Translations under genes and position numbers: made by a program | Sequence record: NC_073061.1 | DNA: 45,251 nucleotides | Strand: one strand, 5' to 3' | Origin: Escherichia phage vB_EcoS-101114BS4 | The notes under the pieces: generated by a model | The model's database searches: none | What the model saw: only the letters and a program-made list of their open reading frames with translations | Told to the model about the DNA's origin: nothing | Shown: positions 1-45,251 of the stretch, piece after piece | How the letters are laid out: every line of letters starts with the position of its first letter | How positions within the stretch are numbered: position 1 is the stretch's first letter

Positions 1-127
1 GCCAGACGGCAGCATGTCCGCTATAGACCCGCGCTCGGTAATACTGAAATGAGCGCGACTATCCGTGATATGCTTATGCATAACCGCTTTGAGATAGGCG
101 GGCGAGTATTCTGCAATTACTTCGTGG
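1..127. repeat. Terminal direct repeat, identical to 45125..45251 (terminal redundancy or circular assembly overlap)
   Basis: Bases 1-127 (gccagacggcagcatgtccgctatag...ttcgtgg) recur exactly at the window end; the last CDS (44544..45176) runs into the repeat. Confidence 0.9.
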
Positions 128-173
128 CGCGTGCTTGGGCGCGCCATATCGGAAAACCAGTAGGGGCAATACG

Positions 174-461
174 ATGCTATACGATTTGATATTTTGGTTT
201 GGTTTGGGGTGTGCGTCACTCTTTGTTGTGGTGCTGGCGCTGTTGGTATGGCTATTCCTGGTATGGCCCGCGGTGGAAGCAGCCAGCATTACCCGCATGA
301 CGTTCAAGATATACAAGCGCCGAGGCATAACGGAACACCCGACCAGGTTGCGCATGTGGTGGCTATGGTATCGGGATATGATTGGCGGTCGAAGGTTTGA
401 GGCCATCCGGTCATCCGGGTGGGAATGGAAAGGCGTCGGCAAGTGGTCCATTTTCGATTAA
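174..461 (+). CDS. Small membrane protein, possibly lysis-associated
   Basis: ATG at 174 (MLYDLIFWFGLGCASLFVVVLALLVWLFLVW...); hydrophobic N-terminal helices; directly upstream of holin and endolysin. The overlapping minus ORF 74..451 is rejected. Confidence 0.5.
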   Translation: MLYDLIFWFGLGCASLFVVVLALLVWLFLVWPAVEAASITRMTFKIYKRRGITEHPTRLRMWWLWYRDMIGGRRFEAIRSSGWEWKGVGKWSIFD

Positions 462-478
462 ATATGCAAGCGTGATAT

Positions 479-513
479 AGTCCCAGTGAGCTAAAACTTA
501 CTGGGACTTTTTT
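479..513 (+). terminator. Intrinsic terminator-like hairpin abutting the holin start codon
   Basis: agtcccagt / actgggact 9-bp stem followed by tttttt, with ATG of the next gene at 514. Confidence 0.55.
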
Positions 514-804
514 ATGGATAAGCTAAACGAGTGGTTATTCGCCCTCGCGTGTCTTGCAGGTGGCTTCGTTGGCGCTCGCATTCACGGTGAGGCAACGAAA
601 GGGCCGCTAAATTTTGTGTTGTTTATCGTGGTCGGCTTCTTGTGCGCCGTGTTTGGGGCACCAGCTATTGCCGAGTGGTTTAATCTAACCGGACCGAGAA
701 CTGTCGCCGGTCTTGGCTTCGTAACGGCAATCTTCTGGATGCCGGTCGCCGCCAGAATCCGTGAAGCAATTTCCTCGTTCCGTCTGCCGGGGAATGCAAA
801 ATGA
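514..804 (+). CDS. Putative holin
   Basis: 95-aa protein with predicted transmembrane helices (LFALACLAGGFVG..., FVLFIVVGFLCAVFGAPAI...), charged C-terminus, just upstream of the endolysin. Confidence 0.55.
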   Translation: MDKLNEWLFALACLAGGFVGARIHGEATKGPLNFVLFIVVGFLCAVFGAPAIAEWFNLTGPRTVAGLGFVTAIFWMPVAARIREAISSFRLPGNAK

Positions 805-1040
805 TTATCGCCATCCTGTTATTAGTGATCGGGGCTTCGTCGCTGTATAACGTATACGCGCCATCCGTCCAGGATGGCATTTGCGGACGGGTGCTCTACC
901 TGCTTACAGCAATGACCTGTATTATTGGCCTGATGCAAACGGGGGACGTATCGAATACAGTCTGGTCCGTGCTAATCTGGCTATTCGCATTACGCACACT
1001 GCGTAATGCTGTTTTAAATGGGGTAAAACATGCGATTTAG
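801..1040 (+). CDS. Small membrane protein (second holin or antiholin candidate)
   Basis: ATGA overlap with the upstream stop; 79 aa with two hydrophobic helices; overlaps the endolysin start. Confidence 0.5.
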   Translation: MIIAILLLVIGASSLYNVYAPSVQDGICGRVLYLLTAMTCIIGLMQTGDVSNTVWSVLIWLFALRTLRNAVLNGVKHAI

Positions 1041-1521
1041 TGACAACGGTCTAAGATTTACGGCAGCGTGGGAGTCGTTCAGCCCAGTGCCGTATTTCGC
1101 GACTAAGAAGGAGCAGGCCCGCGGCTTGTACACCTGGGGCTACGGTCATACTGGCACTAATCCGCCACAGAGCATTACCCGCGCGGAAGCGCTGGAGCTA
1201 CTCAAGCGTGATGTGGCGTATGCCGAGAACTGGGTGAACAAGTACGCACACCCGAGCATCAATCAGGCGCAATTCGACGCGCTGGTGGATCTGGTAATCA
1301 ATGCCGGTCAAGGTCCGATCGTACCGGATAACATTGCCAATGACTTCGATGACGCGGTGCGCCTGGGTGATTGGGCCAAAGTCCGTGCTACGCTGCCGCA
1401 GTTCCGCAAGCAAGGCGGTGAAGTGCTCAAGGGCCTGGTACGTCGTGCAATCGGCAGACAGGCGCTATTCGATGGTAAGCAGTGGGACGTTGCCGAGAAA
1501 ATCGGTCGTAACGCGGCATAA
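1030..1521 (+). CDS. Endolysin, lysozyme-like (GH24-type)
   Basis: PVPYFATKKEQARGLYTWGYGHTG resembles the catalytic region of phage lambda/P21-type lysozymes as I recall them; 163 aa; sits in the lysis cluster. Confidence 0.75.
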   Translation: MRFSDNGLRFTAAWESFSPVPYFATKKEQARGLYTWGYGHTGTNPPQSITRAEALELLKRDVAYAENWVNKYAHPSINQAQFDALVDLVINAGQGPIVPDNIANDFDDAVRLGDWAKVRATLPQFRKQGGEVLKGLVRRAIGRQALFDGKQWDVAEKIGRNAA

Positions 1522-1537
1522 TAAGAGGAAACACAGT

Positions 1538-1705
1538 ATGTTAAAAAGTATTCTTGATCATAACGCGGACGCGCTTGCCGCACTGGCTAAAACGGAAGAC
1601 CCAGGCGCGCGCGCCATTATCGCGGACACTATCAGTCATGCGGGTGTCTTTGACGTGAAGCTGCCAAGCCCGCCACCGCCGGAAGAACCAGGCCCAGCGG
1701 CATAA
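1538..1705 (+). CDS. Small hypothetical protein with a proline-rich C-terminus
   Basis: ATG 1538, 55 aa (MLKSILDHNADALAALAKTEDPG...LPSPPPPEEPGPAA); no signal peptide or lipobox, so not called a spanin. Confidence 0.3.
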   Translation: MLKSILDHNADALAALAKTEDPGARAIIADTISHAGVFDVKLPSPPPPEEPGPAA

Positions 1706-1711
1706 ACACGA

Positions 1712-1736
1712 AGCCCGGTTAATTCCGGGCTTTTTA
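1712..1736 (+). terminator. Rho-independent terminator
   Basis: agcccgg-ttaatt-ccgggct hairpin followed by ttttt. Confidence 0.7.
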
Positions 1737-1740
1737 TTGC

Positions 1741-1780
1741 TTGACTTGCAACCAACATAGGGTCCATACTGCAACCAATC
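1741..1780 (+). promoter_or_regulatory. Sigma70-like promoter carrying two direct GCAACCAA motifs
   Basis: TTGACT (1741-1746), 17-18 bp spacer, CATACT; GCAACCAA at 1748 and 1771; 20 bp upstream of the ATG at 1799. Confidence 0.45.
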
Positions 1781-1798
1781 AACGAGAGGAGTAATACT

Positions 1799-2011
1799 AT
1801 GGAACCTGAATTTTTCTGCGCGATTATGTGCCGCACGTCTGCCACGCATTTGATTAACCCGGACTGGCGCTACGATGTTTTCCTGATTGATGGTCGATAT
1901 TACATCATGGACGAGTACGGGAACTGGGCTGAAGTGTACCGCTTCAGCGATACTATGCGTGTTTGGATGACAATTGACGGATTTAGCGCCGCGTTCACTG
2001 ATTCGGAGTAA
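1799..2011 (+). CDS. Hypothetical protein
   Basis: 70-aa ORF with GAGG RBS upstream. Confidence 0.5.
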   Translation: MEPEFFCAIMCRTSATHLINPDWRYDVFLIDGRYYIMDEYGNWAEVYRFSDTMRVWMTIDGFSAAFTDSE

Positions 2012-2159
2012 CACACTATGACACGTAATGATATTTGGGTACTGGCTATCTGGTCCACCGCAGCATTCATCGGTATGGCTATTTGCGAATTGTTATAGCC
2101 CGCCGCCATAGGGACCGTGGTATATTGTCTTCGGTCCCATAATCAGGAAGTAAATTAAT

Positions 2160-3302
2160 ATGCACCCGCAAACTAAAATTACCGACGAGCAATTGATCGC
2201 TGAATTGCAATCTGGCACTACCTCGAAAGATATTGCGAAGAAATACGGCCTTTCCCTTCGTAATGTCTATATGCGCAAAGCCCGCCTGTCGAAGAAAGGT
2301 ATTGGACACGGCAACGATGCTGTAATCCGTAAGCGCGTTGCCGATGGCTTCGGCGTTAAGCGTGTATCCGCCCTGGTGCGTGGCAATGGCGAAGAGGTCA
2401 TGTCCTGGGTCATCACCGAGCAGGACAAGGAGCGCCAACTTGAAGCAATGCGCGCCGTTGTCGAGGGTATGAACAGCGAAATCACACCGGCAGCACCAGT
2501 GAGCGCTCCGCCAGTCCCGATCCAGGCGCTTGACCTGCTTAACCTGTATACCGTGTCGGACTTCCACCTGGGAATGTTGGCATGGGGCGAGGAGACTGGC
2601 GAAGACTGGGATATGGCAATCGCCGAAGACCTTTTCTACCGCTGGTTTGTCGAAGCCTTCGCCCGCGCGCCGGACGCTGGCACTGCCGTAATCAATATCC
2701 TCGGTGATATGGCCCACTTTGACAGCCTCGACGCCGTTACGCCAGCCAGTGGTCACGTACTGGATGCCGATACCCGCTACCAGAAGTTGGTCCGCTACAT
2801 GATTCGCATGGTGCGCAACGTGGTTGAACTGGCGCTGCAAAAACACCATAAGGTCAAACTGCTAATCGTCCAGGGTAATCATGATGAGTCCGGTATGATT
2901 TGGCTGGCTGAAATGTTCAATACCCTGTACGAGAACGAGCCGCGCGTTGATGTGGACACGTCACCGGACGTATACAAAATGGTGCAGCACGGCAAGACAA
3001 CGCTGTTCTTCCACCACGGGCACAAAGCACGCTTTGACGCTATTGAGCCGGTCATGATTTCTAAATTCAGACAGGCTTTCGGGTCCAGTGAGTACAGCTA
3101 CGCGCACGTGGGCCACTTGCACCACCAGAAGATTGTCGAATCCCGTAACATGATTGTTGAACAGCACCGGACCCTTGCCGCGAAAGACGCATATGCAAGC
3201 CGTGGCGGTTGGATGTCCGGTCGCAGTGCAAACGTCATCACCTATAGCGCCAACTACGGCGAAGTAGCGCGCTTAACCATTAGCCCGGAAATGTTGAAAT
3301 GA
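2160..3302 (+). CDS. HTH domain fused to a calcineurin-like metallophosphoesterase
   Basis: N-terminal helix-turn-helix-like segment (TSKDIAKKYGLSLRNVYMRKARL); metallophosphoesterase motifs SDFH (DxH), GDMAH (GDxxH), GNHDE (GNHD), HHGH. Confidence 0.6.
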   Translation: MHPQTKITDEQLIAELQSGTTSKDIAKKYGLSLRNVYMRKARLSKKGIGHGNDAVIRKRVADGFGVKRVSALVRGNGEEVMSWVITEQDKERQLEAMRAVVEGMNSEITPAAPVSAPPVPIQALDLLNLYTVSDFHLGMLAWGEETGEDWDMAIAEDLFYRWFVEAFARAPDAGTAVINILGDMAHFDSLDAVTPASGHVLDADTRYQKLVRYMIRMVRNVVELALQKHHKVKLLIVQGNHDESGMIWLAEMFNTLYENEPRVDVDTSPDVYKMVQHGKTTLFFHHGHKARFDAIEPVMISKFRQAFGSSEYSYAHVGHLHHQKIVESRNMIVEQHRTLAAKDAYASRGGWMSGRSANVITYSANYGEVARLTISPEMLK

Positions 3303-3511
3303 TTAGACAAGTATTCATGAGCACGCAGGCCACCCGCCTGAAAGAGCTACGCAAACAGCTTGAAGGCTTGCGCCGATTCGAACGAACGGCAGCGGCAATA
3401 GGCATGACTATCAGTGAGCGGATCGAGATACTATCGCAAATACGCTACACAGAAGGCGCTATAAGCGAAGTAGAAAGCATGTTGACCAGATACTACGGTC
3501 GCGCCGTTTAA
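3299..3511 (+). CDS. Hypothetical protein
   Basis: 70-aa ORF overlapping the upstream stop (ATGA); start uncertain. Confidence 0.4.
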   Translation: MIRQVFMSTQATRLKELRKQLEGLRRFERTAAAIGMTISERIEILSQIRYTEGAISEVESMLTRYYGRAV

Positions 3512-3518
3512 TCCTCCC

Positions 3519-3544
3519 AGCCCGCCGATTTGGTGGGCTTTTTT
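3519..3544 (+). terminator. Rho-independent terminator
   Basis: agcccgcc-gattt-ggtgggct hairpin (one G-U pair) followed by tttttt. Confidence 0.65.
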
Positions 3545-3628
3545 GTGCCTGTTATAATCCCCCTTAGATGGCTGGGCCGTCTCCTATGTTGCCGATGGTC
3601 GGCGCATATGCATAAAAGGGCTTATATC

Positions 3629-4180
3629 ATGGCAGAAATCAAAGTTAAAGGCCGTCGTGCCAAACTGGACGGACGAGTAGCAGTTACCCCGCGCCGTAAA
3701 CCAGGCGAGCAAACAGAACACACCAATCTTGGACCCGAGATCGAATACGGCAAACGTCGTAAAGGCGGCAAATGTGGACGCCCGACCGACTACCGCACCG
3801 TGTATTGTGACCAGCTTCGTCGCTATTTTGCTGATGCCGTAGCCTGGCAGATCAACTACTCCGACAAGGGCGCTGCGCAAGTAATCCCTCACAACAAGAT
3901 GCCGACTCTCGGTCGCTTTGCCGCGGATATTGGCGTTGGCATCGCTTGCCTGTATCGCTGGGCGCGTGCACATGAGGAGTTTGCCGAAGCGATGGCGGAC
4001 GCTATGGAGTTGCAGAAAACTTTCCTGATGGAAGCTGGCGGCGTGACCATCGCGGCGGGCTTCGCAACGTTCCTGCTTAAAGCCAACCACGGCATTCGTG
4101 ACGATGCTCCGCTGGATGACGACGAAGATGATAACGGCGACGTCGTTGTCGAACCTACCGGCAAAGGCCAGGGTGAGTAA
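3629..4180 (+). CDS. Terminase small subunit
   Basis: 183-aa protein with acidic C-terminus (DDDEDDNGD) immediately upstream of and overlapping the large terminase; central HTH-like segment. Confidence 0.6.
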   Translation: MAEIKVKGRRAKLDGRVAVTPRRKPGEQTEHTNLGPEIEYGKRRKGGKCGRPTDYRTVYCDQLRRYFADAVAWQINYSDKGAAQVIPHNKMPTLGRFAADIGVGIACLYRWARAHEEFAEAMADAMELQKTFLMEAGGVTIAAGFATFLLKANHGIRDDAPLDDDEDDNGDVVVEPTGKGQGE

Positions 4181-5565
4181 TGCGTAACTATGCGGCAGAA
4201 CACCGCGCACTCGAACGCGCGATCGCAAAGCGCAACCGACCGCCACGCCCTACGCGCGTTGCGCAGGCCGTCCGCCTGTATCAGCCTGATTGCCTACCGC
4301 ACCAGGTGGAATTACTGCGCGACACTAAGACTAAAATCCTCGGCCTTTGCTCCGGCTTCGGTGGCGGAAAGTCATGGGTCGCGGCGCGTAAGGTCATCCA
4401 GCTTCTCACACTTAACCCCGGTCATGATGGCATCGTTACAGAACCGACTATTCCACTCCTGGTTAAAATCATGTACCCGGAGCTTGAGAAGGCATTCGAC
4501 GAGGCTGGATTCCGGTGGAAGTTCAACAAGCAAGACAAGATTTATAGCGTGCTGGTGAAAGGCAAATGGACCCGCGTTATTTGTGAGTCAATGGAGAACT
4601 ACACCCGCCTGATCGGGGTTAACGCCGCGTGGATTGTTGCCGATGAGTTCGACACCACTAAGCAAGACGTCGCTATGGCGGCATATCACAAATTGCTTGG
4701 TCGTCTGCGTGCGGGCCTGGTGCGCCAGTTCGTCATCGTATCCACGCCTGAAGGCTTCCGGGCGATGTACCAGATTTTCGAAGTGGAGAAGGATAGCCAG
4801 AAACGTTTGATCAGGGCGAAGACTACCGATAATCACCACTTACCGGCAGACTTTATCGACACGCTGCGGAGCCAGTACCCGGCAAACCTGATTGATGCAT
4901 ACCTGAACGGCCTGTTTGTCAACCTTACGTCTGGCGCGGTCTACAAGATGTTTAACCGCGAAGAGAACGCCAGCACCGAGGAAGTGCAACCGGATGATAC
5001 GCTGATTATCGGTATGGACTTTAACGTAACGAAAATGGCGGCGGTTGTGTACGTCAGACGGCAGCACACTACCGAGAACAAGGAGTTCCGCGACGAGATT
5101 CACGCAGTGGATGAATTCGTGGACCTGTTTGATACCCCGGCTATGATTGAGGCGATCGAGGAGCGCTACCCCGATCATTGTGCTGCCGGTCGGGTCGTCG
5201 TTTACCCGGATAGCAGTGGCAAGTCTCGTAAGACTGTTAACGCATCGTCGTCCGATATCGCGCAACTGGAAGACGCTGGCTTCGAGGTGGAGTATGACAG
5301 CGTCAACCCGCCTGTAAAAGACAGATTGATCGCGATGAATACGATGATGTGCAACTCGAAGGGCGTGCGCCAGTATTTTGTCAACCTGGATAAATGCCCT
5401 ACACTAGCGAAATGTCTGGAACAGCAGGTTTATGACCTGAAGAAAGGCGAGCCGGATAAAACCGCCGGTGTGGACCACATGAACGATGCCGCGGGCTACC
5501 CTGTTGCGCACCTGTTCCCAGTGATTCGACCTATCGCCGTTGTTCCAACTGTAGACTTCTACTAA
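4180..5565 (+). CDS. Terminase large subunit
   Basis: 461 aa; Walker A-like LGLCSGFGGGKSW near the N-terminus, acidic nuclease-type C-terminal half; canonical position before the portal. Confidence 0.85.
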   Translation: MRNYAAEHRALERAIAKRNRPPRPTRVAQAVRLYQPDCLPHQVELLRDTKTKILGLCSGFGGGKSWVAARKVIQLLTLNPGHDGIVTEPTIPLLVKIMYPELEKAFDEAGFRWKFNKQDKIYSVLVKGKWTRVICESMENYTRLIGVNAAWIVADEFDTTKQDVAMAAYHKLLGRLRAGLVRQFVIVSTPEGFRAMYQIFEVEKDSQKRLIRAKTTDNHHLPADFIDTLRSQYPANLIDAYLNGLFVNLTSGAVYKMFNREENASTEEVQPDDTLIIGMDFNVTKMAAVVYVRRQHTTENKEFRDEIHAVDEFVDLFDTPAMIEAIEERYPDHCAAGRVVVYPDSSGKSRKTVNASSSDIAQLEDAGFEVEYDSVNPPVKDRLIAMNTMMCNSKGVRQYFVNLDKCPTLAKCLEQQVYDLKKGEPDKTAGVDHMNDAAGYPVAHLFPVIRPIAVVPTVDFY

Positions 5566-5575
5566 GGAAACGACC

Positions 5576-7096
5576 ATGACCGTTAACGTTGACAACCAGC
5601 ACCCACTCTATGCGCGCATCGCGCAGGAGTGGAAAATGATCCGGGATTGCGTAGCGGGGGAGCGCGCCGTGAAGGCGTGCGGCCCCTTGTACCTGCCACA
5701 TCCCGCCAGTGGCGATAATACCGACCCGAAAGCACGGGCGCGATATAAGGCATATAAGCAACGCGCTGTATTCCTGAACGCCACCGCACGCACGCTTAAT
5801 GCGCTGTTAGGCGTCGCCTTCGCTAAGCCGGTAAGTCTGGACCTTTCCGGGGCGATGGCTGACCTGATTGATGACGTAGACGGCAGCGGAATGCCACTGC
5901 CGCAACTCCTGCGCGGTGCTATGTCGGAAGTGCTGCAATCGGGCCGCGCGGGCTTTATGGTGGACTACGACCGCCAGGCTAACTTTGATGAACTGGGTAA
6001 CGTAGTGCCGCAGACCGCCGCCGAGATGGCGACGCACCGCCCGCTTATCCGCCTGTATACGGCAGAACAGATCATCAACTGGCGGCAGACCCACGGGATT
6101 GACACGCTAATCGTGCTGAAGGAAACGGACGAAATCAGCACCGAAGACCCGGACGACTTTGCAAACCACGAAGTAACGATCTGGACTGAATTGCGCATGA
6201 TTAACGGCGCGGCACACGCCCGCCGCTGGTTTTACAACGCAGACACGTCCGAGGTGCAGATGGACTTGCCGCGTGGCTTCACCCGCACCGAGCTTGTGCC
6301 GCTGGTGGATGCTGCCGGTCGAGCGCTTACTCAACTGCCATTTTGCTGGTGCGGTGCGGTGGACAACAACGCAACGCCTGACGCCGCGCCGCTGGCGGAT
6401 ATTGCATCCATCAACATTAAGCACTACAACGCTGAGGCGGACGTTGCCGAGATCGCGCACATCGTGGGCCAGCCTACCCTTGTCGCCACGGGCTTGACTC
6501 AATCATGGGCCGACAAAAACCTGAAGGGTGGGATTGCTCTCGGCGCGACTAAGGGCGTTATCCTGGGCCAGAACATGGACGCTAAACTGATTCAGGCCGA
6601 GGAGCGCAACTTGTCTGTTGCACTTTGTGAGCGCCGCGAATTGCAGATGGCTAAACTGGGCGCGGCCCTGGTTGAGAAGGGGACTGCACCAAAGACGGCA
6701 ACGGAAGCGGCATACGATGCGCAGACTGACAATAGTATCCTGTCGCTCATTGCCGGTAACGTTGAGAAGGCTTTCAACCGTGCGCTGCAAATCGTCCAGC
6801 TATTCACGGGTGATACCGCGGACCAGCGCGTGACGCTGAACAAGTTCTACACCGAAATCACGGTTGACGCGCAGCTTATGACCGCAATGATGGCTGGTGT
6901 TCAGACCGGTACGGTCCGACTGGCTGACTTCATCAAGTGGATGATGGCGCAGGGCGTTATCGATGACTCGCAAACCGTAGAGCAGGTGGAAGACGAATTG
7001 CGAAATCAGAATCCATTGCCTCAAATGTCCCCTGATGCGGTAGAATCTACCGAAGAAGACCCGGACAAGGTAGCGGACAATGGCGAGAACAATTAA
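5576..7096 (+). CDS. Portal protein
   Basis: 506-aa ORF directly after the large terminase, acidic C-terminal tail; assigned by size and synteny. Confidence 0.7.
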   Translation: MTVNVDNQHPLYARIAQEWKMIRDCVAGERAVKACGPLYLPHPASGDNTDPKARARYKAYKQRAVFLNATARTLNALLGVAFAKPVSLDLSGAMADLIDDVDGSGMPLPQLLRGAMSEVLQSGRAGFMVDYDRQANFDELGNVVPQTAAEMATHRPLIRLYTAEQIINWRQTHGIDTLIVLKETDEISTEDPDDFANHEVTIWTELRMINGAAHARRWFYNADTSEVQMDLPRGFTRTELVPLVDAAGRALTQLPFCWCGAVDNNATPDAAPLADIASINIKHYNAEADVAEIAHIVGQPTLVATGLTQSWADKNLKGGIALGATKGVILGQNMDAKLIQAEERNLSVALCERRELQMAKLGAALVEKGTAPKTATEAAYDAQTDNSILSLIAGNVEKAFNRALQIVQLFTGDTADQRVTLNKFYTEITVDAQLMTAMMAGVQTGTVRLADFIKWMMAQGVIDDSQTVEQVEDELRNQNPLPQMSPDAVESTEEDPDKVADNGENN

Positions 7097-8183
7097 TCAA
7101 CATATGGCGGATCGCATGATTCGCCGTCACATCTTCACCCAGCGCCTGAGCAATGACCAGGCGCGGCGGGTGTTGGCTATGTGGGAGAAGTTCCGGCCCA
7201 CGTTACTTGGCAAGCTGACCGAGTTACTTGATGGCAAAAAGTCCATGAATAACAAGGCACTGACCACACTGTTAACGCAAATCGACAAGACCGTCAAAAC
7301 GGAACTGCGCACCGAGTTTAAGGCGCTGGCTGAAAGCCTTCAGGAGTTTGCCGACACCGAGGCTGATTATCTTGCCGATACATTAACGGCAGCGATCCAG
7401 CCTGCGGTAGCCGTACCGGCTGTTGAGGTTGTTGGCGTAGTGACTGGCGCGCAGATTGCAGCCACGGCTATGAAAAACCCGTTCCAGGGAAACACCATGA
7501 TGCAATGGCCTGATTCACTTTCTGAGTGGACCAGGACGCAGATCGGGAATCAGGTGCGCGCTGGATTCATCCAGGGCAAGCCGACTATGGAAATTATCGC
7601 GGACGTAAAGCGCGCTCTCGGCGGTCGTAGCGCGCAAGCTATCTCAAGTGTTGTTAAGTCCGCAGTAAACCACTATGCGGCGACCGCCCGCGAGTTAATG
7701 GTGAAAGCTAATGACGATATTCTCGAAGGTCGCCAATGGTTGGCTACATTGGATACGCACACATCACCAATGTGCCAGCTACGCGATCGCCTGTTTTATC
7801 CTGTTGACGTCACTCCCGACACCAAAGGAAAGCGCGGCGGGAAAGTGGTGGCTGGATCACAATATGGCGCTGGTCCGGGCAAGCTACATTATTGCTGCCG
7901 TTCGACGGAGACGTGGAAAGTTAAAGGCATGGAAGATTGGCCCAGTGGTAAGCGTCCGGCACTGAAGGCTGACGCGGGTCGATTGCTGAGTGAGCAGGTC
8001 GACGCGCAGACTGATTTCTTCTCATGGGTGCAGCGCCAGCCGCGCCATATTCTGGAGGAATTATATGGGGTGCAGCGCGCAGACCAGATTATGCGCGGCG
8101 TGAAAGTGCCGAAGATGTTCACCGATACCGGCGAACTAATGACTATCGCACAGCTTAAAAACCGGGGGTTATGGCGTGATTAA
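7080..8183 (+). CDS. Head morphogenesis (minor head) protein
   Basis: 367-aa ORF overlapping the portal 3' end; position typical of F/gp7-like head morphogenesis proteins. Confidence 0.55.
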   Translation: MARTINQHMADRMIRRHIFTQRLSNDQARRVLAMWEKFRPTLLGKLTELLDGKKSMNNKALTTLLTQIDKTVKTELRTEFKALAESLQEFADTEADYLADTLTAAIQPAVAVPAVEVVGVVTGAQIAATAMKNPFQGNTMMQWPDSLSEWTRTQIGNQVRAGFIQGKPTMEIIADVKRALGGRSAQAISSVVKSAVNHYAATARELMVKANDDILEGRQWLATLDTHTSPMCQLRDRLFYPVDVTPDTKGKRGGKVVAGSQYGAGPGKLHYCCRSTETWKVKGMEDWPSGKRPALKADAGRLLSEQVDAQTDFFSWVQRQPRHILEELYGVQRADQIMRGVKVPKMFTDTGELMTIAQLKNRGLWRD

Positions 8184-8484
8184 ATATGCAGCGATTGGAC
8201 TGGTTATCGGTCTGGCGGTTGGATTCTGGCAGGGTGATTCCTACCGCACTGGCGTTGTGGCGCAAGAAGCGCAAGAAGCGCAAGCGAAAGCCCAACGGCA
8301 GCAAACTAAGGTTGTTGAGGGGTCGGTGAAGGCTGAGCAGGCCCGCGACGTGGAATACCGGACTATCACGAAAGAGGTTGTAAAATATGTTACGCGTCCT
8401 AACCGTCCTGATTGTAGTTTTGATGCTGAGCGCGTGCGGATCAAGCAAAGCGCCATCGACGCCGCTAACCGAGTCGGTCTATAG
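8176..8484 (+). CDS. i-spanin (Rz-like)
   Basis: GTG start; N-terminal transmembrane anchor IKYAAIGLVIGLAVGFW then charged, coiled-coil-like periplasmic region; the lipoprotein gene is embedded out of frame in its 3' end. Confidence 0.6.
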   Translation: MIKYAAIGLVIGLAVGFWQGDSYRTGVVAQEAQEAQAKAQRQQTKVVEGSVKAEQARDVEYRTITKEVVKYVTRPNRPDCSFDAERVRIKQSAIDAANRVGL

Positions 8485-8617
8485 ACCGCCTTGCACCTTT
8501 GAGAATGCATCGGCAGATCCAGACGAAGACTTGCTGGTTGATGTTAAAAATATGGAATGCGGGGCTAAGCTAAGGGCGCAAGTGCTGGAGTTGCAGAAAA
8601 TAATTCGGGGGCCGTGA
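8387..8617 (+). CDS. o-spanin (Rz1-like outer membrane lipoprotein)
   Basis: MLRVLTVLIVVLMLSACGSS signal peptide with lipobox LSAC; starts inside the i-spanin gene in another frame. Confidence 0.65.
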   Translation: MLRVLTVLIVVLMLSACGSSKAPSTPLTESVYRPPCTFENASADPDEDLLVDVKNMECGAKLRAQVLELQKIIRGP

Positions 8618-8630
8618 TGGCCCCTTTTTT
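8607..8630. terminator. Terminator, possibly bidirectional, between convergent genes
   Basis: gggggcc-gtgat-ggcccc hairpin followed by tttttt on + and by a T-rich tract on -. Confidence 0.7.
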
Positions 8631-8635
8631 GTTAA

Positions 8636-9151
8636 TTACAAACGCATCGGCATGATAACTAAAAAGGCACCTCCTTTGAACAGCACGCGTGTTGCCTTGT
8701 CTACTCCCTGAAATTCCAGTTTTAAGCCCTCAAACTTATGGTCGAACAATTTAGCAATTTTGCAGGCGTCGGACAGGTATGCCCCTTTAAACCCGATAGC
8801 CTCCACTTTATTGCTGACGAAAGACGTAACTCTTCTCCAGTCTGGAAATCGTCCGTCTACAATCTCGATGGGTATGGTAGCTATTAATACGTCTTTACTA
8901 TCGAAGAACGCGGCGGAGGTGCCGTCTATGTTGCAGTATTCGAATTTAGTAGGTAAGCGGCCTTTAATTGATACTATTTTACTTTCACCTTCTGGTACAA
9001 CCGCAGACCCGCAGAACAAACGGTGACCGTCTGTAGCCACGATGTATCCTTTCTCGTCGAAAAATACACCATTTAGGAAGTATCGGACGTCATTAGTTGC
9101 GGCGCATATCGTAGCGGCTTTAAGATCGGCGTAGTTAACTTTAATCATTTT
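8636..9151 (-). CDS. Truncated DnaN (beta sliding clamp)-like protein
   Basis: Motifs DVRYFLNG, VATDGHRL, VDGRFPDWRRV and C-terminal VIMPMRL match what I recall of E. coli DnaN domain II and its C-terminus; start taken at MIKVNY (GAGG RBS), alternative start at 9190. Confidence 0.6.
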   Translation of the reverse strand, partial: KMIKVNYADLKAATICAATNDVRYFLNGVFFDEKGYIVATDGHRLFCGSAVVPEGESKIVSIKGRLPTKFEYCNIDGTSAAFFDSKDVLIATIPIEIVDGRFPDWRRVTSFVSNKVEAIGFKGAYLSDACKIAKLFDHKFEGLKLEFQGVDKATRVLFKGGAFLVIMPMRL

Positions 9152-9205
9152 AATTTCCTCGTGGTTATGTAGACGATAATTCGGGGCCATTACAGCCCCC
9201 TTTTG

Positions 9206-9970
9206 TTAGCGCGGAATACCGCAGATTTCGTTTAACGTCTTCACATCCAGCGCTACTGCCGTTGACTTCGGCTTGTCCGGGTATGGAATGAATTGTTCAA
9301 CTTCAGGCCACGCCGCGATCAGCTTCTTGTCAGTATTGTGCATATCCAGCACGCCGGTAACGGTTAGTTTGAACGCGTCATACTTCGCACGCAATTCACG
9401 GCGGGCCTTGTCGTTGTGGTCCAGGCGCTTGCAGAAATCATGCTCTGCCGGGTAGTCTACGCGACCGCGTGGTAGATATATCGGCAGCGCTTTTCCGTCC
9501 TCATCCACTTCACATACTGACGCGAGCATAATTTCCTCGTACCCCGGTACAATATCGCTAACGTCAGGCGCGAGCGTATTCATATATTTTTCTTCCCAGT
9601 ATCCGCGGTGCTGGCGGTAGCGGTATCCGTCGCCGCTCATATGCAGGGTACGGATGTTACCGCCTGCGTTGATTTCGAAAGTGGAGCAGTAAACGCGTCC
9701 AATGCCTTTCTGACGGTCTTTGTTATAGCTATACGTCGCCTCGTCGGTGTAAACGCTGACGCCGTACATCTGCGACTGGTTATCGCGGATTTCTGCGATA
9801 TATGCGCGTAGCTCGGCGAACGTGTGAATGCCTTCTGGCATACAGTCCAGCGTAATTGCGTACGCCAGGTCGCGAGAGGCCATCATGATTGATTTGGCTT
9901 CAGTCGCGATTTCGTGGTCGCGCAGGATGTTAGCCAGAATCTGGTTTTTAATGTCTTTTGTCAGTCTCAT
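9206..9970 (-). CDS. Hypothetical protein, co-transcribed with the DnaN-like gene
   Basis: 254-aa ORF starting MRLTKDIKNQ with GAGGA RBS; no motif recognised; antisense to the flanking structural genes. Confidence 0.6.
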   Translation of the reverse strand: MRLTKDIKNQILANILRDHEIATEAKSIMMASRDLAYAITLDCMPEGIHTFAELRAYIAEIRDNQSQMYGVSVYTDEATYSYNKDRQKGIGRVYCSTFEINAGGNIRTLHMSGDGYRYRQHRGYWEEKYMNTLAPDVSDIVPGYEEIMLASVCEVDEDGKALPIYLPRGRVDYPAEHDFCKRLDHNDKARRELRAKYDAFKLTVTGVLDMHNTDKKLIAAWPEVEQFIPYPDKPKSTAVALDVKTLNEICGIPR

Positions 9971-9990
9971 TTGTGTTTCCTCATTGTTGG

Positions 9991-10017
9991 TGTGCAACCA
10001 ATATAGTGCAACCAATA
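9991..10017. promoter_or_regulatory. Divergent control region with two direct TGCAACCAAT motifs
   Basis: TGCAACCAAT at 9993-10002 and 10008-10017, between the minus-strand start at 9970 and the scaffold start at 10120. Confidence 0.5.
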
Positions 10018-10119
10018 CCTGTATTGCAAGCGAATTTTGCGATTATTTTTATCGCTGATAATATTAAAGGCGTGAAGTCGAGCGGGTGGCCCGCTCTGCC
10101 ACGATCCCAGGGGGATAGC

Positions 10120-10824
10120 ATGGAAATTACTAAAGCAGAATATGACGCGTTGCCGGAAGGTATGAAGGCGCTTTTTGTTGCCAATGGCGACGGGTATAAA
10201 TCAACATTTATGTCCGCTGAGGAAGTACAGGCGGAAATCAAGGGTCTGAAAGACAACAACGCAAAGCTGGTGAGCGAGAAGAAAGCAGAAGCTGAACGCC
10301 GCGCCGAAGCCGAGCGCCTTGCGAAAGAGAAAGAGGAAGCCGCCGCGCGCAAAAATGGCGACCTCGAAGCGATCGATAAATCCTGGAAGGATAAGTTGGC
10401 AAAACACGAAGCTGACACATCGGGGAAAATCGAATCCTATCGCAAGCAGATCCACGACCTTACTATCGGCAGCGCTGCCAAAGACCTGGCATCGAAGCTA
10501 TTTGGTAAGAATGCTGGCATCATGCAACGCCACGTAATGGAGCGCCTCGCGCTGGAAGACGGTGAAGACGGCAGCTTGAAAGTGCGTGTCTTGCAGGATG
10601 GCAAACCGTCCGCGCTGACTATGGACGAGCTTGAAAAAGAGTTCCGTAATAACGCTGATTTTGCATCCGTCCTGGCTGGCACGCCCGCCGGTGGCGCTCC
10701 GAGCAAACCGACACAGGTTATCGAAGATGCGAAGTCTAAAATCACGATGGGCCATAGCTTCGGTATCACGGACCTGACGAAACAGGCAGGGGATATCATC
10801 GCTAAGATGGGCGACGACGAGTAA
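10120..10824 (+). CDS. Scaffolding protein (putative)
   Basis: 234 aa, charged and coiled-coil-rich (AEAERRAEAERLAKEKEEAAARK), directly upstream of the major capsid gene. Confidence 0.6.
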   Translation: MEITKAEYDALPEGMKALFVANGDGYKSTFMSAEEVQAEIKGLKDNNAKLVSEKKAEAERRAEAERLAKEKEEAAARKNGDLEAIDKSWKDKLAKHEADTSGKIESYRKQIHDLTIGSAAKDLASKLFGKNAGIMQRHVMERLALEDGEDGSLKVRVLQDGKPSALTMDELEKEFRNNADFASVLAGTPAGGAPSKPTQVIEDAKSKITMGHSFGITDLTKQAGDIIAKMGDDE

Positions 10825-10828
10825 GCAG

Positions 10829-10853
10829 ATCGCCCGCGAAAGCGGGCGATTTT
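10829..10853 (+). terminator. Terminator-like hairpin
   Basis: atcgcccgc-gaaa-gcgggcgat perfect hairpin followed by only ttt. Confidence 0.45.
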
Positions 10854-10921
10854 GCGAGCGCGTAAATCTAAGGTAACATTAACGTCACTGGGCGAATGCT
10901 CACAACTCAAAGGATTTCGAT

Positions 10922-12016
10922 ATGTCTTTAACAGTGTTCCAGCGTAAACTCGTTACCGCGGTTACGCAAATGATCCCCGACAACCTGAACGTGTTCAACG
11001 CTGCCGCTAATGGCGCTGTTGTTCTCGGTACAGGTGAAGTGCTGAAGGACGTTGTAGAAAAAATGTCCGTCGGCTTGATCGCCAACCTCGTTACTGACCG
11101 TAACGCATATGCGCCTGTTGGCACACCGGCAACCGCTAAAGTGCTGGCGCGTATGCTGACTAACTCGGTTAACCTCTCCGCGAAAGTGGGTCCGGTAGCA
11201 ATCACTAAGGCTATGATGGCTAAGATCGAAACCAACGTTAACAGCGTTGCGGCTGAGATTGCGGCACAGGCTACTCAAGCGATTATGCTGCATTACCTGA
11301 AAGCTGGTATCGGCGCAAGTAAAGCGGCGATCGAGAGCAACGCAGCGGCAGCATACACCCAACCGGCGCGCGTTGATGGCGTTGGCGGTCGTACCTTCCC
11401 TACCCTGGCAGACTTCCCGCTGGCGGCTTCTAAGTTCGGCGATCAGGCGTCTTTGATTAAGTCCTGGTTTATGGACGGCGTTACCTGGGCTAACTTCATT
11501 GCCTATCAGGCACTGCCTTCCGCTGAGCAGGTATTCGCGATCGGCGATCTGCAAGTAATGGGTGATGGCCTGGGCCGTCGTTTCATTATCTCCGATGCCG
11601 CTGCCGATGCTATGGGCGCTGGCAAAATGCTGGGTCTGGTCCCTGGCGCGGTTGCAGTTACCACCAACGGCCTCGATATGCTGGCGCAGGAAAAAGGCGG
11701 TAACGAGAACATCGAGCGCTGGTGGCAGGGTGAGTTCGACTTCAACGTGGCTGTTAAAGGCTACCGTCTGAAGGCGTCCGCTCGTACCCCGATCGAAGGC
11801 GTCCGCTCTTTTGCCCTGGGTGATATCACCACTAAGGACAACTGGGAACTGGATCAGGGCCAGGTAGACAACGCTCCGGCAACCGTCCAGGACGTTGGCG
11901 GCGAAAGCGATACTAAAGGCCGTCGTAAGGCGCAGACCGCACAGGCCGTGCCGACCCGTAACATCAAGGAAACGGCTGGCGTACTGGTTACGCTGACCGC
12001 GACCAGCGCGTCTTAA
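10922..12016 (+). CDS. Major capsid protein
   Basis: 364-aa ORF after the scaffold gene, followed by a strong terminator; assigned by size and synteny. Confidence 0.75.
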   Translation: MSLTVFQRKLVTAVTQMIPDNLNVFNAAANGAVVLGTGEVLKDVVEKMSVGLIANLVTDRNAYAPVGTPATAKVLARMLTNSVNLSAKVGPVAITKAMMAKIETNVNSVAAEIAAQATQAIMLHYLKAGIGASKAAIESNAAAAYTQPARVDGVGGRTFPTLADFPLAASKFGDQASLIKSWFMDGVTWANFIAYQALPSAEQVFAIGDLQVMGDGLGRRFIISDAAADAMGAGKMLGLVPGAVAVTTNGLDMLAQEKGGNENIERWWQGEFDFNVAVKGYRLKASARTPIEGVRSFALGDITTKDNWELDQGQVDNAPATVQDVGGESDTKGRRKAQTAQAVPTRNIKETAGVLVTLTATSAS

Positions 12017-12033
12017 TCGGCGCACATCCCAAA

Positions 12034-12059
12034 GGGGCGGGCTTATGCCCGCCTTTTTT
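12034..12059 (+). terminator. Rho-independent terminator
   Basis: ggggcgggc-ttat-gcccgcc hairpin followed by tttttt. Confidence 0.8.
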
Positions 12060-12074
12060 ATAGGAGCGAATAAA

Positions 12075-12575
12075 ATGTATGGCGACCCGCAAACCTTTAC
12101 TGATTATGCCGCAGCGCGTGGCGTTGAAATTACGCTGGGCGATGCAACGCGACACCTTACCATCGTTAATGACTTCCTCAACGGCCTCAACTGGATCGGC
12201 GAACAAGCCGACCAGACCGGAATCGACGCATGGCCCCGCATTAATTACCCGTCAGACGGTAAGCCGGTGCGAGACACGCTCACTGAAGTTGTGGCGGTAG
12301 TGCCTGCCGGGCAAATCGTAGACTTCGCATCAATCCCTGTTGCCGTTGAGCAAGCCGTTTACCGGCTGGCGCTGTTGGTGGCGGACGATATTGATATTTC
12401 TCCGATCGGCGGTGGCAAAGAGACTATCCGCGAAACGGTTGGCCCAATCACGATGGAGTATGACCCCGCTACAATCGGCGGATACGTGGCGTTCCCGTGG
12501 TGGGATGGCTTGCTGGGCTACTGGGTGAACGTAGACGGCAACGCTTCAGGTAACTTTGACGTATACAGGGGCTAA
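12075..12575 (+). CDS. Head-tail connector / head completion protein (putative)
   Basis: 166-aa ORF (MYGDPQTF...) first after the capsid terminator; assigned by synteny. Confidence 0.5.
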   Translation: MYGDPQTFTDYAAARGVEITLGDATRHLTIVNDFLNGLNWIGEQADQTGIDAWPRINYPSDGKPVRDTLTEVVAVVPAGQIVDFASIPVAVEQAVYRLALLVADDIDISPIGGGKETIRETVGPITMEYDPATIGGYVAFPWWDGLLGYWVNVDGNASGNFDVYRG

Positions 12576-12676
12576 TATGAATCCGGCTGTTATTGCAGCG
12601 TTGCTGGCAGCGCTGGCGACGAAAGAGAAAGAGGAAGAACCAGTACCGCCGGAAGCACCGGCGCGGGAGGAAGACG

Positions 12677-13030
12677 ATGGCGGGCTTTGACTACGCGGGC
12701 TTAAAGCGGAAAGTTAATCCGCTGATTAAAAAATTCGGCATGACAGTTACCGTGACGCGTCCCGGATCTGTTGACCGCGTTAACGGCGACGAAGTGGTAA
12801 TCCCGCCGACCTCGTTTGATATCATCGGACTGCGTGAGGAGTACAAGCCACGCGAGATCGACGGTACCCTGGTCATTGCCGGTGATGTTAAATTCTTATG
12901 CCAGGCGGTGGAGCAATTGCAGGTAGGCGATCTGGTTAACCTGAATAACACAGACTACCGGGTCGTTAATACTAACCCCCTGCAACCGGCGGGCACGACC
13001 ATGCTGTTTCAATTACAGCTAAGGGGCTAA
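12677..13030 (+). CDS. Head-tail joining protein (putative)
   Basis: ATG at 12677 (MAGFDYAGLKRK...), 117 aa; the K/R-rich upstream extension in the ORF track is treated as non-coding. Confidence 0.5.
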   Translation: MAGFDYAGLKRKVNPLIKKFGMTVTVTRPGSVDRVNGDEVVIPPTSFDIIGLREEYKPREIDGTLVIAGDVKFLCQAVEQLQVGDLVNLNNTDYRVVNTNPLQPAGTTMLFQLQLRG

Positions 13031-13031
13031 C

Positions 13032-13625
13032 GTGGCTGAGGTCTACTCGTTCGCCGCTACCATTGCAACATGGGTAGATAAGACGAAGGAGAACAACGAC
13101 AAGGCGGTGCGGGCGACCGGTATGCAAATACTCGGACGCCTGATTGAGATCTCCCCGGTGGGCGACCCCCGCCGGTGGAAGATTAACAAGGCTTACGCGA
13201 TGGCCCGCCAGCACGCGAACAAGGTGAACGCCGCACAGCGGCGCAAGAATGGCGGCAAACTGAAGCGCGGGCAGAAGAAGCACGCCAGTGTGCTCGTATC
13301 GTTCAAGACTAAAAACGGCAACGTCACGTTCCGCCAGCGTGGCTGGGCCGCGAAGAATTACACCGGCGGGCGCTTCCGGGGAAACTGGCAGGTGTCTTTC
13401 GACCGTCCGGCTGTTGGCGCTGTTGACCGAGTGGACAAGGCCGGAACGGCAACATTAGCCGCAGGGCGTGATGTGCTGGCGCATTATGATTCTGGCGAAT
13501 ATGGGTCGATCTGGTTTACTAACAATGTGCCGTATGCGCAGCGGCTTGAGTATGGCTGGAGTAAACAAGCGCCCGCGGGGATTGTTCGCGTCGTAGCGGC
13601 AGAAATCAATTCGAAGGTGAAATAA
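13032..13625 (+). CDS. Neck / tail completion protein (putative)
   Basis: GTG start, 197 aa, between connector genes and the major tail gene. Confidence 0.5.
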   Translation: MAEVYSFAATIATWVDKTKENNDKAVRATGMQILGRLIEISPVGDPRRWKINKAYAMARQHANKVNAAQRRKNGGKLKRGQKKHASVLVSFKTKNGNVTFRQRGWAAKNYTGGRFRGNWQVSFDRPAVGAVDRVDKAGTATLAAGRDVLAHYDSGEYGSIWFTNNVPYAQRLEYGWSKQAPAGIVRVVAAEINSKVK

Positions 13626-14047
13626 TGAGCAATACTCTAATCCGCAAGGCGCTTAACAGCGTAGTTGAAGAATTATCGGTAAGCCTGAGCACTAACCAGC
13701 GCCCGATCAAGGTTAACTGGGAGAACGTGAAGGGCGACCACGCTATCGGCAATGGCGTGTACCTGGAGCCGTACTTGCTTCCGGCACCGACCCAGTTTGT
13801 TGGCATTCAGCAGAAGGGCCGGATCTACGCAGGCGTGTATCAGGTTGCCGTAGTGTTCCCCGCGGGCACTGGCACACAGTATGCGAGCGAACTGGCGGAC
13901 GCCATCGCGACGTCAGACAAATGGCAGGGCGTCAAGATTACCGGCGCTACCTTCCAGCTTCAGGACGCGCCCTACACCAGTTCGGTGATTGAAGATATCG
14001 ACCGCGCCCGCATCGTGGTATCGGTCCTGTATAACTGTTGCGCCTGA
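13625..14047 (+). CDS. Tail terminator / tail completion protein (putative)
   Basis: 140-aa ORF overlapping the upstream stop (ATGA), immediately before the major tail protein gene. Confidence 0.5.
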   Translation: MSNTLIRKALNSVVEELSVSLSTNQRPIKVNWENVKGDHAIGNGVYLEPYLLPAPTQFVGIQQKGRIYAGVYQVAVVFPAGTGTQYASELADAIATSDKWQGVKITGATFQLQDAPYTSSVIEDIDRARIVVSVLYNCCA

Positions 14048-14108
14048 TTTGGCGCAATTCTGCGCGTGCTGTATCATTAATCCGTATATCTAAACAGGAG
14101 CTTTCATT

Positions 14109-14834
14109 ATGGGTTATCAACTTCCTAACGGGTCTAGCGTCCAGATTGGGTCCGTACTGGGCGACGGCATCGCTGTTACGGCAGCTACCAACGCCACCGC
14201 GTCGATCTCTGACCTCGCTACCGGTTGCGTTATTACCTGCGCGGAATCTCATGGTCTGGTTGTTGGTGATGTGGTTATGTTCACTAAAACCCCGTGGGTC
14301 CGTGCGCTAAACCGCGCGTTTATCGTTGGCGCAGTGTCTACCAACGATGTGACGCTGGCGCGCTTCGACTCCTCGGACGTCACCAAATATCCTACCGGTG
14401 CTTTTGCAGTAGGCACTCCGGGTGAAGTGGTGAAGGTGTCGAGCTTTATCGACTTCCCGTTTATCACCAACGTTGCCGTGTCGGGTGGCGACCAGCAGAC
14501 GACTACCTTCCAGCCGTTGCAGGTGAACACCGCGATCAGTCTGAACACCACGAAAAACCCGTTGGTCCAGACGTACACCTTCACCCACGACGAAGAAGAC
14601 CCGATCCGCCCTATCCTGGAAGACCTGGACGATACACAGAAAACCACTGTTATTAAGTTCACGAACCCAGCGGCAGCAAGCGGCAAAGGTGAGATCCGTA
14701 TTTACCCGGCAAAGGTATCTTTCCAGAAGATTCCATCCGCTGAAGTAAACAACGTGGAAACGGTACAATCCACTCTGACCATGCAGTCTGATATGGTTAT
14801 CTACCGTAAGGATCTGGTCGAGGCACTGTCTTGA
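14109..14834 (+). CDS. Major tail (tube) protein
   Basis: 241-aa ORF with AGGAG RBS, followed by a terminator and the chaperone/tape-measure genes. Confidence 0.7.
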   Translation: MGYQLPNGSSVQIGSVLGDGIAVTAATNATASISDLATGCVITCAESHGLVVGDVVMFTKTPWVRALNRAFIVGAVSTNDVTLARFDSSDVTKYPTGAFAVGTPGEVVKVSSFIDFPFITNVAVSGGDQQTTTFQPLQVNTAISLNTTKNPLVQTYTFTHDEEDPIRPILEDLDDTQKTTVIKFTNPAAASGKGEIRIYPAKVSFQKIPSAEVNNVETVQSTLTMQSDMVIYRKDLVEALS

Positions 14835-14864
14835 TTTGGTCGCTTAAATAGCGAGTGTTAATAT

Positions 14865-14887
14865 GGGGCCAGCACGGCCCCTTTTTT
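14865..14887 (+). terminator. Rho-independent terminator
   Basis: ggggcc-agcac-ggcccc hairpin followed by tttttt. Confidence 0.7.
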
Positions 14888-14903
14888 ATTGGAGAATATT
14901 ACA

Positions 14904-15266
14904 ATGGCTAAAGCACCACTCTTCACACTTGACCCTAAGCCGACCTTTAAGCTGCCGATTGAGATCCCGCGCCCTGGTGAGAACGAACCAGGCAAGATGA
15001 CGTTTACCGTCCGCCACCGCCCGATCGACGAGTTTTCGCAGACCATGCAGGACACCGAACGCAAGCTATCGGAATATGACGACAATGACCCTGACGGCTT
15101 TAACGTTATGGTTGAGGCCATCATGCACGTCGCTGAAGGCTGGAATCTGCCAGACCAATTTAACGCTGAGAACGTCCGCCGTCTGGTAGTCAACTACCCC
15201 CGTGCGTTCGGCGTGTTCCACACCTCGTACTACCTCGAATTGATGGGACTACGTGAAAAAAACTAA
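14904..15266 (+). CDS. Tail assembly chaperone (lambda G-like)
   Basis: 120-aa acidic protein (GGAGA RBS) between major tail and tape measure genes; ends next to a slippery heptamer. Confidence 0.7.
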   Translation: MAKAPLFTLDPKPTFKLPIEIPRPGENEPGKMTFTVRHRPIDEFSQTMQDTERKLSEYDDNDPDGFNVMVEAIMHVAEGWNLPDQFNAENVRRLVVNYPRAFGVFHTSYYLELMGLREKN

Positions 15267-15580
15267 TTGAGGCGGCGCGACGCTTTTATGGCCCGCCGCC
15301 ACCCTCCGAAGATGTAGCCGCAAGTTTATGGGGCGCGGCCCCCGAAGATGTTTGCCCGTCTGTTGCGCTATGGCCCGACAACGCGAAGATAGTCGCAGTC
15401 TTCACAGATTGCTCTACGCAATGGCGCACCGGATTCGGTGGGGCATACGGCATCGACTACGGAGTTCTGGAGTGGCTATTTAAGATGCACGGCATCGAAA
15501 ACGAGCAACGTGCATTTAAAGATATAAAGCTAATGGAACGGATCGCGCTTGACGAAATGGCGCAACAAAACCCCGCATAA
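14904..15580 (+). CDS. Tail assembly chaperone frameshift product (lambda GT-like), made by a -1 shift near 15257..15263
   Basis: The -1 frame stays open for about 105 codons after the slippery site (KKLIEAARRFYGPPPPSEDV...QQNPA) and stops at 15578-15580. Confidence 0.65.
15257..15263 (+). other. Programmed -1 ribosomal frameshift slippery heptamer A_AAA_AAC
   Basis: aaaaaac in X_XXY_YYZ register three codons before the chaperone stop; conserved G/GT architecture of tailed phages. Confidence 0.65.
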
Positions 15581-15583
15581 TGA

Positions 15584-15750
15584 AGCGGGACAAGCGGGAC
15601 GTCCCGATCTGTCCCGTTTTGCCCCGCCCCCTGTAAAACTGCATATCTACTCACTTTCATTGCATAAACTCAAAGCGGGACAAGCGGGACGTCCCGATCT
15701 GTCCCGCCCCCTAAATATGCATACCTATTCAGATTTCGTGCATAAAACAA
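15584..15750. repeat. Two tandem units of about 90 bp, each with GCGGGACAAGCGGGAC, the palindrome CGGGACGTCCCG and TGCATA motifs
   Basis: aagcgggacaagcgggacgtcccgatctgtcccg occurs at 15584 and 15674; palindromes at 15595-15606 and 15685-15696. Confidence 0.85.
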
Positions 15751-15907
15751 ACGGGACAGAAAGCGGGACAAACAAGGGGCGGGACAAAGCGGGACAGCAC
15801 CCCGTCCCCGTCAGTGCTGCCGCGGGTTTCAGCCGATCGGGACAGGCGGGACAACTCCCAGTCTTTCAGACTAGACGGGGGTCAATGGCCCCCCTCGTCT
15901 GAGACTG
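15750..15907. repeat. Copy A of a duplicated iteron-plus-hairpin element (copy B at 43319..43527)
   Basis: Four to six GCGGGACA direct repeats followed by the imperfect long hairpin cagtctttcagactagacgggggtcaatggcccccctcgtctgagactg (15859-15907). Confidence 0.85.
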
Positions 15908-15976
15908 AATAAGGTTTGTTTGAAATTCGCTGATACAATGTCAATCGGCAACTGCATAAAAAAAGGGGACTGCATA

Positions 15977-18622
15977 ATGGCAGATCAAGCAGCAGGCATC
16001 ACGCTAAAGGCGGATGTTGCACAAATCAGAACGGCGAATACGGTGCTGGACTCATTCGCGCAGAAGTCCGAAAACACCGAAAACAAGGTCAAGAAATTAA
16101 ACGACACCCTCGGCAACTCAAAAAAGGTGACGAGTGACGCCGCGGGCGGAATGGGGAAGCTGGCAACTGAATCGCAGCGGGCCGCCGATGGCATGACGAA
16201 GCAGGAGCGACTTGCCAACCGCTTAGGCATGTCGACCAAAAACCTGGGCTTCGCATCGCGTAACGCCGCATTTCAGTTACAAGATATCGCGGTCACGCTC
16301 GAGATGGGTATGCCGGTGCACCGCGTCATGATTCAGCAGCTACCGCAGTTAACCGGGGCATTCGGTGGACTGGGTAACACGCTGCGTTATGTTGCTGGCT
16401 TTCTCGGTCCGGTAGGGATCGGCCTTGCTGCGGTAACGGCAACGCTAGGCGTAGGCGTGGCTATTACGTCCCGCGCAGAAAACCAGGTAGCGGCGCTGAA
16501 TAAGACGCTGGCGCTATCCGGTAACATCTCGGGCCTCACCGCTAACCAGATCCTGGTGCTGTCGGAGAACGCCGAACGAATGGGCGGTTCATTCAGCAAG
16601 ACGCGTGACACAATTCAGGCGCTGGCGGCGGCAGGTGTGAAAGCGGGTGCTGACTTCGGCGCGCTGGCGAAAGTAGTGAACGACTTCGCGAAGGTGTCTA
16701 ATCAGCCGATCGCCGACGTGGTGGAGTCCATCTCCAAATTGTCCAACGACCCGGTGGGCGGCTTGCGCGCACTGGCGGACAAGTATCACGTCGTTACCGA
16801 GGCGCAGATCCAGCAGGTGCAGTCACTGGTTACGACGGGTCGCGAAACGGAAGCGGTTGCGCTGGCTAACAAAACCGCAGCGGCGTCGTTCACCAGCATG
16901 ACCAACGAGATCAAGTCCAACATGGGTACGCTTGAGCGGTCGATGAACGTCGTAACATCGGCAGCTAAATCTATGTGGGACGCCATCCTGGATGTGGGCC
17001 GCGCGCAGTCTTCGAATGAATCCGAGATGAAAGCGCGTGAATCATTGCAGCGCATGACCACGGCCTACTACGCTGAGATGAAAGCGGTCAACGCTGCCGG
17101 TGGGGTAATGACTGAGGCGCAGAAAGCACGAATTAACATGCTTTATAGCGAACTGGTTGCACAGGAAAAAGTAGTAGCGTCGCTTACCCTGCGCAACCGT
17201 GCGGAGCGTGACAACGCCAGCGCCGCGGACAAATCAGCGAAGGCGAACGAGGAGGCCAACCGCACCGCCCGCGACCGTGCCGCGTTCGAGAAGGAATTTG
17301 CCACCAACGCTAAGAAGCGCGCCGACGAGATCGCCCGCCTCAATTTGCTGAATAAGCGCGGTGTGATTAACGAGAAAGAACTGGCTGAGGCGGTGAAGCA
17401 GGTCAACGAGCGCTACAAAGACCCCGCACCGAAGAAGGCGGCAGCAATTCGCGTCGATGCCGGTGTTAAAATGCTGGAGGTCGCGCGGAGCGAACTGGCA
17501 CAGCTTAAGGAGTCCGGCAAGCAGATCGAGGCCAATGCCACAACGCAGACCCGCACGCAGCGCGCACAGGCCGCGTTGAATAAGCTGGTGGCGGATAATG
17601 AGCAGATGGTCGCAGCAAGCAAGGAGCGCACTCTAACGGCAGCAGAAAAGCAGCAAATGGCTGAGTTCGAGGCGGTTAAAGCGGTACGAGAGCAGATCGT
17701 CGAAGAAGCCAAATTGCTGGACGCGAAAGAGAAGCAGATCAAGGCACACGCCCAGGTCGAGGCATTCATCAAGAACCAGAATGCCGAGCTAAGGGCCACC
17801 GCTGCGGGCTATGCGCTTTCCACTCGCGAAGCGGCTAACCTGCGCGAAGAATTACAGCTAATTGACCGCCTTCAGCGTGTCGGGGCTAACGATACCGATA
17901 TCGACAACGCGGTGTCTAAACTGCGCGAAGTGCAGGAAGCACAGACCGGTGCTAACGCCTCGTTGTGGGATGGCTTCAGCCGCGGGCTTAAGGATAGCGT
18001 GGATGAAATGGGGAACGGCTACACGCAGATGACGTCACTCACAAAATTCACGTTCGGCGCTATGCAGGACACGATGAACGAGTTTTTCGAGACGGGCAAG
18101 CTGAACGCGAAGGATATGGTTAAGTCCATCCTGAGCGAGTTAATCAAGCTGGCTACCTCACAGGCGTTTAAGTCCATCGTTAGCGCTTTCGGTGGGGACG
18201 GCGGCAAAAACGGATTGTTCGGCGCTATCTTCTCTGGCCTTACTAAGAACGCGGACGGCGGAGCGTACGCAGGGGGCAATCTCGCGGCCTATTCGGGGCA
18301 AGTGGTAAGCCAGCCTACCTTTTTCAGTTATGGCGTTCAGGCGTTCGCTAAGGGCGCTGGATTGATGGGTGAGGCGGGGCCTGAGGCAATCATGCCACTG
18401 AAGCGCGGGCCGGATGGGAAACTGGGCGTTGCCGCTGCCGGTGCTGGTGGGGGTGGGATGATTGTAACAACCAACGTGAACATGGGTACCGGTAAGACGG
18501 ACACCAGTGTGAGCGGACCGGACCCACGCACCGCGCAGGCGTTCGGAAAGCAAATCACCGAGTCGGTCAAGGCCGAGATCGTGAAAGCGACGAAACCGGG
18601 TGGAGTACTTTACAAACGATGA
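15977..18622 (+). CDS. Tail tape measure protein
   Basis: About 880 aa, alpha-helical Ala/Gln/Glu-rich coiled-coil-like, Gly-rich C-terminal region; start chosen at ATG 15977 with AGGGGA RBS. Confidence 0.85.
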   Translation: MADQAAGITLKADVAQIRTANTVLDSFAQKSENTENKVKKLNDTLGNSKKVTSDAAGGMGKLATESQRAADGMTKQERLANRLGMSTKNLGFASRNAAFQLQDIAVTLEMGMPVHRVMIQQLPQLTGAFGGLGNTLRYVAGFLGPVGIGLAAVTATLGVGVAITSRAENQVAALNKTLALSGNISGLTANQILVLSENAERMGGSFSKTRDTIQALAAAGVKAGADFGALAKVVNDFAKVSNQPIADVVESISKLSNDPVGGLRALADKYHVVTEAQIQQVQSLVTTGRETEAVALANKTAAASFTSMTNEIKSNMGTLERSMNVVTSAAKSMWDAILDVGRAQSSNESEMKARESLQRMTTAYYAEMKAVNAAGGVMTEAQKARINMLYSELVAQEKVVASLTLRNRAERDNASAADKSAKANEEANRTARDRAAFEKEFATNAKKRADEIARLNLLNKRGVINEKELAEAVKQVNERYKDPAPKKAAAIRVDAGVKMLEVARSELAQLKESGKQIEANATTQTRTQRAQAALNKLVADNEQMVAASKERTLTAAEKQQMAEFEAVKAVREQIVEEAKLLDAKEKQIKAHAQVEAFIKNQNAELRATAAGYALSTREAANLREELQLIDRLQRVGANDTDIDNAVSKLREVQEAQTGANASLWDGFSRGLKDSVDEMGNGYTQMTSLTKFTFGAMQDTMNEFFETGKLNAKDMVKSILSELIKLATSQAFKSIVSAFGGDGGKNGLFGAIFSGLTKNADGGAYAGGNLAAYSGQVVSQPTFFSYGVQAFAKGAGLMGEAGPEAIMPLKRGPDGKLGVAAAGAGGGGMIVTTNVNMGTGKTDTSVSGPDPRTAQAFGKQITESVKAEIVKATKPGGVLYKR

Positions 18623-18629
18623 TAAAATG

Positions 18630-18657
18630 GCCCTCACATACAACGTGGGGGCTTTTT
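18630..18657 (+). terminator. Weak terminator-like hairpin after the tape measure gene
   Basis: gccctcac-atacaac-gtgggggc hairpin followed by ttttt, then ATG at 18659. Confidence 0.4.
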
Positions 18658-18658
18658 C

Positions 18659-19258
18659 ATGGCACAAGGTACAATCACACTAACGAACGGAAGTAAGACC
18701 GTCACGGGCGCGGGGGCGGCGTTCCTGAGCGAGATCGGGAAGGTCCGCGTATTTGCCCGCATCGACGGCAACGACTACACCGGCAAAATTGCAGCATTCA
18801 ACTCTGATACAGTCATCACCCTGGTGGATAACTGGGCCGGTCCGACAAAAGCCGGTGCAGCCTACGAGCTAATCGAAGCGCACGACCCGCGATCAAACGA
18901 ATGGCCCTATTACTGGCACATGCAATTGCAAGGTGGCGGCGACGTGCAGTTGGCTTTCCGGTCGGAGGAATTGCAATTCGGCAATGGCTACGGGCAGAAC
19001 ATCGCGGATGGCCCGAACGCCGAGACGAAACAGTTCCCCGTGCAATTCATCGGACTGACTACTGACAAGTGGTGCGACCCTAAACTGGTGTACAACTTCC
19101 TTCGCGGGCATTTCGTCAAGCCGTTTGTAGTCACCGCGCCTGATGGTGAAACAGGTTTATTCGTGGTCGAGCGTTCGAGCTTGTCGTACACTGACAACGG
19201 ACACTACACGGCAACGGTATCCGCCACCCTTAAGACTGCTATTGGATTTGTAAGATGA
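18659..19258 (+). CDS. Minor tail protein (lambda M position)
   Basis: 199-aa ORF directly after the tape measure gene; N-terminus MAQGTITLTNGSKTVTGAGAAF resembles the N-terminus of the fibre gene at 26136. Confidence 0.6.
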   Translation: MAQGTITLTNGSKTVTGAGAAFLSEIGKVRVFARIDGNDYTGKIAAFNSDTVITLVDNWAGPTKAGAAYELIEAHDPRSNEWPYYWHMQLQGGGDVQLAFRSEELQFGNGYGQNIADGPNAETKQFPVQFIGLTTDKWCDPKLVYNFLRGHFVKPFVVTAPDGETGLFVVERSSLSYTDNGHYTATVSATLKTAIGFVR

Positions 19259-20043
19259 ATAAACTCTATCGTGAGGCGACGCGCTTTGACCCATCGGGCC
19301 GCGTTCGCCTGATTCACATTGATGCGCAGGACGTGGAGCCGGGCGACGGCGCGATCGGCGCGGGCCACCATTATTTCCATTACTGCTTTATTCCGCACAC
19401 TGCCGAAGATATTGCTGCCGCTGGGGGTGACGAGGGCAAGCTAAAGCCAAAATCTATCTTCTTCGGCGGGCAGGAGTTCGAATTTTGGCCCTTCGATTTG
19501 TCTGGCCTCAACTTCTCCACATCAACGGCAGCAGAACCGCAGCTAACCATCGTCGATATTGGCGGGATTATCACCCGGCTGTCACTGAATCACGACCAGC
19601 TACTGGGCGCGAAGGTTGAAATCATCGACACGTTTGCGAAGTTCCTGGACAACGGGCCGGATCCAGACCCGACTCAGAAACGTGTCCAGGAGTTTTACAT
19701 CGACTCACAGGTCGGTCGCAATCCGGGCAAACAAATCACCTTCGCATTATCCTCACCCGCGGATATGGAGGGGCAAGTCGTCCCGCGCCGCCAAATCATG
19801 AATATGTGCGAATGGGCGCTCAACGGGAAGTATGCCAGCGGGGACGGGTGCACGTGGAACCTTGCACAACCAGGCATCAAGTATTATGACGAACGCGGTA
19901 ATGAAGTCATCGCGATGGAGATGGACCGGTGCGGCGGCTGTTTGTCCGACTGTTATCTTCGATTCGGACAAGGGCTTGCAGATCCGAAAGCGGCGGTACT
20001 GGATTACGGCGGCTTTCCGGGGTCCAGATTAATTAAGGGGTAG
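19255..20043 (+). CDS. Minor tail protein L-like
   Basis: 262 aa; C-terminal cysteine cluster (CEWALNG...DGCTWN...MDRCGGCLSDC) as in lambda gpL; synteny M-L-K-I-J. Confidence 0.65.
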   Translation: MNKLYREATRFDPSGRVRLIHIDAQDVEPGDGAIGAGHHYFHYCFIPHTAEDIAAAGGDEGKLKPKSIFFGGQEFEFWPFDLSGLNFSTSTAAEPQLTIVDIGGIITRLSLNHDQLLGAKVEIIDTFAKFLDNGPDPDPTQKRVQEFYIDSQVGRNPGKQITFALSSPADMEGQVVPRRQIMNMCEWALNGKYASGDGCTWNLAQPGIKYYDERGNEVIAMEMDRCGGCLSDCYLRFGQGLADPKAAVLDYGGFPGSRLIKG

Positions 20044-20045
20044 TC

Positions 20046-20786
20046 ATGTTAACGAAAAAGGTTAAGAGCGATATCGCCGCACACGTTGCGGCATGTCTGC
20101 CGGAAGAAGCGTGTGGCCTGGTTGTCATGGTGGGTCGTAAGCAAGTATTCATCCCGTGCCTGAACGTATTCGAAGACCCTACCGGCGCGCGCTCGCGTAA
20201 GGACGCGTTTACAATTAGTGATATGGCATGGATGGACGCCGAGGATATTGGTGACGTCGTGCGCGTAGTCCACTCACATCCAGGCCAGCGGGAGTTAACC
20301 CCGTCATTGGGCGACGTTAACGGATGCAACGGCAGCGGCATTGTGTGGACCATCGCCAATGAGTATGGCGACTTTATCGAGATCGACCCGGAAGACCCGC
20401 CGCTGGTAGGTCGCCGATTTGTTCTCGGAATTACGGATTGCTATGGCCTCGTCATGGACTGGCACAAAAAACAGGGCGTGATTCTGCCTGACTTCCGCGT
20501 GCCGTATAACTGGTGGGAAATGGGCGAAAGCCTGTACATGGATAACTGGTATGATGCGGGATTCAGGGAGTGCGAGGAGAATACACCGGGGGCAATGGTC
20601 ATCATGCAGATTAGCGCGCCAGTGCCTAACCATGCTGGGATCTTCCTTCCGGGCAACCAACTACTACACCATATCTACGGCAGCTTGTCGAGCGTGGTCC
20701 CCTTCCGGGCAGGATTTTTCCGCGACAATGTGGTTAAATGGGTGCGTCATAAAGACTTACCTGGGGATATTACAGAATGGCAATGA
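20046..20786 (+). CDS. Tail tip assembly protein K-like (MPN/JAMM plus NlpC/P60-like)
   Basis: VVRVVHSHPGQRELTPSLGD (JAMM-type HSHP motif) and a downstream Cys/His region; 246 aa; synteny. Confidence 0.75.
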   Translation: MLTKKVKSDIAAHVAACLPEEACGLVVMVGRKQVFIPCLNVFEDPTGARSRKDAFTISDMAWMDAEDIGDVVRVVHSHPGQRELTPSLGDVNGCNGSGIVWTIANEYGDFIEIDPEDPPLVGRRFVLGITDCYGLVMDWHKKQGVILPDFRVPYNWWEMGESLYMDNWYDAGFRECEENTPGAMVIMQISAPVPNHAGIFLPGNQLLHHIYGSLSSVVPFRAGFFRDNVVKWVRHKDLPGDITEWQ

Positions 20787-21394
20787 CCACATTTAAATTG
20801 TACGGCGTCTTAGGACGTCGTTTTGGTAAAGTGCATAAGCTGGACTGTTTCACACCTGGCGAGGGTATCACCGGCCTATGCGTGAAGTTACCAGGCTTAC
20901 AGGACTTTCTAATGTCGGCCCACCTGAACAGCATGATGTTCAAGGTGCGCAAGGGCAAGCACACAATGACCAGCTACGACGAGTTGGGCGAGTTCCACGG
21001 CGACCGCGTAGTTACCATCGCGCCAGTCATGACTGGTGCTAAAAGCGGACTTGGACAATTGCTGGCGGGCGTAGCTATCGTGGTGGCGTCGTTCTATACC
21101 GGTGGGCTTGCCGCTGCCGCTTTCGGTGCTTCCGCTGCGACCGCTGCCGCTATTGGAACGGCGACGTTTTCGTTCGGTATGTCGCTTGCGCTGGGCGGCG
21201 CTATGCAATTGCTGTCACCGCAGCCGAAAGGATTGCAGACACGGCAGGACGTGGATAACAAGGCGTCGTATGCGTTTGGCGGGCCTGTAAACACGACCGC
21301 GCAAGGTACGGCACTTGGTGTATTATGGGGCGAGCGTGAGATCGGCGGCGCTATTATTTCAGCCGGAATTGTAACCGAGGATTTGAACGAATGA
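20777..21394 (+). CDS. Tail assembly protein I-like
   Basis: 205-aa ORF with Gly/Ala-rich hydrophobic C-terminal half, between the K-like and J-like genes. Confidence 0.6.
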   Translation: MAMTTFKLYGVLGRRFGKVHKLDCFTPGEGITGLCVKLPGLQDFLMSAHLNSMMFKVRKGKHTMTSYDELGEFHGDRVVTIAPVMTGAKSGLGQLLAGVAIVVASFYTGGLAAAAFGASAATAAAIGTATFSFGMSLALGGAMQLLSPQPKGLQTRQDVDNKASYAFGGPVNTTAQGTALGVLWGEREIGGAIISAGIVTEDLNE

Positions 21395-24300
21395 CGATTG
21401 TATACGACGTCACGGGTCATAAAGGCGGCGGTGGCAAACAGCACACCCCACAGGAGACGCCTGATAGCCTGCATTCGCTGGCTAAAATCCGCATCTTGCT
21501 CGCACTGGGCGAGGGCGAATTTGAAGGCATTCCCGACCCTAACGAATTACGGCAGCGTGTATACCTGGACGGCACACCGATCCAGAACGCCGACCTGTCG
21601 GATAACTTCCCCGGCGCGCGTGTGGAGTTCCGCCCCGGCACGCAGCACCAGGATGTGATTCACGGTTTTTCAGCGGTGGAAAGCGAGCAAACAGTAGGCG
21701 TAAAACTGGAGAACGGCGCGCCGTGGGTGCGCCAGATTTCGGACACCAGTTTGGACGCCGTGCGCATTCGAATCGGTATTCCGGCCCTGTACACCAACGA
21801 AGATAATGGCGACCTGGTGGGCGGGCGCATCGACTATAAAATCGTTGTGTATACCGACAATGCTGATCCGCGGGAGTTTACATTCGCTGCCGTTGGTAAA
21901 ACAATGTCGCTGTATGAGCGCGATCACCGAATCGAATTACCGCCGAACGTTAACACCGGCTGGCGCGTGGAGGTGCACCGCACAACGGCAGACTCCACAT
22001 CGGCAAAAGTGGTCAACGATATTCAGGTACAATCCATTACTGAGATTATCGACGCCCGCCTGCGATACCCGCTAACCGCGCTGTTGTTCGTGGAGTTCGA
22101 TGCTAAGGCGTTCCAGAACATCCCGCGTGTGTCCATCAAGTGCAAAGGCCGCAAAGTGCTGGTGCCGAACAACTACGACCCGATTAATCATACCTATTCT
22201 GGTGACTGGGACGGCACATTTAAACGCGCCTGGACGGATAACCCTGCGTGGCACTGGTACGATATTTGTATTACTGAGCGCTTCGGCCTCGGTCGTCGTG
22301 TCAAGCCACAAATGCTAAACCGTTACGCACTCTACCAGATTTCGCAGCGCTGCGATCAGATGGTCAGTGACGGCAACGGCGGTCAGGAAATCCGATTTAA
22401 GAATGATATGTACATTCAGTCGCAGACCGACGCCTGGACCGTGCTGAAGGATTTAGCGGCTATCTTTGCGGGCATGACCTGGTGGGGCAACCAGATGTTG
22501 AATATCGTCAGTGACCAGCCTGTCGCAGCGGTATCGCATACTATCACCAACGCCTCGGTCATTGATGGTCGATTCGACTACGCATCGGGAAGCCAGAAAA
22601 CTCGGTATTCCACGTTCTCGGTAGCCTACGGCAACCCGAAGAACCACTATGATGACGCCATCGCAACGGGTCAACGTGTCGAACTGGTGCGCCGCCATAA
22701 GATTAACCGCCTTGATATCACGGCGATCGGCTGTACGCGAGAATCTGAAGCGCAACGCCGCGGGCACTGGGCGCTAATCTCCAACCAGCTTGACCAGCAA
22801 GTCAGCTTTAAGGTTGGCATGGAGGGGTTATTCTTTATTCCGGGGAGCGTAGTCGCGATCGCAGATACTAACATTTCTGGCGGCTTCGAGACACGCGGCG
22901 GACGCCTGTTGTCAGATCCAGGCACGCGCACCGTGCTGAACACGGACAGCGAAATCACGTTCCGCCCTGGTGATAAATTCCTGGTGCGCACCGATAGCGG
23001 TAATGTGGAGACTCGCGAGATTGCCAGCGTCAACGGCAACCAGGTCACGCTAAAAACCGCACTGGACTCCGACCCGATTCCCGATCAGCCGTTTTGCGTT
23101 GATGGCGATGATATCCAGTTGCAGAAGTTCCGCATCACAGACCTGGAATATGACGACGCTACCAGCACTTTTTCGGTGCGCGGGATTGAGTACAACGATA
23201 GCAAATATGATGCCGTTGATAATGGCGCGCGTCTTGATCCGGGTATCTTCACTCAAGTGCCGGACGGCGTGATGAAGGGGCCAGAATCCGTTACTATCAC
23301 CCCGTCGCAGATTTCATCGCAAGGCCAGCTAATCACCAACGTAGATATTGTTTTTCCGCCGGTGAAGGATGCCGTTGTGTACGAAATCCAGTGGCGACGT
23401 ACCAGCTTGCAGAATCTGGAAGTACAGTGGGGCAACGACTGGGTTAACATCCCCCGCACGGCGTCGAACGGCGCGCACATCCCGAACGTGTTTTCTGGTA
23501 ACTACCAGGCACGCGTCCGCGCTATCGGTATGGGCGAGATTTCAGCCCCGTGGGTGTCATCCGAAATCACGCCGGTCGAGGGCCGTCTTGGCGGGCTAAA
23601 CGCGCCAATCATTACCAACGCGATTTCGGGCCTTCATCAAATTTTGTGGAAGTGGAATCACAACAACGCCGCGACGGATATTTCGTATACCGAGCTTGAA
23701 GTGCGCAAGCTGGGTGAGACTGAATGGAAATTCTTGACCAACGTCCCATATCCGGGGTCAGACTATGCGCAAACGTCGCTGGAATTCGGGATCTACCAGC
23801 AGTTGCGCGCACGCGTAGCGGATAAAATCGGCAACCTGTCGGACTGGTCAGACCCGTTTGACGGTCAGGTGAGTGACAAAGTTGACGAGTACATGCAGGG
23901 GCTTGATGACGAGTTCTTGACTTCCGAGGACGGTAAACACTTCCAGGAAGCAATCGACACCATTCCACAAGGCATTTACGAGGCCATGCTCACCGACGCG
24001 CAGCAGTTGTTTAACGCCCGCTCCGAGTATCAAGGGATTTATGCGGAAATCAAGGTGGCGTACAACGTTGCGGTGGACGCAAACGAGGCCGTAGCGCAAC
24101 TGGAAACGCTGATCGGCACGCGCCTTGACGATGCGGAAGCGTCAATCCACACGTTGCAGACTGCGCAAAGCACGCACGAACAAGCGTTCGCCCAGTATCA
24201 ACAAACTGTTGCCGCTAAGTTCGGGGAACAGGAAGCTGCCATCCAGCAGGTACAAACGGCAACGGCAGACGTAGCGGGCGCGCTGGCTGAGTATAAGACC

Positions 24301-24837
24301 CAGGTAGCGGCACAGTTCGGTCAGCAGTCCGCAGCGATCGAGCAGAAGATGACGTCTTCGTTTAACCATGCTGGCGGTAGCGCCACCTACAGCCTTAAAG
24401 CTGGCGTGACGTATAACGGGGCTTACTATGATGCCGGTATGCAGCTTTCCGTTGTGGCGGAAGGTGGCGCGGTTAAATCTCGCATCGCGTTCAAGGCGGA
24501 CCAGTTCTACATCATGCACCCGTCGAATGGGTCGCTTTCGTCCGCGTTTATCGTCGACGGCGGTCAGGTGTACATTGACACGGCGCGCATCAAGAATGCG
24601 TCCATCAACTTCGCACAGATCACGGACACGCTGCAATCCAATAACTGGAATCCGGGTAACAGCGGCTGGCGAATCGCGAAGGATGGCGGGGCGGAGTTCA
24701 ACAACGTAACGGTACGCGGCAACTTGTTCGCGACTACGGGTAATTTCGGATTCTCCGGCGGGTCCGTTACGATCGACGCAACGGGCGTCAACGTGCCATT
24801 ACCTGGAGGGGGAAGGGTTAAAGTCGGGACGTGGTAA
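21391..24837 (+). CDS. Central tail fibre / host specificity protein J-like
   Basis: 1148-aa ORF at the J position of a lambda-like tail tip module. Confidence 0.8.
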   Translation: MTIVYDVTGHKGGGGKQHTPQETPDSLHSLAKIRILLALGEGEFEGIPDPNELRQRVYLDGTPIQNADLSDNFPGARVEFRPGTQHQDVIHGFSAVESEQTVGVKLENGAPWVRQISDTSLDAVRIRIGIPALYTNEDNGDLVGGRIDYKIVVYTDNADPREFTFAAVGKTMSLYERDHRIELPPNVNTGWRVEVHRTTADSTSAKVVNDIQVQSITEIIDARLRYPLTALLFVEFDAKAFQNIPRVSIKCKGRKVLVPNNYDPINHTYSGDWDGTFKRAWTDNPAWHWYDICITERFGLGRRVKPQMLNRYALYQISQRCDQMVSDGNGGQEIRFKNDMYIQSQTDAWTVLKDLAAIFAGMTWWGNQMLNIVSDQPVAAVSHTITNASVIDGRFDYASGSQKTRYSTFSVAYGNPKNHYDDAIATGQRVELVRRHKINRLDITAIGCTRESEAQRRGHWALISNQLDQQVSFKVGMEGLFFIPGSVVAIADTNISGGFETRGGRLLSDPGTRTVLNTDSEITFRPGDKFLVRTDSGNVETREIASVNGNQVTLKTALDSDPIPDQPFCVDGDDIQLQKFRITDLEYDDATSTFSVRGIEYNDSKYDAVDNGARLDPGIFTQVPDGVMKGPESVTITPSQISSQGQLITNVDIVFPPVKDAVVYEIQWRRTSLQNLEVQWGNDWVNIPRTASNGAHIPNVFSGNYQARVRAIGMGEISAPWVSSEITPVEGRLGGLNAPIITNAISGLHQILWKWNHNNAATDISYTELEVRKLGETEWKFLTNVPYPGSDYAQTSLEFGIYQQLRARVADKIGNLSDWSDPFDGQVSDKVDEYMQGLDDEFLTSEDGKHFQEAIDTIPQGIYEAMLTDAQQLFNARSEYQGIYAEIKVAYNVAVDANEAVAQLETLIGTRLDDAEASIHTLQTAQSTHEQAFAQYQQTVAAKFGEQEAAIQQVQTATADVAGALAEYKTQVAAQFGQQSAAIEQKMTSSFNHAGGSATYSLKAGVTYNGAYYDAGMQLSVVAEGGAVKSRIAFKADQFYIMHPSNGSLSSAFIVDGGQVYIDTARIKNASINFAQITDTLQSNNWNPGNSGWRIAKDGGAEFNNVTVRGNLFATTGNFGFSGGSVTIDATGVNVPLPGGGRVKVGTW

Positions 24838-24844
24838 ATGAGAA

Positions 24845-24866
24845 GGGGCCATCCGGCCCCTTTTTT
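24845..24866. terminator. Terminator (bidirectional) between convergent J-like and RBP-like genes
   Basis: ggggcc-atcc-ggcccc hairpin followed by tttttt; nearly identical sequence recurs at 27669..27690. Confidence 0.75.
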
Positions 24867-25830
24867 AATACATGTTAGGTATGACGAGTAACGGGGTTGG
24901 GACGGCTATGTTGCGGTTAGGCATCTGGAATTGCTGCCGTGAGTAGTTACCGATTACGCGATTACGCGCCGCACTAACCACGTTGCCCGCCATGCGTATC
25001 CCGTTCATTCGAACGTGGTTGTAGCCGCTGTTGTTCTCAATGAGCGCGCCGGTATATGAAAGCTGTACGAGGCTATTACCGATATTCTGACCGCCGGTGC
25101 CGATATTAATTACCGAATTGAGCACAAACGGCTTGTTAACGGTCGAGAACGTGACCTGCCCCTGGTTGTTCGTCATGGTGATACCAGTCCCCGGTGATGG
25201 AGGCGTATTGTTGAAGATAACCAGATCCAAGTCCACTTCGGCCCCGACGTCATCAATCCCGCCATAAGACGAATTGCGGACGATGATACTACTACCATCG
25301 AAGCCTACCGATACGTTGCCATTATCCCAGCGCGCGAACGGGATACCGCCCACAGGCAAAGGCATACTACCGTTCACGTGCACGCGCTGCGCGTAGCGGC
25401 AGGTCATTAACCGGGACACGTTGGAAATCGCGGTGAAGTCTGTCGAGTTCGCCACCAGTAAGCCCGCATTGCGTGACCCCACCGGCAGCACTTCCATAAT
25501 TATACCAGCCCATTGCGGGAGGCCGCTGTATGCGTTATGCGCGTCCGCGCCTCGAAGGATAATTCCACTATCCCCGTTGCGCTGTACCGACGTCACGTAG
25601 AACGGGTCGGGGAGAACCAGCGTCTGGTCGAACACCTCAAGCACTTCTACCGGGCGCGTGAGTGCAACGACAAGGTCCGACCCTGGTGTTAGCGGGGTAT
25701 TAATGGTCAGCGTCTTGTCGGACTGGCAGCGCTGATCAAACGTAGTGCAGTATGACGGAGCGCGCAAACCGGCAGTTATCTCCATAATCGGTCGTCCGTC
25801 GTTGTAGTCGATGAGTATTCCAGCGCCCAT
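24865..25830 (-). CDS. Putative receptor-binding protein (tail tip RBP)
   Basis: 321-aa Asn/Gly/Ser/Thr-rich protein antisense to and directly downstream of the J-like gene; start at MGAGILIDY with GGAG RBS; function inferred from position and composition only. Confidence 0.4.
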   Translation of the reverse strand: MGAGILIDYNDGRPIMEITAGLRAPSYCTTFDQRCQSDKTLTINTPLTPGSDLVVALTRPVEVLEVFDQTLVLPDPFYVTSVQRNGDSGIILRGADAHNAYSGLPQWAGIIMEVLPVGSRNAGLLVANSTDFTAISNVSRLMTCRYAQRVHVNGSMPLPVGGIPFARWDNGNVSVGFDGSSIIVRNSSYGGIDDVGAEVDLDLVIFNNTPPSPGTGITMTNNQGQVTFSTVNKPFVLNSVINIGTGGQNIGNSLVQLSYTGALIENNSGYNHVRMNGIRMAGNVVSAARNRVIGNYSRQQFQMPNRNIAVPTPLLVIPNMY

Positions 25831-25832
25831 TA

Positions 25833-26054
25833 TTACCACTCCCGTGATTTAACAGATACAGTGCCTGAGAAATTGCCGTCGCTATCGGCAGATAGGCCCG
25901 TGAAGCGCATGTCCACGTCCCCGGCAGGGACTTTTTGCCCGTCAACGTAGCGTAACATGCAGCTACCGTAAGCAACCGTAATGCAATCGCCGTTGTTGCG
26001 TTCTACAGCACAACCGGACAAAAGGACCGCACAAATCATAATTAAAGTTTTCAT
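25833..26054 (-). CDS. Small lipoprotein, candidate superinfection-exclusion protein (Cor/Llp-like by context)
   Basis: MKTLIMICAVLLSGCAV signal peptide with lipobox LSGC; 73 aa; immediately upstream of and overlapping the RBP-like gene. Confidence 0.55.
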   Translation of the reverse strand: MKTLIMICAVLLSGCAVERNNGDCITVAYGSCMLRYVDGQKVPAGDVDMRFTGLSADSDGNFSGTVSVKSREW

Positions 26055-26135
26055 GTTATCATCTCCTATATTTGGTTGAGTTTTAGTATTGCACCGCTCA
26101 ATCAAGAATGCAACCAATTTTAAGAGGATTCAGCT
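26055..26135. promoter_or_regulatory. Divergent control region between the lipoprotein and lateral fibre genes, with a TGCAACCAAT motif
   Basis: GCAACCAA at 26110-26117 and a degenerate copy (ttggttga) at 26073; 18 bp upstream of the ATG at 26136. Confidence 0.45.
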
Positions 26136-27662
26136 ATGGCAGCGGGTACTATCTTATTAACCAATAACAGCCGGTCGGTAACGGGGACCGGTACGACGTT
26201 TTCGGCGTTCAAAGCCGGTGATTTCCTTTCTGTCGTAGTGGGGCAAGTCCCCTACACTATCGCGGTTGAATCTATCGAAAGCAACACCGGGCTTACTTTG
26301 GTGCTGCCGTTTGACGGCCCAACGGCATCCGGCCTCGCATGGGATGGCGTTGCGCGCGATACCATGTCGCTGGCAACGATGGGCGTAACAGTCCAGGCAC
26401 AGAAAGCACTGCGTATGCTTATTGCGGACGAGAACAACTGGCGTGCAATCTTCGGCGACGCTGAAGAAATCACAGTTACGTTACCGAACGGCACAGTGAT
26501 GCAGGGTATGTCGTGGGGCTACCTGTCGCAGCTAATGAAGCAGATCGACCCGGTGGAAATGCTCAACCTGCAACAACAAGCCGCCGCATCTGAGGTCGCA
26601 GCGAAAGGATACCGCGACGAGGCCGAAGGCTTCAAGAACGATACTAATACCATCAAGACGCAAACCAACCAGATTAAGACTGATACGCAGGCGATCCACG
26701 ACGCCACCAATACGATCAAGACGCAAACCGACCAGATTAAGACCGATACGCAGGCCATCAAGGACCAGACCAACCAGATTAAGACTGACACTGGCGTTAT
26801 TCGAGATCAGGCCAACACGGCGAAGACTGACGCACAAGCGGCCCGAGATGCAGCGCAGGGATACCGCGACGAAGCCGAAGGCTTCAAAAACTCAATCGAC
26901 CCCACTAAGTTCATGCAGAAGTCGCAGAACCTGGCGGACGTTGCCGACAAGTACGCCGCGCGCAACATTCTGGGGGTGGGCGATGACAGTATCGTTAAAC
27001 ACGCAACATTACGCCTGAACGGTGGCGAATCATTAACATTCAATGAAGTGGAGGCTAACGGCTTAATTCTATCAAACGCCTCGATGGGAATCGACAATTG
27101 GGTAGGCTTCACCATGCATAAATGGTACGCCGACTGGACACGCGCAGGAATTGTGCGTGCGGGTGACACCCACGTGTCAGACTACCGCATCCACGTGTGG
27201 AAGAATGGGGCTACTGAGGCGCTATTCCGCTTCCTGCCGGACGGGCGTCTGATTCAGGGTAACAGCGGCAACCCATCGTCGGCGGAGTTTCAGAAAGCAC
27301 CGCTATCAGACCGGGACGTGAAGAAAGAAATCCAATACACGGACGGCGCGGAAAGTTACAACCGAGTACGGCAATGGCTACCAGCAATGTTTAAGTATAA
27401 GGAGTCGGACGTACAGCGTTACGGCCTTATCGCGCAGGACCTGGCCATGATTGACCCGGAATATGTGCACTTGCTGCCAGGACACGGAATCTACGAGGAC
27501 GTTGTTGTTGGCGTGGACGAGGAAGGGAACGAGATTGTCGAGCAAAAGGAGATCGGATACACCGACGATGTGCTGTCGCTTGACAGTAACGTGCTGTTGA
27601 TGGATCTATGCGCCGCCTTCGTTCACCTGTTGCAGAAAGTAGAAAAGCTGGAAGGTAAGTAA
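26136..27662 (+). CDS. Lateral tail fibre with C-terminal intramolecular chaperone-like domain
   Basis: 508 aa; shaft repeats (TNTIKTQTNQIKTDTQAI); C-terminal segment with SDRDVKKEIQYTD...YGLIAQDL resembles the autoproteolytic chaperone domain of phage fibres and endosialidases. Confidence 0.65.
   Translation: MAAGTILLTNNSRSVTGTGTTFSAFKAGDFLSVVVGQVPYTIAVESIESNTGLTLVLPFDGPTASGLAWDGVARDTMSLATMGVTVQAQKALRMLIADENNWRAIFGDAEEITVTLPNGTVMQGMSWGYLSQLMKQIDPVEMLNLQQQAAASEVAAKGYRDEAEGFKNDTNTIKTQTNQIKTDTQAIHDATNTIKTQTDQIKTDTQAIKDQTNQIKTDTGVIRDQANTAKTDAQAARDAAQGYRDEAEGFKNSIDPTKFMQKSQNLADVADKYAARNILGVGDDSIVKHATLRLNGGESLTFNEVEANGLILSNASMGIDNWVGFTMHKWYADWTRAGIVRAGDTHVSDYRIHVWKNGATEALFRFLPDGRLIQGNSGNPSSAEFQKAPLSDRDVKKEIQYTDGAESYNRVRQWLPAMFKYKESDVQRYGLIAQDLAMIDPEYVHLLPGHGIYEDVVVGVDEEGNEIVEQKEIGYTDDVLSLDSNVLLMDLCAAFVHLLQKVEKLEGK
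26608..26892 (+). repeat. In-frame tandem repeats inside the fibre gene
   Basis: 63-bp unit (accatcaagacgcaaaccaaccagattaagactgatacgcaggcg...) repeated about 2.6 times, flanked by two copies of ggataccgcgacga(g/a)gccgaaggcttcaa. Confidence 0.8.
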
Positions 27663-27668
27663 TGAGAA

Positions 27669-27690
27669 GGGGCCATACGGCCCCTTTTTT
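27669..27690. terminator. Terminator (bidirectional) between the fibre gene and the end of the leftward operon
   Basis: ggggcc-atac-ggcccc hairpin followed by tttttt. Confidence 0.75.
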
Positions 27691-28264
27691 AGTTTGAGTT
27701 TTCCCAGTCCATTTTGCGCCGTACTAACGGGCTTTCGTAATATTCCTTGCCCTCCACTTCCACCAGAGGCCAGTCGTTGACAATCACGTATGGTTCCGCA
27801 ATATCCTCAATCACGCCGTGTGCGCTATGTTGCCCGAACGATACGCCCACCAGGATAACACCGGCAACCCGACGGGTGAGATACTCGCGAGCGCAACGCG
27901 CCTCTACCAGTCCGCGACGGATGCCGCTGGTGGCTTTGACCTCGTAGGTCCAGACGGCATCAATCATGTGCTCACGGAAGTCGGGGCCGGACTTAACCTT
28001 GCGTTTACCGACCATGATAATATCGCCGCGGTCGATAGTATTGGCGCTAAACAGGCCGGTACGCATAAGCAAGCCTTGCGGGATACAACTACGCCCGCCT
28101 GCCTGCCCTTCAAGGTACATGCCAGCAAACATCTCGCCCAGCACACCGACAAGTCGGCTTTGCTTGCACGCGTCAGACTTTAATCGCCACTGGTCAAACT
28201 CGACGCTCGCCAACATTGCCGCTATGTGGAATTGTTTACCGGTTATTTCGTATTCGCCGTACAT
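27689..28264 (-). CDS. Hypothetical protein, possible PD-(D/E)xK-type nuclease
   Basis: 191 aa; segment GPDF...IDAVWTYEVK is compatible with a PD-(D/E)xK core but is weak evidence. Confidence 0.45.
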   Translation of the reverse strand: MYGEYEITGKQFHIAAMLASVEFDQWRLKSDACKQSRLVGVLGEMFAGMYLEGQAGGRSCIPQGLLMRTGLFSANTIDRGDIIMVGKRKVKSGPDFREHMIDAVWTYEVKATSGIRRGLVEARCAREYLTRRVAGVILVGVSFGQHSAHGVIEDIAEPYVIVNDWPLVEVEGKEYYESPLVRRKMDWENSN

Positions 28265-28306
28265 TGTGAAGCCCTCATTGCTGCGGGCCGAAGCCCGCTA
28301 TTAGAA

Positions 28307-28900
28307 TTATTTAAGTGCGCTAGTCACCAGTGTTTTTTCCATATTGCGGAAGTCTTCCGGCGTCATGAGTATTTTGGACCCATCCTCGCCAGTGAGCACT
28401 ACCATAGGCTGGACTTCTTGATCTGCCACACCGAAATTGGCAGCTTTAACCGTCTTTCCGAACGAGGCCACCGTATCCTCGGCAACGCGCATTGCACTGT
28501 TATACGCATTAATCTCGCCATCCAGGCGCACGGACAGGTCCGAAGGCTTGAACGCGCCGCCGGTCTTGATAGGCCAACCTTTGAGGCTGTCGAATTGCGC
28601 TGCCGTTGTATCGATCTGAATCTCGTCATGCACGGTCATGTAAGACTCGCCCAGCAAAGCGGAATACGCAACCAGATCAACAATATTGTCTTCCTGGTGC
28701 TTACGGTGCTGGCGCACCAGCTTCAGGCAGATCAGGAAGGTCCAGGCTTCTTGCTCGGTAAGGTCGCGACCGGTAAGCGCGTTAAACACGGCAGCGATTT
28801 GCTTCGCGCTGCGTTCTTCTTTCGCGTTGTCATAGCCGTTTTCTTTCCCGCGCTGTTCCATAGTGGTGGCGGCGTTCTTGCAGTATTCAAATGCTTTCAT
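28307..28900 (-). CDS. Hypothetical phage protein
   Basis: 197 aa with AAGGAAA RBS; the N-terminal 85 aa resemble a widespread phage family of unknown function (not verified). Confidence 0.55.
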   Translation of the reverse strand: MKAFEYCKNAATTMEQRGKENGYDNAKEERSAKQIAAVFNALTGRDLTEQEAWTFLICLKLVRQHRKHQEDNIVDLVAYSALLGESYMTVHDEIQIDTTAAQFDSLKGWPIKTGGAFKPSDLSVRLDGEINAYNSAMRVAEDTVASFGKTVKAANFGVADQEVQPMVVLTGEDGSKILMTPEDFRNMEKTLVTSALK

Positions 28901-28950
28901 GATGTTTTCCTTTTAGTGGGGGCCGGATTGCCCCGACGCGTTAACTATAG

Positions 28951-28972
28951 TGCAACCAACCTATTGGTTGCA
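28951..28972. promoter_or_regulatory. Perfect palindrome TGCAACCAA-CCTA-TTGGTTGCA (candidate operator)
   Basis: 9-bp inverted arms with a 4-bp spacer, overlapping the stop codon of the HAD gene and 50 bp upstream of the next start. Confidence 0.6.
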
Positions 28973-29431
28973 AGTAAATTTTGCTACGTTTATAGAATAA
29001 ATTTTCGGGACCAGATCGCCGCACGCGCGACGGATGGCTTCGATATTCTTCGGGCAGTCTTCAATGATGACCAGTTCGGACACGTCCGCATAGCACACCA
29101 TTTTGAACACCGCGCACGCCTTAAACTCTGGCGGCGGGGTGTCATCCAGCATGTGGCGCATAAACAACCGGCCCACCGGGAAGATCTCCAGTTGCTCGGC
29201 GGTGGTGTCCCAACATTCGCGCTGCCGGTTTGTCAGATACGCGATCTCGAAGCCTTGCTCTTTGTACATGCGCAACAGCGGCAGCATATCCATGTTAAGG
29301 TCTTCGCGTACGTGTGCTTTGTGCCACTTCGCCCAAAAGGTTGATTTGGTTTTTATGCCGGGCACCAGGTCAGCACGCGCATCACTTGAACCATTAATAA
29401 CGCCATCCAGATCACAAATCAGTAGTTTCAT
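28961..29431 (-). CDS. HAD-superfamily phosphatase, 5'(3')-deoxyribonucleotidase-like
   Basis: N-terminal HAD motif I LICDLDGVI; 156 aa. Confidence 0.55.
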   Translation of the reverse strand: MKLLICDLDGVINGSSDARADLVPGIKTKSTFWAKWHKAHVREDLNMDMLPLLRMYKEQGFEIAYLTNRQRECWDTTAEQLEIFPVGRLFMRHMLDDTPPPEFKACAVFKMVCYADVSELVIIEDCPKNIEAIRRACGDLVPKIYSINVAKFTCNQ

Positions 29432-29652
29432 TTTAAGCTCTCAATAAGGGTGTGTCGGGCGCTTCGCGCAGTAAAGGAGTTGCATACGAAGTGGCAACGT
29501 TTGGTTATGACAAGCCAACCGGTAAGGTCCAGGCCCATGATGGATTCGGGTCGGGATACACGCATCACGCGGTCGCGGCGCGGGTCAATGGAGAAGTCCC
29601 GTTGCATTTGGTCCACTACCGCGGGGTCGCGGTCAACGACTAAGATATTCAT
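29428..29652 (-). CDS. Hypothetical protein
   Basis: 74-aa ORF with GAGAGAG RBS, translationally coupled (ATGA overlap) to the downstream gene. Confidence 0.5.
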   Translation of the reverse strand: MNILVVDRDPAVVDQMQRDFSIDPRRDRVMRVSRPESIMGLDLTGWLVITKRCHFVCNSFTARSARHTLIESLK

Positions 29653-30118
29653 GTAGTTCTCTCTCGCTCATTATTTCAATTTGTGCGCTGCCGTTTGGCG
29701 GCGCTTCATCAAATATTATCAATTGCTGGCACTTGTTATTGCTCGGCCCAACTTCGCCGGTCACAGCATGGATGAATCGCACACGCCAGTCCAGAAGAAT
29801 TATCATATTGGCAGTCTTCCGGGCCAGCTTCGCCCACTTCGTTGACGTGTCCTGATTCAGTAGCATGACAGTACGGCGTCCGTGCGCAGCGCACTCGACC
29901 CACGGCAGCGGATCGGAGTACGGCGGATTGCACCACTTCCACCCTTTCAACTCTGACCAGTCCGCCTCAAGCGCGCTATGCTCCGCCGTGAAGTAGCGCG
30001 GTAGCAGGTGATTGGTGTCGCTTGCCGCCATATCGTAACGGAATCGGTATTTCTTACGAAGCGGTTTAAATAAAGCTGGCGGCGTACGCCAGCTATCTTT
30101 TTGCTCACTCTTCGTCAT
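29633..30118 (-). CDS. DNA N6-adenine methyltransferase, phage Dam-like
   Basis: WCNPPYS (motif IV N-PP-Y) and upstream WRTPPALFKPL, about 160 aa, consistent with the short phage Dam family; start chosen at the ATG at 30118. Confidence 0.6.
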   Translation of the reverse strand: MTKSEQKDSWRTPPALFKPLRKKYRFRYDMAASDTNHLLPRYFTAEHSALEADWSELKGWKWCNPPYSDPLPWVECAAHGRRTVMLLNQDTSTKWAKLARKTANMIILLDWRVRFIHAVTGEVGPSNNKCQQLIIFDEAPPNGSAQIEIMSERELHEYLSR

Positions 30119-30569
30119 TCTGCGGGTCCAGTGCGTATAGGGCAATCTTTTCGTATTTGCCGACTATGCGATGCACGCGCTTTGCGTCCTCTTCACTACG
30201 TGGGCGCGCATCCGGGTAGTAGCTACCCGTCTGAGTATTGTGCCACGCCACAAGCACCAAATCTTTACGATCAACCTTAGACTGTCTACCTTTAGGTCGC
30301 ACGTACTCCTCCGCACGTTTGCAATGTTCCCGCAGCCCTTCGGCAGTGATGCGGTTTAGCGCAACGCTGGTTGTGTATCCGGTGCGCTGCATAATCCCCA
30401 TCAATTCGAAAAGCAGTTCGAAGCGTTCCTCTAACTCCCGGCGCACTTTCTTCTCTCCTTCATATAGCGCCTGGTTGGTGTCCGCCAGCGCGTTCGCGCG
30501 TTCGGCCTGTTCACGGGCTTCGAGGCATTGCGCGGCCCAGTATGCTTTTTCTTCTTGTAAAATTTTCAT
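30105..30569 (-). CDS. Hypothetical coiled-coil protein
   Basis: ATG at 30569 (MKILQEEKAYWAAQ...) with GGAG RBS; the GTG at 30611 lies inside the terminator hairpin and is rejected. Confidence 0.55.
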   Translation of the reverse strand: MKILQEEKAYWAAQCLEAREQAERANALADTNQALYEGEKKVRRELEERFELLFELMGIMQRTGYTTSVALNRITAEGLREHCKRAEEYVRPKGRQSKVDRKDLVLVAWHNTQTGSYYPDARPRSEEDAKRVHRIVGKYEKIALYALDPQNDEE

Positions 30570-30588
30570 CGTGTTGTCTCCAGGTATT

Positions 30589-30613
30589 AAAAAGGGCGTC
30601 CAACCGGACACCC
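30589..30613 (-). terminator. Internal intrinsic terminator in the leftward operon
   Basis: On the minus strand: gggugucc-gguu-ggacgccc hairpin (one G-U pair) followed by uuuuu. Confidence 0.55.
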
Positions 30614-30623
30614 TTAAGATAAT

Positions 30624-30648
30624 GCAACCAATCTAATTACGCAACCAA
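30624..30648. promoter_or_regulatory. Pair of direct GCAACCAAT motifs
   Basis: GCAACCAA at 30624 and 30641 (17-bp spacing) between the stop of gene 30650..30973 and the internal terminator. Confidence 0.5.
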
Positions 30649-30649
30649 T

Positions 30650-30973
30650 TTATTCATAAAAATTCGGGTCGCGCGCTACATCTACCAGATAAAGGTTGCT
30701 CATTCGGTTGCCGTAGTGCCCTGGCGTGCGCTGGCGACACACAACTGCGAAGCCTGGAGGGATTGTATTGCCGGTTTCGATAATCCACGCCACGCGCGCG
30801 CCAGACAGCTTCTTGCCGTTGCATTCGATACGCGTACCGCCATCGGCAGTGTTAAGGTTGCCAATCTTGCAGCCGGTGGACTTCAGACGGATGACGCCGG
30901 TCTTACTGTCGTAGGTGAATAGTTGGTTAGTCATTGCGACCGAAAAATCGATGGCTTCGAATGTAGTGTTCAT
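30650..30973 (-). CDS. Hypothetical protein
   Basis: 107-aa ORF with GAGGA RBS; a C-terminal H..N..N pattern is too weak to call an HNH nuclease. Confidence 0.5.
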   Translation of the reverse strand: MNTTFEAIDFSVAMTNQLFTYDSKTGVIRLKSTGCKIGNLNTADGGTRIECNGKKLSGARVAWIIETGNTIPPGFAVVCRQRTPGHYGNRMSNLYLVDVARDPNFYE

Positions 30974-31665
30974 TTTAAATTTTCCTCATTGACTGCTATT
31001 GCGAAGCCGCGCGGAGTGAGCGACCGGATTAATTTGGTGCGGGCAGATTTGCCACCGAGGCGACTATACTGCTTCGAGTACCCTTTTTCAACGAATACCG
31101 GCTTTTTCTCCGGCATACGAAAGCCATTGCCAGTCCATAAACAGGTCAGCTTTGGGTATGAATCGCGGTCGTTGATGTATTCCGGGAACAACGGATGTAC
31201 GTCATCCTCCGGCAGATAGCCGCCATATTCCCACGGATCAAACGAGTGGTCTGGCTTGCGCCACTGGGTGGATAGCACACTGCGCGGATTCTCAATCATA
31301 TATGGCACTTCAAAGAAGTCACCCAGGTAAGCGGCAATCTTCGCGGTGCGCACTGCCTTAAGCTGAAAGGCGGGGTCTTTCGCACGCTTGCACGGGAAAG
31401 CTGGCGCACCGCTCACCGCCAGATCCGTACACGGCGGAAACGCGTAGATAATATCCGGCGTGCCGAAATCGCCATTCATCGCGCGGTCCACGAAGTCCAG
31501 ATCGATAAACTCGTTACGATAGCGGATACCGCGACCATAAATCCGGTAGTCAAGGTAAGACCCGTGATCGGCTTCCGAGTAGTTGAAACAGTAGCATTTA
31601 TGCCCCATCTCGGCAGCGCGCTCTATCATCAAGCCGCTGCCGTCAAATAATGACCAGATAATCAC
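30970..31665 (-). CDS. Compact C5-cytosine methyltransferase-like protein
   Basis: GTG start with AGAAGG RBS; motif I SLFDGSG, motif IV FPPCTD (catalytic Cys), motif VI-like ENP; only 231 aa, leaving little room for a target-recognition domain. Confidence 0.55.
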   Translation of the reverse strand: MIIWSLFDGSGLMIERAAEMGHKCYCFNYSEADHGSYLDYRIYGRGIRYRNEFIDLDFVDRAMNGDFGTPDIIYAFPPCTDLAVSGAPAFPCKRAKDPAFQLKAVRTAKIAAYLGDFFEVPYMIENPRSVLSTQWRKPDHSFDPWEYGGYLPEDDVHPLFPEYINDRDSYPKLTCLWTGNGFRMPEKKPVFVEKGYSKQYSRLGGKSARTKLIRSLTPRGFAIAVNEENLK

Positions 31666-33086
31666 TTGCGCACCTTCTTAGCTTTCATGTATTCCATCAA
31701 GTCGTCCTGGATGTCGCGCTTACCATCGCGGCGGTCCGCCACCAGTTCGTCCAGTGTCCCGCGTGCCTGGATAATATAGACGAATACCGGTCGAGGGTGC
31801 CCGGCTTGCATCTGGCGAACTGGCCCGATACGCTCCACGATCTGCGCAAAGTGCTCATAGTTCCACGTATCCGAGAAGATAGCCAGGTGATGACCGCCGT
31901 CCTGCAAGTTAAGGCCGTGACCAGCCGATGCCGGGTGTGCGAACATGATGGGAATCTCGCCCCTGTTCCACGCTTCCATATCCTTATTGCCCTGCTTACC
32001 CTTACCCATCGCAACGCCGTGGGGAAACTTCTTCTTCAGACGTGCCAGGTCGTGCTTGTACTGGTACGCAACGAGCAACGGCGCTCCGTTCAACTCCTCT
32101 ACGATACTTTCCAGCGCGTCCAGCTTGGCGTCGTGAATCTTCTCCCACTCGTCGGTCCGCTCTCCGTCTTCGTCCACCTTATACACGGCACCGGATGCAA
32201 GCTGAAGGCACTTGATGGTCTTAGCCGCAGCGTTCGCCGCTTCCACTGTTCCGCTTTCCAGTTCGGCAAATAGCTCACTCTCAAACTGGTCATAAATCTT
32301 GCGGGCTTTCTTCGGCAGGTCCACGACAACCGGCGTGTAGATTGGCTTGTCACATCCGAAGTATTCAGCCGCGTCCACGGTAAGGGATACATCGGACAGG
32401 CGCTGTTGGATCTCCTTCTCGGAGTTCTTTAGCGGGGCGTGCTGCATAGTGAAGCTGCCTGGCTTAACAGGCTTGCTAATAAACCAGCGATCGGTGAATG
32501 CCTTATAGCTACTGCCGAGTCGTTCGCCACCGTCGACAAACCACGTCTGGCCCCATAGGTCTTTCAGTCCGTTTGGTGCTGGTGTGCCGGTCAGGTTAAT
32601 CCAGCGCCTGACGTGCTTATGTGCGATCGCCGCCAGTGCGCGTGCGCGCTTACTGCCTTGCTTGCTGCGATAGCCTTTCAGCTTAGTGGATTCATCGGCA
32701 ACAACGACCGTAAAAGGCCACTCGTCGCCGCAATACTCGACAAGCCACTCAACAACATCGTAGTTGACACAAACCACGTTAGCGTTGCTCTCAAGCGCCG
32801 CAATGCGGTCCTTCTCTGGCCCGGTGCCGTCTACTACCAGCAGGGCGGGGAATCTCCATTTTTCTTGTTCCGGGGGCCACGTACCGGACGCAACGCGCAG
32901 CGGGGCCAGCACCAGTACGCGGTCCTCCTGGTTGGACAGGATGCCAGTCTGGAACATTTTGTTTAGCGCCCACATAGTCGCGCCGGTTTTACCGGACCCC
33001 ATTGTCGCCCAAATATTGCAGCGCTCATGCTTGAGAATAAACGCGGTTATCAATTTCTGATATTCGCGACGTCGGAATCGTGCCAT
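31662..33086 (-). CDS. SNF2/DEAD-like ATP-dependent helicase
   Basis: Walker A ATMGSGKTG, DExx box VVADESTKL, NLTGTPAPN; 474 aa from the ATG at 33086. Confidence 0.75.
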   Translation of the reverse strand: MARFRRREYQKLITAFILKHERCNIWATMGSGKTGATMWALNKMFQTGILSNQEDRVLVLAPLRVASGTWPPEQEKWRFPALLVVDGTGPEKDRIAALESNANVVCVNYDVVEWLVEYCGDEWPFTVVVADESTKLKGYRSKQGSKRARALAAIAHKHVRRWINLTGTPAPNGLKDLWGQTWFVDGGERLGSSYKAFTDRWFISKPVKPGSFTMQHAPLKNSEKEIQQRLSDVSLTVDAAEYFGCDKPIYTPVVVDLPKKARKIYDQFESELFAELESGTVEAANAAAKTIKCLQLASGAVYKVDEDGERTDEWEKIHDAKLDALESIVEELNGAPLLVAYQYKHDLARLKKKFPHGVAMGKGKQGNKDMEAWNRGEIPIMFAHPASAGHGLNLQDGGHHLAIFSDTWNYEHFAQIVERIGPVRQMQAGHPRPVFVYIIQARGTLDELVADRRDGKRDIQDDLMEYMKAKKVRK

Positions 33087-33090
33087 ATCT

Positions 33091-33309
33091 TTATTCCGCC
33101 TTTTTCCAGACTTCGGTTTCACTGTTCCAATTCCTCTTTGTGGCGTCGTAGTTGGTGGCGTGTCCAATGTGCACACCGGTCGCGCGGAAGCTCTTAAACT
33201 TCTGCCAGCACACTGTCAACGGCAGCGGGTAATTCATGCCTGCGATAAACCATACGCGATCGCCAGGTTTGCACTCGCCCAGCTTGGTGAGTCGGTAATG
33301 TTCTTTCAT
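33091..33309 (-). CDS. Hypothetical protein
   Basis: About 72 aa; start at the third in-frame Met for RBS spacing. Confidence 0.45.
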   Translation of the reverse strand: MKEHYRLTKLGECKPGDRVWFIAGMNYPLPLTVCWQKFKSFRATGVHIGHATNYDATKRNWNSETEVWKKAE

Positions 33310-33351
33310 CGTCATGCCTCCAAAAATGGCGGGACAAGCCCGCCGTATTGA

Positions 33352-33525
33352 TTATTCTTGTTCTGCGCGATAGCGGCGCTGCCGTTCACGTTCTTTCTTA
33401 TTGCGGCACGATTTGCACTCGGCCCGATGCCCGTCTGGACTGCGCGCAGTCTTTCCGGTGTATTTGTGGAACTGGGATAGCGGCTTGATGCAGCCGCAGT
33501 TACTGCAACGTTTTTCTTCAATCAT
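33352..33525 (-). CDS. Zinc-ribbon protein
   Basis: 57 aa with CSNCGC...CKSC (two CxxC pairs); GAGGA RBS. Confidence 0.5.
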   Translation of the reverse strand: MIEEKRCSNCGCIKPLSQFHKYTGKTARSPDGHRAECKSCRNKKERERQRRYRAEQE

Positions 33526-33565
33526 TTCTAAAATCCTCGATAGGGCTAACCGGCACACTATACCG

Positions 33566-33844
33566 CTACGCGACCAATTCAGCAACCAATAAATCGCAGT
33601 CGGCTATGTTGTCAATAACGCGAACGTCAGCACCGCGGCGGGCCATTCGCTCATGTTCTAGCACCTGGTGCGGCTTCGGTTTTCCGCCGGGGCGCTTCAC
33701 TTCGACGAATACTATGATGCCGTTGATGATAATAATCAGGTCGGGCGCACCTGCGCGCCCCTCCCATGCCAGTTTACGGCAGAATCCGCCGACCTCTTTC
33801 ACCCGTCGCATCAGGTGACTTTGTATCTTGCCTTCGGGTGTCAT
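33566..33844 (-). CDS. VRR-NUC domain nuclease
   Basis: APDLIIIINGIIVFVEVKRPGGK carries the PD-(D/E)xK signature in the VRR-NUC arrangement; 92 aa. Confidence 0.7.
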   Translation of the reverse strand: MTPEGKIQSHLMRRVKEVGGFCRKLAWEGRAGAPDLIIIINGIIVFVEVKRPGGKPKPHQVLEHERMARRGADVRVIDNIADCDLLVAELVA

Positions 33845-34032
33845 TTGGTTTGCAACTCCACGTTACGCAGACGGAGGTCTACCGGTATGTCCGATCGCCC
33901 GGTTAGCGCCAGCGCCAGGTTTTCAGGCGTGACAAGTGCCGTGATGGTCTTGCCACGTTCCAGTCTAAGGACGATGCGAATCTCGTCATCGTCCGTCGCG
34001 CCAGCGCGCATTATGCTTAATTCTGCTTTCAT
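33841..34032 (-). CDS. Hypothetical protein
   Basis: 63 aa from the ATG at 34032 (MKAELSIMRAG...) with AGGAAG RBS. Confidence 0.45.
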   Translation of the reverse strand: MKAELSIMRAGATDDDEIRIVLRLERGKTITALVTPENLALALTGRSDIPVDLRLRNVELQTK

Positions 34033-34036
34033 AATC

Positions 34037-36328
34037 TTACTTCCTATACCGATACATGATGTCGCCTTCGGCGGCAAGTGGGAAACCTTTCGCCCATATA
34101 GGCAGGTCACACATCAGCGCGCAAAGCTCCTCGGTCGTGTAATCGTCGGTGTCCGGCACTTCGGTGATCAATTCATCGTGCACTGACAGGACGATTTCAT
34201 AGCCCGCAGCTTCAACACCAGGCATGGACCATGCGAGAATATCGCGGCACAACGCCTGTACGATGTTCTCCGTAAGTTTGCCGCCGTAGGTATACTGGAA
34301 TCCCCACTGGCGCGTCGTCTGATTCTCGCCCTGATATTTGATGCGGGTACTGGTGCGCTTCTTGCCGGTGTCTTCGTCAATCTCGGTAGTGACAGACAGC
34401 GCGATTCCGGGGTAGCTCATGATTCGCCCTGACGGCAACTCAACCTTCAGCCACCAGCCCGCGGCGTTCGGGTCGTCGCGTTCCTCGTCAAAGGTGGGGT
34501 CGTGCTTCGCCTTCGTGCGCACAATCTTGAGCGCTTTCTTGCCATCCGGGCGAACGTTCGCGCCAGCCCAGTATGCCTTACCTGGATTGCGTATCGCACA
34601 TAACACCGCCTCCTCAAGCTCGGCCCAAAAGGCTACGGTCTTCGGGTGAGATTCACGCCACATACGTTTGATCGCGTCGCAGGTCAACCACACGTTTTTA
34701 GGCAGTATGTAAGTCGGGCGCTCGTCTTTCTTGCCGGGCTTCGGCGGGCGCTTCGCTTCGTTGATGCGGGCAAACTCATAACCGCGTTTAGCCGCCGCCC
34801 AAATATGATCGGGGAATGTTCCCTTCATGACGTCAGCCATTGCGTACAGGTCGAGGCCCAGGTTTTTAGCAAACTGCAAGAACGCCGCGACGCCGCCACC
34901 ATAGCCCAGTCCCAATTCACACGCCTTACCAATCTGGCGTAGGTCTTTGCGGTTGGCTTTGATGTAGTCCGGGTCAAGGCCAAACATCTTACCGGCAGTT
35001 TCACAATAGATATCGCGTCCGGCCTTAAACACCATAAGCGCGGTTTTCTCGCCAGCGATCCAGGCAAGGCCACGCCCTTCCACGTTGGAGTAGTCCGCTA
35101 CAACAAACTTCTTGCCATTAGCCGGGATAATGCACCCGCGAACGGTCGAGGCGGTTAGCTTCGATATGTCATACGCCCAGTGCGCGGTCCCGCGTAACAG
35201 GGAGTTGATGCCGTTGGTGAGCATGTGCGACCGTACCCAAAACGAGACGTCGCTCTCACCTTCGCGGCGCTTAATCTTCCCTTCGTGGTCATCACTGTAC
35301 TCGCCACGTGCCAGGTTTTGAGGCTGAAAGCCTTTACCGGCCCAGCGTAGTGTGCGCTTTGCCCCACCATACTGAAGACAACCACGGCGGCGACCATCGG
35401 CAGAAAGACCATTGACGAGCGGATTGTATTTAGTCGATGCCGTTGATGACGCGCCGAGGCGCATTTCAATAAGCACTTTGCCCTCGTCGGGGAAGTCTGG
35501 ATCTTCCAGCAAGTCATTCAGCGTGGATTTCTGCGCGTTGTGAATGGTGAACGCCGGGGCAATATCACGCAGGATTGGCAGGAAGTCATTACCGGTCAGT
35601 TTACCGCCGAACAGTTCCCAGGCTTCTTCCTTCAATTCTTCTTTGTGCACCTGCACCGCCTTGATCGCGGCGTTCGCCAGGTCAACGTCCACATAGAAGC
35701 CACGGTCGTTAATCAACTGGTCGATACGCAGGATTTCATCTTCCTTTGGTGAGTTGCCCCAGTCCGGTATTCGCCAGTAGACTTCACGCATTGCGATAAT
35801 ATCTAGCGCGGCATAGCGCAGGAATTTAGCCCATTCTTCAGGGTGAGTCTCGCGCGTGTAGCGGCGGATTTTGTAGGTCTTAGGGGTCGGCTTACAAAAT
35901 CGCTTAATCAGCGCCTTGCCTGCCTTATCCTTCGCGTGCTCTGCGTCAACGCCCAGCACCTGGCATTGCATATCGAGGCCACCCGGCAGCGCGTGACGAA
36001 AGGCCATAATCATCGTATCTTCGATCTGGCTTACCGGCAGGTCGATGCCCCACTTTTCACGGATAACCAAGCGGTCAAACAGGAGGCCGTTAGCCATCAC
36101 TATTTTTGCTTTCTTGCGGGTTACCTGGCGTAGCGCCTTGCGCAGTTCACGCGGCATCGTGGGGGATTCAGTGGCGTCCCATGTCTGCACGCGGCCCTCG
36201 TCGATGGCGTAGGTGCAAATCATAATCTCGGTGGATGGGTGTTCTGCATAGGCATACGCACCTGCTTTCTTCAGGTCCACCCCGCTATATGTCTCGGTGT
36301 CAAGAAACAGGCGTTCGAAGTCTTTCAT
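34037..36328 (-). CDS. DNA polymerase I (family A) with 3'-5' exonuclease domain
   Basis: Exo motifs LFLDTETYSG, YAALDI; polymerase motifs DYSNVEGRGLAWIAG (A), RQIGKACELGLGYGGG (B), VLSVHDELITEV (C); 763 aa. Confidence 0.9.
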   Translation of the reverse strand: MKDFERLFLDTETYSGVDLKKAGAYAYAEHPSTEIMICTYAIDEGRVQTWDATESPTMPRELRKALRQVTRKKAKIVMANGLLFDRLVIREKWGIDLPVSQIEDTMIMAFRHALPGGLDMQCQVLGVDAEHAKDKAGKALIKRFCKPTPKTYKIRRYTRETHPEEWAKFLRYAALDIIAMREVYWRIPDWGNSPKEDEILRIDQLINDRGFYVDVDLANAAIKAVQVHKEELKEEAWELFGGKLTGNDFLPILRDIAPAFTIHNAQKSTLNDLLEDPDFPDEGKVLIEMRLGASSTASTKYNPLVNGLSADGRRRGCLQYGGAKRTLRWAGKGFQPQNLARGEYSDDHEGKIKRREGESDVSFWVRSHMLTNGINSLLRGTAHWAYDISKLTASTVRGCIIPANGKKFVVADYSNVEGRGLAWIAGEKTALMVFKAGRDIYCETAGKMFGLDPDYIKANRKDLRQIGKACELGLGYGGGVAAFLQFAKNLGLDLYAMADVMKGTFPDHIWAAAKRGYEFARINEAKRPPKPGKKDERPTYILPKNVWLTCDAIKRMWRESHPKTVAFWAELEEAVLCAIRNPGKAYWAGANVRPDGKKALKIVRTKAKHDPTFDEERDDPNAAGWWLKVELPSGRIMSYPGIALSVTTEIDEDTGKKRTSTRIKYQGENQTTRQWGFQYTYGGKLTENIVQALCRDILAWSMPGVEAAGYEIVLSVHDELITEVPDTDDYTTEELCALMCDLPIWAKGFPLAAEGDIMYRYRK

Positions 36329-36495
36329 TGCTTTATCCTCACTACTGCGTCAGCGCTGCCGATCATGGAGAAGATACCATCCGACAAGGCAATCTCTTCG
36401 CCGTTGTTGCGAATCTCGGCAACGGTAAAATACTCGCCCAGCAATTTGGACCATACACGCATTCCGACTTTTACTTCACTGGCTTTAATACGCAT
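36325..36495 (-). CDS. Small hypothetical protein translationally coupled to the polymerase gene
   Basis: About 56 aa (MRIKASEVKVGMRVWSKLLGEYFTVAEIRNNGEE...); its stop overlaps the polymerase ATG (ATGA). Confidence 0.35.
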   Translation of the reverse strand: MRIKASEVKVGMRVWSKLLGEYFTVAEIRNNGEEIALSDGIFSMIGSADAVVRIKQ

Positions 36496-36510
36496 TTTCA
36501 TTGTCCTAAT

Positions 36511-36534
36511 AAAAAGCCCGCAATAAGCGGGCTT
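36511..36534 (-). terminator. Internal intrinsic terminator between the SSB-like and polymerase genes
   Basis: On the minus strand: gcccgc-uuauu-gcgggc hairpin followed by uuuuu. Confidence 0.6.
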
Positions 36535-36552
36535 GAATAGTGGGCTTTGCCC

Positions 36553-37341
36553 TTAACGGCGGCGACGTTTACGTGGTGCTTCGTCTTCGTCGTCGTCGTC
36601 CTCATCTTCGTCATCGCGGGACTTGCGACGCTTGCGAGGTTTTTCGTCTTCCTCGTCTTCGTCATCGTCATCACGACGCTTGGATTTCTTGGACTTGCGC
36701 GGCTTATCATCTTCGTCATCGTCATCACGACGTTTGGACTTCTTAGCCTTGCGCGGTGCTTCATCTTCGTCATCGTCGCCCAGGTCGTCATCGGAACAAG
36801 AAGACCCGCCGCCACCGAAGGAGTCACCATCGTCACGGAAGCGAAGACCCATCAAGCCAGCACCAAGACCTTTACCGTTGGTGTTGTTCCACGCCCAAAT
36901 ATCCAGGGACACGTTGCAATAACAACCGGAATAGATTTCCTGGCCTTCGATCTCGTCGCCGTCGATGGTCAGACCCTGTTCGGTCTGCTTCTCGCCCAGT
37001 GACGTTTGAATGTTAGGCTGTTTGAACGATTTGGCGTTGATGTACAACATGCCTTCGAATTCTTCGGTTACTTCGTCGCGCTCGTCGCCGTCACGAACTG
37101 CGCATTCCTTAGAATCCTGGGCGTAGTGGCGGTCCATCCACTTATCGGCGTTCTTCTCGGATTTCAGCTTATCGGTAAGCACTGCGCGCGCTGCCGCTTC
37201 CACTTTGTCCACCTGCGGATCTTCTTTATCAAGAAGAATCACGGCACGGTATGCCGGTTTTTGTCCATCCTGTTTAGGGGTATCACGTTCCCAAATTTTC
37301 AGGAAGCATACGCGTACATTTTTCAGGTTGACTTTAGCCAT
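36553..37341 (-). CDS. Putative ssDNA-binding protein with a highly charged repetitive C-terminal tail
   Basis: Start MAKVNLKNVRV with GAGGA RBS; position between nuclease and polymerase as in conserved phage replication modules; C-terminal 80 aa are alternating acidic and basic repeats. Confidence 0.45.
   Translation of the reverse strand: MAKVNLKNVRVCFLKIWERDTPKQDGQKPAYRAVILLDKEDPQVDKVEAAARAVLTDKLKSEKNADKWMDRHYAQDSKECAVRDGDERDEVTEEFEGMLYINAKSFKQPNIQTSLGEKQTEQGLTIDGDEIEGQEIYSGCYCNVSLDIWAWNNTNGKGLGAGLMGLRFRDDGDSFGGGGSSCSDDDLGDDDEDEAPRKAKKSKRRDDDDEDDKPRKSKKSKRRDDDDEDEEDEKPRKRRKSRDDEDEDDDDEDEAPRKRRRR
36575..36790 (-). repeat. In-frame tandem repeats encoding the charged tail of the SSB-like protein
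   Basis: About 57-bp unit repeated about three times (...atcttcgtcatcgtcatcacgacg(c/t)ttgga(t/c)ttcttgg...) giving DDDDEDxKPRKxKKSKRR repeats. Confidence 0.75.
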
Positions 37342-37395
37342 TTTCATTTCCTCATTTCGCATGTATCGGGGTTATTGTGAGCCACCCCGTTCGGC

Positions 37396-37419
37396 TTGGT
37401 TGCTAATTTACTTGGTTGC
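37396..37419. promoter_or_regulatory. Pair of direct TTGGTTGC motifs (reverse orientation of GCAACCAA)
   Basis: cttggttgc at 37395-37403 and 37411-37419 in the gap between genes 37430..37672 and 36553..37341. Confidence 0.5.
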
Positions 37420-37429
37420 GCCTAAGCGG

Positions 37430-37672
37430 TCAAGCACTTTTATTAAAAAGATTTCGTGTCACGTAGTTGGTGGCGTTCTCGATCCAGCTTAACGGCGGGC
37501 GGTCGATGTGCTTCTCAACCCAGTCGACGGCGACGTCGCTATATCCGTCGTCCAGCCAGCGGGATGGATGGCGAATCATCCAGGCCAACATTAACACGCC
37601 TTGCACGCAATGCAGGATAAATCCCAGCGCGCCGAGCATAATCATCAATACGAATGCGAATACCTTATTCAT
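37430..37672 (-). CDS. Small membrane protein
   Basis: 80 aa with N-terminal hydrophobic helices (VFAFVLMIMLGALGFILHCVQGVLMLAWMI). Confidence 0.5.
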   Translation of the reverse strand: MNKVFAFVLMIMLGALGFILHCVQGVLMLAWMIRHPSRWLDDGYSDVAVDWVEKHIDRPPLSWIENATNYVTRNLFNKSA

Positions 37673-39095
37673 TGCTTAAGTCCTCGTCAGTAGCTTCAGA
37701 CCACGCGGGGCGCGGGTCGTCGATTGGTGCCAATACCGGTTTAGCCGGTGCGCGCGTGATTTTATCACACAATTTAGCCCACACTTTCGGTTTCTCGTCC
37801 TTCAATACCTTCTCGGCATCGGTAGGACTGAGCAATGTTTCTTTGTACATTACATCGCGCTTGATCCGGGCCTTCGTGAAGATTTCAATCACTTCGCTCT
37901 CATCCGCCCACTTGCGATTACCTTCCTTACCGGCAACCATCTTGAGGCCCAGCGATTCGCCATCACCCGCCATCACCGCCTTGAATACTGCGGACTCGAT
38001 AGCCTTGATGTGCTGACGCATTGCGTCGAGGCCTTCGTATGCATTACGCAGTTCCGCCGCGCTCATAGCGCCTGGTGCCGCCTCCTTTTTGCCACGCTTC
38101 GCACGTCGTGCCGCTTTCCGGGCTTCGCGGGTCATATTGCGGTCGTGGTTGGCGCATTCTTCCTCTGTCGCCACGCTCACGTCGTCGCCCAGGTCTTCGT
38201 CGGTTGCCGTTGGTGGGGTCATCGTGTCGATGGCGGCCTTAGCGCGGGCACTACACTGATCCGCAAATCGGCACCACTGACAGGCGTCAACGCTCGGTCG
38301 GAAGTCGGCACGGGTAAGTCCCTTCTTGCCTCGGGAATACGCGTCCAGTGCCGCGACCGCTCGCTTGGACGCAAACTTAGCGAATATCTCCAGCGCTTCC
38401 ACTGTAATATCCCACTCCGACGCCCCGCCGCAATACGGCTGGAAGATTACCAGGCGAACGGTCGTAATGTCGTACATGGTTTGCAGCTTGCGCAGCAGGC
38501 CCAGCGCGTACAACATAAGCTGTTTGTTTTCTTTCGCCTCGACCTTATGTCGCCCGGTCTTCAGGTCGCCAACAATAAGCATGTACGTGCCGTCGGTCTT
38601 CTTCATGACCATGACCATATCGGCAGTGCCAAACGTCTTCACCCTGTTGCCGTCTATCTCGAAGCCAGGGTGCAAGATGCGGGTGAGATCGGCGCGCATT
38701 TCAAGCTGGACAAACTCCGCCACTTCAAGGAGCGGTCGCCAGTGGTCGATGTACGCGTCACACTGTTTCACCATATCGTCGTTGACCAGTACGCCGCCTT
38801 TCGGTGCTTTCGGGTGCGCCTTTACCGGCCCCTTACCTTCGTTCTCAACGTAACACCCTTTGTACGTCTTCGCGGATAGCTTCTTCTCTCCGGCAATGAT
38901 GCGGTTTAGCACGACTTCTGATACGGTGTGCATACTCGTACCGTTAATCGCAGCTTGCCCGGATTCGTTCGGGATACCTTTTTCGACTACCAGGGCGGCG
39001 GGGCACCCCATCCATTTTTTAGATCCCGATGGCCCGAGTAATGAGTGTTCGGTATTGCTACCGGATTGCGTTTTGCGCTTTGGTTTAATAGCCAT
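37665..39095 (-). CDS. Cas4/RecB-like PD-(D/E)xK exonuclease with iron-sulfur cysteine cluster
   Basis: N-terminal Cys (WMGCPA), IVGDLKTGRHK and QLMLYALGL nuclease motifs, then CQWCRFADQC (CxxCx5C); 476 aa. Confidence 0.6.
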   Translation of the reverse strand: MAIKPKRKTQSGSNTEHSLLGPSGSKKWMGCPAALVVEKGIPNESGQAAINGTSMHTVSEVVLNRIIAGEKKLSAKTYKGCYVENEGKGPVKAHPKAPKGGVLVNDDMVKQCDAYIDHWRPLLEVAEFVQLEMRADLTRILHPGFEIDGNRVKTFGTADMVMVMKKTDGTYMLIVGDLKTGRHKVEAKENKQLMLYALGLLRKLQTMYDITTVRLVIFQPYCGGASEWDITVEALEIFAKFASKRAVAALDAYSRGKKGLTRADFRPSVDACQWCRFADQCSARAKAAIDTMTPPTATDEDLGDDVSVATEEECANHDRNMTREARKAARRAKRGKKEAAPGAMSAAELRNAYEGLDAMRQHIKAIESAVFKAVMAGDGESLGLKMVAGKEGNRKWADESEVIEIFTKARIKRDVMYKETLLSPTDAEKVLKDEKPKVWAKLCDKITRAPAKPVLAPIDDPRPAWSEATDEDLSNE

Positions 39096-39280
39096 TATTC
39101 CACCCTTGTAAACTGGACAATTACATATTTACAGATATTAGCCATTCCCGCCTGTTCGACACGGCGGTGCACTTCATGCTGCGCATCTATCCAGCACATC
39201 GAGGCGTCATGGTTAACAACCATAAAAGAGAAGTGGTCGTTTGTTTTGTGGCAAGTTGCCAGCACGAAGAATTTAGCCAT
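39095..39280 (-). CDS. Hypothetical protein
   Basis: 61 aa from ATG 39280 (MAKFFVLATCH...), overlapping the upstream stop (TAATG). Confidence 0.4.
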   Translation of the reverse strand: MAKFFVLATCHKTNDHFSFMVVNHDASMCWIDAQHEVHRRVEQAGMANICKYVIVQFTRVE

Positions 39281-39531
39281 TATTTCGTCTCCCAACGGTC
39301 AATTACTTTTTCCTCCGACGATACGGCAAAGCGAACATATTCCAGATTGGAGTCCGCCCAAATATAGAAGTCGGGGTTAGTAAATGTGGTGCGCTTAATT
39401 TGCGCGGGGTTATCGCGGCGTTTATCTATTACGGCAACGCGTGATTTAAAGTTGCCGGTACGTTCGAATAGCCAATAATAAGGGCGCTGGTCGCGTGAAT
39501 CCACCGCCTCGATTAGCGTGAAGCGTGCCAT
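39280..39531 (-). CDS. Hypothetical protein
   Basis: 83-aa ORF (MARFTLIEAVDSRDQRPYYW...) with GAGGA RBS. Confidence 0.5.
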   Translation of the reverse strand: MARFTLIEAVDSRDQRPYYWLFERTGNFKSRVAVIDKRRDNPAQIKRTTFTNPDFYIWADSNLEYVRFAVSSEEKVIDRWETK

Positions 39532-39544
39532 TGTCTCGTCCTCT

Positions 39545-39571
39545 AAAAATAGGCCCGCAGATTAGCGGGCC
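39545..39571 (-). terminator. Internal intrinsic terminator in the leftward operon
   Basis: On the minus strand: ggcccgc-uaaucu-gcgggcc hairpin followed by uauuuuu. Confidence 0.6.
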
Positions 39572-39579
39572 GGATAATA

Positions 39580-39705
39580 TTAATCTTCACCGCCGAGTTG
39601 TCTATAAACCTCGTCCGGGTCGTCGCCTCTTTCTTCGCAGAAGGCGGTGAATGCCGCCCAATTTTCTGCTATGAAATCGAGCGTGATTCTCATTTCATAG
39701 TCCAT
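39580..39705 (-). CDS. Small acidic hypothetical protein
   Basis: 40-aa ORF (MDYEMRITLDFIAENWAAF...) below the ORF-track size cutoff, ending at the internal terminator. Confidence 0.3.
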   Translation of the reverse strand: MDYEMRITLDFIAENWAAFTAFCEERGDDPDEVYRQLGGED

Positions 39706-39709
39706 TATA

Positions 39710-40228
39710 TTAATCTTCTAATTCGAAATAAGTTTCGACGATTGCTTTTAATTCCTGGTGGAACTCTTCCACGTCGTCATCTTCCAGCTTGGCAACGGAT
39801 TTAATTTCGAATTCTTCCAGCAGGTCGTCAAATTCGTCGTTTGCGTCGTCGTCATCACCGCCAGCAATAATAGCGGCATACTGCTTGATTTCGTCGCGCA
39901 TCTCTTTCAGCGGATCGGCATCTTTCTTGCCTTTACCTTTCGCCGGTGCTTTCTTAGATTTCGCCGGGGCTTCTTCTTCGTCGTCCGCGTCGTCTTCTTC
40001 TACGGCTTCTTTCTTAGCCTTGCCCTTTGCTGGCGCTTTTTTGGTCTTAGCCGGTGCTTCGTCTTCAGCGTCGTCATCTTCGACTACTTCTTCTTTTGCC
40101 TTGCCCTTAGCCGGGGCTTTCTTCGCTTCCTGTTTACCAACGGCAGCGCCAGCAGTTTCATAATGCTTAGCGATGGTTTCCAGTGCTACTACGCCGCGTG
40201 TGATCAGGTTTACGATTTGCTCAAACAT
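39710..40228 (-). CDS. Lys/Ala/Glu-rich repeat protein (histone H1-like composition), first gene of the leftward operon
   Basis: ATG 40228 (MFEQIVNL) with GGAG RBS; repeats EAPAKTKKAPAKGKAKKE; the upstream in-frame ORF extension is treated as 5' leader. Confidence 0.55.
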   Translation of the reverse strand: MFEQIVNLITRGVVALETIAKHYETAGAAVGKQEAKKAPAKGKAKEEVVEDDDAEDEAPAKTKKAPAKGKAKKEAVEEDDADDEEEAPAKSKKAPAKGKGKKDADPLKEMRDEIKQYAAIIAGGDDDDANDEFDDLLEEFEIKSVAKLEDDDVEEFHQELKAIVETYFELED

Positions 40229-40424
40229 TGTATATCTCCGATTGGTTAAGTTTAGGTGTCGGCAGTCAACTTCGTCGGTGGCCTTAACATAGTGCCAGGT
40301 TACGCGTTCTCCCTTTCGGGTAGTGGACCTGGTTATATAATCACGGTTGGGAATCCTGACACTTCGATCCGGCCCCTGCGTTGCCCCTCTCCAGTTTGCG
40401 TCCTGCATCCTGTCGACGGAGTGA

Positions 40425-40454
40425 ATAATAGATTGGTTGCAGGTGGGGTGTCAA
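40425..40454 (-). promoter_or_regulatory. Candidate sigma70 promoter for the leftward operon
   Basis: On the minus strand: TTGACA, 18 bp spacer, TATTAT; the spacer contains TGCAACCAAT; leader of about 190 nt to the ATG at 40228. Confidence 0.5.
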
Positions 40455-40465
40455 CAACTAATTTC

Positions 40466-40524
40466 AAAAAAAAAAAAGCGCCGAGGCAAAATGCGACGGC
40501 GCTAACCAATAAGAGACAATGAGA
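40466..40524 (-). ncRNA. Candidate small RNA unit (promoter, about 60 nt, intrinsic terminator)
   Basis: Minus-strand TTGAAA-N17-AATAAT (40532-40560) followed by hairpin gcgccg...cggcgc and a U12 tract (40466-40502); the transcript would contain ugucucuuauugguua. Confidence 0.3.
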
Positions 40525-40573
40525 CGTGATTATTATTACACGCGTGCGCGCCCGTTTCAATATACAAAAGGAG

Positions 40574-40602
40574 TTGACACCCTGCAATTTTAGGTGTAGT
40601 TT
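40574..40602 (+). promoter_or_regulatory. Candidate sigma70 promoter for the rightward operon
   Basis: TTGACA (40574-40579), 17 bp spacer, TAGTTT (weak -10), 30 bp upstream of the ATG at 40634. Confidence 0.4.
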
Positions 40603-40633
40603 CGTTGGTCATTAACCAATAGGAGACAGAACA

Positions 40634-40963
40634 ATGCATATCAACGACGCTATCGAAATGTTAACTAAGACCGTAAGCGGTGAGACAAGCCGGTCCTGGG
40701 CTTATACCGATGCCGTTGGTGCGGCGTTATTTGAAATCGAACGCCTGCGCAGTGTCGAAAAAGAATTGCGCGCCAAGCTGGAATTACTCAACGGTACGGC
40801 AGCAAGCAAGCTGCAAAAACACAATGAAGAAATGGAAGAATACAAAAAGCAGGTTATCCGTTTACGCGACGAGGGCAAGTCCTGGGCGATGATTGCCGAG
40901 TTGACCGGAATTAATCAGAGCACCGTGCGCTCCTGGGTACGCAATAATAAAACTTCTAAGTAA
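40634..40963 (+). CDS. Putative transcriptional regulator with C-terminal HTH
   Basis: 109 aa; C-terminal SWAMIAELTGINQSTVRSWVRN is HTH-like; first gene of the rightward unit. Confidence 0.5.
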   Translation: MHINDAIEMLTKTVSGETSRSWAYTDAVGAALFEIERLRSVEKELRAKLELLNGTAASKLQKHNEEMEEYKKQVIRLRDEGKSWAMIAELTGINQSTVRSWVRNNKTSK

Positions 40964-40973
40964 GGCAACGGCA

Positions 40974-43238
40974 ATGAGCTTAATTAAATTCGCAGTAACA
41001 AGACCCGCTAAAAAAGGCGAAAAAGCCAGGGCGGAAAACTTCGAGATGACCACTGATGAGTTTTTCGAATTTATCAATGATGCGAAAGAAATCTCCTCGG
41101 TGCACATCAACAAGACTGAAGATAAAGCCGAGTATGCGCGCCGCAAGCGTAAGGCCGATGGCATCGTGGCCTATACCAATGATGGGTTACGCCGCAAGAC
41201 CAGTGCGGTCGACCGCTCGATCCTGTTCTTCGATATTGACCGCACCGACACCCGCACATTACGCCGCTGCCGTAAAGCGTTCACCGACGCTGGTCTGGAG
41301 CATGTATTCCACACCACGACCGGCGACCGTCACCCACTGAAAGGCGGCACACGTTGCGCCCGTTTCCTGGTGCTCACTGACAAGCCTGTACCGGCTGAAG
41401 ACCTGGGCCGCGTCCAGTATGCGCTATTAGACCAACTGGGCCTGTCAGATGTGGACTTCGACGATTGTACGAAAGACACCAACCGCCTTATGTACCTGCC
41501 TCACCAGCAGTCTGTCATAAAGTGCCACTACGGAAAGCGCGCCCGTGTCCGTCGTCTGCTTCGCCTGGCTGACAAGCTGGGAGTGGAGAAAGAGGAAGTG
41601 CGCCGCGAACTGACCCAGGGCGCCGATGGCGTGGCGGACGGCATTCTGGATTGGTGCTTCCAGGCTGGCTTTGAACCACTGTCATCCGGTCGCGGTTATG
41701 AAGTGCCTTGCCCGAACGAGCACCTGCATAGCGGCGGCGGGTCGACGGCTATCATGGTTAAGGATGGCGAGATCCGTTTCAAGTGTATGCACACCGGCAA
41801 CGAATGCTGTTCCGAACTGAATAAACACCAGCACCTGGCGCTGCGTCTGATCGGCATCCCGGACCACTTGAACGTTGAACCGCACAACATGTCACGCAAG
41901 CAAATCGCCGCCATCCTTCCGGGACTGGACGACGAGGAAGTGGAATCATGCTATGAACATATTGTTGATGCGGTCGGCGACGGCGACGAGTACGGCGAAT
42001 GCACCGACGCTGACCTGGACAACGAACCTGTTGCACTATTCAGTAAGCACGACCCGATCATCGAAGGCCTGGTCAACTTCAAATCGACCTGGTATCTTGC
42101 CGGTGAGTCGAACATTGGTAAGTCGTTCTACGTGCTGGGCCAGATGGCGTCCGTATCTGCCGGTATTCCGTTTGGTGGCGCGAAGGTCGTCCAGTCGCAT
42201 TGCTTCTATTTCGACGCGGAAGGTGGCGAAGCCTCCAACCAGCGTAAGGAAGCACTGCAGATTAAATACGAGCACGACCTCGACAAGCTGCACATTATCG
42301 ACCTGCAATCACGCGGCTGGGATATTACCAGCAAGTCAGGCTTGCGCGAGGTTATCAGCTTTATCAACCGCACCGCTAACGGGGAGCCGGTTGGCCTGGT
42401 GGCCTTCGACTCACTCAACCAGACTGTAGCGCTGCGGTCCGCTGATGCCAAACCGTTCGACGAGAACAACGCCAGCGATATGGGCGAAGTGGTCAAGGCG
42501 CTGAAGGCCATTGCGGAAAATACAGGCGGCAGTGCGGGCGTCATCCATCACCCGGCTAAGGGTGCAAACGGCAGCAGATCCCCACGCGGGTCCGGCGCGC
42601 TTCATGGTGCTGTCGATTCTGCGTTCTTCCTGGAACAGCCGGACGATAATCAGCCAGGCCAACTCAACCTGTATCACGAAAAATCCCGTAACGGCATCAA
42701 GCAAGCGCCGCGTGGCTTCGTCCTGCTCAAATGCAAGGTGAAGGTGGATCTCCGTAAGTCCGAGGCGTTCGAAGCCCACCAGTCCACCAGCACCGGTCCG
42801 GACTTCGGCGATGTGGTTGCCGGTTGGGACGTCAAGCCAATTGCATCCACGCCACGCGACGAGACTCTCTACCTCGTACCGGTCGCCCTGGCACCGTTCG
42901 CTGTCGAACAGGCTAAGGCCGCAGGCAAGGCCGCAGTTAAGGAAGAGAACACCGCCGGACCGCGCAACGAAAAAGAGAAGGTGCTTTATGCGGCACTGGA
43001 AAAACTGATGGAAGATAACCCGGACCATACTGGATTCAGTAAATCGGCAATTGTCCGCCAGGCTGGACTCGCGAAAGGCGGAACATCGACGAAGGCAATC
43101 GACGATATGGTGGAGCGCGGCGTGCTCGGTTTTTATACAGATCCACACACCGGGGCCATCTATGGGTCGTCGAATCTGGTCATCAAATCGGATATCCCAA
43201 TCACGCTTTCGGCGACCGATGATGACCTGAAAGATTAA
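40974..43238 (+). CDS. Primase-helicase (primase/polymerase N-domain, zinc-binding region, P-loop helicase)
   Basis: 754 aa; ILFFDIDRTD, cysteine-rich CPNEHLH...FKCMHTGNECC, Walker A GESNIGKS, Walker B-like LVAFDSL. Confidence 0.7.
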   Translation: MSLIKFAVTRPAKKGEKARAENFEMTTDEFFEFINDAKEISSVHINKTEDKAEYARRKRKADGIVAYTNDGLRRKTSAVDRSILFFDIDRTDTRTLRRCRKAFTDAGLEHVFHTTTGDRHPLKGGTRCARFLVLTDKPVPAEDLGRVQYALLDQLGLSDVDFDDCTKDTNRLMYLPHQQSVIKCHYGKRARVRRLLRLADKLGVEKEEVRRELTQGADGVADGILDWCFQAGFEPLSSGRGYEVPCPNEHLHSGGGSTAIMVKDGEIRFKCMHTGNECCSELNKHQHLALRLIGIPDHLNVEPHNMSRKQIAAILPGLDDEEVESCYEHIVDAVGDGDEYGECTDADLDNEPVALFSKHDPIIEGLVNFKSTWYLAGESNIGKSFYVLGQMASVSAGIPFGGAKVVQSHCFYFDAEGGEASNQRKEALQIKYEHDLDKLHIIDLQSRGWDITSKSGLREVISFINRTANGEPVGLVAFDSLNQTVALRSADAKPFDENNASDMGEVVKALKAIAENTGGSAGVIHHPAKGANGSRSPRGSGALHGAVDSAFFLEQPDDNQPGQLNLYHEKSRNGIKQAPRGFVLLKCKVKVDLRKSEAFEAHQSTSTGPDFGDVVAGWDVKPIASTPRDETLYLVPVALAPFAVEQAKAAGKAAVKEENTAGPRNEKEKVLYAALEKLMEDNPDHTGFSKSAIVRQAGLAKGGTSTKAIDDMVERGVLGFYTDPHTGAIYGSSNLVIKSDIPITLSATDDDLKD

Positions 43239-43318
43239 TTTTTGCGCGCATTGGTTGCCAAATTGAGTGTTTTTAGCTGGTCGCATTGGTTGCCGTGTAG
43301 TGTAAATATAGTGAATAG

Positions 43319-43527
43319 TTATGCAGTTTTATTGCATAAAGTAAGCGGGACAAAAAGCGGGACAGACAGGGGGCGGGACAAAGCGGGACAGCACCCCTGT
43401 CCCGCCCCGGATGGCGCGGCTTGCAGGGGGGCGGGACAGGCGGGACAAACCCCAGTCTTTCAGACTAGACGGGGGTCAGTTGGCCCCCCTCGTCTGAGAC
43501 TGCATAAAATCCGGGATTGCATAATGT
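43319..43527. repeat. Copy B of the duplicated iteron-plus-hairpin element, flanked by inverted TGCATAA motifs
   Basis: Six GCGGGACA repeats (43345-43450), hairpin cagtctttcagactagacgggggtcagttggcccccctcgtctgagactg (43453-43502), ttatgcag at the left and ctgcataa at the right edge. Confidence 0.85.
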
Positions 43528-43718
43528 ACGGCAGCATGATGTGAATTGCTGTCGTCGACGAACTAGGCAACCAATGCGAGTTGCAAAATGGAGAGTGAAA
43601 AATGCAGTTTGCAGTTACAGCGGATAGGGATCGGCTTTTTCATACGCATGATTAATATTGGTTGCAATCAGCCTGGCACCTTGCTAGATTGGTTGCTCAC
43701 CAACATGAGGACTGAACA

Positions 43719-44045
43719 ATGAGAGCATTAATCTGGAATTACTCACTGGCAATGGCGGCGGCACAAGAAGCGGCGGAGTTCGCCGGTGAAGGGGCGGAAG
43801 CGGTCGAAAGACTAGCGGCAGCGTGGTCCGTTGTTCGCTTCGCGCAGCAGGCCATCGCCTGGATGCTTGAGCGCCGCTTCGACACGATGGCGGAGATCCA
43901 GCCGTTGGCGAACGCTATCCAGGACTACGCGCTTGCATTTGCCCGTGAGCGCCTGGCGTATCGCTTCGGTATTGGCGATAAGGCAGTGACAAACGTCGCC
44001 AGGATTAAAGCCCAGCGCGAACTATTCGCCCAGCTTGCGAAATAA
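43719..44045 (+). CDS. Hypothetical protein
   Basis: 108-aa Ala-rich ORF with GAGGA RBS. Confidence 0.5.
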   Translation: MRALIWNYSLAMAAAQEAAEFAGEGAEAVERLAAAWSVVRFAQQAIAWMLERRFDTMAEIQPLANAIQDYALAFARERLAYRFGIGDKAVTNVARIKAQRELFAQLAK

Positions 44046-44054
44046 GGGGCTAAA

Positions 44055-44324
44055 ATGAGCCGTAGGCGAGCTAAACAGCTTTCTTGGCACATTCCCCTGC
44101 ATTGCATACGAATATGGGCTAAGAACGCGATTGAGGGCGATTCCGTGTACTGGTGCTATCGCGATGACGTGAAGCCACTAACGCAGACTCGCTACTTGCA
44201 CCAGTTCGCAGCACAACATGATTTCTATGTGCGGACTTCCTTGCAACCAATGGGAATACGTATTACATTACGCCGGAAGCCCGCCGTTGAGCGGGTAGGC
44301 AAACACTGGAGACTGAGCAAATGA
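44055..44324 (+). CDS. Hypothetical protein
   Basis: 89-aa basic ORF; contains a GCAACCAA motif at 44243. Confidence 0.45.
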   Translation: MSRRRAKQLSWHIPLHCIRIWAKNAIEGDSVYWCYRDDVKPLTQTRYLHQFAAQHDFYVRTSLQPMGIRITLRRKPAVERVGKHWRLSK

Positions 44325-44530
44325 CGCCAATGCAAATAACGCTAATGGACGGCTTCTTACAAGGTAATATCGACCTGGACAGCTGCCGCGACTCCTACAC
44401 CTATTACGGCATCGCTACGGTATGCGACGGCGACAGCAAAACTGCCGACGAGGTCGACGAAAGCGAATGCGACCACAACCCGCAAGATGAAATCATCGTG
44501 TGCGACAAGTGCGGCACGGTTAAACTTTAA
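44321..44530 (+). CDS. Small cysteine-rich (zinc-ribbon-like) protein
   Basis: 69 aa with CDGD...ECDHN...CDKCG; ATGA overlap with the upstream stop. Confidence 0.45.
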   Translation: MTPMQITLMDGFLQGNIDLDSCRDSYTYYGIATVCDGDSKTADEVDESECDHNPQDEIIVCDKCGTVKL

Positions 44531-44543
44531 GGAGACTGAGAAA

Positions 44544-45176
44544 ATGAAATTACTATTCCGCCGTAACTCAGATGGCTATATCCTGAAGCCGATCCAGACC
44601 TTATCGAACTGGGTACGCCTCCACCACGTTGCAAGCGATAAAGTCTGGTGGGCGACTAAGGCAAAGCTGCCGGAGTACTACGAAATCCTCACACACGATA
44701 TCGAGCGCGGCGATGTGCTGCGGGATATTCGCGACGGGCAATTGTGGGTCGTGGAATACACCTACCGGCACGGCCTGCGTATGACGTCCCGCAAGGATGG
44801 CGTAGCGGGCAACATGGTCAAGGGCATGACGTACTTCGGGCTAATCAACTACGAACGAGTGGGCCGCAAGTACAGCCTGCGTGCCCGCCAGCCACATGAG
44901 CGAGCGAACGCCATAGCTGACGTCGTCAACCGCGTAACGCGTGAGGTGGCGCAGAAGATGAGCGTTGAGTTCCGCAAATCCCAGCCAGCGTATGCGACCT
45001 ACGACGCCCGCCAGGTGCAGGCCAGACTTAACAAGGCCACGCATGAGATAATTAATCACGTTGATGCCGTGACGAATGCGCAGCGCATGGCCCGCGAATA
45101 CGGCGTAGGATTCATCCGTGTCGAGCCAGACGGCAGCATGTCCGCTATAGACCCGCGCTCGGTAATACTGAAATGA
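44544..45176 (+). CDS. Hypothetical protein
   Basis: 210 aa from ATG 44544 (MKLLFRRNSDGY...) with AAGGAG RBS; its 3' end lies in the terminal repeat. Confidence 0.55.
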   Translation: MKLLFRRNSDGYILKPIQTLSNWVRLHHVASDKVWWATKAKLPEYYEILTHDIERGDVLRDIRDGQLWVVEYTYRHGLRMTSRKDGVAGNMVKGMTYFGLINYERVGRKYSLRARQPHERANAIADVVNRVTREVAQKMSVEFRKSQPAYATYDARQVQARLNKATHEIINHVDAVTNAQRMAREYGVGFIRVEPDGSMSAIDPRSVILK

Positions 45177-45251
45177 GCGCGACTATCCGTGATATGCTTA
45201 TGCATAACCGCTTTGAGATAGGCGGGCGAGTATTCTGCAATTACTTCGTGG
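45125..45251. repeat. Terminal direct repeat, second copy (identical to 1..127)
   Basis: Exact 127-bp match to the window start. Confidence 0.9.

What the first reader, a model, noticed from the sequence alone, without database searches (positions are those of the whole stretch)
15257..15263. Canonical -1 frameshift site (A_AAA_AAC) joining the G-like chaperone to a T-like extension
The chaperone ORF ends at 15266; the slippery heptamer aaaaaac sits three codons before the stop, and the -1 frame then runs open for about 105 codons to a stop at 15578-15580. This matches the conserved G/GT programmed frameshift of tailed phages and supports the tail-module assignment.
Basis: partly seen in the sequence, partly recalled or inferred. 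Interest (0 to 1): 0.4.

Follow-up and report, generated by a model that had tools for sequence, protein, structure and literature searches.

The report
Phage tail chaperone G/GT frameshift site
This is a real but ordinary programmed -1 ribosomal frameshift that lets an E. coli siphophage (genus Dhillonvirus) make a short tail-assembly chaperone and a rarer extended version from one gene; most public genomes of this genus fail to annotate it.

Summary
The window is a Dhillonvirus (HK578/SO-1-like coliphage). ORF 14904-15266 is a Pfam Phage_TAC_4 tail-assembly chaperone lying between the tail-tube gene and the tape-measure gene. Its last two sense codons with the preceding A form A_AAA_AAC (15257-15263). 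The 0-frame TAA follows directly, not three codons later. The -1 frame opens exactly at the heptamer and has no usable start codon. It encodes a full DUF1799 domain (E 1e-20) and shows third-codon-position-biased substitution. At the homologous position, 89 of the 92 relatives scored outside the window's genus (about 30-46% identity, 77 of them metagenomic contigs) keep X_XXA_AAC (A_AAA_AAC or G_GGA_AAC), almost always abutting the stop. A hairpin (15271-15300) starts 7 nt downstream. It coincides with a trough in synonymous variation (1/11 versus 68/93, p 6e-5), and its outer stem covaries across clades. The mechanism is the well-known lambda G/GT strategy. Three details are less routine: the heptamer is a weak one in E. 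coli (0.16-0.74% in published reporters), the stop is adjacent, and none of the 10 Dhillonvirus records opened annotates a joined product. No fusion protein has been shown.

The parts
14109..14834 (+). Context: major tail (tube) protein gene, the presumed binding partner of the T domain
   Evidence: PF08813 Phage_tail_3 E 2.7e-32; phrog_584 major tail protein E 8.5e-74
14865..14887 (+). Terminator-like GC hairpin plus T6 run between the tube gene and G (context; probably lowers downstream transcription)
   Evidence: Scan hit GGGGCCAGCACGGCCCC TTTTTT; function inferred
14904..15266 (+). G-like tail assembly chaperone ORF (120 aa), with GGAG Shine-Dalgarno at 14891-14894; ends ...REKN-TAA
   Evidence: PF08748 Phage_TAC_4 E 3.7e-23 covering 1-120; same 363-nt CDS annotated in relatives; substitutions by codon position 11/6/78
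15254..15256 (+). TGA in the -1 frame that closes the T frame immediately upstream of the heptamer, confining any productive shift to 15257-15266
   Evidence: Sequence, translation, open-frame bounds
15257..15263 (+). Slippery heptamer A_AAA_AAC (0-frame codons AAA Lys, AAC Asn)
   Evidence: Sequence. X_XXA_AAC is kept at the homologous position in 89 of 92 relatives scored outside the genus and in all 29 Dhillonvirus loci, including A_AAA to G_GGA switches that keep the pattern while changing the amino acids
15264..15266 (+). 0-frame stop TAA directly abutting the heptamer; overlaps the invariant first T codon CTA (Leu)
   Evidence: Sequence; adjacent stop in 79/80 loci; TAA or TGA alternate in close relatives while the stop is kept
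15271..15300 (+). Candidate stimulatory stem-loop: GGCGGCG (15271-77) pairs with CGCCGCC (15294-300), plus inner pairs 15279/15293 and 15282-84/15290-92; 7-nt spacer after the heptamer
   Evidence: MFE hairpin of -17.1 kcal/mol; synonymous-variability trough, 1/11 versus 68/93 third positions, p 6e-5; the only variable bases, 15278 and 15280, are unpaired; covariation across clades; same-position hairpin in T1-like phages. Not thermodynamically exceptional and not found by RNAalifold
15263..15580 (+). T-like extension in the -1 frame (105 codons plus TAA); predicted GT product = join(14904..15263, 15263..15580), 225 aa
   Evidence: PF08809 DUF1799 E 1.1e-20; phrog_680 E 1.8e-30; substitutions by codon position 23/9/69 in the -1 frame; first ATG at 15485, and no ATG/GTG/TTG before it
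15977..18622 (+). Context: tape measure protein gene, the presumed binding partner of the G part
   Evidence: PF06791 TMP_2 E 6e-44 and PF09718 E 7.6e-14

Best explanation
This is a programmed -1 ribosomal frameshift of the phage tail-chaperone (G/GT) type.

Most ribosomes translate 14904-15266 and stop at TAA, making the 120-aa chaperone G. A minority slip back one base on A_AAA_AAC: tRNA-Lys moves from AAA to AAA, and tRNA-Asn moves from AAC to AAA. They then read CTA (Leu) across the former stop and continue for 105 codons to 15580. The product is a 225-aa GT fusion with junction ...REKN-LIEAAR....

The slip is probably helped by two features. One is the GC-rich stem-loop that begins 7 nt downstream (15271-15300). 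The other, possibly, is the abutting stop codon.

By analogy with lambda, the shared G part binds the tape-measure protein. The T part (DUF1799) recruits the tail-tube protein. The low GT:G ratio is set by the weak heptamer.

What is shown here: the sequence anatomy, the domain identities, purifying selection on the -1 frame, and conservation of the heptamer and hairpin. What is inferred: that the fusion protein is made, its ratio to G, the role of the hairpin and the stop, and the binding partners.
For: - Phase and bounds of the heptamer, and the 10-nt overlap.
- G is PF08748 and the -1 frame is PF08809, located between the tube and tape-measure genes.
- phrog_17368 (213 positions) matches G at profile 1-107 and the -1 peptide at 148-212. 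I infer that this family contains fused GT-length proteins.
- No start codon in the -1 frame before 15485, which lies inside the domain.
- Variable sites by codon position are 23/9/69 in the -1 frame, against 9/69/23 in the G frame.
- In all 28 loci where both parts were detected (L028 had no G match), T is in the -1 frame relative to G.
- Among the 80 IMG/VR relatives, 74 have A_AAA_AAC and 5 have G_GGA_AAC directly followed by a stop, and 1 has G_GGA_AAC with the stop 3 codons later. All 21 distinct T1-like sequences have A_AAA_AAC-TAA.
- tblastn homology to T starts at its first residue in most loci.
- Hairpin evidence.
- Precedent: A_AAA_AAC is the proven IS1 shift site in E. coli (PMC4066793). 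Lambda G/GT biology is summarised in PMC5009743. [quoted passage not shown] Klebsiella phage Snyder annotates a joined 'frameshift product' over the homologous genes.
Against: - No protein-level evidence exists here.
- A_AAA_AAC gave only 0.16% (no stimulator), 0.19% (IS911 stimulators) and 0.74% (IS3 pseudoknot) frameshifting in E. coli reporters (PMC4066793 supplement). That is several-fold below the roughly 1:30 ratio of lambda, so either very little GT suffices or other features raise the rate.
- The hairpin is not more stable than shuffled sequence (z +0.63), and RNAalifold finds no family-wide consensus.
- The covariation rests on about 3-5 clades, and the stem lies in conserved Ala-Ala and Pro-Pro codons.
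- The A7 run also permits some transcriptional slippage.
Confidence: 0.9

Rival explanations
1. Transcriptional slippage. RNA polymerase adds one A (or drops two) in the A7 run 15256-15262. A fraction of mRNAs then carry G and T in one frame, with junction ...REKK-LIEAAR.
For: A run of seven A is present in the window and its genus. Homopolymer slippage by bacterial RNA polymerase is a known route to trans-frame products (PMC5009743).
Against: Relatives keep the heptamer pattern, not the homopolymer: T1-likes have A6, and Pseudomonas, Ralstonia and 6 IMG/VR relatives have G_GGA_AAC with no long run. The exact codon phase is conserved, which matters for ribosomes but not for polymerase. From my own knowledge (Baranov et al. 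2005, not re-read here), efficient slippage in E. coli needs runs of about 9 or more. It may still contribute a minor share in this genus.
Confidence: 0.06
2. T is an independent gene translated from its own start, as annotated in SO-1 and HK578 (gp16 starting at ATT 15266) or as the small ORFs called in other records. No fusion is made.
For: SO-1 and HK578 records list a separate 315-nt CDS starting at the ATT that overlaps the TAA. Other records call short ORFs inside the region.
Against: There is no ATG/GTG/TTG before 15485, which would cut off about 70% of the DUF1799 domain. No Shine-Dalgarno precedes ATT (GTGAAAAAAACTA). The ATT codon is not conserved: relatives have AAA, AGG, ATA or ACA there. 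By contrast, the heptamer, the stop and the Leu codon are conserved.
Confidence: 0.03
3. A variant mechanism within ribosomal frameshifting ('shifty stop'). The slip happens after translocation, with tRNA-Asn in the P site (and tRNA-Lys in the E site) while the slowly decoded stop codon occupies the A site. The GT:G ratio would then depend on termination kinetics rather than mainly on the hairpin.
For: The stop abuts the heptamer in 79/80 IMG/VR relatives and in all Dhillonvirus and T1-like loci. Stop codons next to shift sites are known to raise frameshifting ('shifty stops', and the pea enation mosaic virus example, in PMC5009743). This could compensate for the weak AAC A-site codon.
Against: The adjacency may simply be inherited, because the stop overlaps the invariant Leu codon of T. 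L051 keeps G_GGA_AAC with the stop 3 codons downstream. No experiment has tested this.
Confidence: 0.25
4. Chance or decay: the -1 open frame and the heptamer are coincidental, or the locus is a gene broken by a frameshift mutation or sequencing error.
For: None beyond the general frequency of XXXYYYZ heptamers, roughly 1 per 700 codons in this window.
Against: The same arrangement is found in 145-157 independently sequenced Dhillonvirus genomes and in distant relatives. Pfam E is 1e-20 for the -1 peptide. The -1 frame shows a purifying-selection pattern.
Confidence: 0.01

Closest known systems
Bacteriophage lambda G/GT programmed -1 frameshift (Levin, Hendrix & Casjens 1993; Xu, Hendrix & Duda 2004, 2013, 2014, as summarised in PMC5009743)
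   Same: Two overlapping ORFs lie between the major tail gene and the tape-measure gene. The second ORF is in the -1 frame, has no start of its own, and is joined at a slippery heptamer near the end of G. The expected output is abundant G and rare GT.
   Different: Lambda uses G_GGA_AAG, which is efficient in E. coli, whereas this site is A_AAA_AAC, which is weak. From my memory of lambda, its G stop lies some codons downstream rather than abutting the heptamer. The proteins belong to different Pfam families (PF08748/PF08809 here), and lambda's families were not hit at E <= 0.1. No stimulatory structure is needed in lambda (from memory), whereas a conserved hairpin is indicated here.
Tape-measure chaperone frameshift of T1-like phages (Drexlerviridae), e.g. 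Citrobacter phage Stevie (PMC4319613) and Klebsiella phage Snyder (joined CDS)
   Same: G and T are homologous (about 34-41% and 34-39% identity). Tunavirus and Tlsvirus members have the same A_AAA_AAC-TAA junction and a hairpin at the same columns.
   Different: The hairpin sequence differs (GGCGGUU/AACCGCC against GGCGGCG/CGCCGCC). The A run is 6 rather than 7. In Rogunavirus Jk06 and in Snyder the heptamer has decayed to GCA_AAG or GCA_AAA_G one codon upstream.
IS1 insA-insB' -1 frameshift
   Same: It uses the identical heptamer A_AAA_AAC, which works in E. coli at low efficiency, and produces a fusion protein needed in small amounts (PMC4066793).
   Different: It is a transposase, not a virion-assembly chaperone. 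No stimulator has been established for IS1, whereas a hairpin 7 nt downstream is indicated here.
E. coli dnaX / IS911-type -1 frameshift signals
   Same: A heptamer followed by a stem-loop after a short spacer.
   Different: Those use A_AAA_AAG with an upstream Shine-Dalgarno-like stimulator. Here the A-site codon is AAC, and only a weak conserved UGGG lies 9-12 nt upstream of the heptamer; it is not a convincing SD match. In dnaX the shifted product is shorter, whereas here it is longer.

Membership tests
Tailed-phage G/GT tail-assembly-chaperone frameshift (Xu et al. 2004 definition) | Two ORFs located between the major tail protein gene and the tape-measure gene | tested here: met
   PF08813 tube gene at 14109-14834 and PF06791/PF09718 tape measure at 15977-18622 flank the pair
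Tailed-phage G/GT tail-assembly-chaperone frameshift (Xu et al. 2004 definition) | Second ORF overlaps the first in another frame and lacks its own translation start | tested here: met
   -1 frame, 10-nt overlap, first ATG at 15485, no SD
Tailed-phage G/GT tail-assembly-chaperone frameshift (Xu et al. 2004 definition) | Slippery sequence in the overlap, in the correct phase | tested here: met
   A_AAA_AAC at 15257-15263; it is the only in-phase heptamer lying in a -1 overlap in the window
Tailed-phage G/GT tail-assembly-chaperone frameshift (Xu et al. 2004 definition) | The arrangement is conserved among relatives even where the sequence has diverged | tested here: met
   the -1 relation holds in every scorable locus, and X_XXA_AAC is kept in 89 of 92 relatives outside the genus
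Tailed-phage G/GT tail-assembly-chaperone frameshift (Xu et al. 2004 definition) | A GT fusion protein is made at a low fixed ratio to G, is required for tail assembly, and is absent from virions | not testable with these tools
   Needs mass spectrometry or western blot, plus genetics
Pfam PF08748 Phage_TAC_4 | Score above the gathering threshold over the full domain | tested here: met
   82.5 bits against 21.1, residues 1-120 on profile 1-124
Pfam PF08809 DUF1799 | Score above the gathering threshold over the full domain | tested here: met
   74 bits against 26, profile 1-80/80
Lambda gpG / gpT sequence families | Detectable sequence similarity to lambda's own G and T Pfam families | tested here: not met
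   Only PF08748 and PF08809 were reported at E <= 0.1. The relation to lambda is one of position and mechanism, not shown homology. A fold comparison was not run.
Stem-loop-stimulated bacterial -1 PRF signals (dnaX / IS911 type) | Stable structure 5-9 nt 3' of the heptamer, supported by conservation or covariation | tested here: inconclusive
   For: 7-nt spacer, -17.1 kcal/mol; synonymous trough p 6e-5; 85% paired against 20-49% in slid controls, and covariation 0.364 against <= 0.172; T1-like pattern. Against: z-score not significant and no RNAalifold consensus
Stem-loop-stimulated bacterial -1 PRF signals (dnaX / IS911 type) | Upstream Shine-Dalgarno-like stimulator about 10 nt 5' of the heptamer | tested here: not met
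   Only UGGG (Met/Leu-Gly codons) lies 9-12 nt upstream of the heptamer, and there is no GGAG or GAGG

The most novel reading that the evidence does not exclude
The PF08748/PF08809 chaperone family carries a fixed recoding cassette that is conserved from Escherichia to Pseudomonas and Ralstonia phages. The cassette is X_XXA_AAC (a 'eukaryote-style' heptamer that is weak in E. coli), an abutting stop codon, a 7-nt spacer and a hairpin. In this reading the abutting stop is a functional part of the signal. The slippage occurs after translocation, while termination is slow. The G:GT ratio would then be tuned by release-factor kinetics, a bacterial -1 frameshift mode that has not been dissected in a natural phage gene.
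Probability: 0.2. Interest if true: 0.45.

Novelty: new member of a known kind. Interest (0 to 1): 0.25.

Why it matters
The main value is in annotation. Dhillonviruses are widely used model and therapy-candidate coliphages (145-157 GenBank records). All 10 records I opened either split the T region into spurious small ORFs, start it at ATT, or leave it blank. The correct feature is a joined CDS, join(14904..15263, 15263..15580).

The biology itself is the textbook G/GT strategy. There is also a modest mechanistic point. A whole chaperone family keeps a heptamer that performs poorly in E. coli reporters, always next to the stop and 7 nt before a covarying hairpin. That makes it a convenient natural system for asking how weak heptamers are boosted in bacteria.

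Tried and rejected
- The protein database search with the GT fusion returned only two 58%-identical G homologues, so the phage GenBank collection and IMG/VR were used instead.
- The thermodynamic test of the downstream region was not significant: z +0.63, with 147 of 200 shuffles folding as well.
- RNAalifold on 61 aligned junctions predicted no consensus pairs. The full 7-bp window stem is clade-specific, at 64% paired family-wide. Only the outer 4 bp plus a 3-bp inner helix hold across clades.
- Rfam gave no relevant hit in 14800-16000, only sub-threshold miRNA noise over the repeat region.
- There is no solved-structure homologue by sequence. Structure prediction was not attempted, because only two usable homologues were available for an alignment.
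- A literature search for 'Dhillonvirus' plus 'frameshift' found nothing about this site.
- An upstream SD-like stimulator was considered and rejected, since only UGGG is present.
- A ribosome-collision idea, in which shifted ribosomes stall on the GPPPP run about 10 codons downstream, was considered. The poly-proline run is not conserved across the family, so it is recorded only as a passing note.

Full report
**What is in the sequence**

Bases 15256-15262 are seven A followed by C at 15263. The ORF that starts at ATG 14904 is preceded by GGAG at 14891-14894. It reads ...CGT GAA AAA AAC TAA and ends with TAA at 15264-15266.

The stop, however, follows the heptamer directly rather than three codons later.

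The -1 frame has TGA at 15254-15256, so it opens exactly at the heptamer. It stays open for 105 codons after the shift, to TAA at 15578-15580. The two frames overlap by only 10 nt, so there is no other place for a productive shift.

The -1 frame has no ATG, GTG or TTG before ATG 15485, which lies deep inside the encoded domain.

**What the two reading frames encode**

- The 0-frame protein (120 aa) is Pfam PF08748 Phage_TAC_4 (E 3.7e-23, full length).
- The -1 peptide is PF08809 DUF1799 (E 1.1e-20, full length).
- Upstream lie a tail terminator (PF13554) and the tail tube protein (PF08813). Downstream lies the tape-measure protein (PF06791 + PF09718).
- In PHROGs, family phrog_17368 (213 positions) matches G over positions 1-107 and the -1 peptide over 148-212. 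This is what one expects if that family holds fused GT proteins (inference).

**Where the window comes from, and how relatives are annotated**

The region is 90-98% identical to 145-157 GenBank phages of the genus Dhillonvirus, including HK578, SO-1 and SSL-2009a.

I opened 10 Dhillonvirus records, and none has a joined CDS:
- SO-1 and HK578 annotate T as a separate gene starting at the ATT that overlaps the stop.
- Others call small ORFs inside the T region or leave it empty.

A homologous pair in Klebsiella phage Snyder is annotated as a 'frameshift product'. [quoted passage not shown]

**Is the -1 frame really coding?**

Among 20 distinct Dhillonvirus sequences, variable sites fall 11/6/78 on codon positions 1/2/3 of G. 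In the extension they fall 23/9/69 on the -1 frame, against 9/69/23 if read in the G frame. The -1 frame is therefore under purifying selection as protein.

**Is the shift site conserved?**

- In all 28 loci where both parts were detected, T is in the -1 frame relative to G. L028 had no detectable G match.
- T1-like phages (JMPW2, Reinasaurus, K50) have A_AAA_AAC-TAA at about 35-40% protein identity. Pseudomonas and Ralstonia phages have G_GGA_AAC-TGA.
- Three loci differ. Jk06 has GCA_AAG, ST22 has CAA_AAG and Snyder has GCA_AAA_G.
- In 80 IMG/VR contigs found with a T-domain alignment (37-97% identity), 74 have A_AAA_AAC and 5 have G_GGA_AAC directly followed by a stop. The last one has G_GGA_AAC with the stop three codons later.
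- All 21 distinct T1-like sequences have A_AAA_AAC-TAA.
- In total, 89 of the 92 loci scored outside the window's genus keep X_XXA_AAC, as do all 29 Dhillonvirus loci.

The A_AAA to G_GGA switch changes three bases and the encoded amino acids while preserving X_XXA. That is the signature of selection on tandem tRNA re-pairing, not on the peptide or on a homopolymer. It argues for ribosomal rather than transcriptional slippage as the conserved mechanism. The A7 run of this genus could still add a little of the latter.

**Downstream structure**

A hairpin forms from GGCGGCG (15271-77) paired with CGCCGCC (15294-300) plus inner pairs. It starts 7 nt after the heptamer and has an MFE of -17.1 kcal/mol.

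Evidence for it:
- In the Dhillonvirus alignment only 1 of 11 -1-frame third positions varies within 15266-15300, against 68 of 93 downstream (Fisher p 6e-5). The least variable 12-codon stretches of the whole G-T region are the ones that begin at the shift site and cover this hairpin.
- The two variable bases inside the hairpin, 15278 and 15280, are unpaired in the fold.
- T1-like phages have a hairpin in the same columns with a different sequence (GGCGGUU/AACCGCC plus UCUG/CAGA). There, third positions vary at 6/12 against 74/92 elsewhere (p 0.03). The invariant third positions are the paired ones.
- On 61 aligned junctions, an outer 4-bp helix is 90.6% paired. One of its pairs occurs as C-G in 27 sequences, U-A in 18 and G-C in 12.
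- With a 3-bp inner helix added, 85% of cells pair, against 20-49% when partners are slid. The covariation score is 0.364, against at most 0.172 for slid partners and 0.132 +/- 0.015 for shuffles.

Evidence against it:
- The stability is not unusual for this GC-rich sequence.
- RNAalifold finds no consensus.
- The stems overlap conserved Ala and Pro codons.
- The covariation comes from only a few clades.

I rate a functional stimulatory hairpin at about 0.6.

**How efficient might the shift be?**

In systematic E. coli reporter assays, AAAAAAC gave 0.163% without a stimulator, 0.189% with the IS911 stimulators and 0.739% with the IS3 pseudoknot. AAAAAAG gave 39% with the same pseudoknot (PMC4066793 supplement). 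[quoted passage not shown]

Lambda needs roughly 30 G per GT (PMC5009743). A weak heptamer is thus qualitatively appropriate. The expected level here may be below lambda's unless the hairpin or the abutting stop raises it. The 'shifty stop' effect is listed in the same review. This remains open.

**Mechanism proposed**

Ribosomes translate G. On A_AAA_AAC a small fraction slip -1, read CTA (Leu) across the stop, and extend through the DUF1799 domain to give a 225-aa GT. By analogy with lambda (inference), the G parts coat the tape-measure protein and the T part brings in the tube protein. Neither ends up in the virion.

**Rivals**

- Independent initiation of T is contradicted by the lack of a start codon or SD, and by non-conservation of the ATT codon.
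- Chance or pseudogene explanations are excluded.
- Transcriptional slippage is at most a minor contributor.

**Verdict**

This is an ordinary, well-understood kind of element that is unannotated in every record of this genus I opened. It carries some mildly interesting family-wide details: a weak AAC heptamer, an abutting stop and a conserved hairpin.

Noticed in passing
window 15583-15855 and 43344-43447: There are dense clusters of the motif (A/G)GCGGGACA in direct and inverted orientation. They include an exact 34-nt duplicate (15583-15616 = 15673-15706), the palindrome CGGGACGTCCCG twice, and two 40-nt AT-rich units ending in GCATAAA. The first cluster fills the 340-nt gap between T and the tape-measure gene. 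With one mismatch allowed there are 31 matches in the window against 11.2 expected. SO-1 annotates the two clusters as 'region A' and 'region B' repeats. They look like arrays of binding sites for a phage DNA-binding protein, but their function is unknown.
   Followed up: partly
window 14865-14887 and 15583-15622: Terminator-like hairpins flank the G-T pair. GGGGCC-AGCAC-GGCCCC plus T6 follows the tube gene. GCGGGACA...TGTCCCG plus TTTT follows T, and HK578 annotates a rho-independent terminator at the equivalent place. The tape-measure gene would then need read-through or its own promoter in the repeat region.
   Followed up: partly
window 16120-16126: An in-phase A_AAA_AAG, the most shift-prone heptamer in E. 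coli, lies inside the tape-measure gene (TCA AAA AAG). The -1 frame stops after 3 codons. Relatives have G, C or T instead of the first A, so the full heptamer is not conserved and is probably incidental.
   Followed up: yes
L027 (Jk06) 1165-1183; L029 (Snyder) 1050-1066; L022 (ST22) 1190-1204: Some relatives have replaced the heptamer with a Lys-codon tetramer-type site in or just before the heptamer position (GCA_AAG, GCA_AAA_G, CAA_AAG). They keep the stop overlapping the Leu codon of T. The shift-site type therefore turns over within the family.
   Followed up: partly
window 15290-15304: The T extension begins LIEAARRFYGPPPPS. A Pro4 run, a classic EF-P-dependent stall motif, lies about 10-13 codons after the shift, roughly one ribosome footprint downstream. 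A stalled shifted ribosome could queue the next one on the slippery site. The run is not conserved outside the genus, where relatives have PP or P-x-P, so this is speculative.
   Followed up: partly
window 7487-7493 and 13379-13385: In-phase G_GGA_AAC heptamers occur inside two other structural genes (ORFs 7080-8183 and 13032-13625). Conservation and -1 frame openness were not examined.
   Followed up: no
public records (L001, L003, L020, L002, L110): Annotation of the T region is inconsistent across GenBank Dhillonviruses. Some records show 2-4 small 'hypothetical protein' ORFs in mixed frames, one of them on the minus strand. G itself is variously labelled 'tail length tape measure protein' or 'major tail protein'. 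SO-1 and HK578 start T at ATT.
   Followed up: yes
protein database: The 5.8-billion-protein search returned only two hits (58% identity, G part only), although more than 140 near-identical phage genomes exist in GenBank. Close relatives seem to be absent from that collection.
   Followed up: no

What the first reader, a model, noticed from the sequence alone, without database searches (positions are those of the whole stretch)
15750..15979. Duplicated iteron-plus-hairpin element at two loci 27 kb apart
A block of GCGGGACA direct repeats followed by a long imperfect hairpin (cagtctttcagactagacggggg...cccccctcgtctgagactg) and TGCATAA motifs occurs at 15750..15979 and again at 43319..43527. The two copies are near-identical over the iteron core and hairpin stem but differ in the hairpin loop (tcaatgg versus tcagttgg), which suggests selection on structure. 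In copy A the element ends at the tape measure start (gggactgcataATG); in copy B the equivalent ATG opens only a 6-codon ORF. Copy A occupies a gap of about 400 bp between the chaperone frameshift ORF and the tape measure gene, where these genes are normally adjacent. Clustered iterons at two loci recall the ori and cis-replication-region pair of satellite phage P4, which is bound by its primase-helicase; this genome encodes a comparable primase-helicase.
Basis: partly seen in the sequence, partly recalled or inferred. Interest (0 to 1): 0.8.

Follow-up and report, generated by a model that had tools for sequence, protein, structure and literature searches.

The report
Co-evolving iteron-hairpin element, probable phage origin
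An E. coli phage (genus Dhillonvirus) carries the same block of short protein-binding repeats plus a DNA hairpin at two places, one just after its primase-helicase gene and one before its tape-measure gene; this is most likely its so far unmapped replication origin and a second, origin-like site.

Summary
The window is a complete Dhillonvirus genome. It carries one module at 15718-15912 (A) and 43312-43507 (B): GCGGGACA repeats plus a 49-50 nt hairpin. GCGGGACA occurs 16 times against 1.9 expected. The pair was already annotated, without a function, as 'region A/region B' in Sodalis phage SO-1 (GenBank, 2009). It is present in all ~155 Dhillonviruses found.

New result: related phages keep the same architecture, but every repeat is switched together to another word (GTGTGGCA, GTGTGCCA, GGGAT(A/C), TTCCGCACA). 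In each genome where both loci were recovered, they carry the same word. So the repeats are binding sites for a phage-encoded, sequence-specific DNA-binding protein.

B always starts at the stop codon of the primase-helicase gene. The C-terminus of that protein models as a winged helix. This matches the design of SaPI, P4 and pRN1 origins, and the second late-region copy recalls SPP1 oriR and P4 crr.

It is not a P4 family member, because the helicase is AAA_25 rather than SF3. The binding protein and origin function are inferred, not shown. A transcription-control role is the main rival. The B mini-ORF is not conserved.

The parts
15578..15976 (+). Region A as a whole: the non-coding gap between the tail-chaperone stop codon and the tape-measure ATG
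   Evidence: annotated as repeat_region 'region A' in SO-1
15583..15616 (.). Module A1: iteron palindrome GCGGGACaaGCGGGAC|GTCCCGatctGTCCCG, followed by TTTT. Annotated as a putative terminator in phage WF5505.
   Evidence: D17, 100% identical to A2
15673..15706 (.). Module A2: second copy of the same iteron palindrome, 90 bp downstream of A1
   Evidence: D17
15712..15750 (.). AT-rich tract with TGCATA/TGCATAA motifs, upstream of the main iteron array of A
15751..15797 (+). A, left iteron set: four direct (G)CGGGACA repeats with cores at 15752, 15764, 15780 and 15790, followed by a degenerate inverted copy GTCCCC at 15804
15837..15854 (+). A, right iteron set: two direct repeats, 9 bp apart
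   Evidence: two alleles with 9 or 8 bp spacing occur at both loci across genomes
15859..15907 (+). A hairpin: CAGTCT / TTCAGACT / AGAC / G5-loop-C6 / GTCT / GAGACTG
15931..15952 (+). Extended -10 promoter-like TGaTACAAT plus a CGGCAAC box. Unique to A and not part of the A/B repeat. Conserved upstream of the tape-measure gene in the T1, T2 and T3 lineages.
   Evidence: read from the sequence; the strict sigma-70 scan found nothing
43239..43718 (+). Region B as a whole: the non-coding stretch from the primase-helicase stop codon to the next gene
   Evidence: 'region B' in SO-1
43247..43294 (+). Two direct CGCATTGGTTGCC motifs. These belong to a different motif class found at many promoters in the genome. 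An inverted third copy lies at 43566-43578.
43301..43344 (.). AT-rich tract (77% A+T by hand count) with TTATGCAG / TGCATAAA
   Evidence: conserved block in the T1', T2 and T4 lineages
43345..43405 (.). B, left iteron set: four direct GCGGGACA repeats (43345, 43357, 43373, 43383) and one inverted copy (43398-43405)
43431..43447 (+). B, right iteron set: two direct repeats
43453..43502 (+). B hairpin: same arms as the A hairpin, loop TCAGTTGG
43524..43544 (+). 6-codon ORF (MYGSMM*). Its ATG is not conserved, so it is judged not real.
40974..43238 (+). Primase-helicase gene (754 aa; AAA_25 at residues 357-531; PHROG 'replicative helicase-primase'). It is the candidate iteron-binding initiator. 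The winged-helix-like C-terminus is roughly residues 665-745 (nt 42966-43208).
40634..40963 (+). Small HTH protein (109 aa, sigma-70 region-4-like) just upstream of the primase-helicase gene. Its recognition helix is invariant across iteron types, so it is not the iteron-specific binder.

Best explanation
The GCGGGACA repeats are binding sites (iterons) for one phage-encoded, sequence-specific DNA-binding protein that recognises both loci.

Region B starts at the stop codon of the primase-helicase gene and is most likely the phage replication origin. In this model the primase-helicase binds the two iteron sets through its C-terminal winged-helix domain and assembles there. It melts neighbouring DNA: the AT-rich tract, or the adjacent inverted repeat, which can extrude as a stem-loop. 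It then loads itself and primes. This is the design of the SaPI Rep, P4 alpha and pRN1 ORF904 origins.

Region A, in the tail operon, is a second binding locus for the same protein. It may be a second origin, a cis enhancer like P4 crr, or a fork barrier like the one proposed for SPP1 oriR.

Shown here: the repeats are real, conserved, and switch together at both loci. B is always next to the primase-helicase gene. The hairpin is conserved with a few compensatory changes. The C-terminus has a winged-helix-like fold.

Inferred, not shown: which protein binds the iterons, that replication starts here, and what A does.
For: 1. Concerted specificity switch. Phages whose primase-helicase is 66-69% identical to the window's keep the same order of blocks but replace every GCGGGACA:
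   - GTGTGGCA in L391 and L390.
   - GTGTGCCA in L392, and a GGTGCCA variant in L394.
   - GGGAT(A/C) in a 46%-identity lineage, L398/L399.
   - TTCCGCACA in Serratia phage Tsm2.
   The region upstream of the tape-measure gene carries the same word as region B in the same contig or the same sample (L395/L390, L396/L391, L397/L392, L399/L398, L264/L389). None of the other words appears.
2. Position. B begins 0-10 nt after the primase-helicase stop codon in the window and in all seven other lineages examined.
3. The small HTH protein encoded upstream is excluded as the specific binder. Its recognition helix STVRSWVRN is the same in types T1-T4.
4. The primase-helicase C-terminus models as helix-helix-helix-strand-strand (pLDDT 81-87 in the core). 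Its best PDB matches are all winged-helix DNA binders, including MarR-family proteins, histone H1 and ORC winged-helix domains. Positions 691, 704 and 733 in it are invariant in 18 T1 sequences and differ in every T2-T4 sequence.
5. Strong purifying selection. In a phage with only 66% identity in the C-terminal 299 aa of the protein, the element is the only stretch that megablast still matches to GenBank Dhillonviruses. It is present in 157 GenBank phage records.
6. The distance from the element to the nearest promoter-like site varies by about 27 nt between lineages, which argues against a fixed activator geometry.
7. Precedents:
   - SaPI origins have 6-12 short iterons immediately downstream of rep, in two sets, bound by a C-terminal winged-helix domain; pri and rep are fused in SaPI5 (PMC9371898).
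   - The pRN1 origin is a stem-loop downstream of a primase-helicase-winged-helix gene that has a small repressor gene upstream (PMC4234260).
   - SPP1 has oriL plus a late-region oriR bound by the same protein (PMC6316719).
Against: - There is no experimental evidence of origin firing or protein binding, and no paper on this element was found.
- Winged-helix co-variation with iteron type is weak. There are 20 T1-specific columns against 6-16 in control groupings. The putative recognition helix is nearly the same in a T1 phage (P0011) and a T4 phage (P0014).
- Foldseek E-values are all above 1e-3.
- In the window itself the spacer between the two iteron sets is GC-rich, not AT-rich.
- GC skew simply follows gene orientation. 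Its minimum is near 40.5 kb, not at B, and there is no inflection at A.
- Both copies are co-oriented with the flanking genes and sit at gene boundaries. A lies 25-90 nt upstream of a conserved extended -10 promoter-like site. This also fits a transcriptional role.
- Three T:G changes in the outer stem are tolerated only on the + strand, which is the mRNA sense.
Confidence: 0.5

Rival explanations
1. Transcription-control cassette. The repeats bind a phage-specific regulator (a late activator, repressor or antiterminator) that controls two transcription units. The hairpin acts in the + strand RNA as a leader, processing, stabiliser or insulator element.
For: - Both copies are co-oriented with + strand genes and sit at gene boundaries.
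- A is followed by a conserved TGnTACAAT extended -10 site 35-40 nt before the tape-measure ATG in T1, T2 and T3 phages.
- Module A1 looks like a terminator.
- Three T:G wobble changes in the outer stem are compatible only with + strand pairing.
- Regulator/site pairs also switch specificity in concert in other phages (established knowledge of lambdoid repressors, N/nut and Q/qut).
- Kagunavirus and Jerseyvirus relatives carry a promoter-plus-structured-leader element at the position of Tsm2's second locus.
Against: - No sigma-70-type promoter is found in the shared element.
- The hairpin has no U-run, so it is not an intrinsic terminator.
- There are 7 to 15 sites per locus, which is unusual for a promoter regulator.
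- The distance from element to promoter varies by about 27 nt between lineages.
- B is followed by about 150 nt of unrelated sequence and then by its own promoter of the early ATTGGTTGC class.
- The only DNA-binding protein adjacent in all lineages that varies in sequence is the primase-helicase.
- There is no Rfam match.
- BLAST shows no similarity to the Kagunavirus leader element.
Confidence: 0.27
2. Packaging signals. The repeats would be binding arrays for the small terminase subunit, like the hexamer arrays of P1 pac or the SPP1 pacL/pacR boxes.
For: - Short repeats in two sets around a central region resemble P1 pac (recalled from memory, not checked here).
- Terminase specificity is also lineage-specific.
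Against: - There are two distant copies per genome, and neither is near the terminase genes at 3530-5565.
- The element tracks the primase-helicase gene, not terS, in all lineages.
- Co-variation with terS could not be tested, because the T2-T4 contigs lack it.
Confidence: 0.05
3. A selfish or neutral repeat: a miniature mobile element or recombination hot spot with no function for the phage.
For: - B is bracketed by inverted CGCATTGGTTGCC motifs.
- Alleles are exchanged between A and B.
- The second copy sits at different places in Dhillonvirus and Tsm2.
Against: - The element is universal in the genus.
- It is more conserved than the flanking coding DNA.
- All sites switch in concert with the surrounding architecture preserved.
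- The hairpin word was found only in Dhillonvirus-sized contigs in IMG/VR, and the metagenome hits that carry the full hairpin all have the Dhillonvirus-type sequence.
Confidence: 0.04

Closest known systems
SaPI (staphylococcal pathogenicity island) origin with self-loading Rep / Pri-Rep helicase
   Same: - 6-12 short iterons lie immediately downstream of the helicase ORF, in two sets with copies in both orientations.
- They are recognised by a C-terminal winged-helix domain.
- Iterons and protein are element-specific.
- Primase and helicase are fused in SaPI5 (PMC9371898).
- Here: 7 cores directly after the primase-helicase stop codon, in two sets, with one inverted copy, a winged-helix-like C-terminus, and lineage-specific words.
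   Different: - The helicase here is an AAA_25 RecA-type ATPase, a different family from SaPI Rep, which that paper compares with SF3 and SF6 helicases.
- The repeats are 7-9 nt rather than 5-6 nt.
- The central spacer is GC-rich in the window, although it is AT-rich (GATTTATAAGGAG) in the T2-T6 lineages.
- A conserved hairpin adjoins the iterons.
- There is a second full copy 27.6 kb away.
Satellite phage P4 ori + crr, bound by alpha protein
   Same: - Octamer repeats occur at two loci, one of them built from tandem longer repeats. That detail, and binding of both loci by alpha, are recalled from memory.
- The initiator is a single polypeptide with primase, helicase and a C-terminal winged helix (PMC2777425).
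   Different: - Alpha has a DnaG-type primase and an SF3 helicase. Here the helicase is AAA_25, and no similarity to alpha was found in PDB sequence searches.
- The spacing is 27.6 kb against about 4.5 kb in P4 (from memory).
- There is a hairpin module here.
Bacillus phage SPP1 oriL / oriR with origin-binding protein gp38
   Same: - It is a virulent siphovirus of about 44 kb with two repeat-plus-AT-rich loci bound by one protein.
- One locus is at the initiator gene. The other lies in the late structural region, next to moron genes.
- The second site is proposed to stall forks and trigger the theta-to-sigma switch (PMC6316719, PMC3485210).
- In several lineages here, A is likewise accompanied by a minus-strand moron.
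   Different: - SPP1 uses a separate origin binder, a loader and a DnaB-type helicase.
- oriL lies inside gene 38.
- No hairpin module is described.
pRN1 ORF904 stem-loop origin (with similar arrangements in some phages, e.g. BIP-1)
   Same: - The operon is a small DNA-binding repressor gene followed by a primase-helicase-winged-helix gene.
- An essential stem-loop of about 100 nt lies downstream of the gene. Its structure is conserved while its sequence is not (PMC4234260).
- Here: a small HTH gene, then the primase-helicase gene, then a conserved stem-loop downstream.
   Different: - pRN1 has an SF3 helicase, and no iterons were found there.
- Here the hairpin is shorter (49 nt) and its sequence is nearly invariant.
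RSF1010 oriV (iterons plus ssiA/ssiB hairpins; RepA helicase, RepB' primase, RepC)
   Same: - Iterons lie next to hairpins that a plasmid primase recognises on single-stranded DNA (recalled from memory).
- RSF1010 RepA is the top, but not significant, PDB sequence hit of the helicase domain (E = 0.5).
   Different: - RSF1010 has three separate proteins, 20-bp iterons, and two hairpins on opposite strands at one locus.
- No significant similarity was shown here.

Membership tests
P4 ori/crr - alpha system | The initiator is alpha-like: a DnaG-type primase plus an SF3 (D5/P4-type) helicase | tested here: not met
   Pfam finds only AAA_25 (RecA-type) at residues 357-531. PDB sequence searches find no alpha or SF3 hit. 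The N-terminal 339 aa match no Pfam family.
P4 ori/crr - alpha system | C-terminal winged-helix origin-binding domain | tested here: inconclusive
   The AF2 model with a 38-sequence alignment has a core pLDDT of 81-87 and helix-helix-helix-strand-strand topology. All top Foldseek PDB hits are winged-helix DNA binders, but the best E-value is 8e-3 and P4 1ka8 is not among the top 50.
P4 ori/crr - alpha system | The same short repeats at two separate loci | tested here: met
P4 ori/crr - alpha system | Both loci are bound by the initiator and required in cis for replication | not testable with these tools
   Needs EMSA or footprinting and deletion genetics.
SaPI-type origin of a self-loading helicase | The iteron array lies immediately downstream of the helicase ORF | tested here: met
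   In the window, region B begins at 43239, directly after the stop codon (43236-43238), and the first iteron is at 43345. The arrangement is the same in the seven other lineages examined, including Tsm2.
SaPI-type origin of a self-loading helicase | Two iteron sets flank an AT-rich centre, with copies in opposite orientations | tested here: inconclusive
   Two sets and inverted copies are present. The centre is AT-rich (GATTTATAAGGAG...) in the T2, T3, T4 and T6 lineages and in the A copy of contig 050407. It is GC-rich in the window, where the AT-rich tract lies upstream of the array instead.
SaPI-type origin of a self-loading helicase | Iteron word and initiator specificity domain vary together | tested here: inconclusive
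   Iteron switching is clear. In the protein, only three winged-helix positions (691, 704, 733) track the type across 18 T1 and 4 non-T1 sequences. Control groupings give similar totals.
SPP1 oriL/oriR | Two repeat-plus-AT-rich loci, one at the initiator gene and one in the late region | tested here: met
   SPP1 description
SPP1 oriL/oriR | A separate origin-binding protein plus a loader plus a DnaB-type helicase | not tested
   No gp38/gp39 homologue was searched for. The replication module seen here is PolA, DUF2800 nuclease, Enc34-type SSB, SNF2 helicase and primase-helicase.
Intrinsic (Rho-independent) terminator | A GC-rich hairpin directly followed by a U-run | tested here: not met
   The main hairpins are followed by AATAAGG and CATAAAA, and the scan does not call them. 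Only the A1 palindrome has a TTTT tail.
Any described RNA family (Rfam 15) | A match at or near the gathering score | tested here: not met
   There are no matches at the gathering threshold. At E up to 10 there are only chance miRNA-like hairpin hits.
Sigma-70 promoter within the shared element | -35 and -10 hexamers at 16-18 bp spacing | tested here: not met
   The scan finds 0 sites in either region. An extended -10 (TGaTACAAT) exists only in the A-specific part at 15931-15939 (read from the sequence).

The most novel reading that the evidence does not exclude
The two loci form one bipartite replication-control device. In this reading the primase-helicase bound at B fires the origin. The same protein bound at A, inside the tail operon, acts as a programmed fork trap or second origin that times the switch from circle-to-circle replication to concatemer synthesis. 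The conserved stem-loop is the loading or priming site on the displaced + strand. The at least four or five iteron 'dialects' would then be replicon-specificity groups that stop co-infecting relatives from using each other's initiator.
Probability: 0.15. Interest if true: 0.7.

Novelty: new variant of a known kind. Interest (0 to 1): 0.5.

Why it matters
Dhillonviruses are common, easily grown E. coli phages. Several are in the BASEL collection. No paper describing their origin of replication turned up in the literature searches.

This analysis gives a concrete candidate for the origin at single-nucleotide resolution. It also provides a natural panel of at least four or five iteron 'dialects' in otherwise collinear phages. 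That panel is close to a ready-made swap experiment for finding the specificity determinants of a primase-helicase family (AAA_25 with a C-terminal winged helix) whose origin recognition has not been studied.

If A proves to be a fork barrier or second origin, it would extend the SPP1 oriR idea to Gram-negative siphophages.

There are practical uses too. Cloned iteron arrays might be used to interfere with these phages by titrating the initiator, and the origin would be useful for engineering them.

Tried and rejected
- tRNA, tmRNA and Rfam searches found nothing.
- The strict sigma-70 and terminator scans found nothing in the shared element.
- Six literature searches and several papers on Dhillonvirus, HK578, SSL-2009a and SO-1 make no mention of these repeats or of an origin. 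The SO-1 GenBank note is cut off after 'possible ...', so its authors' guess could not be read.
- The IMG/VR scan with GCGGGACN{1,6}GCGGGAC was too unspecific: it gave 120 mostly chance hits and wasted a scan.
- The metagenome scan with the 5' hairpin arm returned mostly chance hits, plus only Dhillonvirus-type hairpins.
- I first thought that the Dhillonvirus element, the Tsm2 loci and the promoter-plus-leader element of Kagunavirus, Jerseyvirus and EcoPhCCP1 were homologous, on the basis of short shared words (TTATGC, CATTCGGAA, ACGGCAGC). BLAST gives no significant similarity between them, so I do not claim homology.
- Single-sequence AF2 of the C-terminal domain was useless (pLDDT 37).
- A homologue search with the C-terminal fragment alone found one protein.
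- GC skew is uninformative because it follows gene orientation.
- I considered a CsrA-sponge RNA, a G-quadruplex, a Rho rut site on the minus strand, and iterons acting as -35-like hexamers, all from the sequence alone. I dropped them because inverted copies and the concerted word switching point to double-stranded DNA recognition by a phage protein.
- The small HTH protein was rejected as the iteron binder because its recognition helix is invariant across iteron types.


Full report
**What the window is.** The 45,251-nt window is a complete phage genome with a 127-nt assembly overlap (1-127 = 45125-45251). Its DNA and proteins place it in the genus Dhillonvirus (HK578 / SSL-2009a / Sodalis SO-1-like E. 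coli siphophages). Region A matches 157 phage records at 80-99% identity. Structural genes run on the + strand from about 3.5 to 27.7 kb. A replication module lies on the - strand from 27.7 to 40.4 kb: family A polymerase, DUF2800 nuclease, Enc34-type SSB and SNF2 helicase. A + strand block from 40.6 kb holds a small HTH protein and a 754-aa primase-helicase.

**Check of the observation.**
- GCGGGACA occurs 16 times against 1.94 expected, and 14 of these lie in the two loci.
- The shared module is 82% identical over about 205 nt.
- The hairpins at 15859-15907 and 43453-43502 differ only in the loop. As RNA they fold at about -28 kcal/mol, z = -3.8 and -5.1, and the minus strand folds nearly as well.
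- Region A is larger than reported. Two 90-bp tandem modules upstream (15583-15616 and 15673-15706) each carry a palindrome of four repeats.
- The 6-codon ORF in B is not conserved in other genomes.

**Not a first sighting.** GenBank GQ502199 (Sodalis phage SO-1) annotates exactly these two stretches as repeat_region 'region A' and 'region B'. Phage 'rolling' has a repeat_region there, and phage WF5505 a predicted terminator. I found no paper that analyses them.

**Conservation within the genus.**
- In 15 A copies and 17 B copies from IMG/VR, the hairpin arms and bulges are invariant, while the loop changes in sequence and length.
- The hairpin word occurs only in contigs of about 44 kb of this phage type, usually twice per contig.
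- Two alleles of the last iteron pair (9-bp or 8-bp spacing) occur at both A and B in different genomes. This shows exchange between the loci.

**The key result: iterons switch as a set, at both loci.** A search with the primase-helicase found graded relatives, and I fetched their contigs.
- A lineage with 68% identity (L389, L393, and IMG contig 050407) keeps GCGGGACA at B and at A (L264).
- Two others at 68-69% (L391, L390) keep the same order of blocks: ATTGGTTGCC x2; TATGCAGTTGCCGTGAATAAATAA; four to five repeats including inverted ones; a spacer; two repeats; the hairpin CAGTCTTTCAGACTAGACGGGG...; then GAATAGAAATTCGCATA. Every repeat, however, reads GTGTGGCA.
- L392 has GTGTGCCA, and L394 a GGTGCCA variant.
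- A 46%-identity lineage has GGGAT(A/C).
- Serratia phage Tsm2 has TTCCGCACA, at 9590-9649 just after its primase-helicase gene and at 20382-20411 in its structural region.
- Upstream of the tape-measure gene, the same phages carry their own word. L395 is the same contig as L390, and that 27,589-bp contig starts inside A and ends inside B. L396 comes from the same sample as L391, and L397 from the same sample as L392. L399 is the same contig as L398.
- The count table is clean: each phage has one word at both loci and none of the others.

Concerted replacement of 7-15 sites at two loci, with the surrounding architecture kept, is the signature of a DNA-binding protein and its sites evolving together. 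It rules out an RNA-motif or chance origin for the repeats.

**Who binds?**
- The small HTH protein encoded just upstream of the primase-helicase has the same recognition helix (STVRSWVRN) in types T1-T4, so it cannot set iteron specificity. It is a better match for the ATTGGTTGC(C) motif, which is conserved in those lineages and sits at many promoter-like sites. In the T6 lineage both this motif and the small-protein family change.
- The primase-helicase is the only variable DNA-metabolism protein adjacent to B in every lineage.
- With a 38-sequence alignment its last ~130 residues model as helix-helix-helix-strand-strand (core pLDDT 81-87). All top Foldseek PDB matches are winged-helix DNA binders, including MarR-family proteins, histone H1 and ORC winged-helix domains, though none has E <= 1e-3.
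- Positions 691, 704 and 733 in that domain are invariant in 18 T1 proteins (down to 66% identity) and different in all T2-T4 proteins. Control groupings give comparable totals, however, and the putative recognition helix is nearly the same in one T1 and one T4 protein. Binder identity therefore remains an inference.

**The hairpin.** I found 28 distinct variants. The best-supported register has four parts:
- an outer stem, CAGTCT:AGACTG;
- an 8-nt 5' internal loop, which can alternatively form the mini-palindrome AGTCT-TTC-AGACT;
- an inner stem, AGAC:GTCT;
- a G5-6/C5-6 stem with a 5-8 nt loop.

Variation is scarce. There is one compensatory A:T to G:C change (L264), one G:C to T:A change in the G/C stem (L391), three T:G pairs, and three A:G mismatches at the terminal pair. 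In the T3 phage the B hairpin is rebuilt (CAGTCTaagAGACTG plus GGGAG...CTCCC) while its A hairpin stays Dhillonvirus-like. So a stem-loop is selected, but much of its sequence is also fixed. This suggests recognition of both shape and sequence. The strand, and whether the structure forms in DNA or RNA, cannot be decided.

**Origin or transcription?**

For an origin:
- the array anatomy;
- the fixed position at the 3' end of the initiator-like gene;
- lineage-specific words;
- the element being the only DNA still recognisable by megablast in a phage with 66% identity in the C-terminal part of the protein;
- a variable distance to the nearest promoter-like site;
- the precedents below.

For transcription:
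- co-orientation with the genes;
- a conserved extended -10 site (TGaTACAAT, 15931-15939) between A and the tape-measure gene;
- a terminator-like A1 palindrome;
- wobble changes allowed only on the + strand.

Against transcription:
- there is no promoter in the shared part;
- there is no U-run after the hairpin;
- B is followed by about 150 nt and its own early-class promoter.

GC skew only mirrors gene orientation. I put the origin model at about 0.5 and the transcription model at about 0.27. The two are not exclusive.

**Comparison with known systems.**
- SaPI origins are the closest design. They have 6-12 short iterons immediately downstream of rep, in two sets with both orientations. The iterons are read by a C-terminal winged helix and are element-specific, and primase and helicase are fused in SaPI5 (PMC9371898).
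- pRN1 offers the stem-loop-downstream-of-the-gene parallel, together with a small repressor gene upstream (PMC4234260).
- SPP1 offers the two-locus parallel, with oriR in the late region next to morons and a proposed fork-stalling role (PMC6316719, PMC3485210).
[quoted passage not shown] The helicase here is AAA_25, so this is not a member of that family, although it may work like it.

**Verdict.** The feature is real and conserved. It was already noticed as a repeat but never explained. The new finding is that its repeats are co-evolving protein-binding sites shared by both loci. The most likely reading is an iteron-plus-stem-loop origin served by the adjacent primase-helicase, with a second origin-like site in the tail operon. 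That would be a new variant of a known kind of system. Function remains to be shown.

Noticed in passing
window 1748-1779, 9994-10016, 26110, 28952-28971, 30624-30649, 33570-33590, 40432, 43250-43696, 44243: The motif ATTGGTTGC has 15 exact copies (26 with up to 1 mismatch, against 12.7 expected). They lie mostly in intergenic regions, often in pairs, and overlap promoter-like TTGCAA-N17-TAnnnT sites. This is probably the early/middle promoter-operator class. It is conserved in the T1-T4 lineages and replaced by GCTGCCAAC in the T6 lineage, where the small upstream HTH family also changes. That makes the small HTH protein (40634-40963) a candidate binder.
   Followed up: partly
L243 (K1ind2) 4395-4620; L030 (EcoPhCCP1) 7012-7156 and 38980-39121: Kagunavirus and Jerseyvirus phages carry a highly conserved, unannotated element (90-100% identity in 179 of 181 records). 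It consists of a sigma-70-like promoter (T(T/C)GACT-N17-TAAGCT with TGn) followed by a structured leader of about 125 nt with a variable apex. It lies upstream of the spanin, scaffold and capsid genes. 43 places beyond one per record were found (224 places in 181 records); in EcoPhCCP1 the second copy lies near the primase-helicase operon. It has no Rfam match and shows no BLAST similarity to the Dhillonvirus element.
   Followed up: partly
L391 6700-6725, L392 2885-2905, L394 5033-5052, L398 4992-5010, L264 5635-5655: A conserved box (T)GATTTATAAGGAG sits between the two iteron sets in the T2, T3, T4 and T6 lineages and in the A copy of contig 050407. The window has a GC-rich spacer there instead. 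The box could be an unwinding element, a -10-like TATAAG, or a host-factor site.
   Followed up: no
window 8608-8633, 14865-14890, 24845-24867, 27669-27694: A family of near-identical strong intrinsic terminators (GGGGCC-loop-GGCCCCTTTTTT) lies on the + strand inside and at the ends of the structural operon. One follows the major tail protein gene, about 700 nt upstream of region A.
   Followed up: no
window 15946-15952, 43530-43536; L389 12511-12550; L029 9896-9904 and 20548-20556: CGGCA(A/G)C boxes recur 20-50 nt downstream of the hairpin in Dhillonvirus A and B, in the intermediate lineages, and in Tsm2 (AACGGCAGC). Each is preceded by a -10-like hexamer. The box resembles half of the inverted ATTGGTTGCC motif.
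   Followed up: no
L264 4968-5345; L396 2467-2640; L397 2471-2644: In several relatives a small minus-strand gene (a moron) with its own ATTGGTTGC-type promoter is inserted between the tail chaperone gene and region A. The window lacks it.
   Followed up: no
window 36575-36806 and 39765-40104: Minus-strand genes 36553-37362 (Enc34-type SSB) and 39710-40408 (unknown function, PHROG 3127) contain long acidic Asp/Glu-rich repeats. On the + strand these appear as GAAGACGACGA-type DNA repeats.
   Followed up: no
window 26638-26805: There are three tandem 63-nt repeats (42-63 nt spacing, 70-86% identical) inside the 508-aa tail-fibre-like gene at 26136-27662.
   Followed up: no
window 74-83 and 45198-45207: The perfect palindrome TTATGCATAA, two overlapping TGCATAA motifs, lies inside the 127-nt terminal overlap.
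   Followed up: no

What the first reader, a model, noticed from the sequence alone, without database searches (positions are those of the whole stretch)
15584..15750. Tandem 90-bp units with a perfect CGGGACGTCCCG palindrome adjacent to the frameshift ORF stop
Two near-identical tandem units (starting 15584 and 15674) each carry GCGGGACAAGCGGGAC, the 12-bp palindrome CGGGACGTCCCG, a downstream GTCCCG, and paired TGCATA motifs. The array starts 5 bp after the stop of the chaperone frameshift product. The ORF-track protein 15549..15902 across it has repeat-driven Gly/Gln/Ala/Arg/Pro composition and is better explained as DNA repeats. Only two units and no spacer-like unique inserts, so it is not a CRISPR array.
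Basis: seen in the sequence. Interest (0 to 1): 0.55.

Follow-up and report, generated by a model that had tools for sequence, protein, structure and literature searches.

The report
Repeat-rich non-coding region, probable replication origin
The tandem repeats are real, non-coding and conserved in a whole genus of E. coli phages; they are one of two copies of a repeat-plus-hairpin module that most likely serves as a binding platform for the phage's own replication protein, which is a familiar kind of element rather than a new one.

Summary
The window is a complete Dhillonvirus (HK578/SO-1-like) coliphage genome. The finding lies in a 397-bp non-coding gap (15581-15977) between the tail chaperone genes and the tape measure gene.

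A 34-nt head is repeated exactly at 15583 and 15673, but the units are 90 and 79 nt and their tails are diverged. A third, larger unit follows at 15752-15907.

That third unit is repeated at 82% identity at 43303-43507, directly after the primase-helicase gene. GenBank record GQ502199 (phage SO-1) already marks both places as repeat regions A and B.

ORF 15549-15902 is not conserved in any frame. The CGGGAC/GTCCCG cores are more conserved than their spacers.

Four further related lineages carry a repeat-rich module directly after the primase-helicase gene. One uses the same motif, CGGGACA. The other three use TTGCGAGT, GGGGAGA and CGCCCCG. The helicase ends in a predicted winged-helix domain that diverges fastest.

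Best reading (confidence 0.4): an iteron-type origin or cis-acting replication region, comparable to SaPI rep-ori, pRN1, and SPP1 oriL/oriR. Main rival (0.3): a transcription or RNA-level control cassette. Nothing here was tested experimentally.

The parts
15583..15616 (+). Unit 1 head: two direct cores (GCGGGAC at 15585 and 15594) abutting two inverted cores (GTCCCG at 15601 and 15611). It contains the palindrome CGGGACGTCCCG.
   Evidence: the cores are conserved in 15 relatives
15617..15672 (+). Unit 1 tail: a moderately A+T-rich spacer (up to 60% AT against 45.6% for the genome) with TGCATA at 15640 and 15661. In most relatives 9 to 12 nt shorter, with TTTT directly after the head.
15673..15706 (+). 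Unit 2 head, identical to the unit 1 head. In several relatives the second direct core is replaced, giving GGGACAG-GGGTG-CTGTCCC.
15707..15751 (+). Unit 2 tail: a moderately A+T-rich spacer with TGCATA at 15718 and 15739. It is homologous to 43303-43343 upstream of the region B array.
15752..15858 (+). Core array of the shared module: direct cores at 15753, 15763, 15779 and 15789, an inverted GTCCCC at about 15806, a G+C-rich segment, then direct cores at 15838 and 15846.
15859..15907 (+). A 49-nt imperfect hairpin or palindrome (CAGTCT..AGACGGGGG-loop-CCCCCCTCGTCT.AGACTG). Its stems are invariant in the genus and its loop varies.
   Evidence: an A:T to G:C double change in L036; GACGGGGG..CCCCTCGTC is also present in phage eiAU
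15931..15939 (+). TGATACAAT, which resembles an extended -10 promoter element, upstream of the tape measure gene. It is conserved in all region A copies and absent from region B.
   Evidence: reading of the sequence only, since the promoter scan found none
15953..15977 (+). Two TGCATAA motifs flanking the ribosome binding site of the tape measure gene (ATG at 15978).
43303..43452 (+). Region B: an A+T-rich lead (GAATAGTTATGCAG..TGCATAAA) plus a core array. Direct cores lie at 43345, 43357, 43373 and 43383, an inverted core at 43399, and direct cores at 43431 and 43440.
43453..43502 (+). Region B copy of the imperfect hairpin.
40974..43238 (+). Primase-helicase gene (754 aa; AAA_25/RepA-type helicase core; predicted C-terminal winged helix at about residues 665-740). 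Candidate binder of the repeats.
40634..40963 (+). Gene for a 109-aa helix-turn-helix protein directly upstream of the primase-helicase gene. Alternative candidate binder.

Best explanation
The tandem units are part of 'region A', the larger of two copies of a cis-acting DNA module. Each copy has three parts: arrays of a 7-bp core (CGGGACA) in direct and inverted orientation, about 40-bp moderately A+T-rich spacers, and a conserved imperfect hairpin.

The ancestral copy (region B, 43303-43507) sits directly after the primase-helicase gene. I propose that this is the phage's iteron-type origin of replication. The primase-helicase, through its C-terminal winged-helix domain, or the small helix-turn-helix protein encoded just upstream, would bind the repeats. 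It would then oligomerise, open the adjacent A+T-rich or hairpin DNA, and load itself.

Region A, which holds the finding, would be a second origin or a cis-acting helper site bound by the same protein. It would be comparable to SPP1 oriR, or from my own recollection to the P4 crr. It carries two extra iteron-plus-spacer units.

Shown here: the anatomy, the conservation, the non-coding status, the position next to the helicase gene in several lineages, and the predicted winged-helix fold. Inferred: protein binding, which protein binds, and origin activity.
For: 1. The cores are selectively conserved. Mean column conservation is 0.94 for cores and 0.82 for spacers in region A (permutation p < 1e-4), and 0.93 against 0.88 in region B (p = 0.04). 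The loci were retrieved through the hairpin, not through the cores.

2. The cores occur in both orientations with variable spacing of 8 to 16 bp and alternate with A+T-richer segments.

3. A repeat-rich module lies directly after the primase-helicase gene in four further lineages. A clade whose primase-helicase is 68% identical uses the same CGGGACA and the same hairpin. Klebsiella phage 37P2 uses TTGCGAGT at two loci, each followed by a long imperfect hairpin. Salmonella phage St162 uses GGGGAGA at one locus, with hairpin-like inverted repeats seen by eye only. Edwardsiella phage eiAU uses CGCCCCG at two loci, the second again between the chaperone and tape measure genes; only that second locus shows the hairpin.

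5. Published precedents that I read. SaPI Rep and PriRep helicases recognise 6 to 12 short iterons immediately after rep through a C-terminal winged helix, with a central AT-rich region (PMC9371898). Plasmid pRN1 has a small DNA-binding protein gene, then a primase-helicase-winged-helix gene, then an essential stem-loop after the gene (PMC4234260). SPP1 has two origins of direct repeats plus an AT-rich element, one of them among the late genes (PMC6316719).

6. The 37P2 hairpins differ in sequence between the two loci but both fold. One A:T to G:C double change keeps the Dhillonvirus hairpin.
Against: - There are no experimental data, and I found no paper on these regions.
- Third-codon GC skew shows no step at either locus.
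- The A+T-rich segments reach only 60-68% AT.
- All modules seen (both copies in Dhillonvirus, 37P2 and eiAU, and the single St162 copy) point the same way as the surrounding genes, and the Dhillonvirus, St162 and 37P2 copies sit next to promoter-like sequences. An origin does not need that.
- The winged-helix fold is generic and can mediate protein-protein contacts; RPA32C is among the hits.
- The N-terminal 170 residues of the helicase diverge as fast as the C-terminus.
- The small helix-turn-helix proteins upstream also differ between lineages, so the binder is not identified.
- Kagunavirus RP180 has a homologous helicase (34% identical) but no such array.
Confidence: 0.4

Rival explanations
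1. The module is a transcription or RNA-level control cassette. It would act at operon junctions as a terminator or attenuator, an RNA processing or stabilising hairpin, or a nut/put-like antitermination element, followed by a restart promoter. The G-rich repeats and their C-rich inverted copies would form RNA hairpins.
For: - All modules seen are co-oriented with the flanking genes and lie at operon junctions: primase gene to late genes; after the major-tail-protein terminator (14865-14890) and before the tape measure gene; after a head gene in 37P2.
- Promoter-like elements flank the modules: TATAGT at about 43309, TGATACAAT at 15931, TTGCAA-17-TAGATT at about 43662, and TTGCAA-17-TAATAT in St162.
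- Other annotators call the unit 1 head a terminator. In most relatives it is followed by TTTT.
- One-sided changes in predicted stems often give G.U pairs on the + strand.
- Two lineage-specific copies per genome recall lambda nutL/nutR and HK022 putL/putR (my own knowledge).
Against: - RNAalifold on 32 copies gives a covariation term of 0.03 and no compensatory pair. One-sided changes in the GGGGCGGGAC/GTCCCGCCCC stem are not compensated.
- The main hairpin has no U tract after it.
- Both strands fold equally well.
- There is no Rfam match at the gathering threshold, and only sub-threshold hairpin-like matches at E <= 10.
- Conservation of a 7-mer as a motif in both orientations, with variable spacing, fits protein-DNA sites better than RNA.
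- The distance from the array to the next promoter is not constant: about 30 nt in region A and about 160 nt in region B.
Confidence: 0.3
2. The repeats are a binding array for a phage regulator, for example the 109-aa helix-turn-helix protein, with a role other than replication. Possible roles are a roadblock or insulator, repression of late genes early in infection, or titration of the regulator.
For: The core motif is conserved in both orientations. A lineage-specific small helix-turn-helix gene lies upstream of the helicase gene in every lineage, and its family changes where the repeat motif changes: HTH_23 in Dhillonvirus, HTH_3 in 37P2, Cro/CI type in St162. In eiAU the module is packed with the dispersed promoter-associated motif GCAACCAA.
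Against: There is no direct link between this protein and the motif. A different motif, TTGGTTGC, already marks most intergenic promoter regions. This idea does not explain the conserved hairpin.
Confidence: 0.17
3. The repeats are selfish or neutral repetitive DNA, such as a miniature mobile element or a recombination hot spot, with no function for the phage.
For: There are two dispersed copies at 82% identity, and variants are shared in a mosaic pattern between region A and region B copies of different phages. One unverified record (TH11) carries a duplication of about 480 bp that ends in the element.
Against: The element is present at the same two sites in all 157 matching phage records, 150 of them at 80% or more coverage. 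It is also present in a clade whose helicase is only 68% identical. Stretches of 25 to 50 nt are invariant while the flanking coding DNA varies at silent sites. There are no target-site duplications or terminal inverted repeats.
Confidence: 0.06
4. ORF 15549-15902, or another ORF in the gap, encodes a real protein.
For: An open frame of 117 codons exists in this genome.
Against: Frame and length are not conserved on either strand in 15 relatives. There is no Pfam hit. G-rich repeats are free of stop codons by composition.
Confidence: 0.02

Closest known systems
SaPI (staphylococcal pathogenicity island) pri-rep-ori replicon
   Same: A helicase, in some islands fused to a primase, carries a C-terminal winged helix. 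Six to twelve short repeats (iterons) lie immediately after its gene, in both orientations, with an AT-rich stretch. Iteron sequences are specific to each lineage (PMC9371898).
   Different: The SaPI Rep belongs to a different helicase clade from the RepA/AAA_25-type core here. SaPI iterons flank one central AT-rich region. Here there is an added conserved hairpin, G+C-rich arrays, and a second copy elsewhere in the genome. Binding was not tested here.
Plasmid pRN1 replicon (orf56, orf904 and the downstream stem-loop) and related phages such as BIP-1
   Same: The order is the same: a small DNA-binding protein gene, then a primase-helicase-winged-helix gene, then a structured non-coding element directly after the gene. 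In pRN1 the stem-loop is essential, and its structure is conserved while its sequence is not (PMC4234260).
   Different: pRN1 has an SF3 helicase and a stem-loop of about 100 nt without iteron arrays. Here the hairpin is about 49 nt, invariant within the genus, and preceded by repeats.
Bacillus phage SPP1 oriL and oriR
   Same: A 44-kb siphovirus with two origin-like regions of direct repeats plus an AT-rich element, one at the replication genes and one in a non-coding stretch among the late structural genes. Both are bound by one initiator (PMC6316719).
   Different: The SPP1 initiator gp38 is a separate origin-binding protein with a helicase loader and a DnaB-type helicase. oriL lies inside gene 38. 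There is no sequence relationship to the element here.
Satellite phage P4 ori and crr bound by the alpha primase-helicase (from my own knowledge; not checked in a paper here)
   Same: A primase-helicase with a C-terminal DNA-binding domain binds an 8-bp iteron in two separate regions. As I recall, crr consists of two tandem direct repeats of about 120 bp, each with several iterons. That resembles the tandem units of the finding.
   Different: The helicase family and the iteron sequence differ.
Lambda nut and HK022 put antitermination sites (from my own knowledge)
   Same: Two homologous, lineage-specific copies per genome, each co-oriented with transcription near the start of a long operon, and each containing hairpins.
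   Different: nut and put sites are short (about 30 to 70 nt), have no arrays of a 7-mer in both orientations, and act as RNA. No covariation supports an RNA structure here.

Membership tests
Iteron-type replication origin next to its initiator gene (SaPI, pRN1 or P4 type) | Lies immediately after the gene for the initiator or helicase | tested here: met
   Met for region B: the gene ends at 43238 and the module spans 43303-43507. Also met in L039, 37P2, St162 and eiAU. Not met for region A, the finding itself, which lies between the tail chaperone and tape measure genes.
Iteron-type replication origin next to its initiator gene (SaPI, pRN1 or P4 type) | Multiple short repeats in direct and opposite orientation, with an A+T-rich unwinding stretch | tested here: inconclusive
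   The repeats are clearly present: 10 direct and about 5 inverted cores in region A, and 6 direct and 1 inverted in region B. The A+T-rich segments reach only 60-68% AT and are not centrally flanked by opposed iterons as in SaPI.
Iteron-type replication origin next to its initiator gene (SaPI, pRN1 or P4 type) | The initiator carries a sequence-specific DNA-binding domain that changes together with the iteron sequence | tested here: inconclusive
   A C-terminal winged helix is predicted. It is among the most divergent segments between lineages with different repeats. The fold is generic, and the N-terminus diverges as much.
Iteron-type replication origin next to its initiator gene (SaPI, pRN1 or P4 type) | Specific binding by the initiator and origin activity, meaning replication starts there | not testable with these tools
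   This needs band-shift or footprinting assays, plasmid replication assays, or marker-frequency sequencing. GC3 skew gave no signal.
CRISPR array | Direct repeats of constant length separated by unique spacers of similar length | tested here: not met
   The repeat cores are 7 nt at irregular spacing of 8 to 16 nt, and some are inverted. The 90/79-nt units have homologous, not unique, tails.
Intrinsic (Rho-independent) terminator | A G+C-rich hairpin followed directly by a U tract | tested here: inconclusive
   The unit 1 head is followed by TTTT in most relatives and is annotated as a terminator in HK578 and WF5505. In this window 10 nt (ATCTGTCCCG) separate the palindrome from TTTT. The + strand scan found no site inside the region. 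The unit 2 head and the main hairpin have no U tract.
Structured RNA element (nut/put-like element or an Rfam family) | A secondary structure supported by compensatory changes, or a match to a curated model | tested here: not met
   No Rfam match at the gathering threshold, and only sub-threshold hairpin-like matches. RNAalifold found 0 compensatory pairs in 32 copies. One compensatory change appears in a more distant clade, in the hairpin only.
Protein-coding gene (ORF 15549-15902) | A reading frame conserved in relatives | tested here: not met
   Frames and lengths differ on both strands in 15 relatives. There is no Pfam hit.

The most novel reading that the evidence does not exclude
The module is not a plain origin. 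It would be a dual-use nucleoprotein and hairpin switch shared by Dhillonvirus, Eiauvirus and some Guernseyvirinae. Lineage-specific 7-mer arrays plus a conserved bulged hairpin, duplicated into the late operon, would couple replication to late transcription. For example, initiator bound at region A could stall forks or RNA polymerase, timing the switch to concatemer synthesis or setting tail-gene dosage.
Probability: 0.12. Interest if true: 0.6.

Novelty: new member of a known kind. Interest (0 to 1): 0.35.

Why it matters
Dhillonviruses are common coliphages. They are used in the BASEL collection and in work on anti-phage defence, yet I found no published origin, promoter map or cis-acting element for them.

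If regions A and B are origins bound by the phage's own primase-helicase, they give a defined minimal replicon for engineering. They would also be a target for origin-titration ("Per"-type) resistance. And they would offer a natural series of four motif variants for studying how a winged-helix helicase changes its DNA specificity.

For annotation, the finding shows that ORFs called across these gaps, and the single "terminator" features placed there, should be replaced by a repeat or origin-like feature.

Tried and rejected
- Rfam at the gathering threshold and at E <= 10: only sub-threshold miRNA-like hairpin hits.
- RNAalifold covariation on 32 copies: none. The hairpin stems do not vary within the genus, so they cannot be tested there.
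- GC skew and third-codon GC skew to locate an origin. The whole-sequence skew follows gene orientation. GC3 skew shows only a peculiarity of the tape measure gene.
- Sigma-70 promoter scan: no hits in either region. All promoter statements are therefore my own reading of the sequence.
- Sense against antisense folding energies of the hairpins: equal.
- CsrA-sponge idea (GGA in CGGGACA and GGGGAGA): dropped, because 37P2 and eiAU use motifs without GGA.
- Sigma-54 and sigma-32 promoter readings of the TGCATA and TTGAAA motifs: the spacing does not fit.
- Packaging (pac) site: rejected as unlikely, because both regions are far from the small terminase gene. A few GenBank records do open or end in or near region A, most simply because assemblies break at repeats.
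- Plasmid search for a minimal replicon carrying this helicase: only a phage-like 44-kb record.
- Literature searches on SO-1, EP23, Dhillonvirus and Jerseyvirinae found no study of these regions. The rest of the SO-1 GenBank note ("possible ...") could not be retrieved.
- A pattern hit in a high-GC actinobacterial contig (L038), with a dense GGGACAG/CTGTCCC array, is probably unrelated.

Full report
**What the window is**

The window is a complete phage genome. Bases 1-127 repeat at 45125-45251, which is an assembly overlap. It matches 157 Dhillonvirus records at 80-99.5% identity; these are HK578/SO-1-like siphoviruses of E. coli.

The finding lies in a 397-bp gap (15581-15977). Upstream are the tail assembly chaperone genes: 14889-15266 matches PF08748, and the downstream part 15266-15580 matches DUF1799. 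Downstream is the tape measure gene, with its ATG at 15978.

**The observation**

- The 34-nt string AAGCGGGACAAGCGGGACGTCCCGATCTGTCCCG is present twice, exactly, at 15583 and 15673.
- The palindrome CGGGACGTCCCG occurs only at those two places, against 0.10 expected.
- GCGGGAC occurs 23 times in the genome against 9.0 +/- 2.9 expected. Sixteen of these copies fall in two clusters.
- TGCATAA is concentrated in the same two clusters.

Some corrections are needed. The units are 90 and 79 nt long and are identical only in the head. A third, larger unit follows at 15752-15907. It has six more direct cores, an inverted copy and a 49-nt imperfect hairpin (15859-15907).

Most importantly, this third unit is repeated at 82% identity over 205 nt at 43303-43507. 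That position is directly after the 754-aa primase-helicase gene (40974-43238).

**Previous annotation**

GenBank GQ502199 (Sodalis phage SO-1, 2009) marks "region A" (between gp16 and the tape measure gene) and "region B" (after the helicase/primase gene). Both are described as repeat regions [quoted passage not shown]. The end of that note could not be retrieved.

Other records mark a repeat_region (phage rolling) or a single terminator (HK578, WF5505). I found no paper that studies these regions. The element has therefore been noticed before but not explained.

**Not coding**

In 15 relatives the longest open frames over the gap differ in frame, length and boundaries on both strands. Indels of 1, 9 and 12 nt are common. 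Pfam finds nothing in the ORF. The frame is open because G-rich repeats contain no stop codons.

**What is conserved**

I collected both loci from IMG/VR genomes and GenBank records, retrieving them through the hairpin so that the cores were not pre-selected.

Core positions (CGGGAC/GTCCCG) are more conserved than the sequence between them. The values are 0.94 against 0.82 in region A (permutation p < 1e-4), and 0.93 against 0.88 in region B (p = 0.04).

Spacing between cores varies from 8 to 16 nt. In several phages the second direct core of unit 2 is replaced, so that GGGACAG-GGGTG-CTGTCCC remains. In others the core array itself contains the CGGGACGTCCCG palindrome. The basic unit is therefore two direct and two inverted cores.

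The unit number (two extra units plus the core module) is constant in the 15 Dhillonvirus region A copies aligned and in LM40P1. At least one extra unit is seen in the clade whose helicase is 68% identical. One unverified record has a 480-bp duplication.

**The hairpin**

The hairpin stems do not vary within the genus; only the loop varies. RNAalifold therefore finds no covariation: the covariation term is 0.03 and there are 0 compensatory pairs.

Three observations further out support a real hairpin.
- The 68% clade shows one A:T to G:C double change (AGAC/GTCT becomes GGAC/GTCC), with changes otherwise confined to unpaired positions.
- Edwardsiella phage eiAU has GACGGGGG..CCCCTCGTC, with the same TC bulge, in a hairpin at the same relative place.
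- The two hairpins of Klebsiella phage 37P2 differ in stem sequence but both fold.

Both strands fold equally well. There is no Rfam match.

**Comparison across genera**

I used homologues of the primase-helicase to find relatives.

- A clade at 68% identity has region B and region A with the same core and the same hairpin.
- Klebsiella phage 37P2 (49% identity) has 11 copies of a different 8-mer, TTGCGAGT/ACTCGCAA, in two clusters. One lies directly after the helicase gene and one after a head gene. Each is followed by a long imperfect hairpin.
- Salmonella phage St162 has one module after the helicase gene. It shares the lead-in GAATAGTTATGCAG with the Dhillonvirus region B, but its repeat is GGGGAGA, with C-rich inverted copies.
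- Edwardsiella phage eiAU has two loci, one after the helicase gene and one again between the chaperone and tape measure genes. They share CGCCCCG repeats and dense GCAACCAAC arrays.
- Kagunavirus RP180, whose helicase gene is inverted, has no such array.

The constant feature is thus a repeat-rich module directly after the primase-helicase gene, with a lineage-specific motif. The second copy is a lineage-specific duplication into the late operon.

**The candidate binder**

Between lineages with different repeats this segment is 26-34% identical, against 63-69% in the helicase core. Between the two lineages with the same repeat it is 59%.

There are caveats. The N-terminal 170 residues diverge as much, and the fold is generic. 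The small helix-turn-helix protein encoded just upstream also changes family between lineages.

**Interpretation**

The anatomy and position match experimentally known replicons.
- SaPI Rep and PriRep helicases bind 6 to 12 short iterons immediately after rep through a C-terminal winged helix (PMC9371898).
- Plasmid pRN1 has a small DNA-binding protein gene, a primase-helicase-winged-helix gene, and an essential stem-loop after the gene (PMC4234260).
- SPP1 has two origins of direct repeats plus an AT-rich element, one among the late genes, both bound by one initiator (PMC6316719).

I therefore rate an iteron-type origin or cis-acting replication region as the best explanation, at 0.4.

The main rival, at 0.3, is a transcription or RNA-level cassette. 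All the modules seen are co-oriented with their genes and lie at operon junctions. In the Dhillonvirus, St162 and 37P2 copies, promoter-like sequences flank them. In most relatives the unit 1 head is followed by TTTT.

GC3 skew is uninformative, and the A+T-rich spacers are only 60-68% AT.

Binding, the identity of the binder and origin activity are all inferred, not shown.

**Verdict**

The finding is real, non-coding and under selection, but it is only part of a larger two-locus element that GenBank already flags. It most likely belongs to a known kind of element, a phage replication origin next to its initiator gene. It is interesting mainly as an uncharacterised example with a neat natural series of motif changes. 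Interest: 0.35.

Noticed in passing
window, 20 sites, e.g. 1748, 1771, 9994, 10008, 28952, 28964, 30624, 30641, 37396, 37412, 40433, 43251, 43286, 43567, 43658, 43689: TTGGTTGC occurs 20 times against 1.9 expected. Nearly all copies are intergenic, often in pairs, and often next to TATAGT-type -10 elements. It looks like a dispersed operator or promoter-associated motif. It is also dispersed in Klebsiella phage 37P2 (13 copies) and forms dense arrays in both eiAU modules.
   Followed up: partly
window, whole genome (e.g. 43528, 17636, 19525, 40796): ACGGCAGC is the most frequent 8-mer in the genome: 21 copies on the + strand and 9 on the - strand, mostly inside genes. The related CGGCAGCA and ACGGCAGC are the two most frequent 8-mers in phage 37P2. 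One copy sits at the end of the module near the next gene in region B and in both 37P2 modules; St162 has the variant ACGGCAAC there. Unexplained.
   Followed up: partly
window 15978-18622 (tape measure gene): There is an extreme purine bias at third codon positions: GC3 skew +0.40 and AT3 skew +0.46. Every other gene lies between about -0.35 and +0.25. The bias is uniform along the gene.
   Followed up: no
window 8608-8633, 14865-14890, 24847-24867, 27669-27694: A family of near-identical strong intrinsic terminators (GGGGCC-loop-GGCCCCTTTTTT). One lies directly after the major tail protein gene, 700 nt upstream of the finding.
   Followed up: no
L043 (Klebsiella phage 37P2, ON107243.1) 1605-1855 and 10944-11207; L045 (Salmonella phage St162, MF158037.1) 12686-12960; L047 (Edwardsiella phage eiAU, KF772233.1) 26895-27300 and 42930-43015 plus 1-221: Analogous modules with different repeat motifs: TTGCGAGT, GGGGAGA, and CGCCCCG plus GCAACCAAC. 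The linear eiAU record starts and ends inside its region A array, and a reverse-strand gene is inserted between the chaperone genes and the array.
   Followed up: partly
L041 (Escherichia virus TH11, MT446389.1, UNVERIFIED) 100-1000: A direct duplication of about 480 bp covers region A plus the 3' end of the chaperone gene, joined at CAACTGCATA. It is either a real recombination product at the element or an assembly error.
   Followed up: no
L038 (IMGVR_UViG_3300037429_000012) 1250-1500: An unrelated high-GC, actinobacterial-type contig carries about 17 copies of GGGACAG/CTGTCCC within 250 nt. They lie inside the 3' part of a gene for a membrane protein with a C-terminal helix-turn-helix. This is probably a coincidental motif match but is a real array.
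   Followed up: partly
window 36581-36777 and 39889-40123 (- strand genes): In-frame tandem repeats of 54 and 87 nt lie inside two early genes. They encode acidic and basic low-complexity stretches (Tandem Repeats Finder scores 188 and 210).
   Followed up: no
window 15266: The downstream chaperone frame (DUF1799) has no start codon at its junction with the upstream frame; it begins IEAARR.
   Followed up: partly

What the first reader, a model, noticed from the sequence alone, without database searches (positions are those of the whole stretch)
18659..26300. Shared N-terminal domain between the M-position minor tail protein and the lateral tail fibre
MAQGTITLTNGSKTVTGAGAAF...DYTGKIAAFNSDTVITL (18659 gene) and MAAGTILLTNNSRSVTGTGTTF...PYTIAVESIESNTGLTL (26136 gene) share a recognisable N-terminal domain of about 55 aa, while the DNA is diverged. 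This suggests a common docking module, or an ancient duplication that lets fibres be swapped onto one anchor.
Basis: seen in the sequence. Interest (0 to 1): 0.4.

Follow-up and report, generated by a model that had tools for sequence, protein, structure and literature searches.

The report
Fibre-anchor barrel duplicated onto tail ring

Summary
The gpM-like distal tail protein (Dit, 18659-19258) and the lateral tail fibre (26136-27662) share about 72 N-terminal residues. BLASTP gives 37% identity, E=2e-8; z is about 15 against shuffles; family profiles match at E=1e-19. The window is a Dhillonvirus, 99.7% identical to phage WF5505.

The domain is a six-stranded beta-barrel found in 3781 protein clusters, nearly always at residue 1 of a tail fibre. 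It is homologous to the F-type pyocin side-fibre N-domain (profile E=3e-9). Published cryo-EM structures show that domain clamping the fibres onto the coiled-coil shaft of the central fibre.

The Dit copy is a fusion seen only in Dhillonvirus:
- The nearest Dit cores are 122-125 aa and lack it.
- N15, ES18, KW1E_UTAR, EhrS_49, pAEv1818 and the F-pyocins have barrel fibres but short Dits.
- The Dit copy lacks the fibre's conserved stem helix and its K-A-G-D-F contact motif.
- It evolves four times faster than the Dit core, yet under purifying selection (dN/dS 0.135).
- It does not co-vary with the fibre barrel.

My reading: the fibre barrel is the anchor and most likely docks on the gpJ shaft. 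The Dit barrel is an exapted peripheral decoration. A hybrid Dit-fibre collar is not excluded. This is a new variant of known kinds, of moderate interest.

The parts
18659..18883 (+). N-terminal beta-barrel (aa 1-75) of the distal tail protein. It is a paralogue of the fibre-anchor barrel.
   Evidence: BLASTP E=2e-8 to the fibre N-terminus. It matches the N-termini of tail-fibre PHROGs 1980, 28473 and 17834. AF2 with a 26-sequence alignment gives pLDDT 83 and six strands. No Pfam family covers it.
18884..18913 (+). Short linker (aa 76-85, HDPRSNEWPY) between the barrel and the Dit core.
   Evidence: It lies between the end of the barrel homology (about aa 72-75) and the start of the Pfam Phage_min_tail match at aa 86. 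AF2 pLDDT drops to 45-70 here.
18914..19258 (+). Dit core (lambda gpM / Phage_min_tail fold), aa 86-199 plus the stop codon.
   Evidence: Pfam PF05939 scores 44.1 bits (cut-off 39) over aa 86-187. It matches the T1 Dit 9l9p_H at E=3.7e-12, and about 95% identity to PDB 23gd_B 'Distal tail protein gp20' over the whole protein. The closest relatives outside Dhillonvirus are 122-125 aa proteins consisting of this core only.
26136..26360 (+). N-terminal beta-barrel (aa 1-75) of the lateral tail fibre: the fibre-anchor barrel.
   Evidence: It belongs to a family of 3781 clusters, mostly at aa 1-75 of 250-800 aa proteins. A profile of the family matches the F2-pyocin side fibre 25ve_A aa 5-77 at E=3.4e-9. 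The same domain starts the fibres of N15 gp25 and ES18 gp33.
26361..26525 (+). Conserved stem helix and following strand (aa 76-130) that complete the fibre's constant attachment module. This part is absent from the Dit.
   Evidence: It is nearly invariant across 18 Dhillonvirus fibres and recognisable in KW1E_UTAR, N15 and ES18 (motif ALR..x..NW..F, ITVTLP.G..F.GPSW).
26553..26900 (+). Coiled-coil shaft of the fibre (about aa 140-255).
   Evidence: Heptad-like repeats IKTQTNQIKTDTQAI. Weak matches to coiled-coil Pfam families over aa 159-255 and to the T7 gp17 shaft, aa 153-250, E=0.016.
26961..27662 (+). Exchangeable distal part of the fibre, with a C-terminal intramolecular chaperone (Peptidase_S74 at aa 391-444).
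   Evidence: Pfam PF13884 scores 30.6 bits (cut-off 22). Similarity to other Dhillonvirus fibres is lost after about aa 260-310, apart from a 27-34% identical C-terminal domain.
23968..24360 (+). [quoted passage not shown] This is the inferred docking site of the fibre module.
   Evidence: gpJ aa 893-1099 aligns with the F2-pyocin central fibre aa 978-1184 (E=1.8e-18) and with T1 gp33 (E=9e-29). The segment AVAQLETLIGTRLDDAEA stays conserved in KW1E_UTAR while its flanks diverge. Docking itself is inferred from the F-pyocin structures and was not tested.
21391..24837 (+). gpJ-like central tail fibre / hub (1148 aa); context.
   Evidence: Pfam FNIII-A_GpJ, Phage-tail_3 and Phage_Tail_Tip. It matches PDB 23gd_D 'J-like tail tip protein gp24' and the F2-pyocin tail fibre at E=1.4e-225.
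24865..26117 (-). Receptor-binding locus between gpJ and the fibre: a DUF6453 protein (24865-25839) and a Cor-like lipoprotein (25833-26117); context.
   Evidence: Pfam DUF6453 at E=2.7e-118 and Phage_lipoprotein at E=5.7e-21. The BASEL papers describe such loci downstream of gpJ as the terminal-receptor module (PMC8594841).

Best explanation
The two proteins carry paralogous copies of one small six-stranded beta-barrel.

Fibre copy. In the fibre the barrel is the first part of a constant attachment module of about 130 aa: barrel, stem helix, then a strand. Variable shafts and tips are recombined onto this module. By homology with F-type pyocin side fibres, this module most likely clamps fibre trimers around the trimeric helical shaft of the central fibre gpJ (about aa 860-990), not onto the Dit.

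Dit copy. This is a gene fusion found here only in Dhillonvirus. A fibre-type barrel, without its stem, was joined to the N-terminus of an ordinary gpM-type Dit of about 120 aa. In phage lambda the Dit N-terminus lies on the outer face of the ring at the tube-tip junction. Six barrels should therefore project from the ring as a peripheral decoration. This would be comparable to the OB-like extra domains of the T5 and Chi Dits, with a ligand of its own that is still unknown.

Shown: the homology, the fold, the distribution, the lineage restriction, and the selection regime.
Inferred: docking on the gpJ shaft, the position of the Dit barrel on the ring, and its role as a decoration.
For: - Homology.
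- Family: 3781 clusters, and 131 of 153 retrieved proteins (150 listed hits plus earlier hits) carry the domain at their N-terminus. BFVD hits are tail fibres, apart from one Dhillonvirus-type Dit.
- Pyocin link: profile E=3.4e-9 to the F2 side fibre aa 5-77. Three structural papers place this domain on the central-fibre coiled coil.
- Shaft: the window's gpJ shaft and tip are homologous to the pyocin central fibre.
- Fusion is lineage-specific: the closest Dit cores are 122-125 aa. Among the 150 best hits listed of 3781 only the Dhillonvirus cluster has a Dit core. Among 50,697 phage records the Dit barrel matches Dits only in Dhillonvirus-type records.
- Barrel fibres occur without a Dit barrel in N15, ES18, KW1E_UTAR, EhrS_49 and pAEv1818.
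- The Dit copy lacks the stem. It also lacks the K-A-G-D-F motif, whose K aligns with pyocin R30, a published shaft contact (PMC12874032).
- Selection: the barrel has 46/82 variable sites and dN/dS 0.135. The core has 18/117 and 0.032, at equal dS.
- Position: lambda gpM residues K2 and W6 contact the Stf collar, so the Dit N-terminus is external (PMC12617516).
Against: - No structure or interaction test of the Dhillonvirus fibre was available. PDB 23gd holds the Dit and gpJ but no fibre chain, and I could not see its coordinates or find its paper.
- The pyocin homology covers the barrel only, not the stem.
- The pyocin kink/acidic docking site lies upstream of the region that aligns with gpJ, so the equivalent site in gpJ is not identified.
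- The Dit N-terminus sits where lambda and T5 attach their fibre collars. This fits a docking role as well as it fits a decoration.
- Homologous barrels pack side by side in the pyocin ring, so Dit-fibre barrel contacts are physically plausible.
- The absence of co-variation is weak evidence, because interface residues could be among the conserved ones.
Confidence: 0.5

Rival explanations
1. Hybrid collar or socket. The six Dit barrels are the docking partners of the fibre barrels. Fibre barrels (for example two per trimer, as in pyocins) slot between the Dit barrels to complete a collar at the tube-Dit junction. The Dit has thereby built in half of a fibre collar. This is the strong form of the first reader's 'one anchor' idea.
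For: - Paralogy of the two barrels.
- In pyocins the homologous barrels pack laterally into a pseudo-sixfold ring (PMC13455828).
- The Dit N-terminus is at the site where lambda Stf forms its 12-mer collar (PMC12617516).
- Purifying selection shows that the Dit barrel is functional.
Against: - Fibres with this barrel exist in at least five phage lineages and in F-pyocins whose Dits lack it.
- There is no co-variation. bov22_1, L013 and L020 have divergent Dit barrels with ordinary fibre barrels, and the window's clade shows the reverse.
- PDB 23gd contains the Dit but no fibre chain.
- The most conserved part of the fibre module is the stem, which has no Dit counterpart.
Confidence: 0.25
2. 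The Dit barrel binds a coiled coil other than gpJ, as its pyocin homologue does. For example, it may grip the fibre's own shaft to stow or orient the fibres until the host is contacted.
For: The pyocin barrel binds a trimeric coiled coil (three papers). The window's fibre has a coiled-coil shaft of about 115 aa.
Against: This is purely analogical. The shaft-contact motif K-A-G-D-F is not kept in the Dit copy, and there are no data on fibre geometry.
Confidence: 0.07
3. The similarity is chance, compositional bias, or a recent gene conversion between the two genes.
For: Both N-termini are rich in G, T, S and A.
Against: There were 0 exceedances in 15,000 composition-preserving shuffles, z about 15, and hhalign gives E=1e-19. 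The DNA is only 48% identical, 37% at third positions, so the event is old. Both copies are conserved across about 150 Dhillonvirus genomes.
Confidence: 0.01

Closest known systems
N-terminal attachment domain of F-type pyocin side fibres (PyoF13 / PA0643 / PA0646; PDB 25ve, 25vj)
   Same: It is homologous by sequence profile (E=3.4e-9, aa 5-77). It sits at the extreme N-terminus of a trimeric side fibre and is about 75 aa. The K/R-x-G-D-x-F motif is conserved in the window's fibre. The accompanying central fibre is also homologous.
   Different: The pyocin stem is not detectably similar to the phage stem. Docking on the shaft is shown for pyocins only. No pyocin Dit carries the barrel: the pyocin Dit chain is 113 aa.
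Side tail fibres of N15 (gp25), ES18 (gp33), HK225, phiES15, SPN3UB and Oslo
   Same: They have the same barrel + stem + strand module, 45-50% identical over about 106 aa. The fibre gene lies downstream of gpJ and of the receptor/Cor locus.
   Different: Their Dits are 115 aa with no barrel. The distal parts of the fibres differ.
Decorated Dits: T5 pb9 (OB-fold domain B) and the phage Chi Dit
   Different: Here the barrel is N-terminal rather than C-terminal, and it has clear sequence homology to the same phage's fibre. The function of the T5 and Chi domains is also unsettled.
Lambda Stf N-terminal collar domain and the T5 p132 / DT57C LtfC collars
   Same: These are fibre-anchoring domains arranged around the tube-Dit junction, which is where the Dhillonvirus Dit N-terminus should lie (PMC12617516).
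   Different: They are Ig-like domains in 12-mer rings. No sequence match to the barrel was found. They are separate from the Dit polypeptide.
PDB 23gd, 'Distal tail protein gp20' and 'J-like tail tip protein gp24'
   Same: These are about 95% identical to the window's Dit and 1148-aa gpJ, so this very protein has a solved structure.
   Different: I could not read the coordinates or find the paper. No fibre chain is deposited.

Membership tests
Fibre-anchor barrel family (F-pyocin side-fibre N-domain type) | Sequence homology to the solved pyocin side-fibre N-domain | tested here: met
   A 26-sequence profile containing both window copies matches 25ve_A aa 5-77 at E=3.4e-9. A fibre-only profile gives E=4.8e-7. 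The Dit alone gives E=0.018.
Fibre-anchor barrel family (F-pyocin side-fibre N-domain type) | Small all-beta barrel fold of about 75 aa | tested here: met
Fibre-anchor barrel family (F-pyocin side-fibre N-domain type) | Located at residue 1 of a trimeric fibre and followed by a stem helix | tested here: met
   This holds for the fibre (26136-27662): barrel aa 1-75, then the conserved stem aa 76-105. It does not hold for the Dit copy, which is followed by a 10-aa linker and a tail-tube-fold core.
Fibre-anchor barrel family (F-pyocin side-fibre N-domain type) | Docks on the coiled-coil shaft of the central fibre | not testable with these tools
   No multimer prediction or coordinates were available. 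The only indirect support is the homologous gpJ shaft and the conserved K26, which aligns with pyocin R30.
Distal tail protein, lambda gpM type (Pfam PF05939) | Match to Phage_min_tail above the gathering score | tested here: met
   44.1 bits against a cut-off of 39, aa 86-187.
Distal tail protein, lambda gpM type (Pfam PF05939) | Gene lies between the tape measure gene and the gpL homologue | tested here: met
   TMP 15920-18622, Dit 18659-19258, gpL 19255-20043.
Distal tail protein, lambda gpM type (Pfam PF05939) | Forms the hexameric ring under the tail tube in the virion | not tested
   This rests on the depositor's name for the about 95% identical PDB chain 23gd_B and on the homologous T1 gp37 (PMC11945409).
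Lambda Stf-type Ig-like collar domain | Sequence or fold similarity to the Stf N-terminal collar domain | tested here: not met
Lateral tail fibre with intramolecular chaperone | C-terminal Peptidase_S74 domain | tested here: met
   PF13884 scores 30.6 bits against a cut-off of 22, aa 391-444.

The most novel reading that the evidence does not exclude
The Dit-borne barrels and the fibre barrels co-assemble into one mixed collar around the tube-tip junction: six barrels tethered to the Dit plus six contributed by three fibre trimers. The structural ring protein would then have absorbed half of its fibre's anchoring ring. It would be a sequence-traceable intermediate between separate fibre collars (lambda Stf, T5 p132) and decorated Dits (T5 pb9).
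Probability: 0.2. Interest if true: 0.6.

Novelty: new variant of a known kind. Interest (0 to 1): 0.35.

Why it matters
Side-fibre attachment is what allows phage host range to be re-engineered by swapping fibres, so the anchor has to be known. This locus shows that the widespread fibre-anchor barrel of small siphophages and F-pyocins has also been recruited onto a Dit. It gives the first sequence-level link (rather than fold-level only) between fibre anchors and Dit decoration domains. If the Dit copy takes part in docking, Dhillonviruses would show a third attachment mode besides the Dit collar and the central-fibre shaft. If it does not, it is a clean case of a fibre 5' end being exapted as a new surface domain. 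Either way, the constant module (aa 1-130, with similarity running on to about aa 260-310) marks the boundary for fibre grafting in this genus.

Tried and rejected
- Single-sequence AF2 of the whole Dit gave pLDDT 33 and was discarded.
- The search for homologous proteins with the 76-aa two-sequence alignment returned only two fragments, because the word index favours targets of similar length. I used the exhaustive representative search instead.
- I looked for the paper behind PDB 23gd by PDB id, molecule names and phage names. The only 'gp20 distal tail protein' paper found (Avs-1, PMC13612043) describes an unrelated phage.
- Co-variation between the Dit barrel and the fibre barrel across 19 loci showed no pattern. 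Co-variation with the gpJ shaft is confounded by clade structure and physical linkage.
- I tried to locate the pyocin kink/acidic docking site in gpJ by alignment. The alignable region starts downstream of it, so the candidate motifs in gpJ (the acidic GLDDEF stretch, IPQGIY, LIGTRLDD) remain guesses.
- A second local match (Dit aa 124-180 against fibre aa 422-478) was examined and put down to chance.
- T1 was scanned for the barrel and gave no significant HMM hit. Other Drexlerviridae fibres (Rtp, Jk06, Tls; not T1) do match at fold level.


Full report
**What the window is.**
- The 10 kb around the finding is 99.7% identical to Escherichia phage vB_EcoS_WF5505 and 88-98% identical to many other Dhillonvirus genomes.
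- The plus strand carries a lambda-type tail-tip module:
  - tape measure protein, 15920-18622;
  - a gpM-like distal tail protein (Dit), 18659-19258;
  - gpL, 19255-20043;
  - gpK, 20046-20786;
  - gpI, 20777-21394;
  - a 1148-aa gpJ, 21391-24837.
- On the minus strand lie a DUF6453 protein and a Cor-like lipoprotein (24865-26117). The BASEL papers treat this as the terminal-receptor locus (PMC8594841).
- The 508-aa lateral tail fibre follows at 26136-27662. It ends in a Peptidase_S74 intramolecular chaperone.

**Checking the observation.**
- The two proteins align without gaps over residues 1-70: 26 identities, BLASTP E=2e-8.
- The Smith-Waterman score is 104, against 26 +/- 5 for 15,000 shuffles, none of which reached it.
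- With family profiles (Dhillonvirus Dit N-domains against diverse fibre N-domains), hhalign gives 99.2% probability and E=1.2e-19 over 72 columns.
- The DNA is only 48% identical, 37% at third codon positions. This is an old relationship, not a recent conversion.
- Pfam places the Dit fold (Phage_min_tail) at aa 86-187 only, so residues 1-85 are an add-on.
- An HMM scan of all six frames finds no third copy in the window.

**What the domain is.**
- An exhaustive HMMER search of 1.84 billion representative proteins finds 3781 clusters at E<=1e-3 and 514 at E<=1e-10.
- PHROGs and the phage records call these proteins tail fibres.
- tblastn against 50,697 phage genomes finds the fibre version at the start of the fibres of all Dhillonviruses. 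It also finds it in N15 gp25, ES18 gp33 (a virion protein), HK225, phiES15, SPN3UB, Oslo, Erwinia EhrS_49, and Aeromonas and Pseudomonas phages.
- With a 26-sequence alignment, AlphaFold2 gives a confident six-stranded barrel, pLDDT 83.
- BFVD returns a Dhillonvirus-type Dit first and then tail fibres, including Drexlerviridae fibres at weaker scores.

**The link to solved structures.**
- Three independent cryo-EM studies show what this pyocin domain does (PMC13455828; bioRxiv 10.64898/2026.02.24.707460; PMC12874032):
  - Three fibre trimers dock on a kinked, acidic stretch of the trimeric coiled-coil shaft of the central fibre.
  - The stem helices pack into grooves of the shaft.
  - Arg30, Lys80 and Arg87 make the contacts.
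- The window's gpJ is homologous to the pyocin central fibre over the hub (E=1.4e-225). It is also homologous over the second half of the shaft plus the tip domain (E=1.8e-18).
- In the fibre, the residue aligned with pyocin R30 is K26, inside a K-A-G-D-F motif that is conserved across the family.
- The fibre's barrel is followed by a stem (aa 76-105) that is almost invariant in 18 Dhillonvirus fibres. The stem is recognisable in KW1E_UTAR, N15 and ES18.
- The pyocin homology itself does not extend into the stem.

**The Dit copy is a lineage-specific fusion.**
- The closest Dit cores outside the genus (55-65% identity) are 122-125 aa proteins with no N-domain.
- Of the 150 best family representatives, only the Dhillonvirus cluster contains a Dit core.
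- In the phage database, the Dit barrel finds Dits only in Dhillonvirus-type records, a few of them labelled with other hosts, and otherwise fibres.
- Conversely, several phages have barrel-bearing fibres but short Dits:
  - N15, Dit 115 aa;
  - ES18, 115 aa;
  - KW1E_UTAR, 117 aa;
  - EhrS_49, 116 aa;
  - pAEv1818, 113 aa.
- The pyocin Dit chain is also short, 113 aa.
- So fibres of this type do not need a Dit-borne barrel in order to attach.

**How the Dit copy evolves.**
- I compared 18 distinct Dit sequences from 19 related loci.
- The barrel has 46 of 82 variable sites; the core has 18 of 117.
- dN/dS is 0.135 for the barrel and 0.032 for the core, at the same dS (about 0.6).
- The barrel is therefore functional but about four times less constrained, as expected for an exposed domain.
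- It keeps the structural glycines and turns of the family. It has I-G-K-V-R where fibres have K-A-G-D-F, and it has no stem.
- Divergent Dit barrels (bov22_1, L013, L020) occur with ordinary fibre barrels. The window's clade has a divergent fibre barrel with an ordinary Dit barrel. No co-variation is visible.

**Most likely mechanism.**
- The fibre barrel, stem and strand form the constant attachment module. The similarity among Dhillonvirus fibres runs on to about aa 260-310 and then gives way to unrelated distal parts, with total lengths of 508-893 aa. [quoted passage not shown]
- By homology I infer that this module docks on the gpJ shaft, as in the pyocins.
- The Dit barrel was probably captured from a fibre 5' end. 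It now decorates the outside of the Dit ring.
- In Ur-lambda the first residues of gpM (K2, W6) are on the outer surface and touch the Stf collar (PMC12617516). An N-terminal fusion should therefore project from the tube-tip junction.
- The ligand of the Dit barrel is unknown.
- I give this composite reading about 0.5.

**Rivals.**
- The main rival (about 0.25) is that the Dit barrels are docking partners of the fibre barrels and form a mixed collar.
  - For it: the paralogy, the lateral packing of homologous barrels in pyocins, and the position at the canonical collar site.
  - Against it: the phages that have the fibre but not the Dit barrel, the lack of co-variation, and the absence of a fibre chain in PDB 23gd.
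- A stowing role, in which the Dit barrel grips the fibre's own coiled coil, is possible but unsupported.
- Chance similarity is excluded.

**Comparison with the known, and novelty.**
- The fibre is an ordinary member of the barrel-anchored side-fibre family.
- The Dit is an ordinary gpM-type Dit plus an extra domain, as in T5 pb9 or Chi.
- What is unusual is that the decoration is recognisably the same domain as the phage's own fibre anchor.
- PMC13455828 had already noted, at fold level, that the pyocin fibre barrel resembles the T5 Dit decoration. Here the link is visible in sequence.
- A structure of an about 95% identical Dit exists (23gd). I could not find its paper, so part of this may already be described.
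- I rate it a new variant of a known kind, interest 0.35.

**Limits.**
- No multimer modelling, no coordinates and no experiments were available.
- Only the best 150 of 3781 family members could be inspected for other Dit fusions.
- The AF2 model is of the Dit copy only.

Noticed in passing
Proteins P0013-P0017, P0028, P0034-P0040, P0043, P0068, P0106, P0108, P0120, P0150 (not in the window): The same barrel occurs as 3-13 tandem internal copies in very large proteins (about 640-2900 aa). These also carry PKD, Peptidase_C25, SdrD_B or NHL domains, so they look like cellular surface proteins rather than phage fibres. The copies give weak Pfam hits to Phage_attach (lambda gpFII) and to EFP_N KOW-like barrels.
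   Followed up: partly
window 19028-19198 (Dit aa 124-180) and 27399-27569 (fibre aa 422-478): There is a second local similarity between the Dit core and an insertion in the fibre's S74 chaperone domain: 36% identity over 59 columns, BLASTP E=2e-4, and 0 of 3000 shuffles reach its score of 60. Profile-profile comparison of the two families gives no support (hhalign probability 0.03%). I treat it as chance, but it is unusually strong for that.
   Followed up: yes
window 18716-18727 (Dit aa 20-23) and 19255-20043 (gpL), compared with L021 (WF5505): In a region that is otherwise 99.5-100% identical to WF5505 at protein level, WF5505 reads RRSW where the window and all other Dhillonviruses read A/T-A-F-L. 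This looks like a compensated frameshift pair or a sequencing error in WF5505. gpL is only 92.7% identical, which suggests a small mosaic patch.
   Followed up: partly
window 24085-24141 (gpJ aa about 899-917); L019 5436-8993: The shaft segment AVAQLETLIGTRLDDAEA stays almost unchanged in the distant phage KW1E_UTAR, while the flanking shaft diverges. KW1E_UTAR also carries a 42-aa insertion of DAQGNRI-like repeats further down the shaft. This segment is a candidate functional site, possibly for fibre docking or as a hinge.
   Followed up: partly
L024 8797-10977 and 10935-13841 (Pseudomonas phage nickie): Two adjacent proteins both begin with the barrel: a 'lipase' of 727 aa (E=9e-7) and a 969-aa tail fibre (E=7e-15). 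As with the two pyocin side-fibre isoforms, one phage appears to hang different proteins, here including an enzyme, on the same anchor.
   Followed up: partly
L001 (N15), L002 (ES18), L022 (EhrS_49), L023 (pAEv1818), L025 (T1): These phages share the gene order gpJ, a protein of about 100 aa annotated 'outer membrane protein', a protein of about 220 aa annotated 'membrane associated protein', then (except pAEv1818) Cor and, in N15, ES18 and EhrS_49, the fibre (in T1 the fibre gene lies elsewhere, on the other strand). The order parallels the pyocin order of central fibre, PyoF11, PyoF12, side fibre. In the pyocins PyoF11/12 sit on the tip of the central fibre (PMC12874032). Dhillonvirus replaces the pair with a minus-strand DUF6453 protein and a lipoprotein.
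   Followed up: no
window 18630-18658: A GC-rich hairpin followed by a T run (gccc..n..gggggc ttttt) lies between the tape measure stop codon and the Dit start codon. The WF5505 record annotates the same spot as a putative terminator. This is odd inside a tail operon and would lower Dit expression relative to the tape measure protein.
   Followed up: no

What the first reader, a model, noticed from the sequence alone, without database searches (positions are those of the whole stretch)
24838..27690. Near-identical terminators after the J-like gene and after the fibre gene
aatgagaaggggccatccggcccctttttt (24838-24866) and aatgagaaggggccatacggcccctttttt (27661-27690) differ at one loop base and each follows a fibre gene stop codon. 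The terminators at 8607 and 14865 are related. Shared boundary sequences could act as recombination linkers for exchanging receptor-recognition modules.
Basis: seen in the sequence. Interest (0 to 1): 0.35.

Follow-up and report, generated by a model that had tools for sequence, protein, structure and literature searches.

The report
Twin terminators flanking phage host-recognition genes
Two almost identical 30-base hairpin-plus-T-run sequences end the tail-tip gene and the side-fibre gene of an E. coli Dhillonvirus phage; they look like ordinary two-way transcription terminators squeezed between convergent genes, and there is little sign that they act as special recombination sites.

Summary
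AATGAGAAGGGGCCAT[C/A]CGGCCCCTTTTTT occurs at 24837-24866 and 27661-27690, with one loop mismatch and none expected by chance. The window is a complete Dhillonvirus genome, 99.3% identical to phage WF5505.

Each copy fills a 26-27 nt gap between convergent stop codons: J-like gene against the LptD-type receptor-binding gene, and lateral fibre gene against the last gene of the leftward gene block. Each folds into a GC hairpin with an A-rich 5' side and a T-run. I read them as bidirectional intrinsic terminators. GenBank records of close relatives already annotate them as terminators.

Across about 45 relatives the hairpin is kept, with compensatory stem changes. The same design occurs in at least 113 unrelated viral contigs, so it is a generic design.

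The linker idea is only partly supported:
- The fibre terminator is the first conserved sequence after the hypervariable fibre 3' end.
- The J terminator lies inside the swapped receptor module, and other module types carry other hairpins.
- Cross-genus breakpoints fall inside genes.
- The two copies are not closer within genomes than between genomes (p=0.14).

Side findings: hairpin loops flipped to their reverse complement, and a 576-nt gene insertion at 8.6 kb flanked by a duplicated related terminator.

The parts
21391..24837 (+). J-like central tail fibre / tail-tip gene (1148 aa); last gene of the rightward tail-gene run (18659-24837)
   Evidence: phrog_31 central tail fiber J, E=0; annotated as host specificity protein J in relatives
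24837..24866 (+). Copy 1 of the 30-nt repeat, the J/RBP terminator. Extended stem 24840-24850 with 24855-24865; core GGGGCC 24845-24850 and GGCCCC 24855-24860; loop ATCC 24851-24854; T-run 24861-24866. The T-run overlaps the stop codon of the convergent RBP gene (24865-24867). It fills the 27-nt gap between the two stop codons.
   Evidence: Fold: -23.4 kcal/mol on +, z=-3.9; -16.3 kcal/mol on -, z=-2.5. The same position is annotated as a terminator in phage WFI.
24865..25839 (-). Receptor-binding protein gene, convergent with J. The likely start is at M4, giving 321 aa. It is LptD-type by homology.
   Evidence: 85% aa identity over 321 aa to Oekolampad bas18_0025. The LptD-binding RBP_Oeko of bioRxiv 10.1101/2025.07.07.663478 is assigned to that gene by position, next to the SE gene bas18_0026 (inference). 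phrog_1265 E=2e-117.
25833..26117 (-). Small lipoprotein ORF, the superinfection-exclusion (Cor/Llp-like) gene. Homologues are annotated as 222 nt, so the real start is probably near 26054.
   Evidence: phrog_4281 E=4.7e-33 and a weak Cor match. Annotated as lipoprotein in relatives. The positional counterpart bas18_0026 is called the SE lipoprotein in 10.1101/2025.07.07.663478.
26136..27662 (+). Lateral tail fibre gene (508 aa). The N-terminal part is conserved to about 26530-26980, the end point varying with the relative; the C-terminal part is hypervariable up to the stop codon.
   Evidence: phrog_1980 E=1.6e-117; breakpoints; conservation profile
27661..27690 (+). Copy 2 of the 30-nt repeat, the fibre/gp26-like terminator. 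Extended stem 27664-27674 with 27679-27689; core 27669-27684; loop ATAC 27675-27678; T-run 27685-27690. The T-run overlaps the stop codon of the convergent gene (27689-27691). It fills the 26-nt gap between the stop codons, at the meeting point of the fibre transcription unit (the last rightward structural gene) and the leftward gene block.
   Evidence: Fold: -18.7 kcal/mol on +, z=-3.3; -15.7 kcal/mol on -, z=-3.8. Annotated as a terminator in WF5505, WFI, CS16 and mEp515.
27689..28264 (-). gp26-like gene (phrog_10558, function unknown), the last gene of the leftward gene block and convergent with the fibre gene
   Evidence: conserved at 76-97% aa identity in 29 IMG/VR and metagenome loci
8608..8624 (+). 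Related hairpin GGGGCC-GTGAT-GGCCCC plus T-run, between the rightward spanin genes (names from Oekolampad) and the leftward gene 8636-9190
   Evidence: -17.2 kcal/mol
9184..9200 (+). Degenerate second copy of the 8.6-kb hairpin (GGGGCCATTACAGCCCC). Together with 8586-8634, the stretch 9162-9210 forms a 49-nt imperfect direct repeat flanking the inserted gene 8636-9190 (-).
   Evidence: family D17; both window copies align to the single hairpin of Oekolampad. Weak fold, z about -0.7.
14865..14881 (+). Related hairpin GGGGCC-AGCAC-GGCCCC plus T-run after the putative tail protein gene (14109-14834), followed by a gene on the same strand. It would act as an attenuator-type terminator.
   Evidence: -14.7 kcal/mol; gene name

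Best explanation
Both copies are Rho-independent terminators that work in both directions. Each sits in the 26-27 nt left between two convergent stop codons.

On the + strand RNA, the stem GAGAAGGGGCC/GGCCCCUUUUU and the U-run would stop transcripts leaving the J gene and the fibre gene. On the - strand RNA, the same GC stem followed by UUCUCAUU would stop transcripts leaving the receptor-binding-protein / exclusion-lipoprotein pair and the long leftward gene block. This keeps converging transcription units from reading into each other. It also makes the fibre gene a separate unit, with a promoter needed in the divergent gap at about 26055-26135.

The near-identity comes mostly from shared constraints. 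These are an identical layout (stop codon, A-rich spacer, 6-bp GC core, 4-nt loop, T-run that doubles as the opposite stop codon) and a terminator design that many unrelated phages also use. A common origin of the two copies is possible on top of that.

They mark module edges because they lie at gene ends, not because they are specialised recombination sites.

Shown here: the sequence, the predicted fold, the position, the conservation, the covariation and the breakpoint maps. Inferred: termination itself, since no transcript data exist.
For: - Anatomy and position. Predicted hairpins of -15.7 to -23.4 kcal/mol on both strands, z from -2.5 to -3.9.
- On 38 distinct hairpins from relatives, 98.2% of cells are paired, the GC core is invariant, and three outer pairs show compensatory changes (A-U to U-A, A-U to G-C, G-C to A-U). 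None of 500 shuffles reached the observed score.
- Position is conserved in about 45 Dhillonvirus loci. It is also conserved in a T1-like phage, EF3-1, at only 68% flank identity.
- GenBank records of WFI, WF5505, CS16 and mEp515 annotate the same sites as predicted terminators.
- GAAGGGGCC-N4-GGCCCCTTTT occurs in at least 120 IMG/VR stretches. Of these, 113 have no homology to the window, so it is a generic design.
- No Rfam family reaches threshold here.
Against: - There is no transcript-end or in vitro termination evidence for any Dhillonvirus.
- The - strand tail (UUCUCAUU) is an imperfect U-tract, so leftward efficiency is uncertain.
- The simple terminator scan did not list either site. 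The probable reason is that the A-rich 5' side lets the stem extend into the T-run.
- The loops of both copies (AUCC/AUAC here, AAAC/AAAC in a divergent clade) resemble each other. They differ from the UUCG/GNRA loops that dominate the unrelated examples. Shared function alone does not explain this.
Confidence: 0.8

Rival explanations
1. Recombination linkers. The shared 30-nt sequences are short homology anchors at which phages exchange receptor-recognition modules, or at which the whole 2.8-kb cassette between them is exchanged or lost.
For: - The fibre terminator is the first conserved sequence after the hypervariable fibre 3' end in 39 of 43 comparisons (profile).
- Among genomes with the same receptor-module type, mismatch density jumps from about 6-9% in J to about 19-21% in the RBP gene. 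The best change point is at 24880-24901 in 7 of 13 comparisons, 15-35 nt from the J terminator.
- A related terminator is duplicated at the edges of an inserted gene at 8.6 kb.
- Phage recombinases can use short or diverged homology (PMC2327257, PMC3945230, titles and abstracts).
Against: - The J terminator lies inside the block replaced in other module types, and those types carry different hairpins.
- Cross-genus junctions are inside genes, at 27626 in SH6 and 27818 in mEp515.
- The 24880-24901 change point falls in the conserved last codons of the RBP gene, which fits a protein-domain boundary.
- Kilobases of flanking homology make a 30-nt anchor unnecessary.
- There is no excess within-genome similarity (p=0.14).
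- No deletion junction was found in 166 records.
Confidence: 0.12
2. Paralogous copies. The two terminators descend from one terminator that was duplicated when a gene cassette was inserted at it. Candidates are the fibre unit or the RBP/exclusion pair. The similarity would then be a footprint of that event. This is compatible with both copies still working as terminators.
For: - Exactly this pattern is seen at 8.6 kb. Oekolampad has one hairpin where the window has two, and 49 nt of it align to both sides of the extra 576-nt gene. Most of the listed relatives cover about 73% of that query, consistent with lacking the gene.
- The J and fibre loops belong to one unusual set (A-T/A-N-C), unlike the UUCG/GNRA loops of unrelated examples.
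- Weak similarity extends upstream of the repeat: 73% over 67 nt (family D8).
Against: - No relative has the single-terminator ancestral state.
- The J-type terminator travels with the LptD-type receptor module into a T1-like phage, EF3-1, whose fibre terminator is different.
- The upstream similarity lies in unrelated coding sequence and may be purine-richness plus extension bias.
Confidence: 0.25
3. Concerted evolution. Gene conversion between the two copies inside one genome keeps them alike.
For: - In the divergent clade (L012/L028, LM40P1/Ioannina) both copies carry loop AAAC or its inverse GTTT. In L012 the two copies share 26 identical nt.
- A loop-only permutation test gives p=0.00045.
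Against: - The loop result rests on one clade, so effectively on one event.
- Loop AAAC also occurs in a main-clade fibre terminator, CS16.
- Over all 19 variable positions the test gives p=0.14.
- Within-genome distances range from 1 to 10.
Confidence: 0.1
4. Not terminators at all, but another kind of repeated palindrome, such as a protein-binding site, a REP-like element or a nuclease target.
For: The only hint is a sub-threshold Rfam match to an sRNA model (STnc50, 29.8 bits against a gathering score of 55). The match overlaps the J terminator on the - strand, so the hairpin may be driving it.
Against: The sites lie directly after stop codons, carry a T-run, sit only at gene ends and show stem covariation. 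Many unrelated phages use the same design at what look like gene ends.
Confidence: 0.03

Closest known systems
Predicted terminators annotated in GenBank records of the closest Dhillonviruses (vB_EcoS_WFI MK373791, vB_EcoS_WF5505 MK373790)
   Same: Same positions and nearly the same sequence. WFI annotates both sites: after J, -13.9 kcal/mol, + strand; after the fibre gene, -13.5 kcal/mol, - strand. WF5505 is 99.3% identical to the window and annotates the fibre site.
   Different: WF5505 does not annotate the J site. The records do not note the near-identity of the pair or the two-way geometry.
Bidirectional intrinsic terminators between convergent genes in E. coli (own knowledge: Ju et al. 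2019 Nat Microbiol; see also bioRxiv 10.1101/2022.10.23.513370)
   Same: A GC hairpin with an A-rich 5' flank and a T-rich 3' flank, shared by two convergent genes.
   Different: Here the element is compressed into 26-27 nt, and the T-run overlaps the opposite stop codon. Activity is untested.
Linker or boundary sequences of the modular theory of phage evolution (own knowledge: Botstein 1980; Clark et al. 2001 on HK620)
   Same: A short conserved sequence at the edge of an exchangeable module; this holds for the fibre terminator.
   Different: Breakpoints in cross-genus exchanges and in receptor-module swaps do not fall on the element. Long flanking homology is available.
Receptor-binding-protein loci downstream of gpJ in small siphoviruses (Maffei et al. 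2021, PMC8594841; LptD-binding RBP of Oekolampad, bioRxiv 10.1101/2025.07.07.663478)
   Same: The genes between the two terminators are this locus (RBP plus exclusion lipoprotein, LptD type by 85% identity) followed by the lateral fibre gene. The paper infers frequent horizontal transfer of these loci.
   Different: In the passages retrieved, neither paper mentions the flanking terminators or where the exchanged blocks end.
Morons: inserted genes with their own promoter and terminator (own knowledge: Juhala et al. 2000; Hendrix et al. 2000)
   Same: The 8636-9190 gene is annotated 'possible moron' in SO-1, is variably present and abuts a terminator.
   Different: The insertion is flanked by two copies of the resident terminator rather than by a new one. 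This applies to the 8.6-kb locus, not demonstrably to the J/fibre pair.

Membership tests
Rho-independent (intrinsic) terminator | GC-rich stem of about 5-14 bp with a short loop | tested here: met
   A 6-bp all-GC core extendable to 11 pairs, with a 4-nt loop; -18.7 and -23.4 kcal/mol in 51-nt windows, z -3.3 and -3.9
Rho-independent (intrinsic) terminator | A run of T (U) directly after the stem | tested here: met
   TTTTTT at 24861-24866 and 27685-27690
Rho-independent (intrinsic) terminator | Located just downstream of a stop codon, at the end of a transcription unit | tested here: met
   The extended stem starts 2 nt after the J stop codon and 1 nt after the fibre stop codon. The next gene on each side is on the opposite strand.
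Rho-independent (intrinsic) terminator | The stem is maintained in evolution, with compensatory changes | tested here: met
   98.2% of cells paired; three pairs changed on both sides; 0 of 500 shuffles reach the score; slid controls are lower. The core pairs never vary, so they are uninformative.
Rho-independent (intrinsic) terminator | RNA polymerase actually terminates there | not testable with these tools
   No transcript-end data. The two Dhillonvirus literature searches were not aimed at transcript data and turned up none.
Bidirectional terminator | Lies between convergent genes, with the hairpin shared by both | tested here: met
   Gaps of 27 nt (24838-24864) and 26 nt (27663-27688) between convergent stop codons, almost wholly occupied by the hairpin
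Bidirectional terminator | A U-rich tract follows the hairpin on the opposite strand too | tested here: inconclusive
   The - strand tail is UUCUCAUU, 5 U in 8 and interrupted. The - strand fold is -15.7 to -16.3 kcal/mol.
Recombination linker at module boundaries | The same sequence is present at the junction in relatives that carry different modules | tested here: inconclusive
   Met for the fibre copy, which is present whatever the fibre allele. Not met for the J copy: four J/receptor module types carry four different hairpins.
Recombination linker at module boundaries | Exchange breakpoints coincide with the element | tested here: not met
   Receptor-module block 24646/24721 to 26008/26041, with the terminator inside it. 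SH6 homology ends at 27626. mEp515 homology ends at 27818, past the terminator. The within-type change point is at 24880-24901 or elsewhere.
Recombination linker at module boundaries | Products of recombination between the two copies exist (deletion or exchange of the cassette) | tested here: not met
   A synthetic deletion-junction query gave 0 of 166 records with at least 80% coverage

The most novel reading that the evidence does not exclude
Terminator hairpins in these phages may be active sites of DNA rearrangement rather than passive gene-end signals.

Three observations point that way:
- At least five reverse-complement loop pairs occur in otherwise conserved or identical hairpins.
- A terminator is duplicated at both edges of an inserted gene at 8.6 kb.
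- The J and fibre terminators share unusual loops.

These could all reflect hairpin-mediated template switching or short-homology recombination at terminators. Such a process would insert, duplicate and occasionally swap cassettes, including the whole host-recognition cassette bracketed by the twin terminators.
Probability: 0.12. Interest if true: 0.5.

Novelty: already known. Interest (0 to 1): 0.2.

Why it matters
The practical value is modest. The two terminators delimit the complete host-recognition cassette of an LptD-type Dhillonvirus: the receptor-binding protein, the exclusion lipoprotein and the lateral fibre.

The breakpoint map shows where natural exchanges occurred. They fall inside the J 3' end, in the divergent promoter gap, in the middle of the fibre gene and at the fibre stop codon. 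That map is useful for anyone designing receptor or fibre swaps in small siphoviruses.

The analysis also gives a concrete negative result for the classical linker idea at this locus, and one positive example at 8.6 kb of a terminator duplicated at an insertion junction.

If the novel reading held, terminators would count as drivers of phage mosaicism. The present evidence does not establish that.

Tried and rejected
- The simple terminator scan did not list either site. I treat this as a scan artefact, because the stem extension consumes the T-run, and not as evidence against the sites. The fold and the annotations of relatives support the hairpins.
- An Rfam search of 24000-28500 at permissive E-value gave only a sub-threshold sRNA match. 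I rejected it.
- I searched for a natural deletion between the two copies with a synthetic junction query. None was found.
- I tested within-genome homogenisation. The test over all variable positions is not significant (p=0.14). The loop-only signal (p=0.00045) depends on one clade, so I did not accept it as evidence.
- I considered that identical stems imply common descent of all four GGGGCC hairpins. I rejected this as unproven, because the same stem, spacer and tail occur in at least 113 unrelated viral contigs.
- I considered whether the 20/37 similarity upstream of the 30-mer (family D8) shows a longer duplication. The two regions encode unrelated C-termini, and the extension procedure biases towards such runs. 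I left this as weak.
- The paper searches found no study of Dhillonvirus terminators or junctions.
Full report
**What the window is**

The window is a complete phage genome of about 45.1 kb with a 127-nt overlap at its two ends (family D2). Region 20700-29500 is 99.3% identical to Escherichia phage vB_EcoS_WF5505, and 159 records match, nearly all Dhillonvirus phages of E. coli.

**The observation**

The 30-mer AATGAGAAGGGGCCATCCGGCCCCTTTTTT lies at 24837-24866. A copy with one mismatch lies at 27661-27690. No match occurred in 100 shuffles. The mismatch is the third loop base.

Copy 1 begins at the last base of the TAA of the J-like gene (21391-24837). Copy 2 begins at the second base of the TAA of the fibre gene (26136-27662).

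GGGGCC-N(3-6)-GGCCCC occurs four times, always on the + strand with a T-run: at 8608, 14865, 24845 and 27669. The expected number is 0.01.

**Surroundings**

Downstream of each copy the next gene is on the opposite strand, and its stop codon overlaps the T-run.
- The ORF at 24865-25839 (-) is 85% identical to Oekolampad bas18_0025. A 2025 preprint shows that the Oekolampad receptor-binding protein (RBP) binds LptDE. I assign that RBP to bas18_0025 by position, because it lies next to bas18_0026, which the preprint names as the exclusion lipoprotein.
- It is followed by the small lipoprotein ORF 25833-26117 (-), the positional counterpart of the Oekolampad exclusion lipoprotein bas18_0026.
- The gene at 27689-28264 (-) is a conserved gene of unknown function. 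It ends the block of leftward genes.

The two hairpins therefore occupy gaps of 27 and 26 nt between convergent stop codons. Together they bracket the whole host-recognition cassette: RBP, exclusion lipoprotein and lateral fibre. [quoted passage not shown]

**Structure**

Both copies fold as an 11-pair hairpin with a 4-nt loop on the + strand RNA (-23.4 and -18.7 kcal/mol; z -3.9 and -3.3). On the - strand they fold as an 8-pair hairpin (-16.3 and -15.7 kcal/mol), followed by UUCUCAUU.

The simple terminator scan missed both. The likely reason is that the A-rich 5' side lets the stem run into the T-tract. No Rfam family reaches its threshold here.

**Conservation**

I collected 16 IMG/VR loci, 13 metagenome loci and about 25 GenBank regions.
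- The fibre terminator is present in almost every Dhillonvirus, whatever the fibre C-terminal allele. Its form is GGGGCC, a 4-nt loop, GGCCCC, a T-run and then AGTTTGAG.
- The J terminator of this form is present only in genomes with the same J C-terminus and RBP module.
- Three other module types have other hairpins: AAAGCCCCGCGAGGGGCTTT, GGGGCTTCGGCCCC and ATAGCCCCTCGCTTGAGGGGCTAT.

On 38 distinct hairpins, 98.2% of cells pair. The GC core never varies. Three outer pairs show compensatory changes, and none of 500 shuffles reached the score.

The same J-type hairpin persists in the T1-like phage EF3-1, although the flanks are only 68% identical.

GenBank records already annotate these sites as predicted terminators: both sites in WFI, and the fibre site in WF5505, CS16 and mEp515.

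**Is the near-identity special?**

Among 16 distinct J/fibre combinations, the two copies differ at 1 to 10 of 19 variable positions. The window has the minimum.
- Shuffling fibre terminators among genomes gives p=0.14.
- Three of 420 cross-genome pairs are equally close.
- A loop-only test is significant (p=0.00045), but it depends on one divergent clade in which both loops are AAAC or GTTT.

GAAGGGGCC-N4-GGCCCCTTTT occurs in at least 120 IMG/VR stretches. Of these, 113 have no homology to the window, and their loops are mostly UUCG or GNRA. The stem, spacer and tail are therefore a generic terminator design. The shared unusual loops of the two Dhillonvirus copies are the only hint of common descent or conversion.

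**Junction analysis**

Against 45 distinct relatives:
- The alignment covering the right flank starts at 27656-27668 in 39 of 43 cases. The fibre 3' end is unalignable up to about 10 nt before the stem.
- The alignment covering the J body ends at 24646 (11 cases) or 24721 (5 cases), or runs straight through the J terminator. Where it breaks, homology resumes at 26008-26041.

So the J terminator is inside the replaced block.

Within the window's module type, mismatch density rises from about 6-9% in J to about 19-21% in the RBP gene. The best change point is at 24880-24901 in 7 of 13 comparisons and at 24724-25183 in the others. That is close to the terminator but inside the conserved last codons of the RBP gene.

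Across genera:
- Tunavirus SH6 shares the fibre C-terminal region only up to 27626 and has a different terminator.
- The temperate phage mEp515 carries the fibre 3' end, the same terminator with the same loop, and a 156-nt remnant of the next gene up to 27818. There the terminator was a passenger, not the junction.

No record has a junction consistent with recombination between the two copies.

**Conclusion**

The elements are ordinary intrinsic terminators with a two-way layout, already annotated in close relatives. They coincide with module edges because they sit at gene ends.

The linker interpretation is supported only in the weak sense that the fibre copy is the first conserved sequence beside a hypervariable region. 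The stronger predictions failed.

**Side results**

1. Loops are found in reverse-complement pairs in hairpins of the same kind: ATCC/GGAT, ATCT/AGAT and AAAC/GTTT at the J site, and ATAC/GTAT and GTGC/GCAC at the fibre site. For ATCT/AGAT the stem and flanks are identical. This is the pattern expected from inversion or template switching between the stem arms.
2. At 8.6 kb the gene 8636-9190 (-) appears to be absent from most relatives: only 8 of 156 records cover at least 80% of the query, and most listed hits cover about 73%. Oekolampad has one hairpin where the window has two, and 49 nt align to both edges of the insertion. This is a real case of a related terminator duplicated at an insertion junction.

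Noticed in passing
24851-24854 and 27675-27678; relatives L017 vs L029, L043 vs L044/L026, L012 vs L048, L004 vs L005, L014 vs L051: Hairpin loops occur as exact reverse complements in otherwise near-identical terminators: ATCT/AGAT, ATCC/GGAT, AAAC/GTTT, ATAC/GTAT and GTGC/GCAC. This suggests repeated inversion of the loop between the stem arms, by template switching or intramolecular recombination, rather than point mutation.
   Followed up: partly
8586-8634 and 9162-9210, flanking 8636-9190 (-): A 576-nt gene is flanked by a 49-nt imperfect duplication of the local GGGGCC terminator. It is annotated as DNA pol III beta-like and 'possible moron' in SO-1. Only 8 of 156 records cover at least 80% of the query, and most listed hits cover about 73%, consistent with lacking the gene. 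Oekolampad has a single hairpin at this place. SO-1 has this gene but lacks the neighbouring gene 9206-10015. The inner copy (9184-9200) is degenerate and folds weakly.
   Followed up: yes
L054 (mEp515, PP180003) 5001-5852 versus window 26966-27818: A temperate mEp021-like phage carries a Dhillonvirus-type fibre C-terminal region at 77% identity. It also carries the same terminator with loop ATAC and a 156-nt remnant of the gp26-like gene, close to the right end of the genome record. This looks like a cross-lifestyle transfer with an illegitimate right junction.
   Followed up: partly
L047 (vB_Eco_CS16, LR999870) 4936-5481: This Dhillonvirus has a fibre gene reduced to about 517 nt and annotated as a pseudogene. 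It keeps the last codons and the terminator with loop AAAC, so the lateral fibre may be dispensable, at least in this isolate.
   Followed up: no
1-127 and 45125-45251: A perfect 127-nt repeat lies at the two ends of the window. It is an assembly overlap of a circular or permuted genome, or a terminal redundancy.
   Followed up: no
15583-15616 / 15673-15706; 15718-15894 versus 43312-43488; 15640-15668: There are repeats in the gap before the tape-measure gene. A perfect 34-nt direct repeat contains GGGAC motifs. A 177-nt segment is repeated at 81% identity 27.6 kb away, near 43.3 kb. Their function is unknown; a regulatory or origin-like role is one possibility.
   Followed up: no
26598-26891: The fibre gene contains in-frame tandem and dispersed repeats: 63-nt units at 26638-26805 and a 42-nt pair at 26598/26850. 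They lie near where homology to many relatives ends (26878-26880). They could favour slippage or recombination inside the fibre shaft.
   Followed up: no
36581-36760 and 39765-40123 (- strand genes): Repeats of 54-81 nt in GAC/GAA-rich sequence, which would encode acidic (Asp/Glu-rich) low-complexity repeats in two leftward genes.
   Followed up: no
10002-10040 and 28946-28984: A 39-nt repeat at 77% identity contains TATAGTGCAACCAA...TTGCAAG...AATTTTGC. At both sites it overlaps - strand promoter-like matches (10029-10000 and 28973-28944). It lies at the upstream end of two leftward gene groups and may be a shared phage promoter or operator.
   Followed up: no
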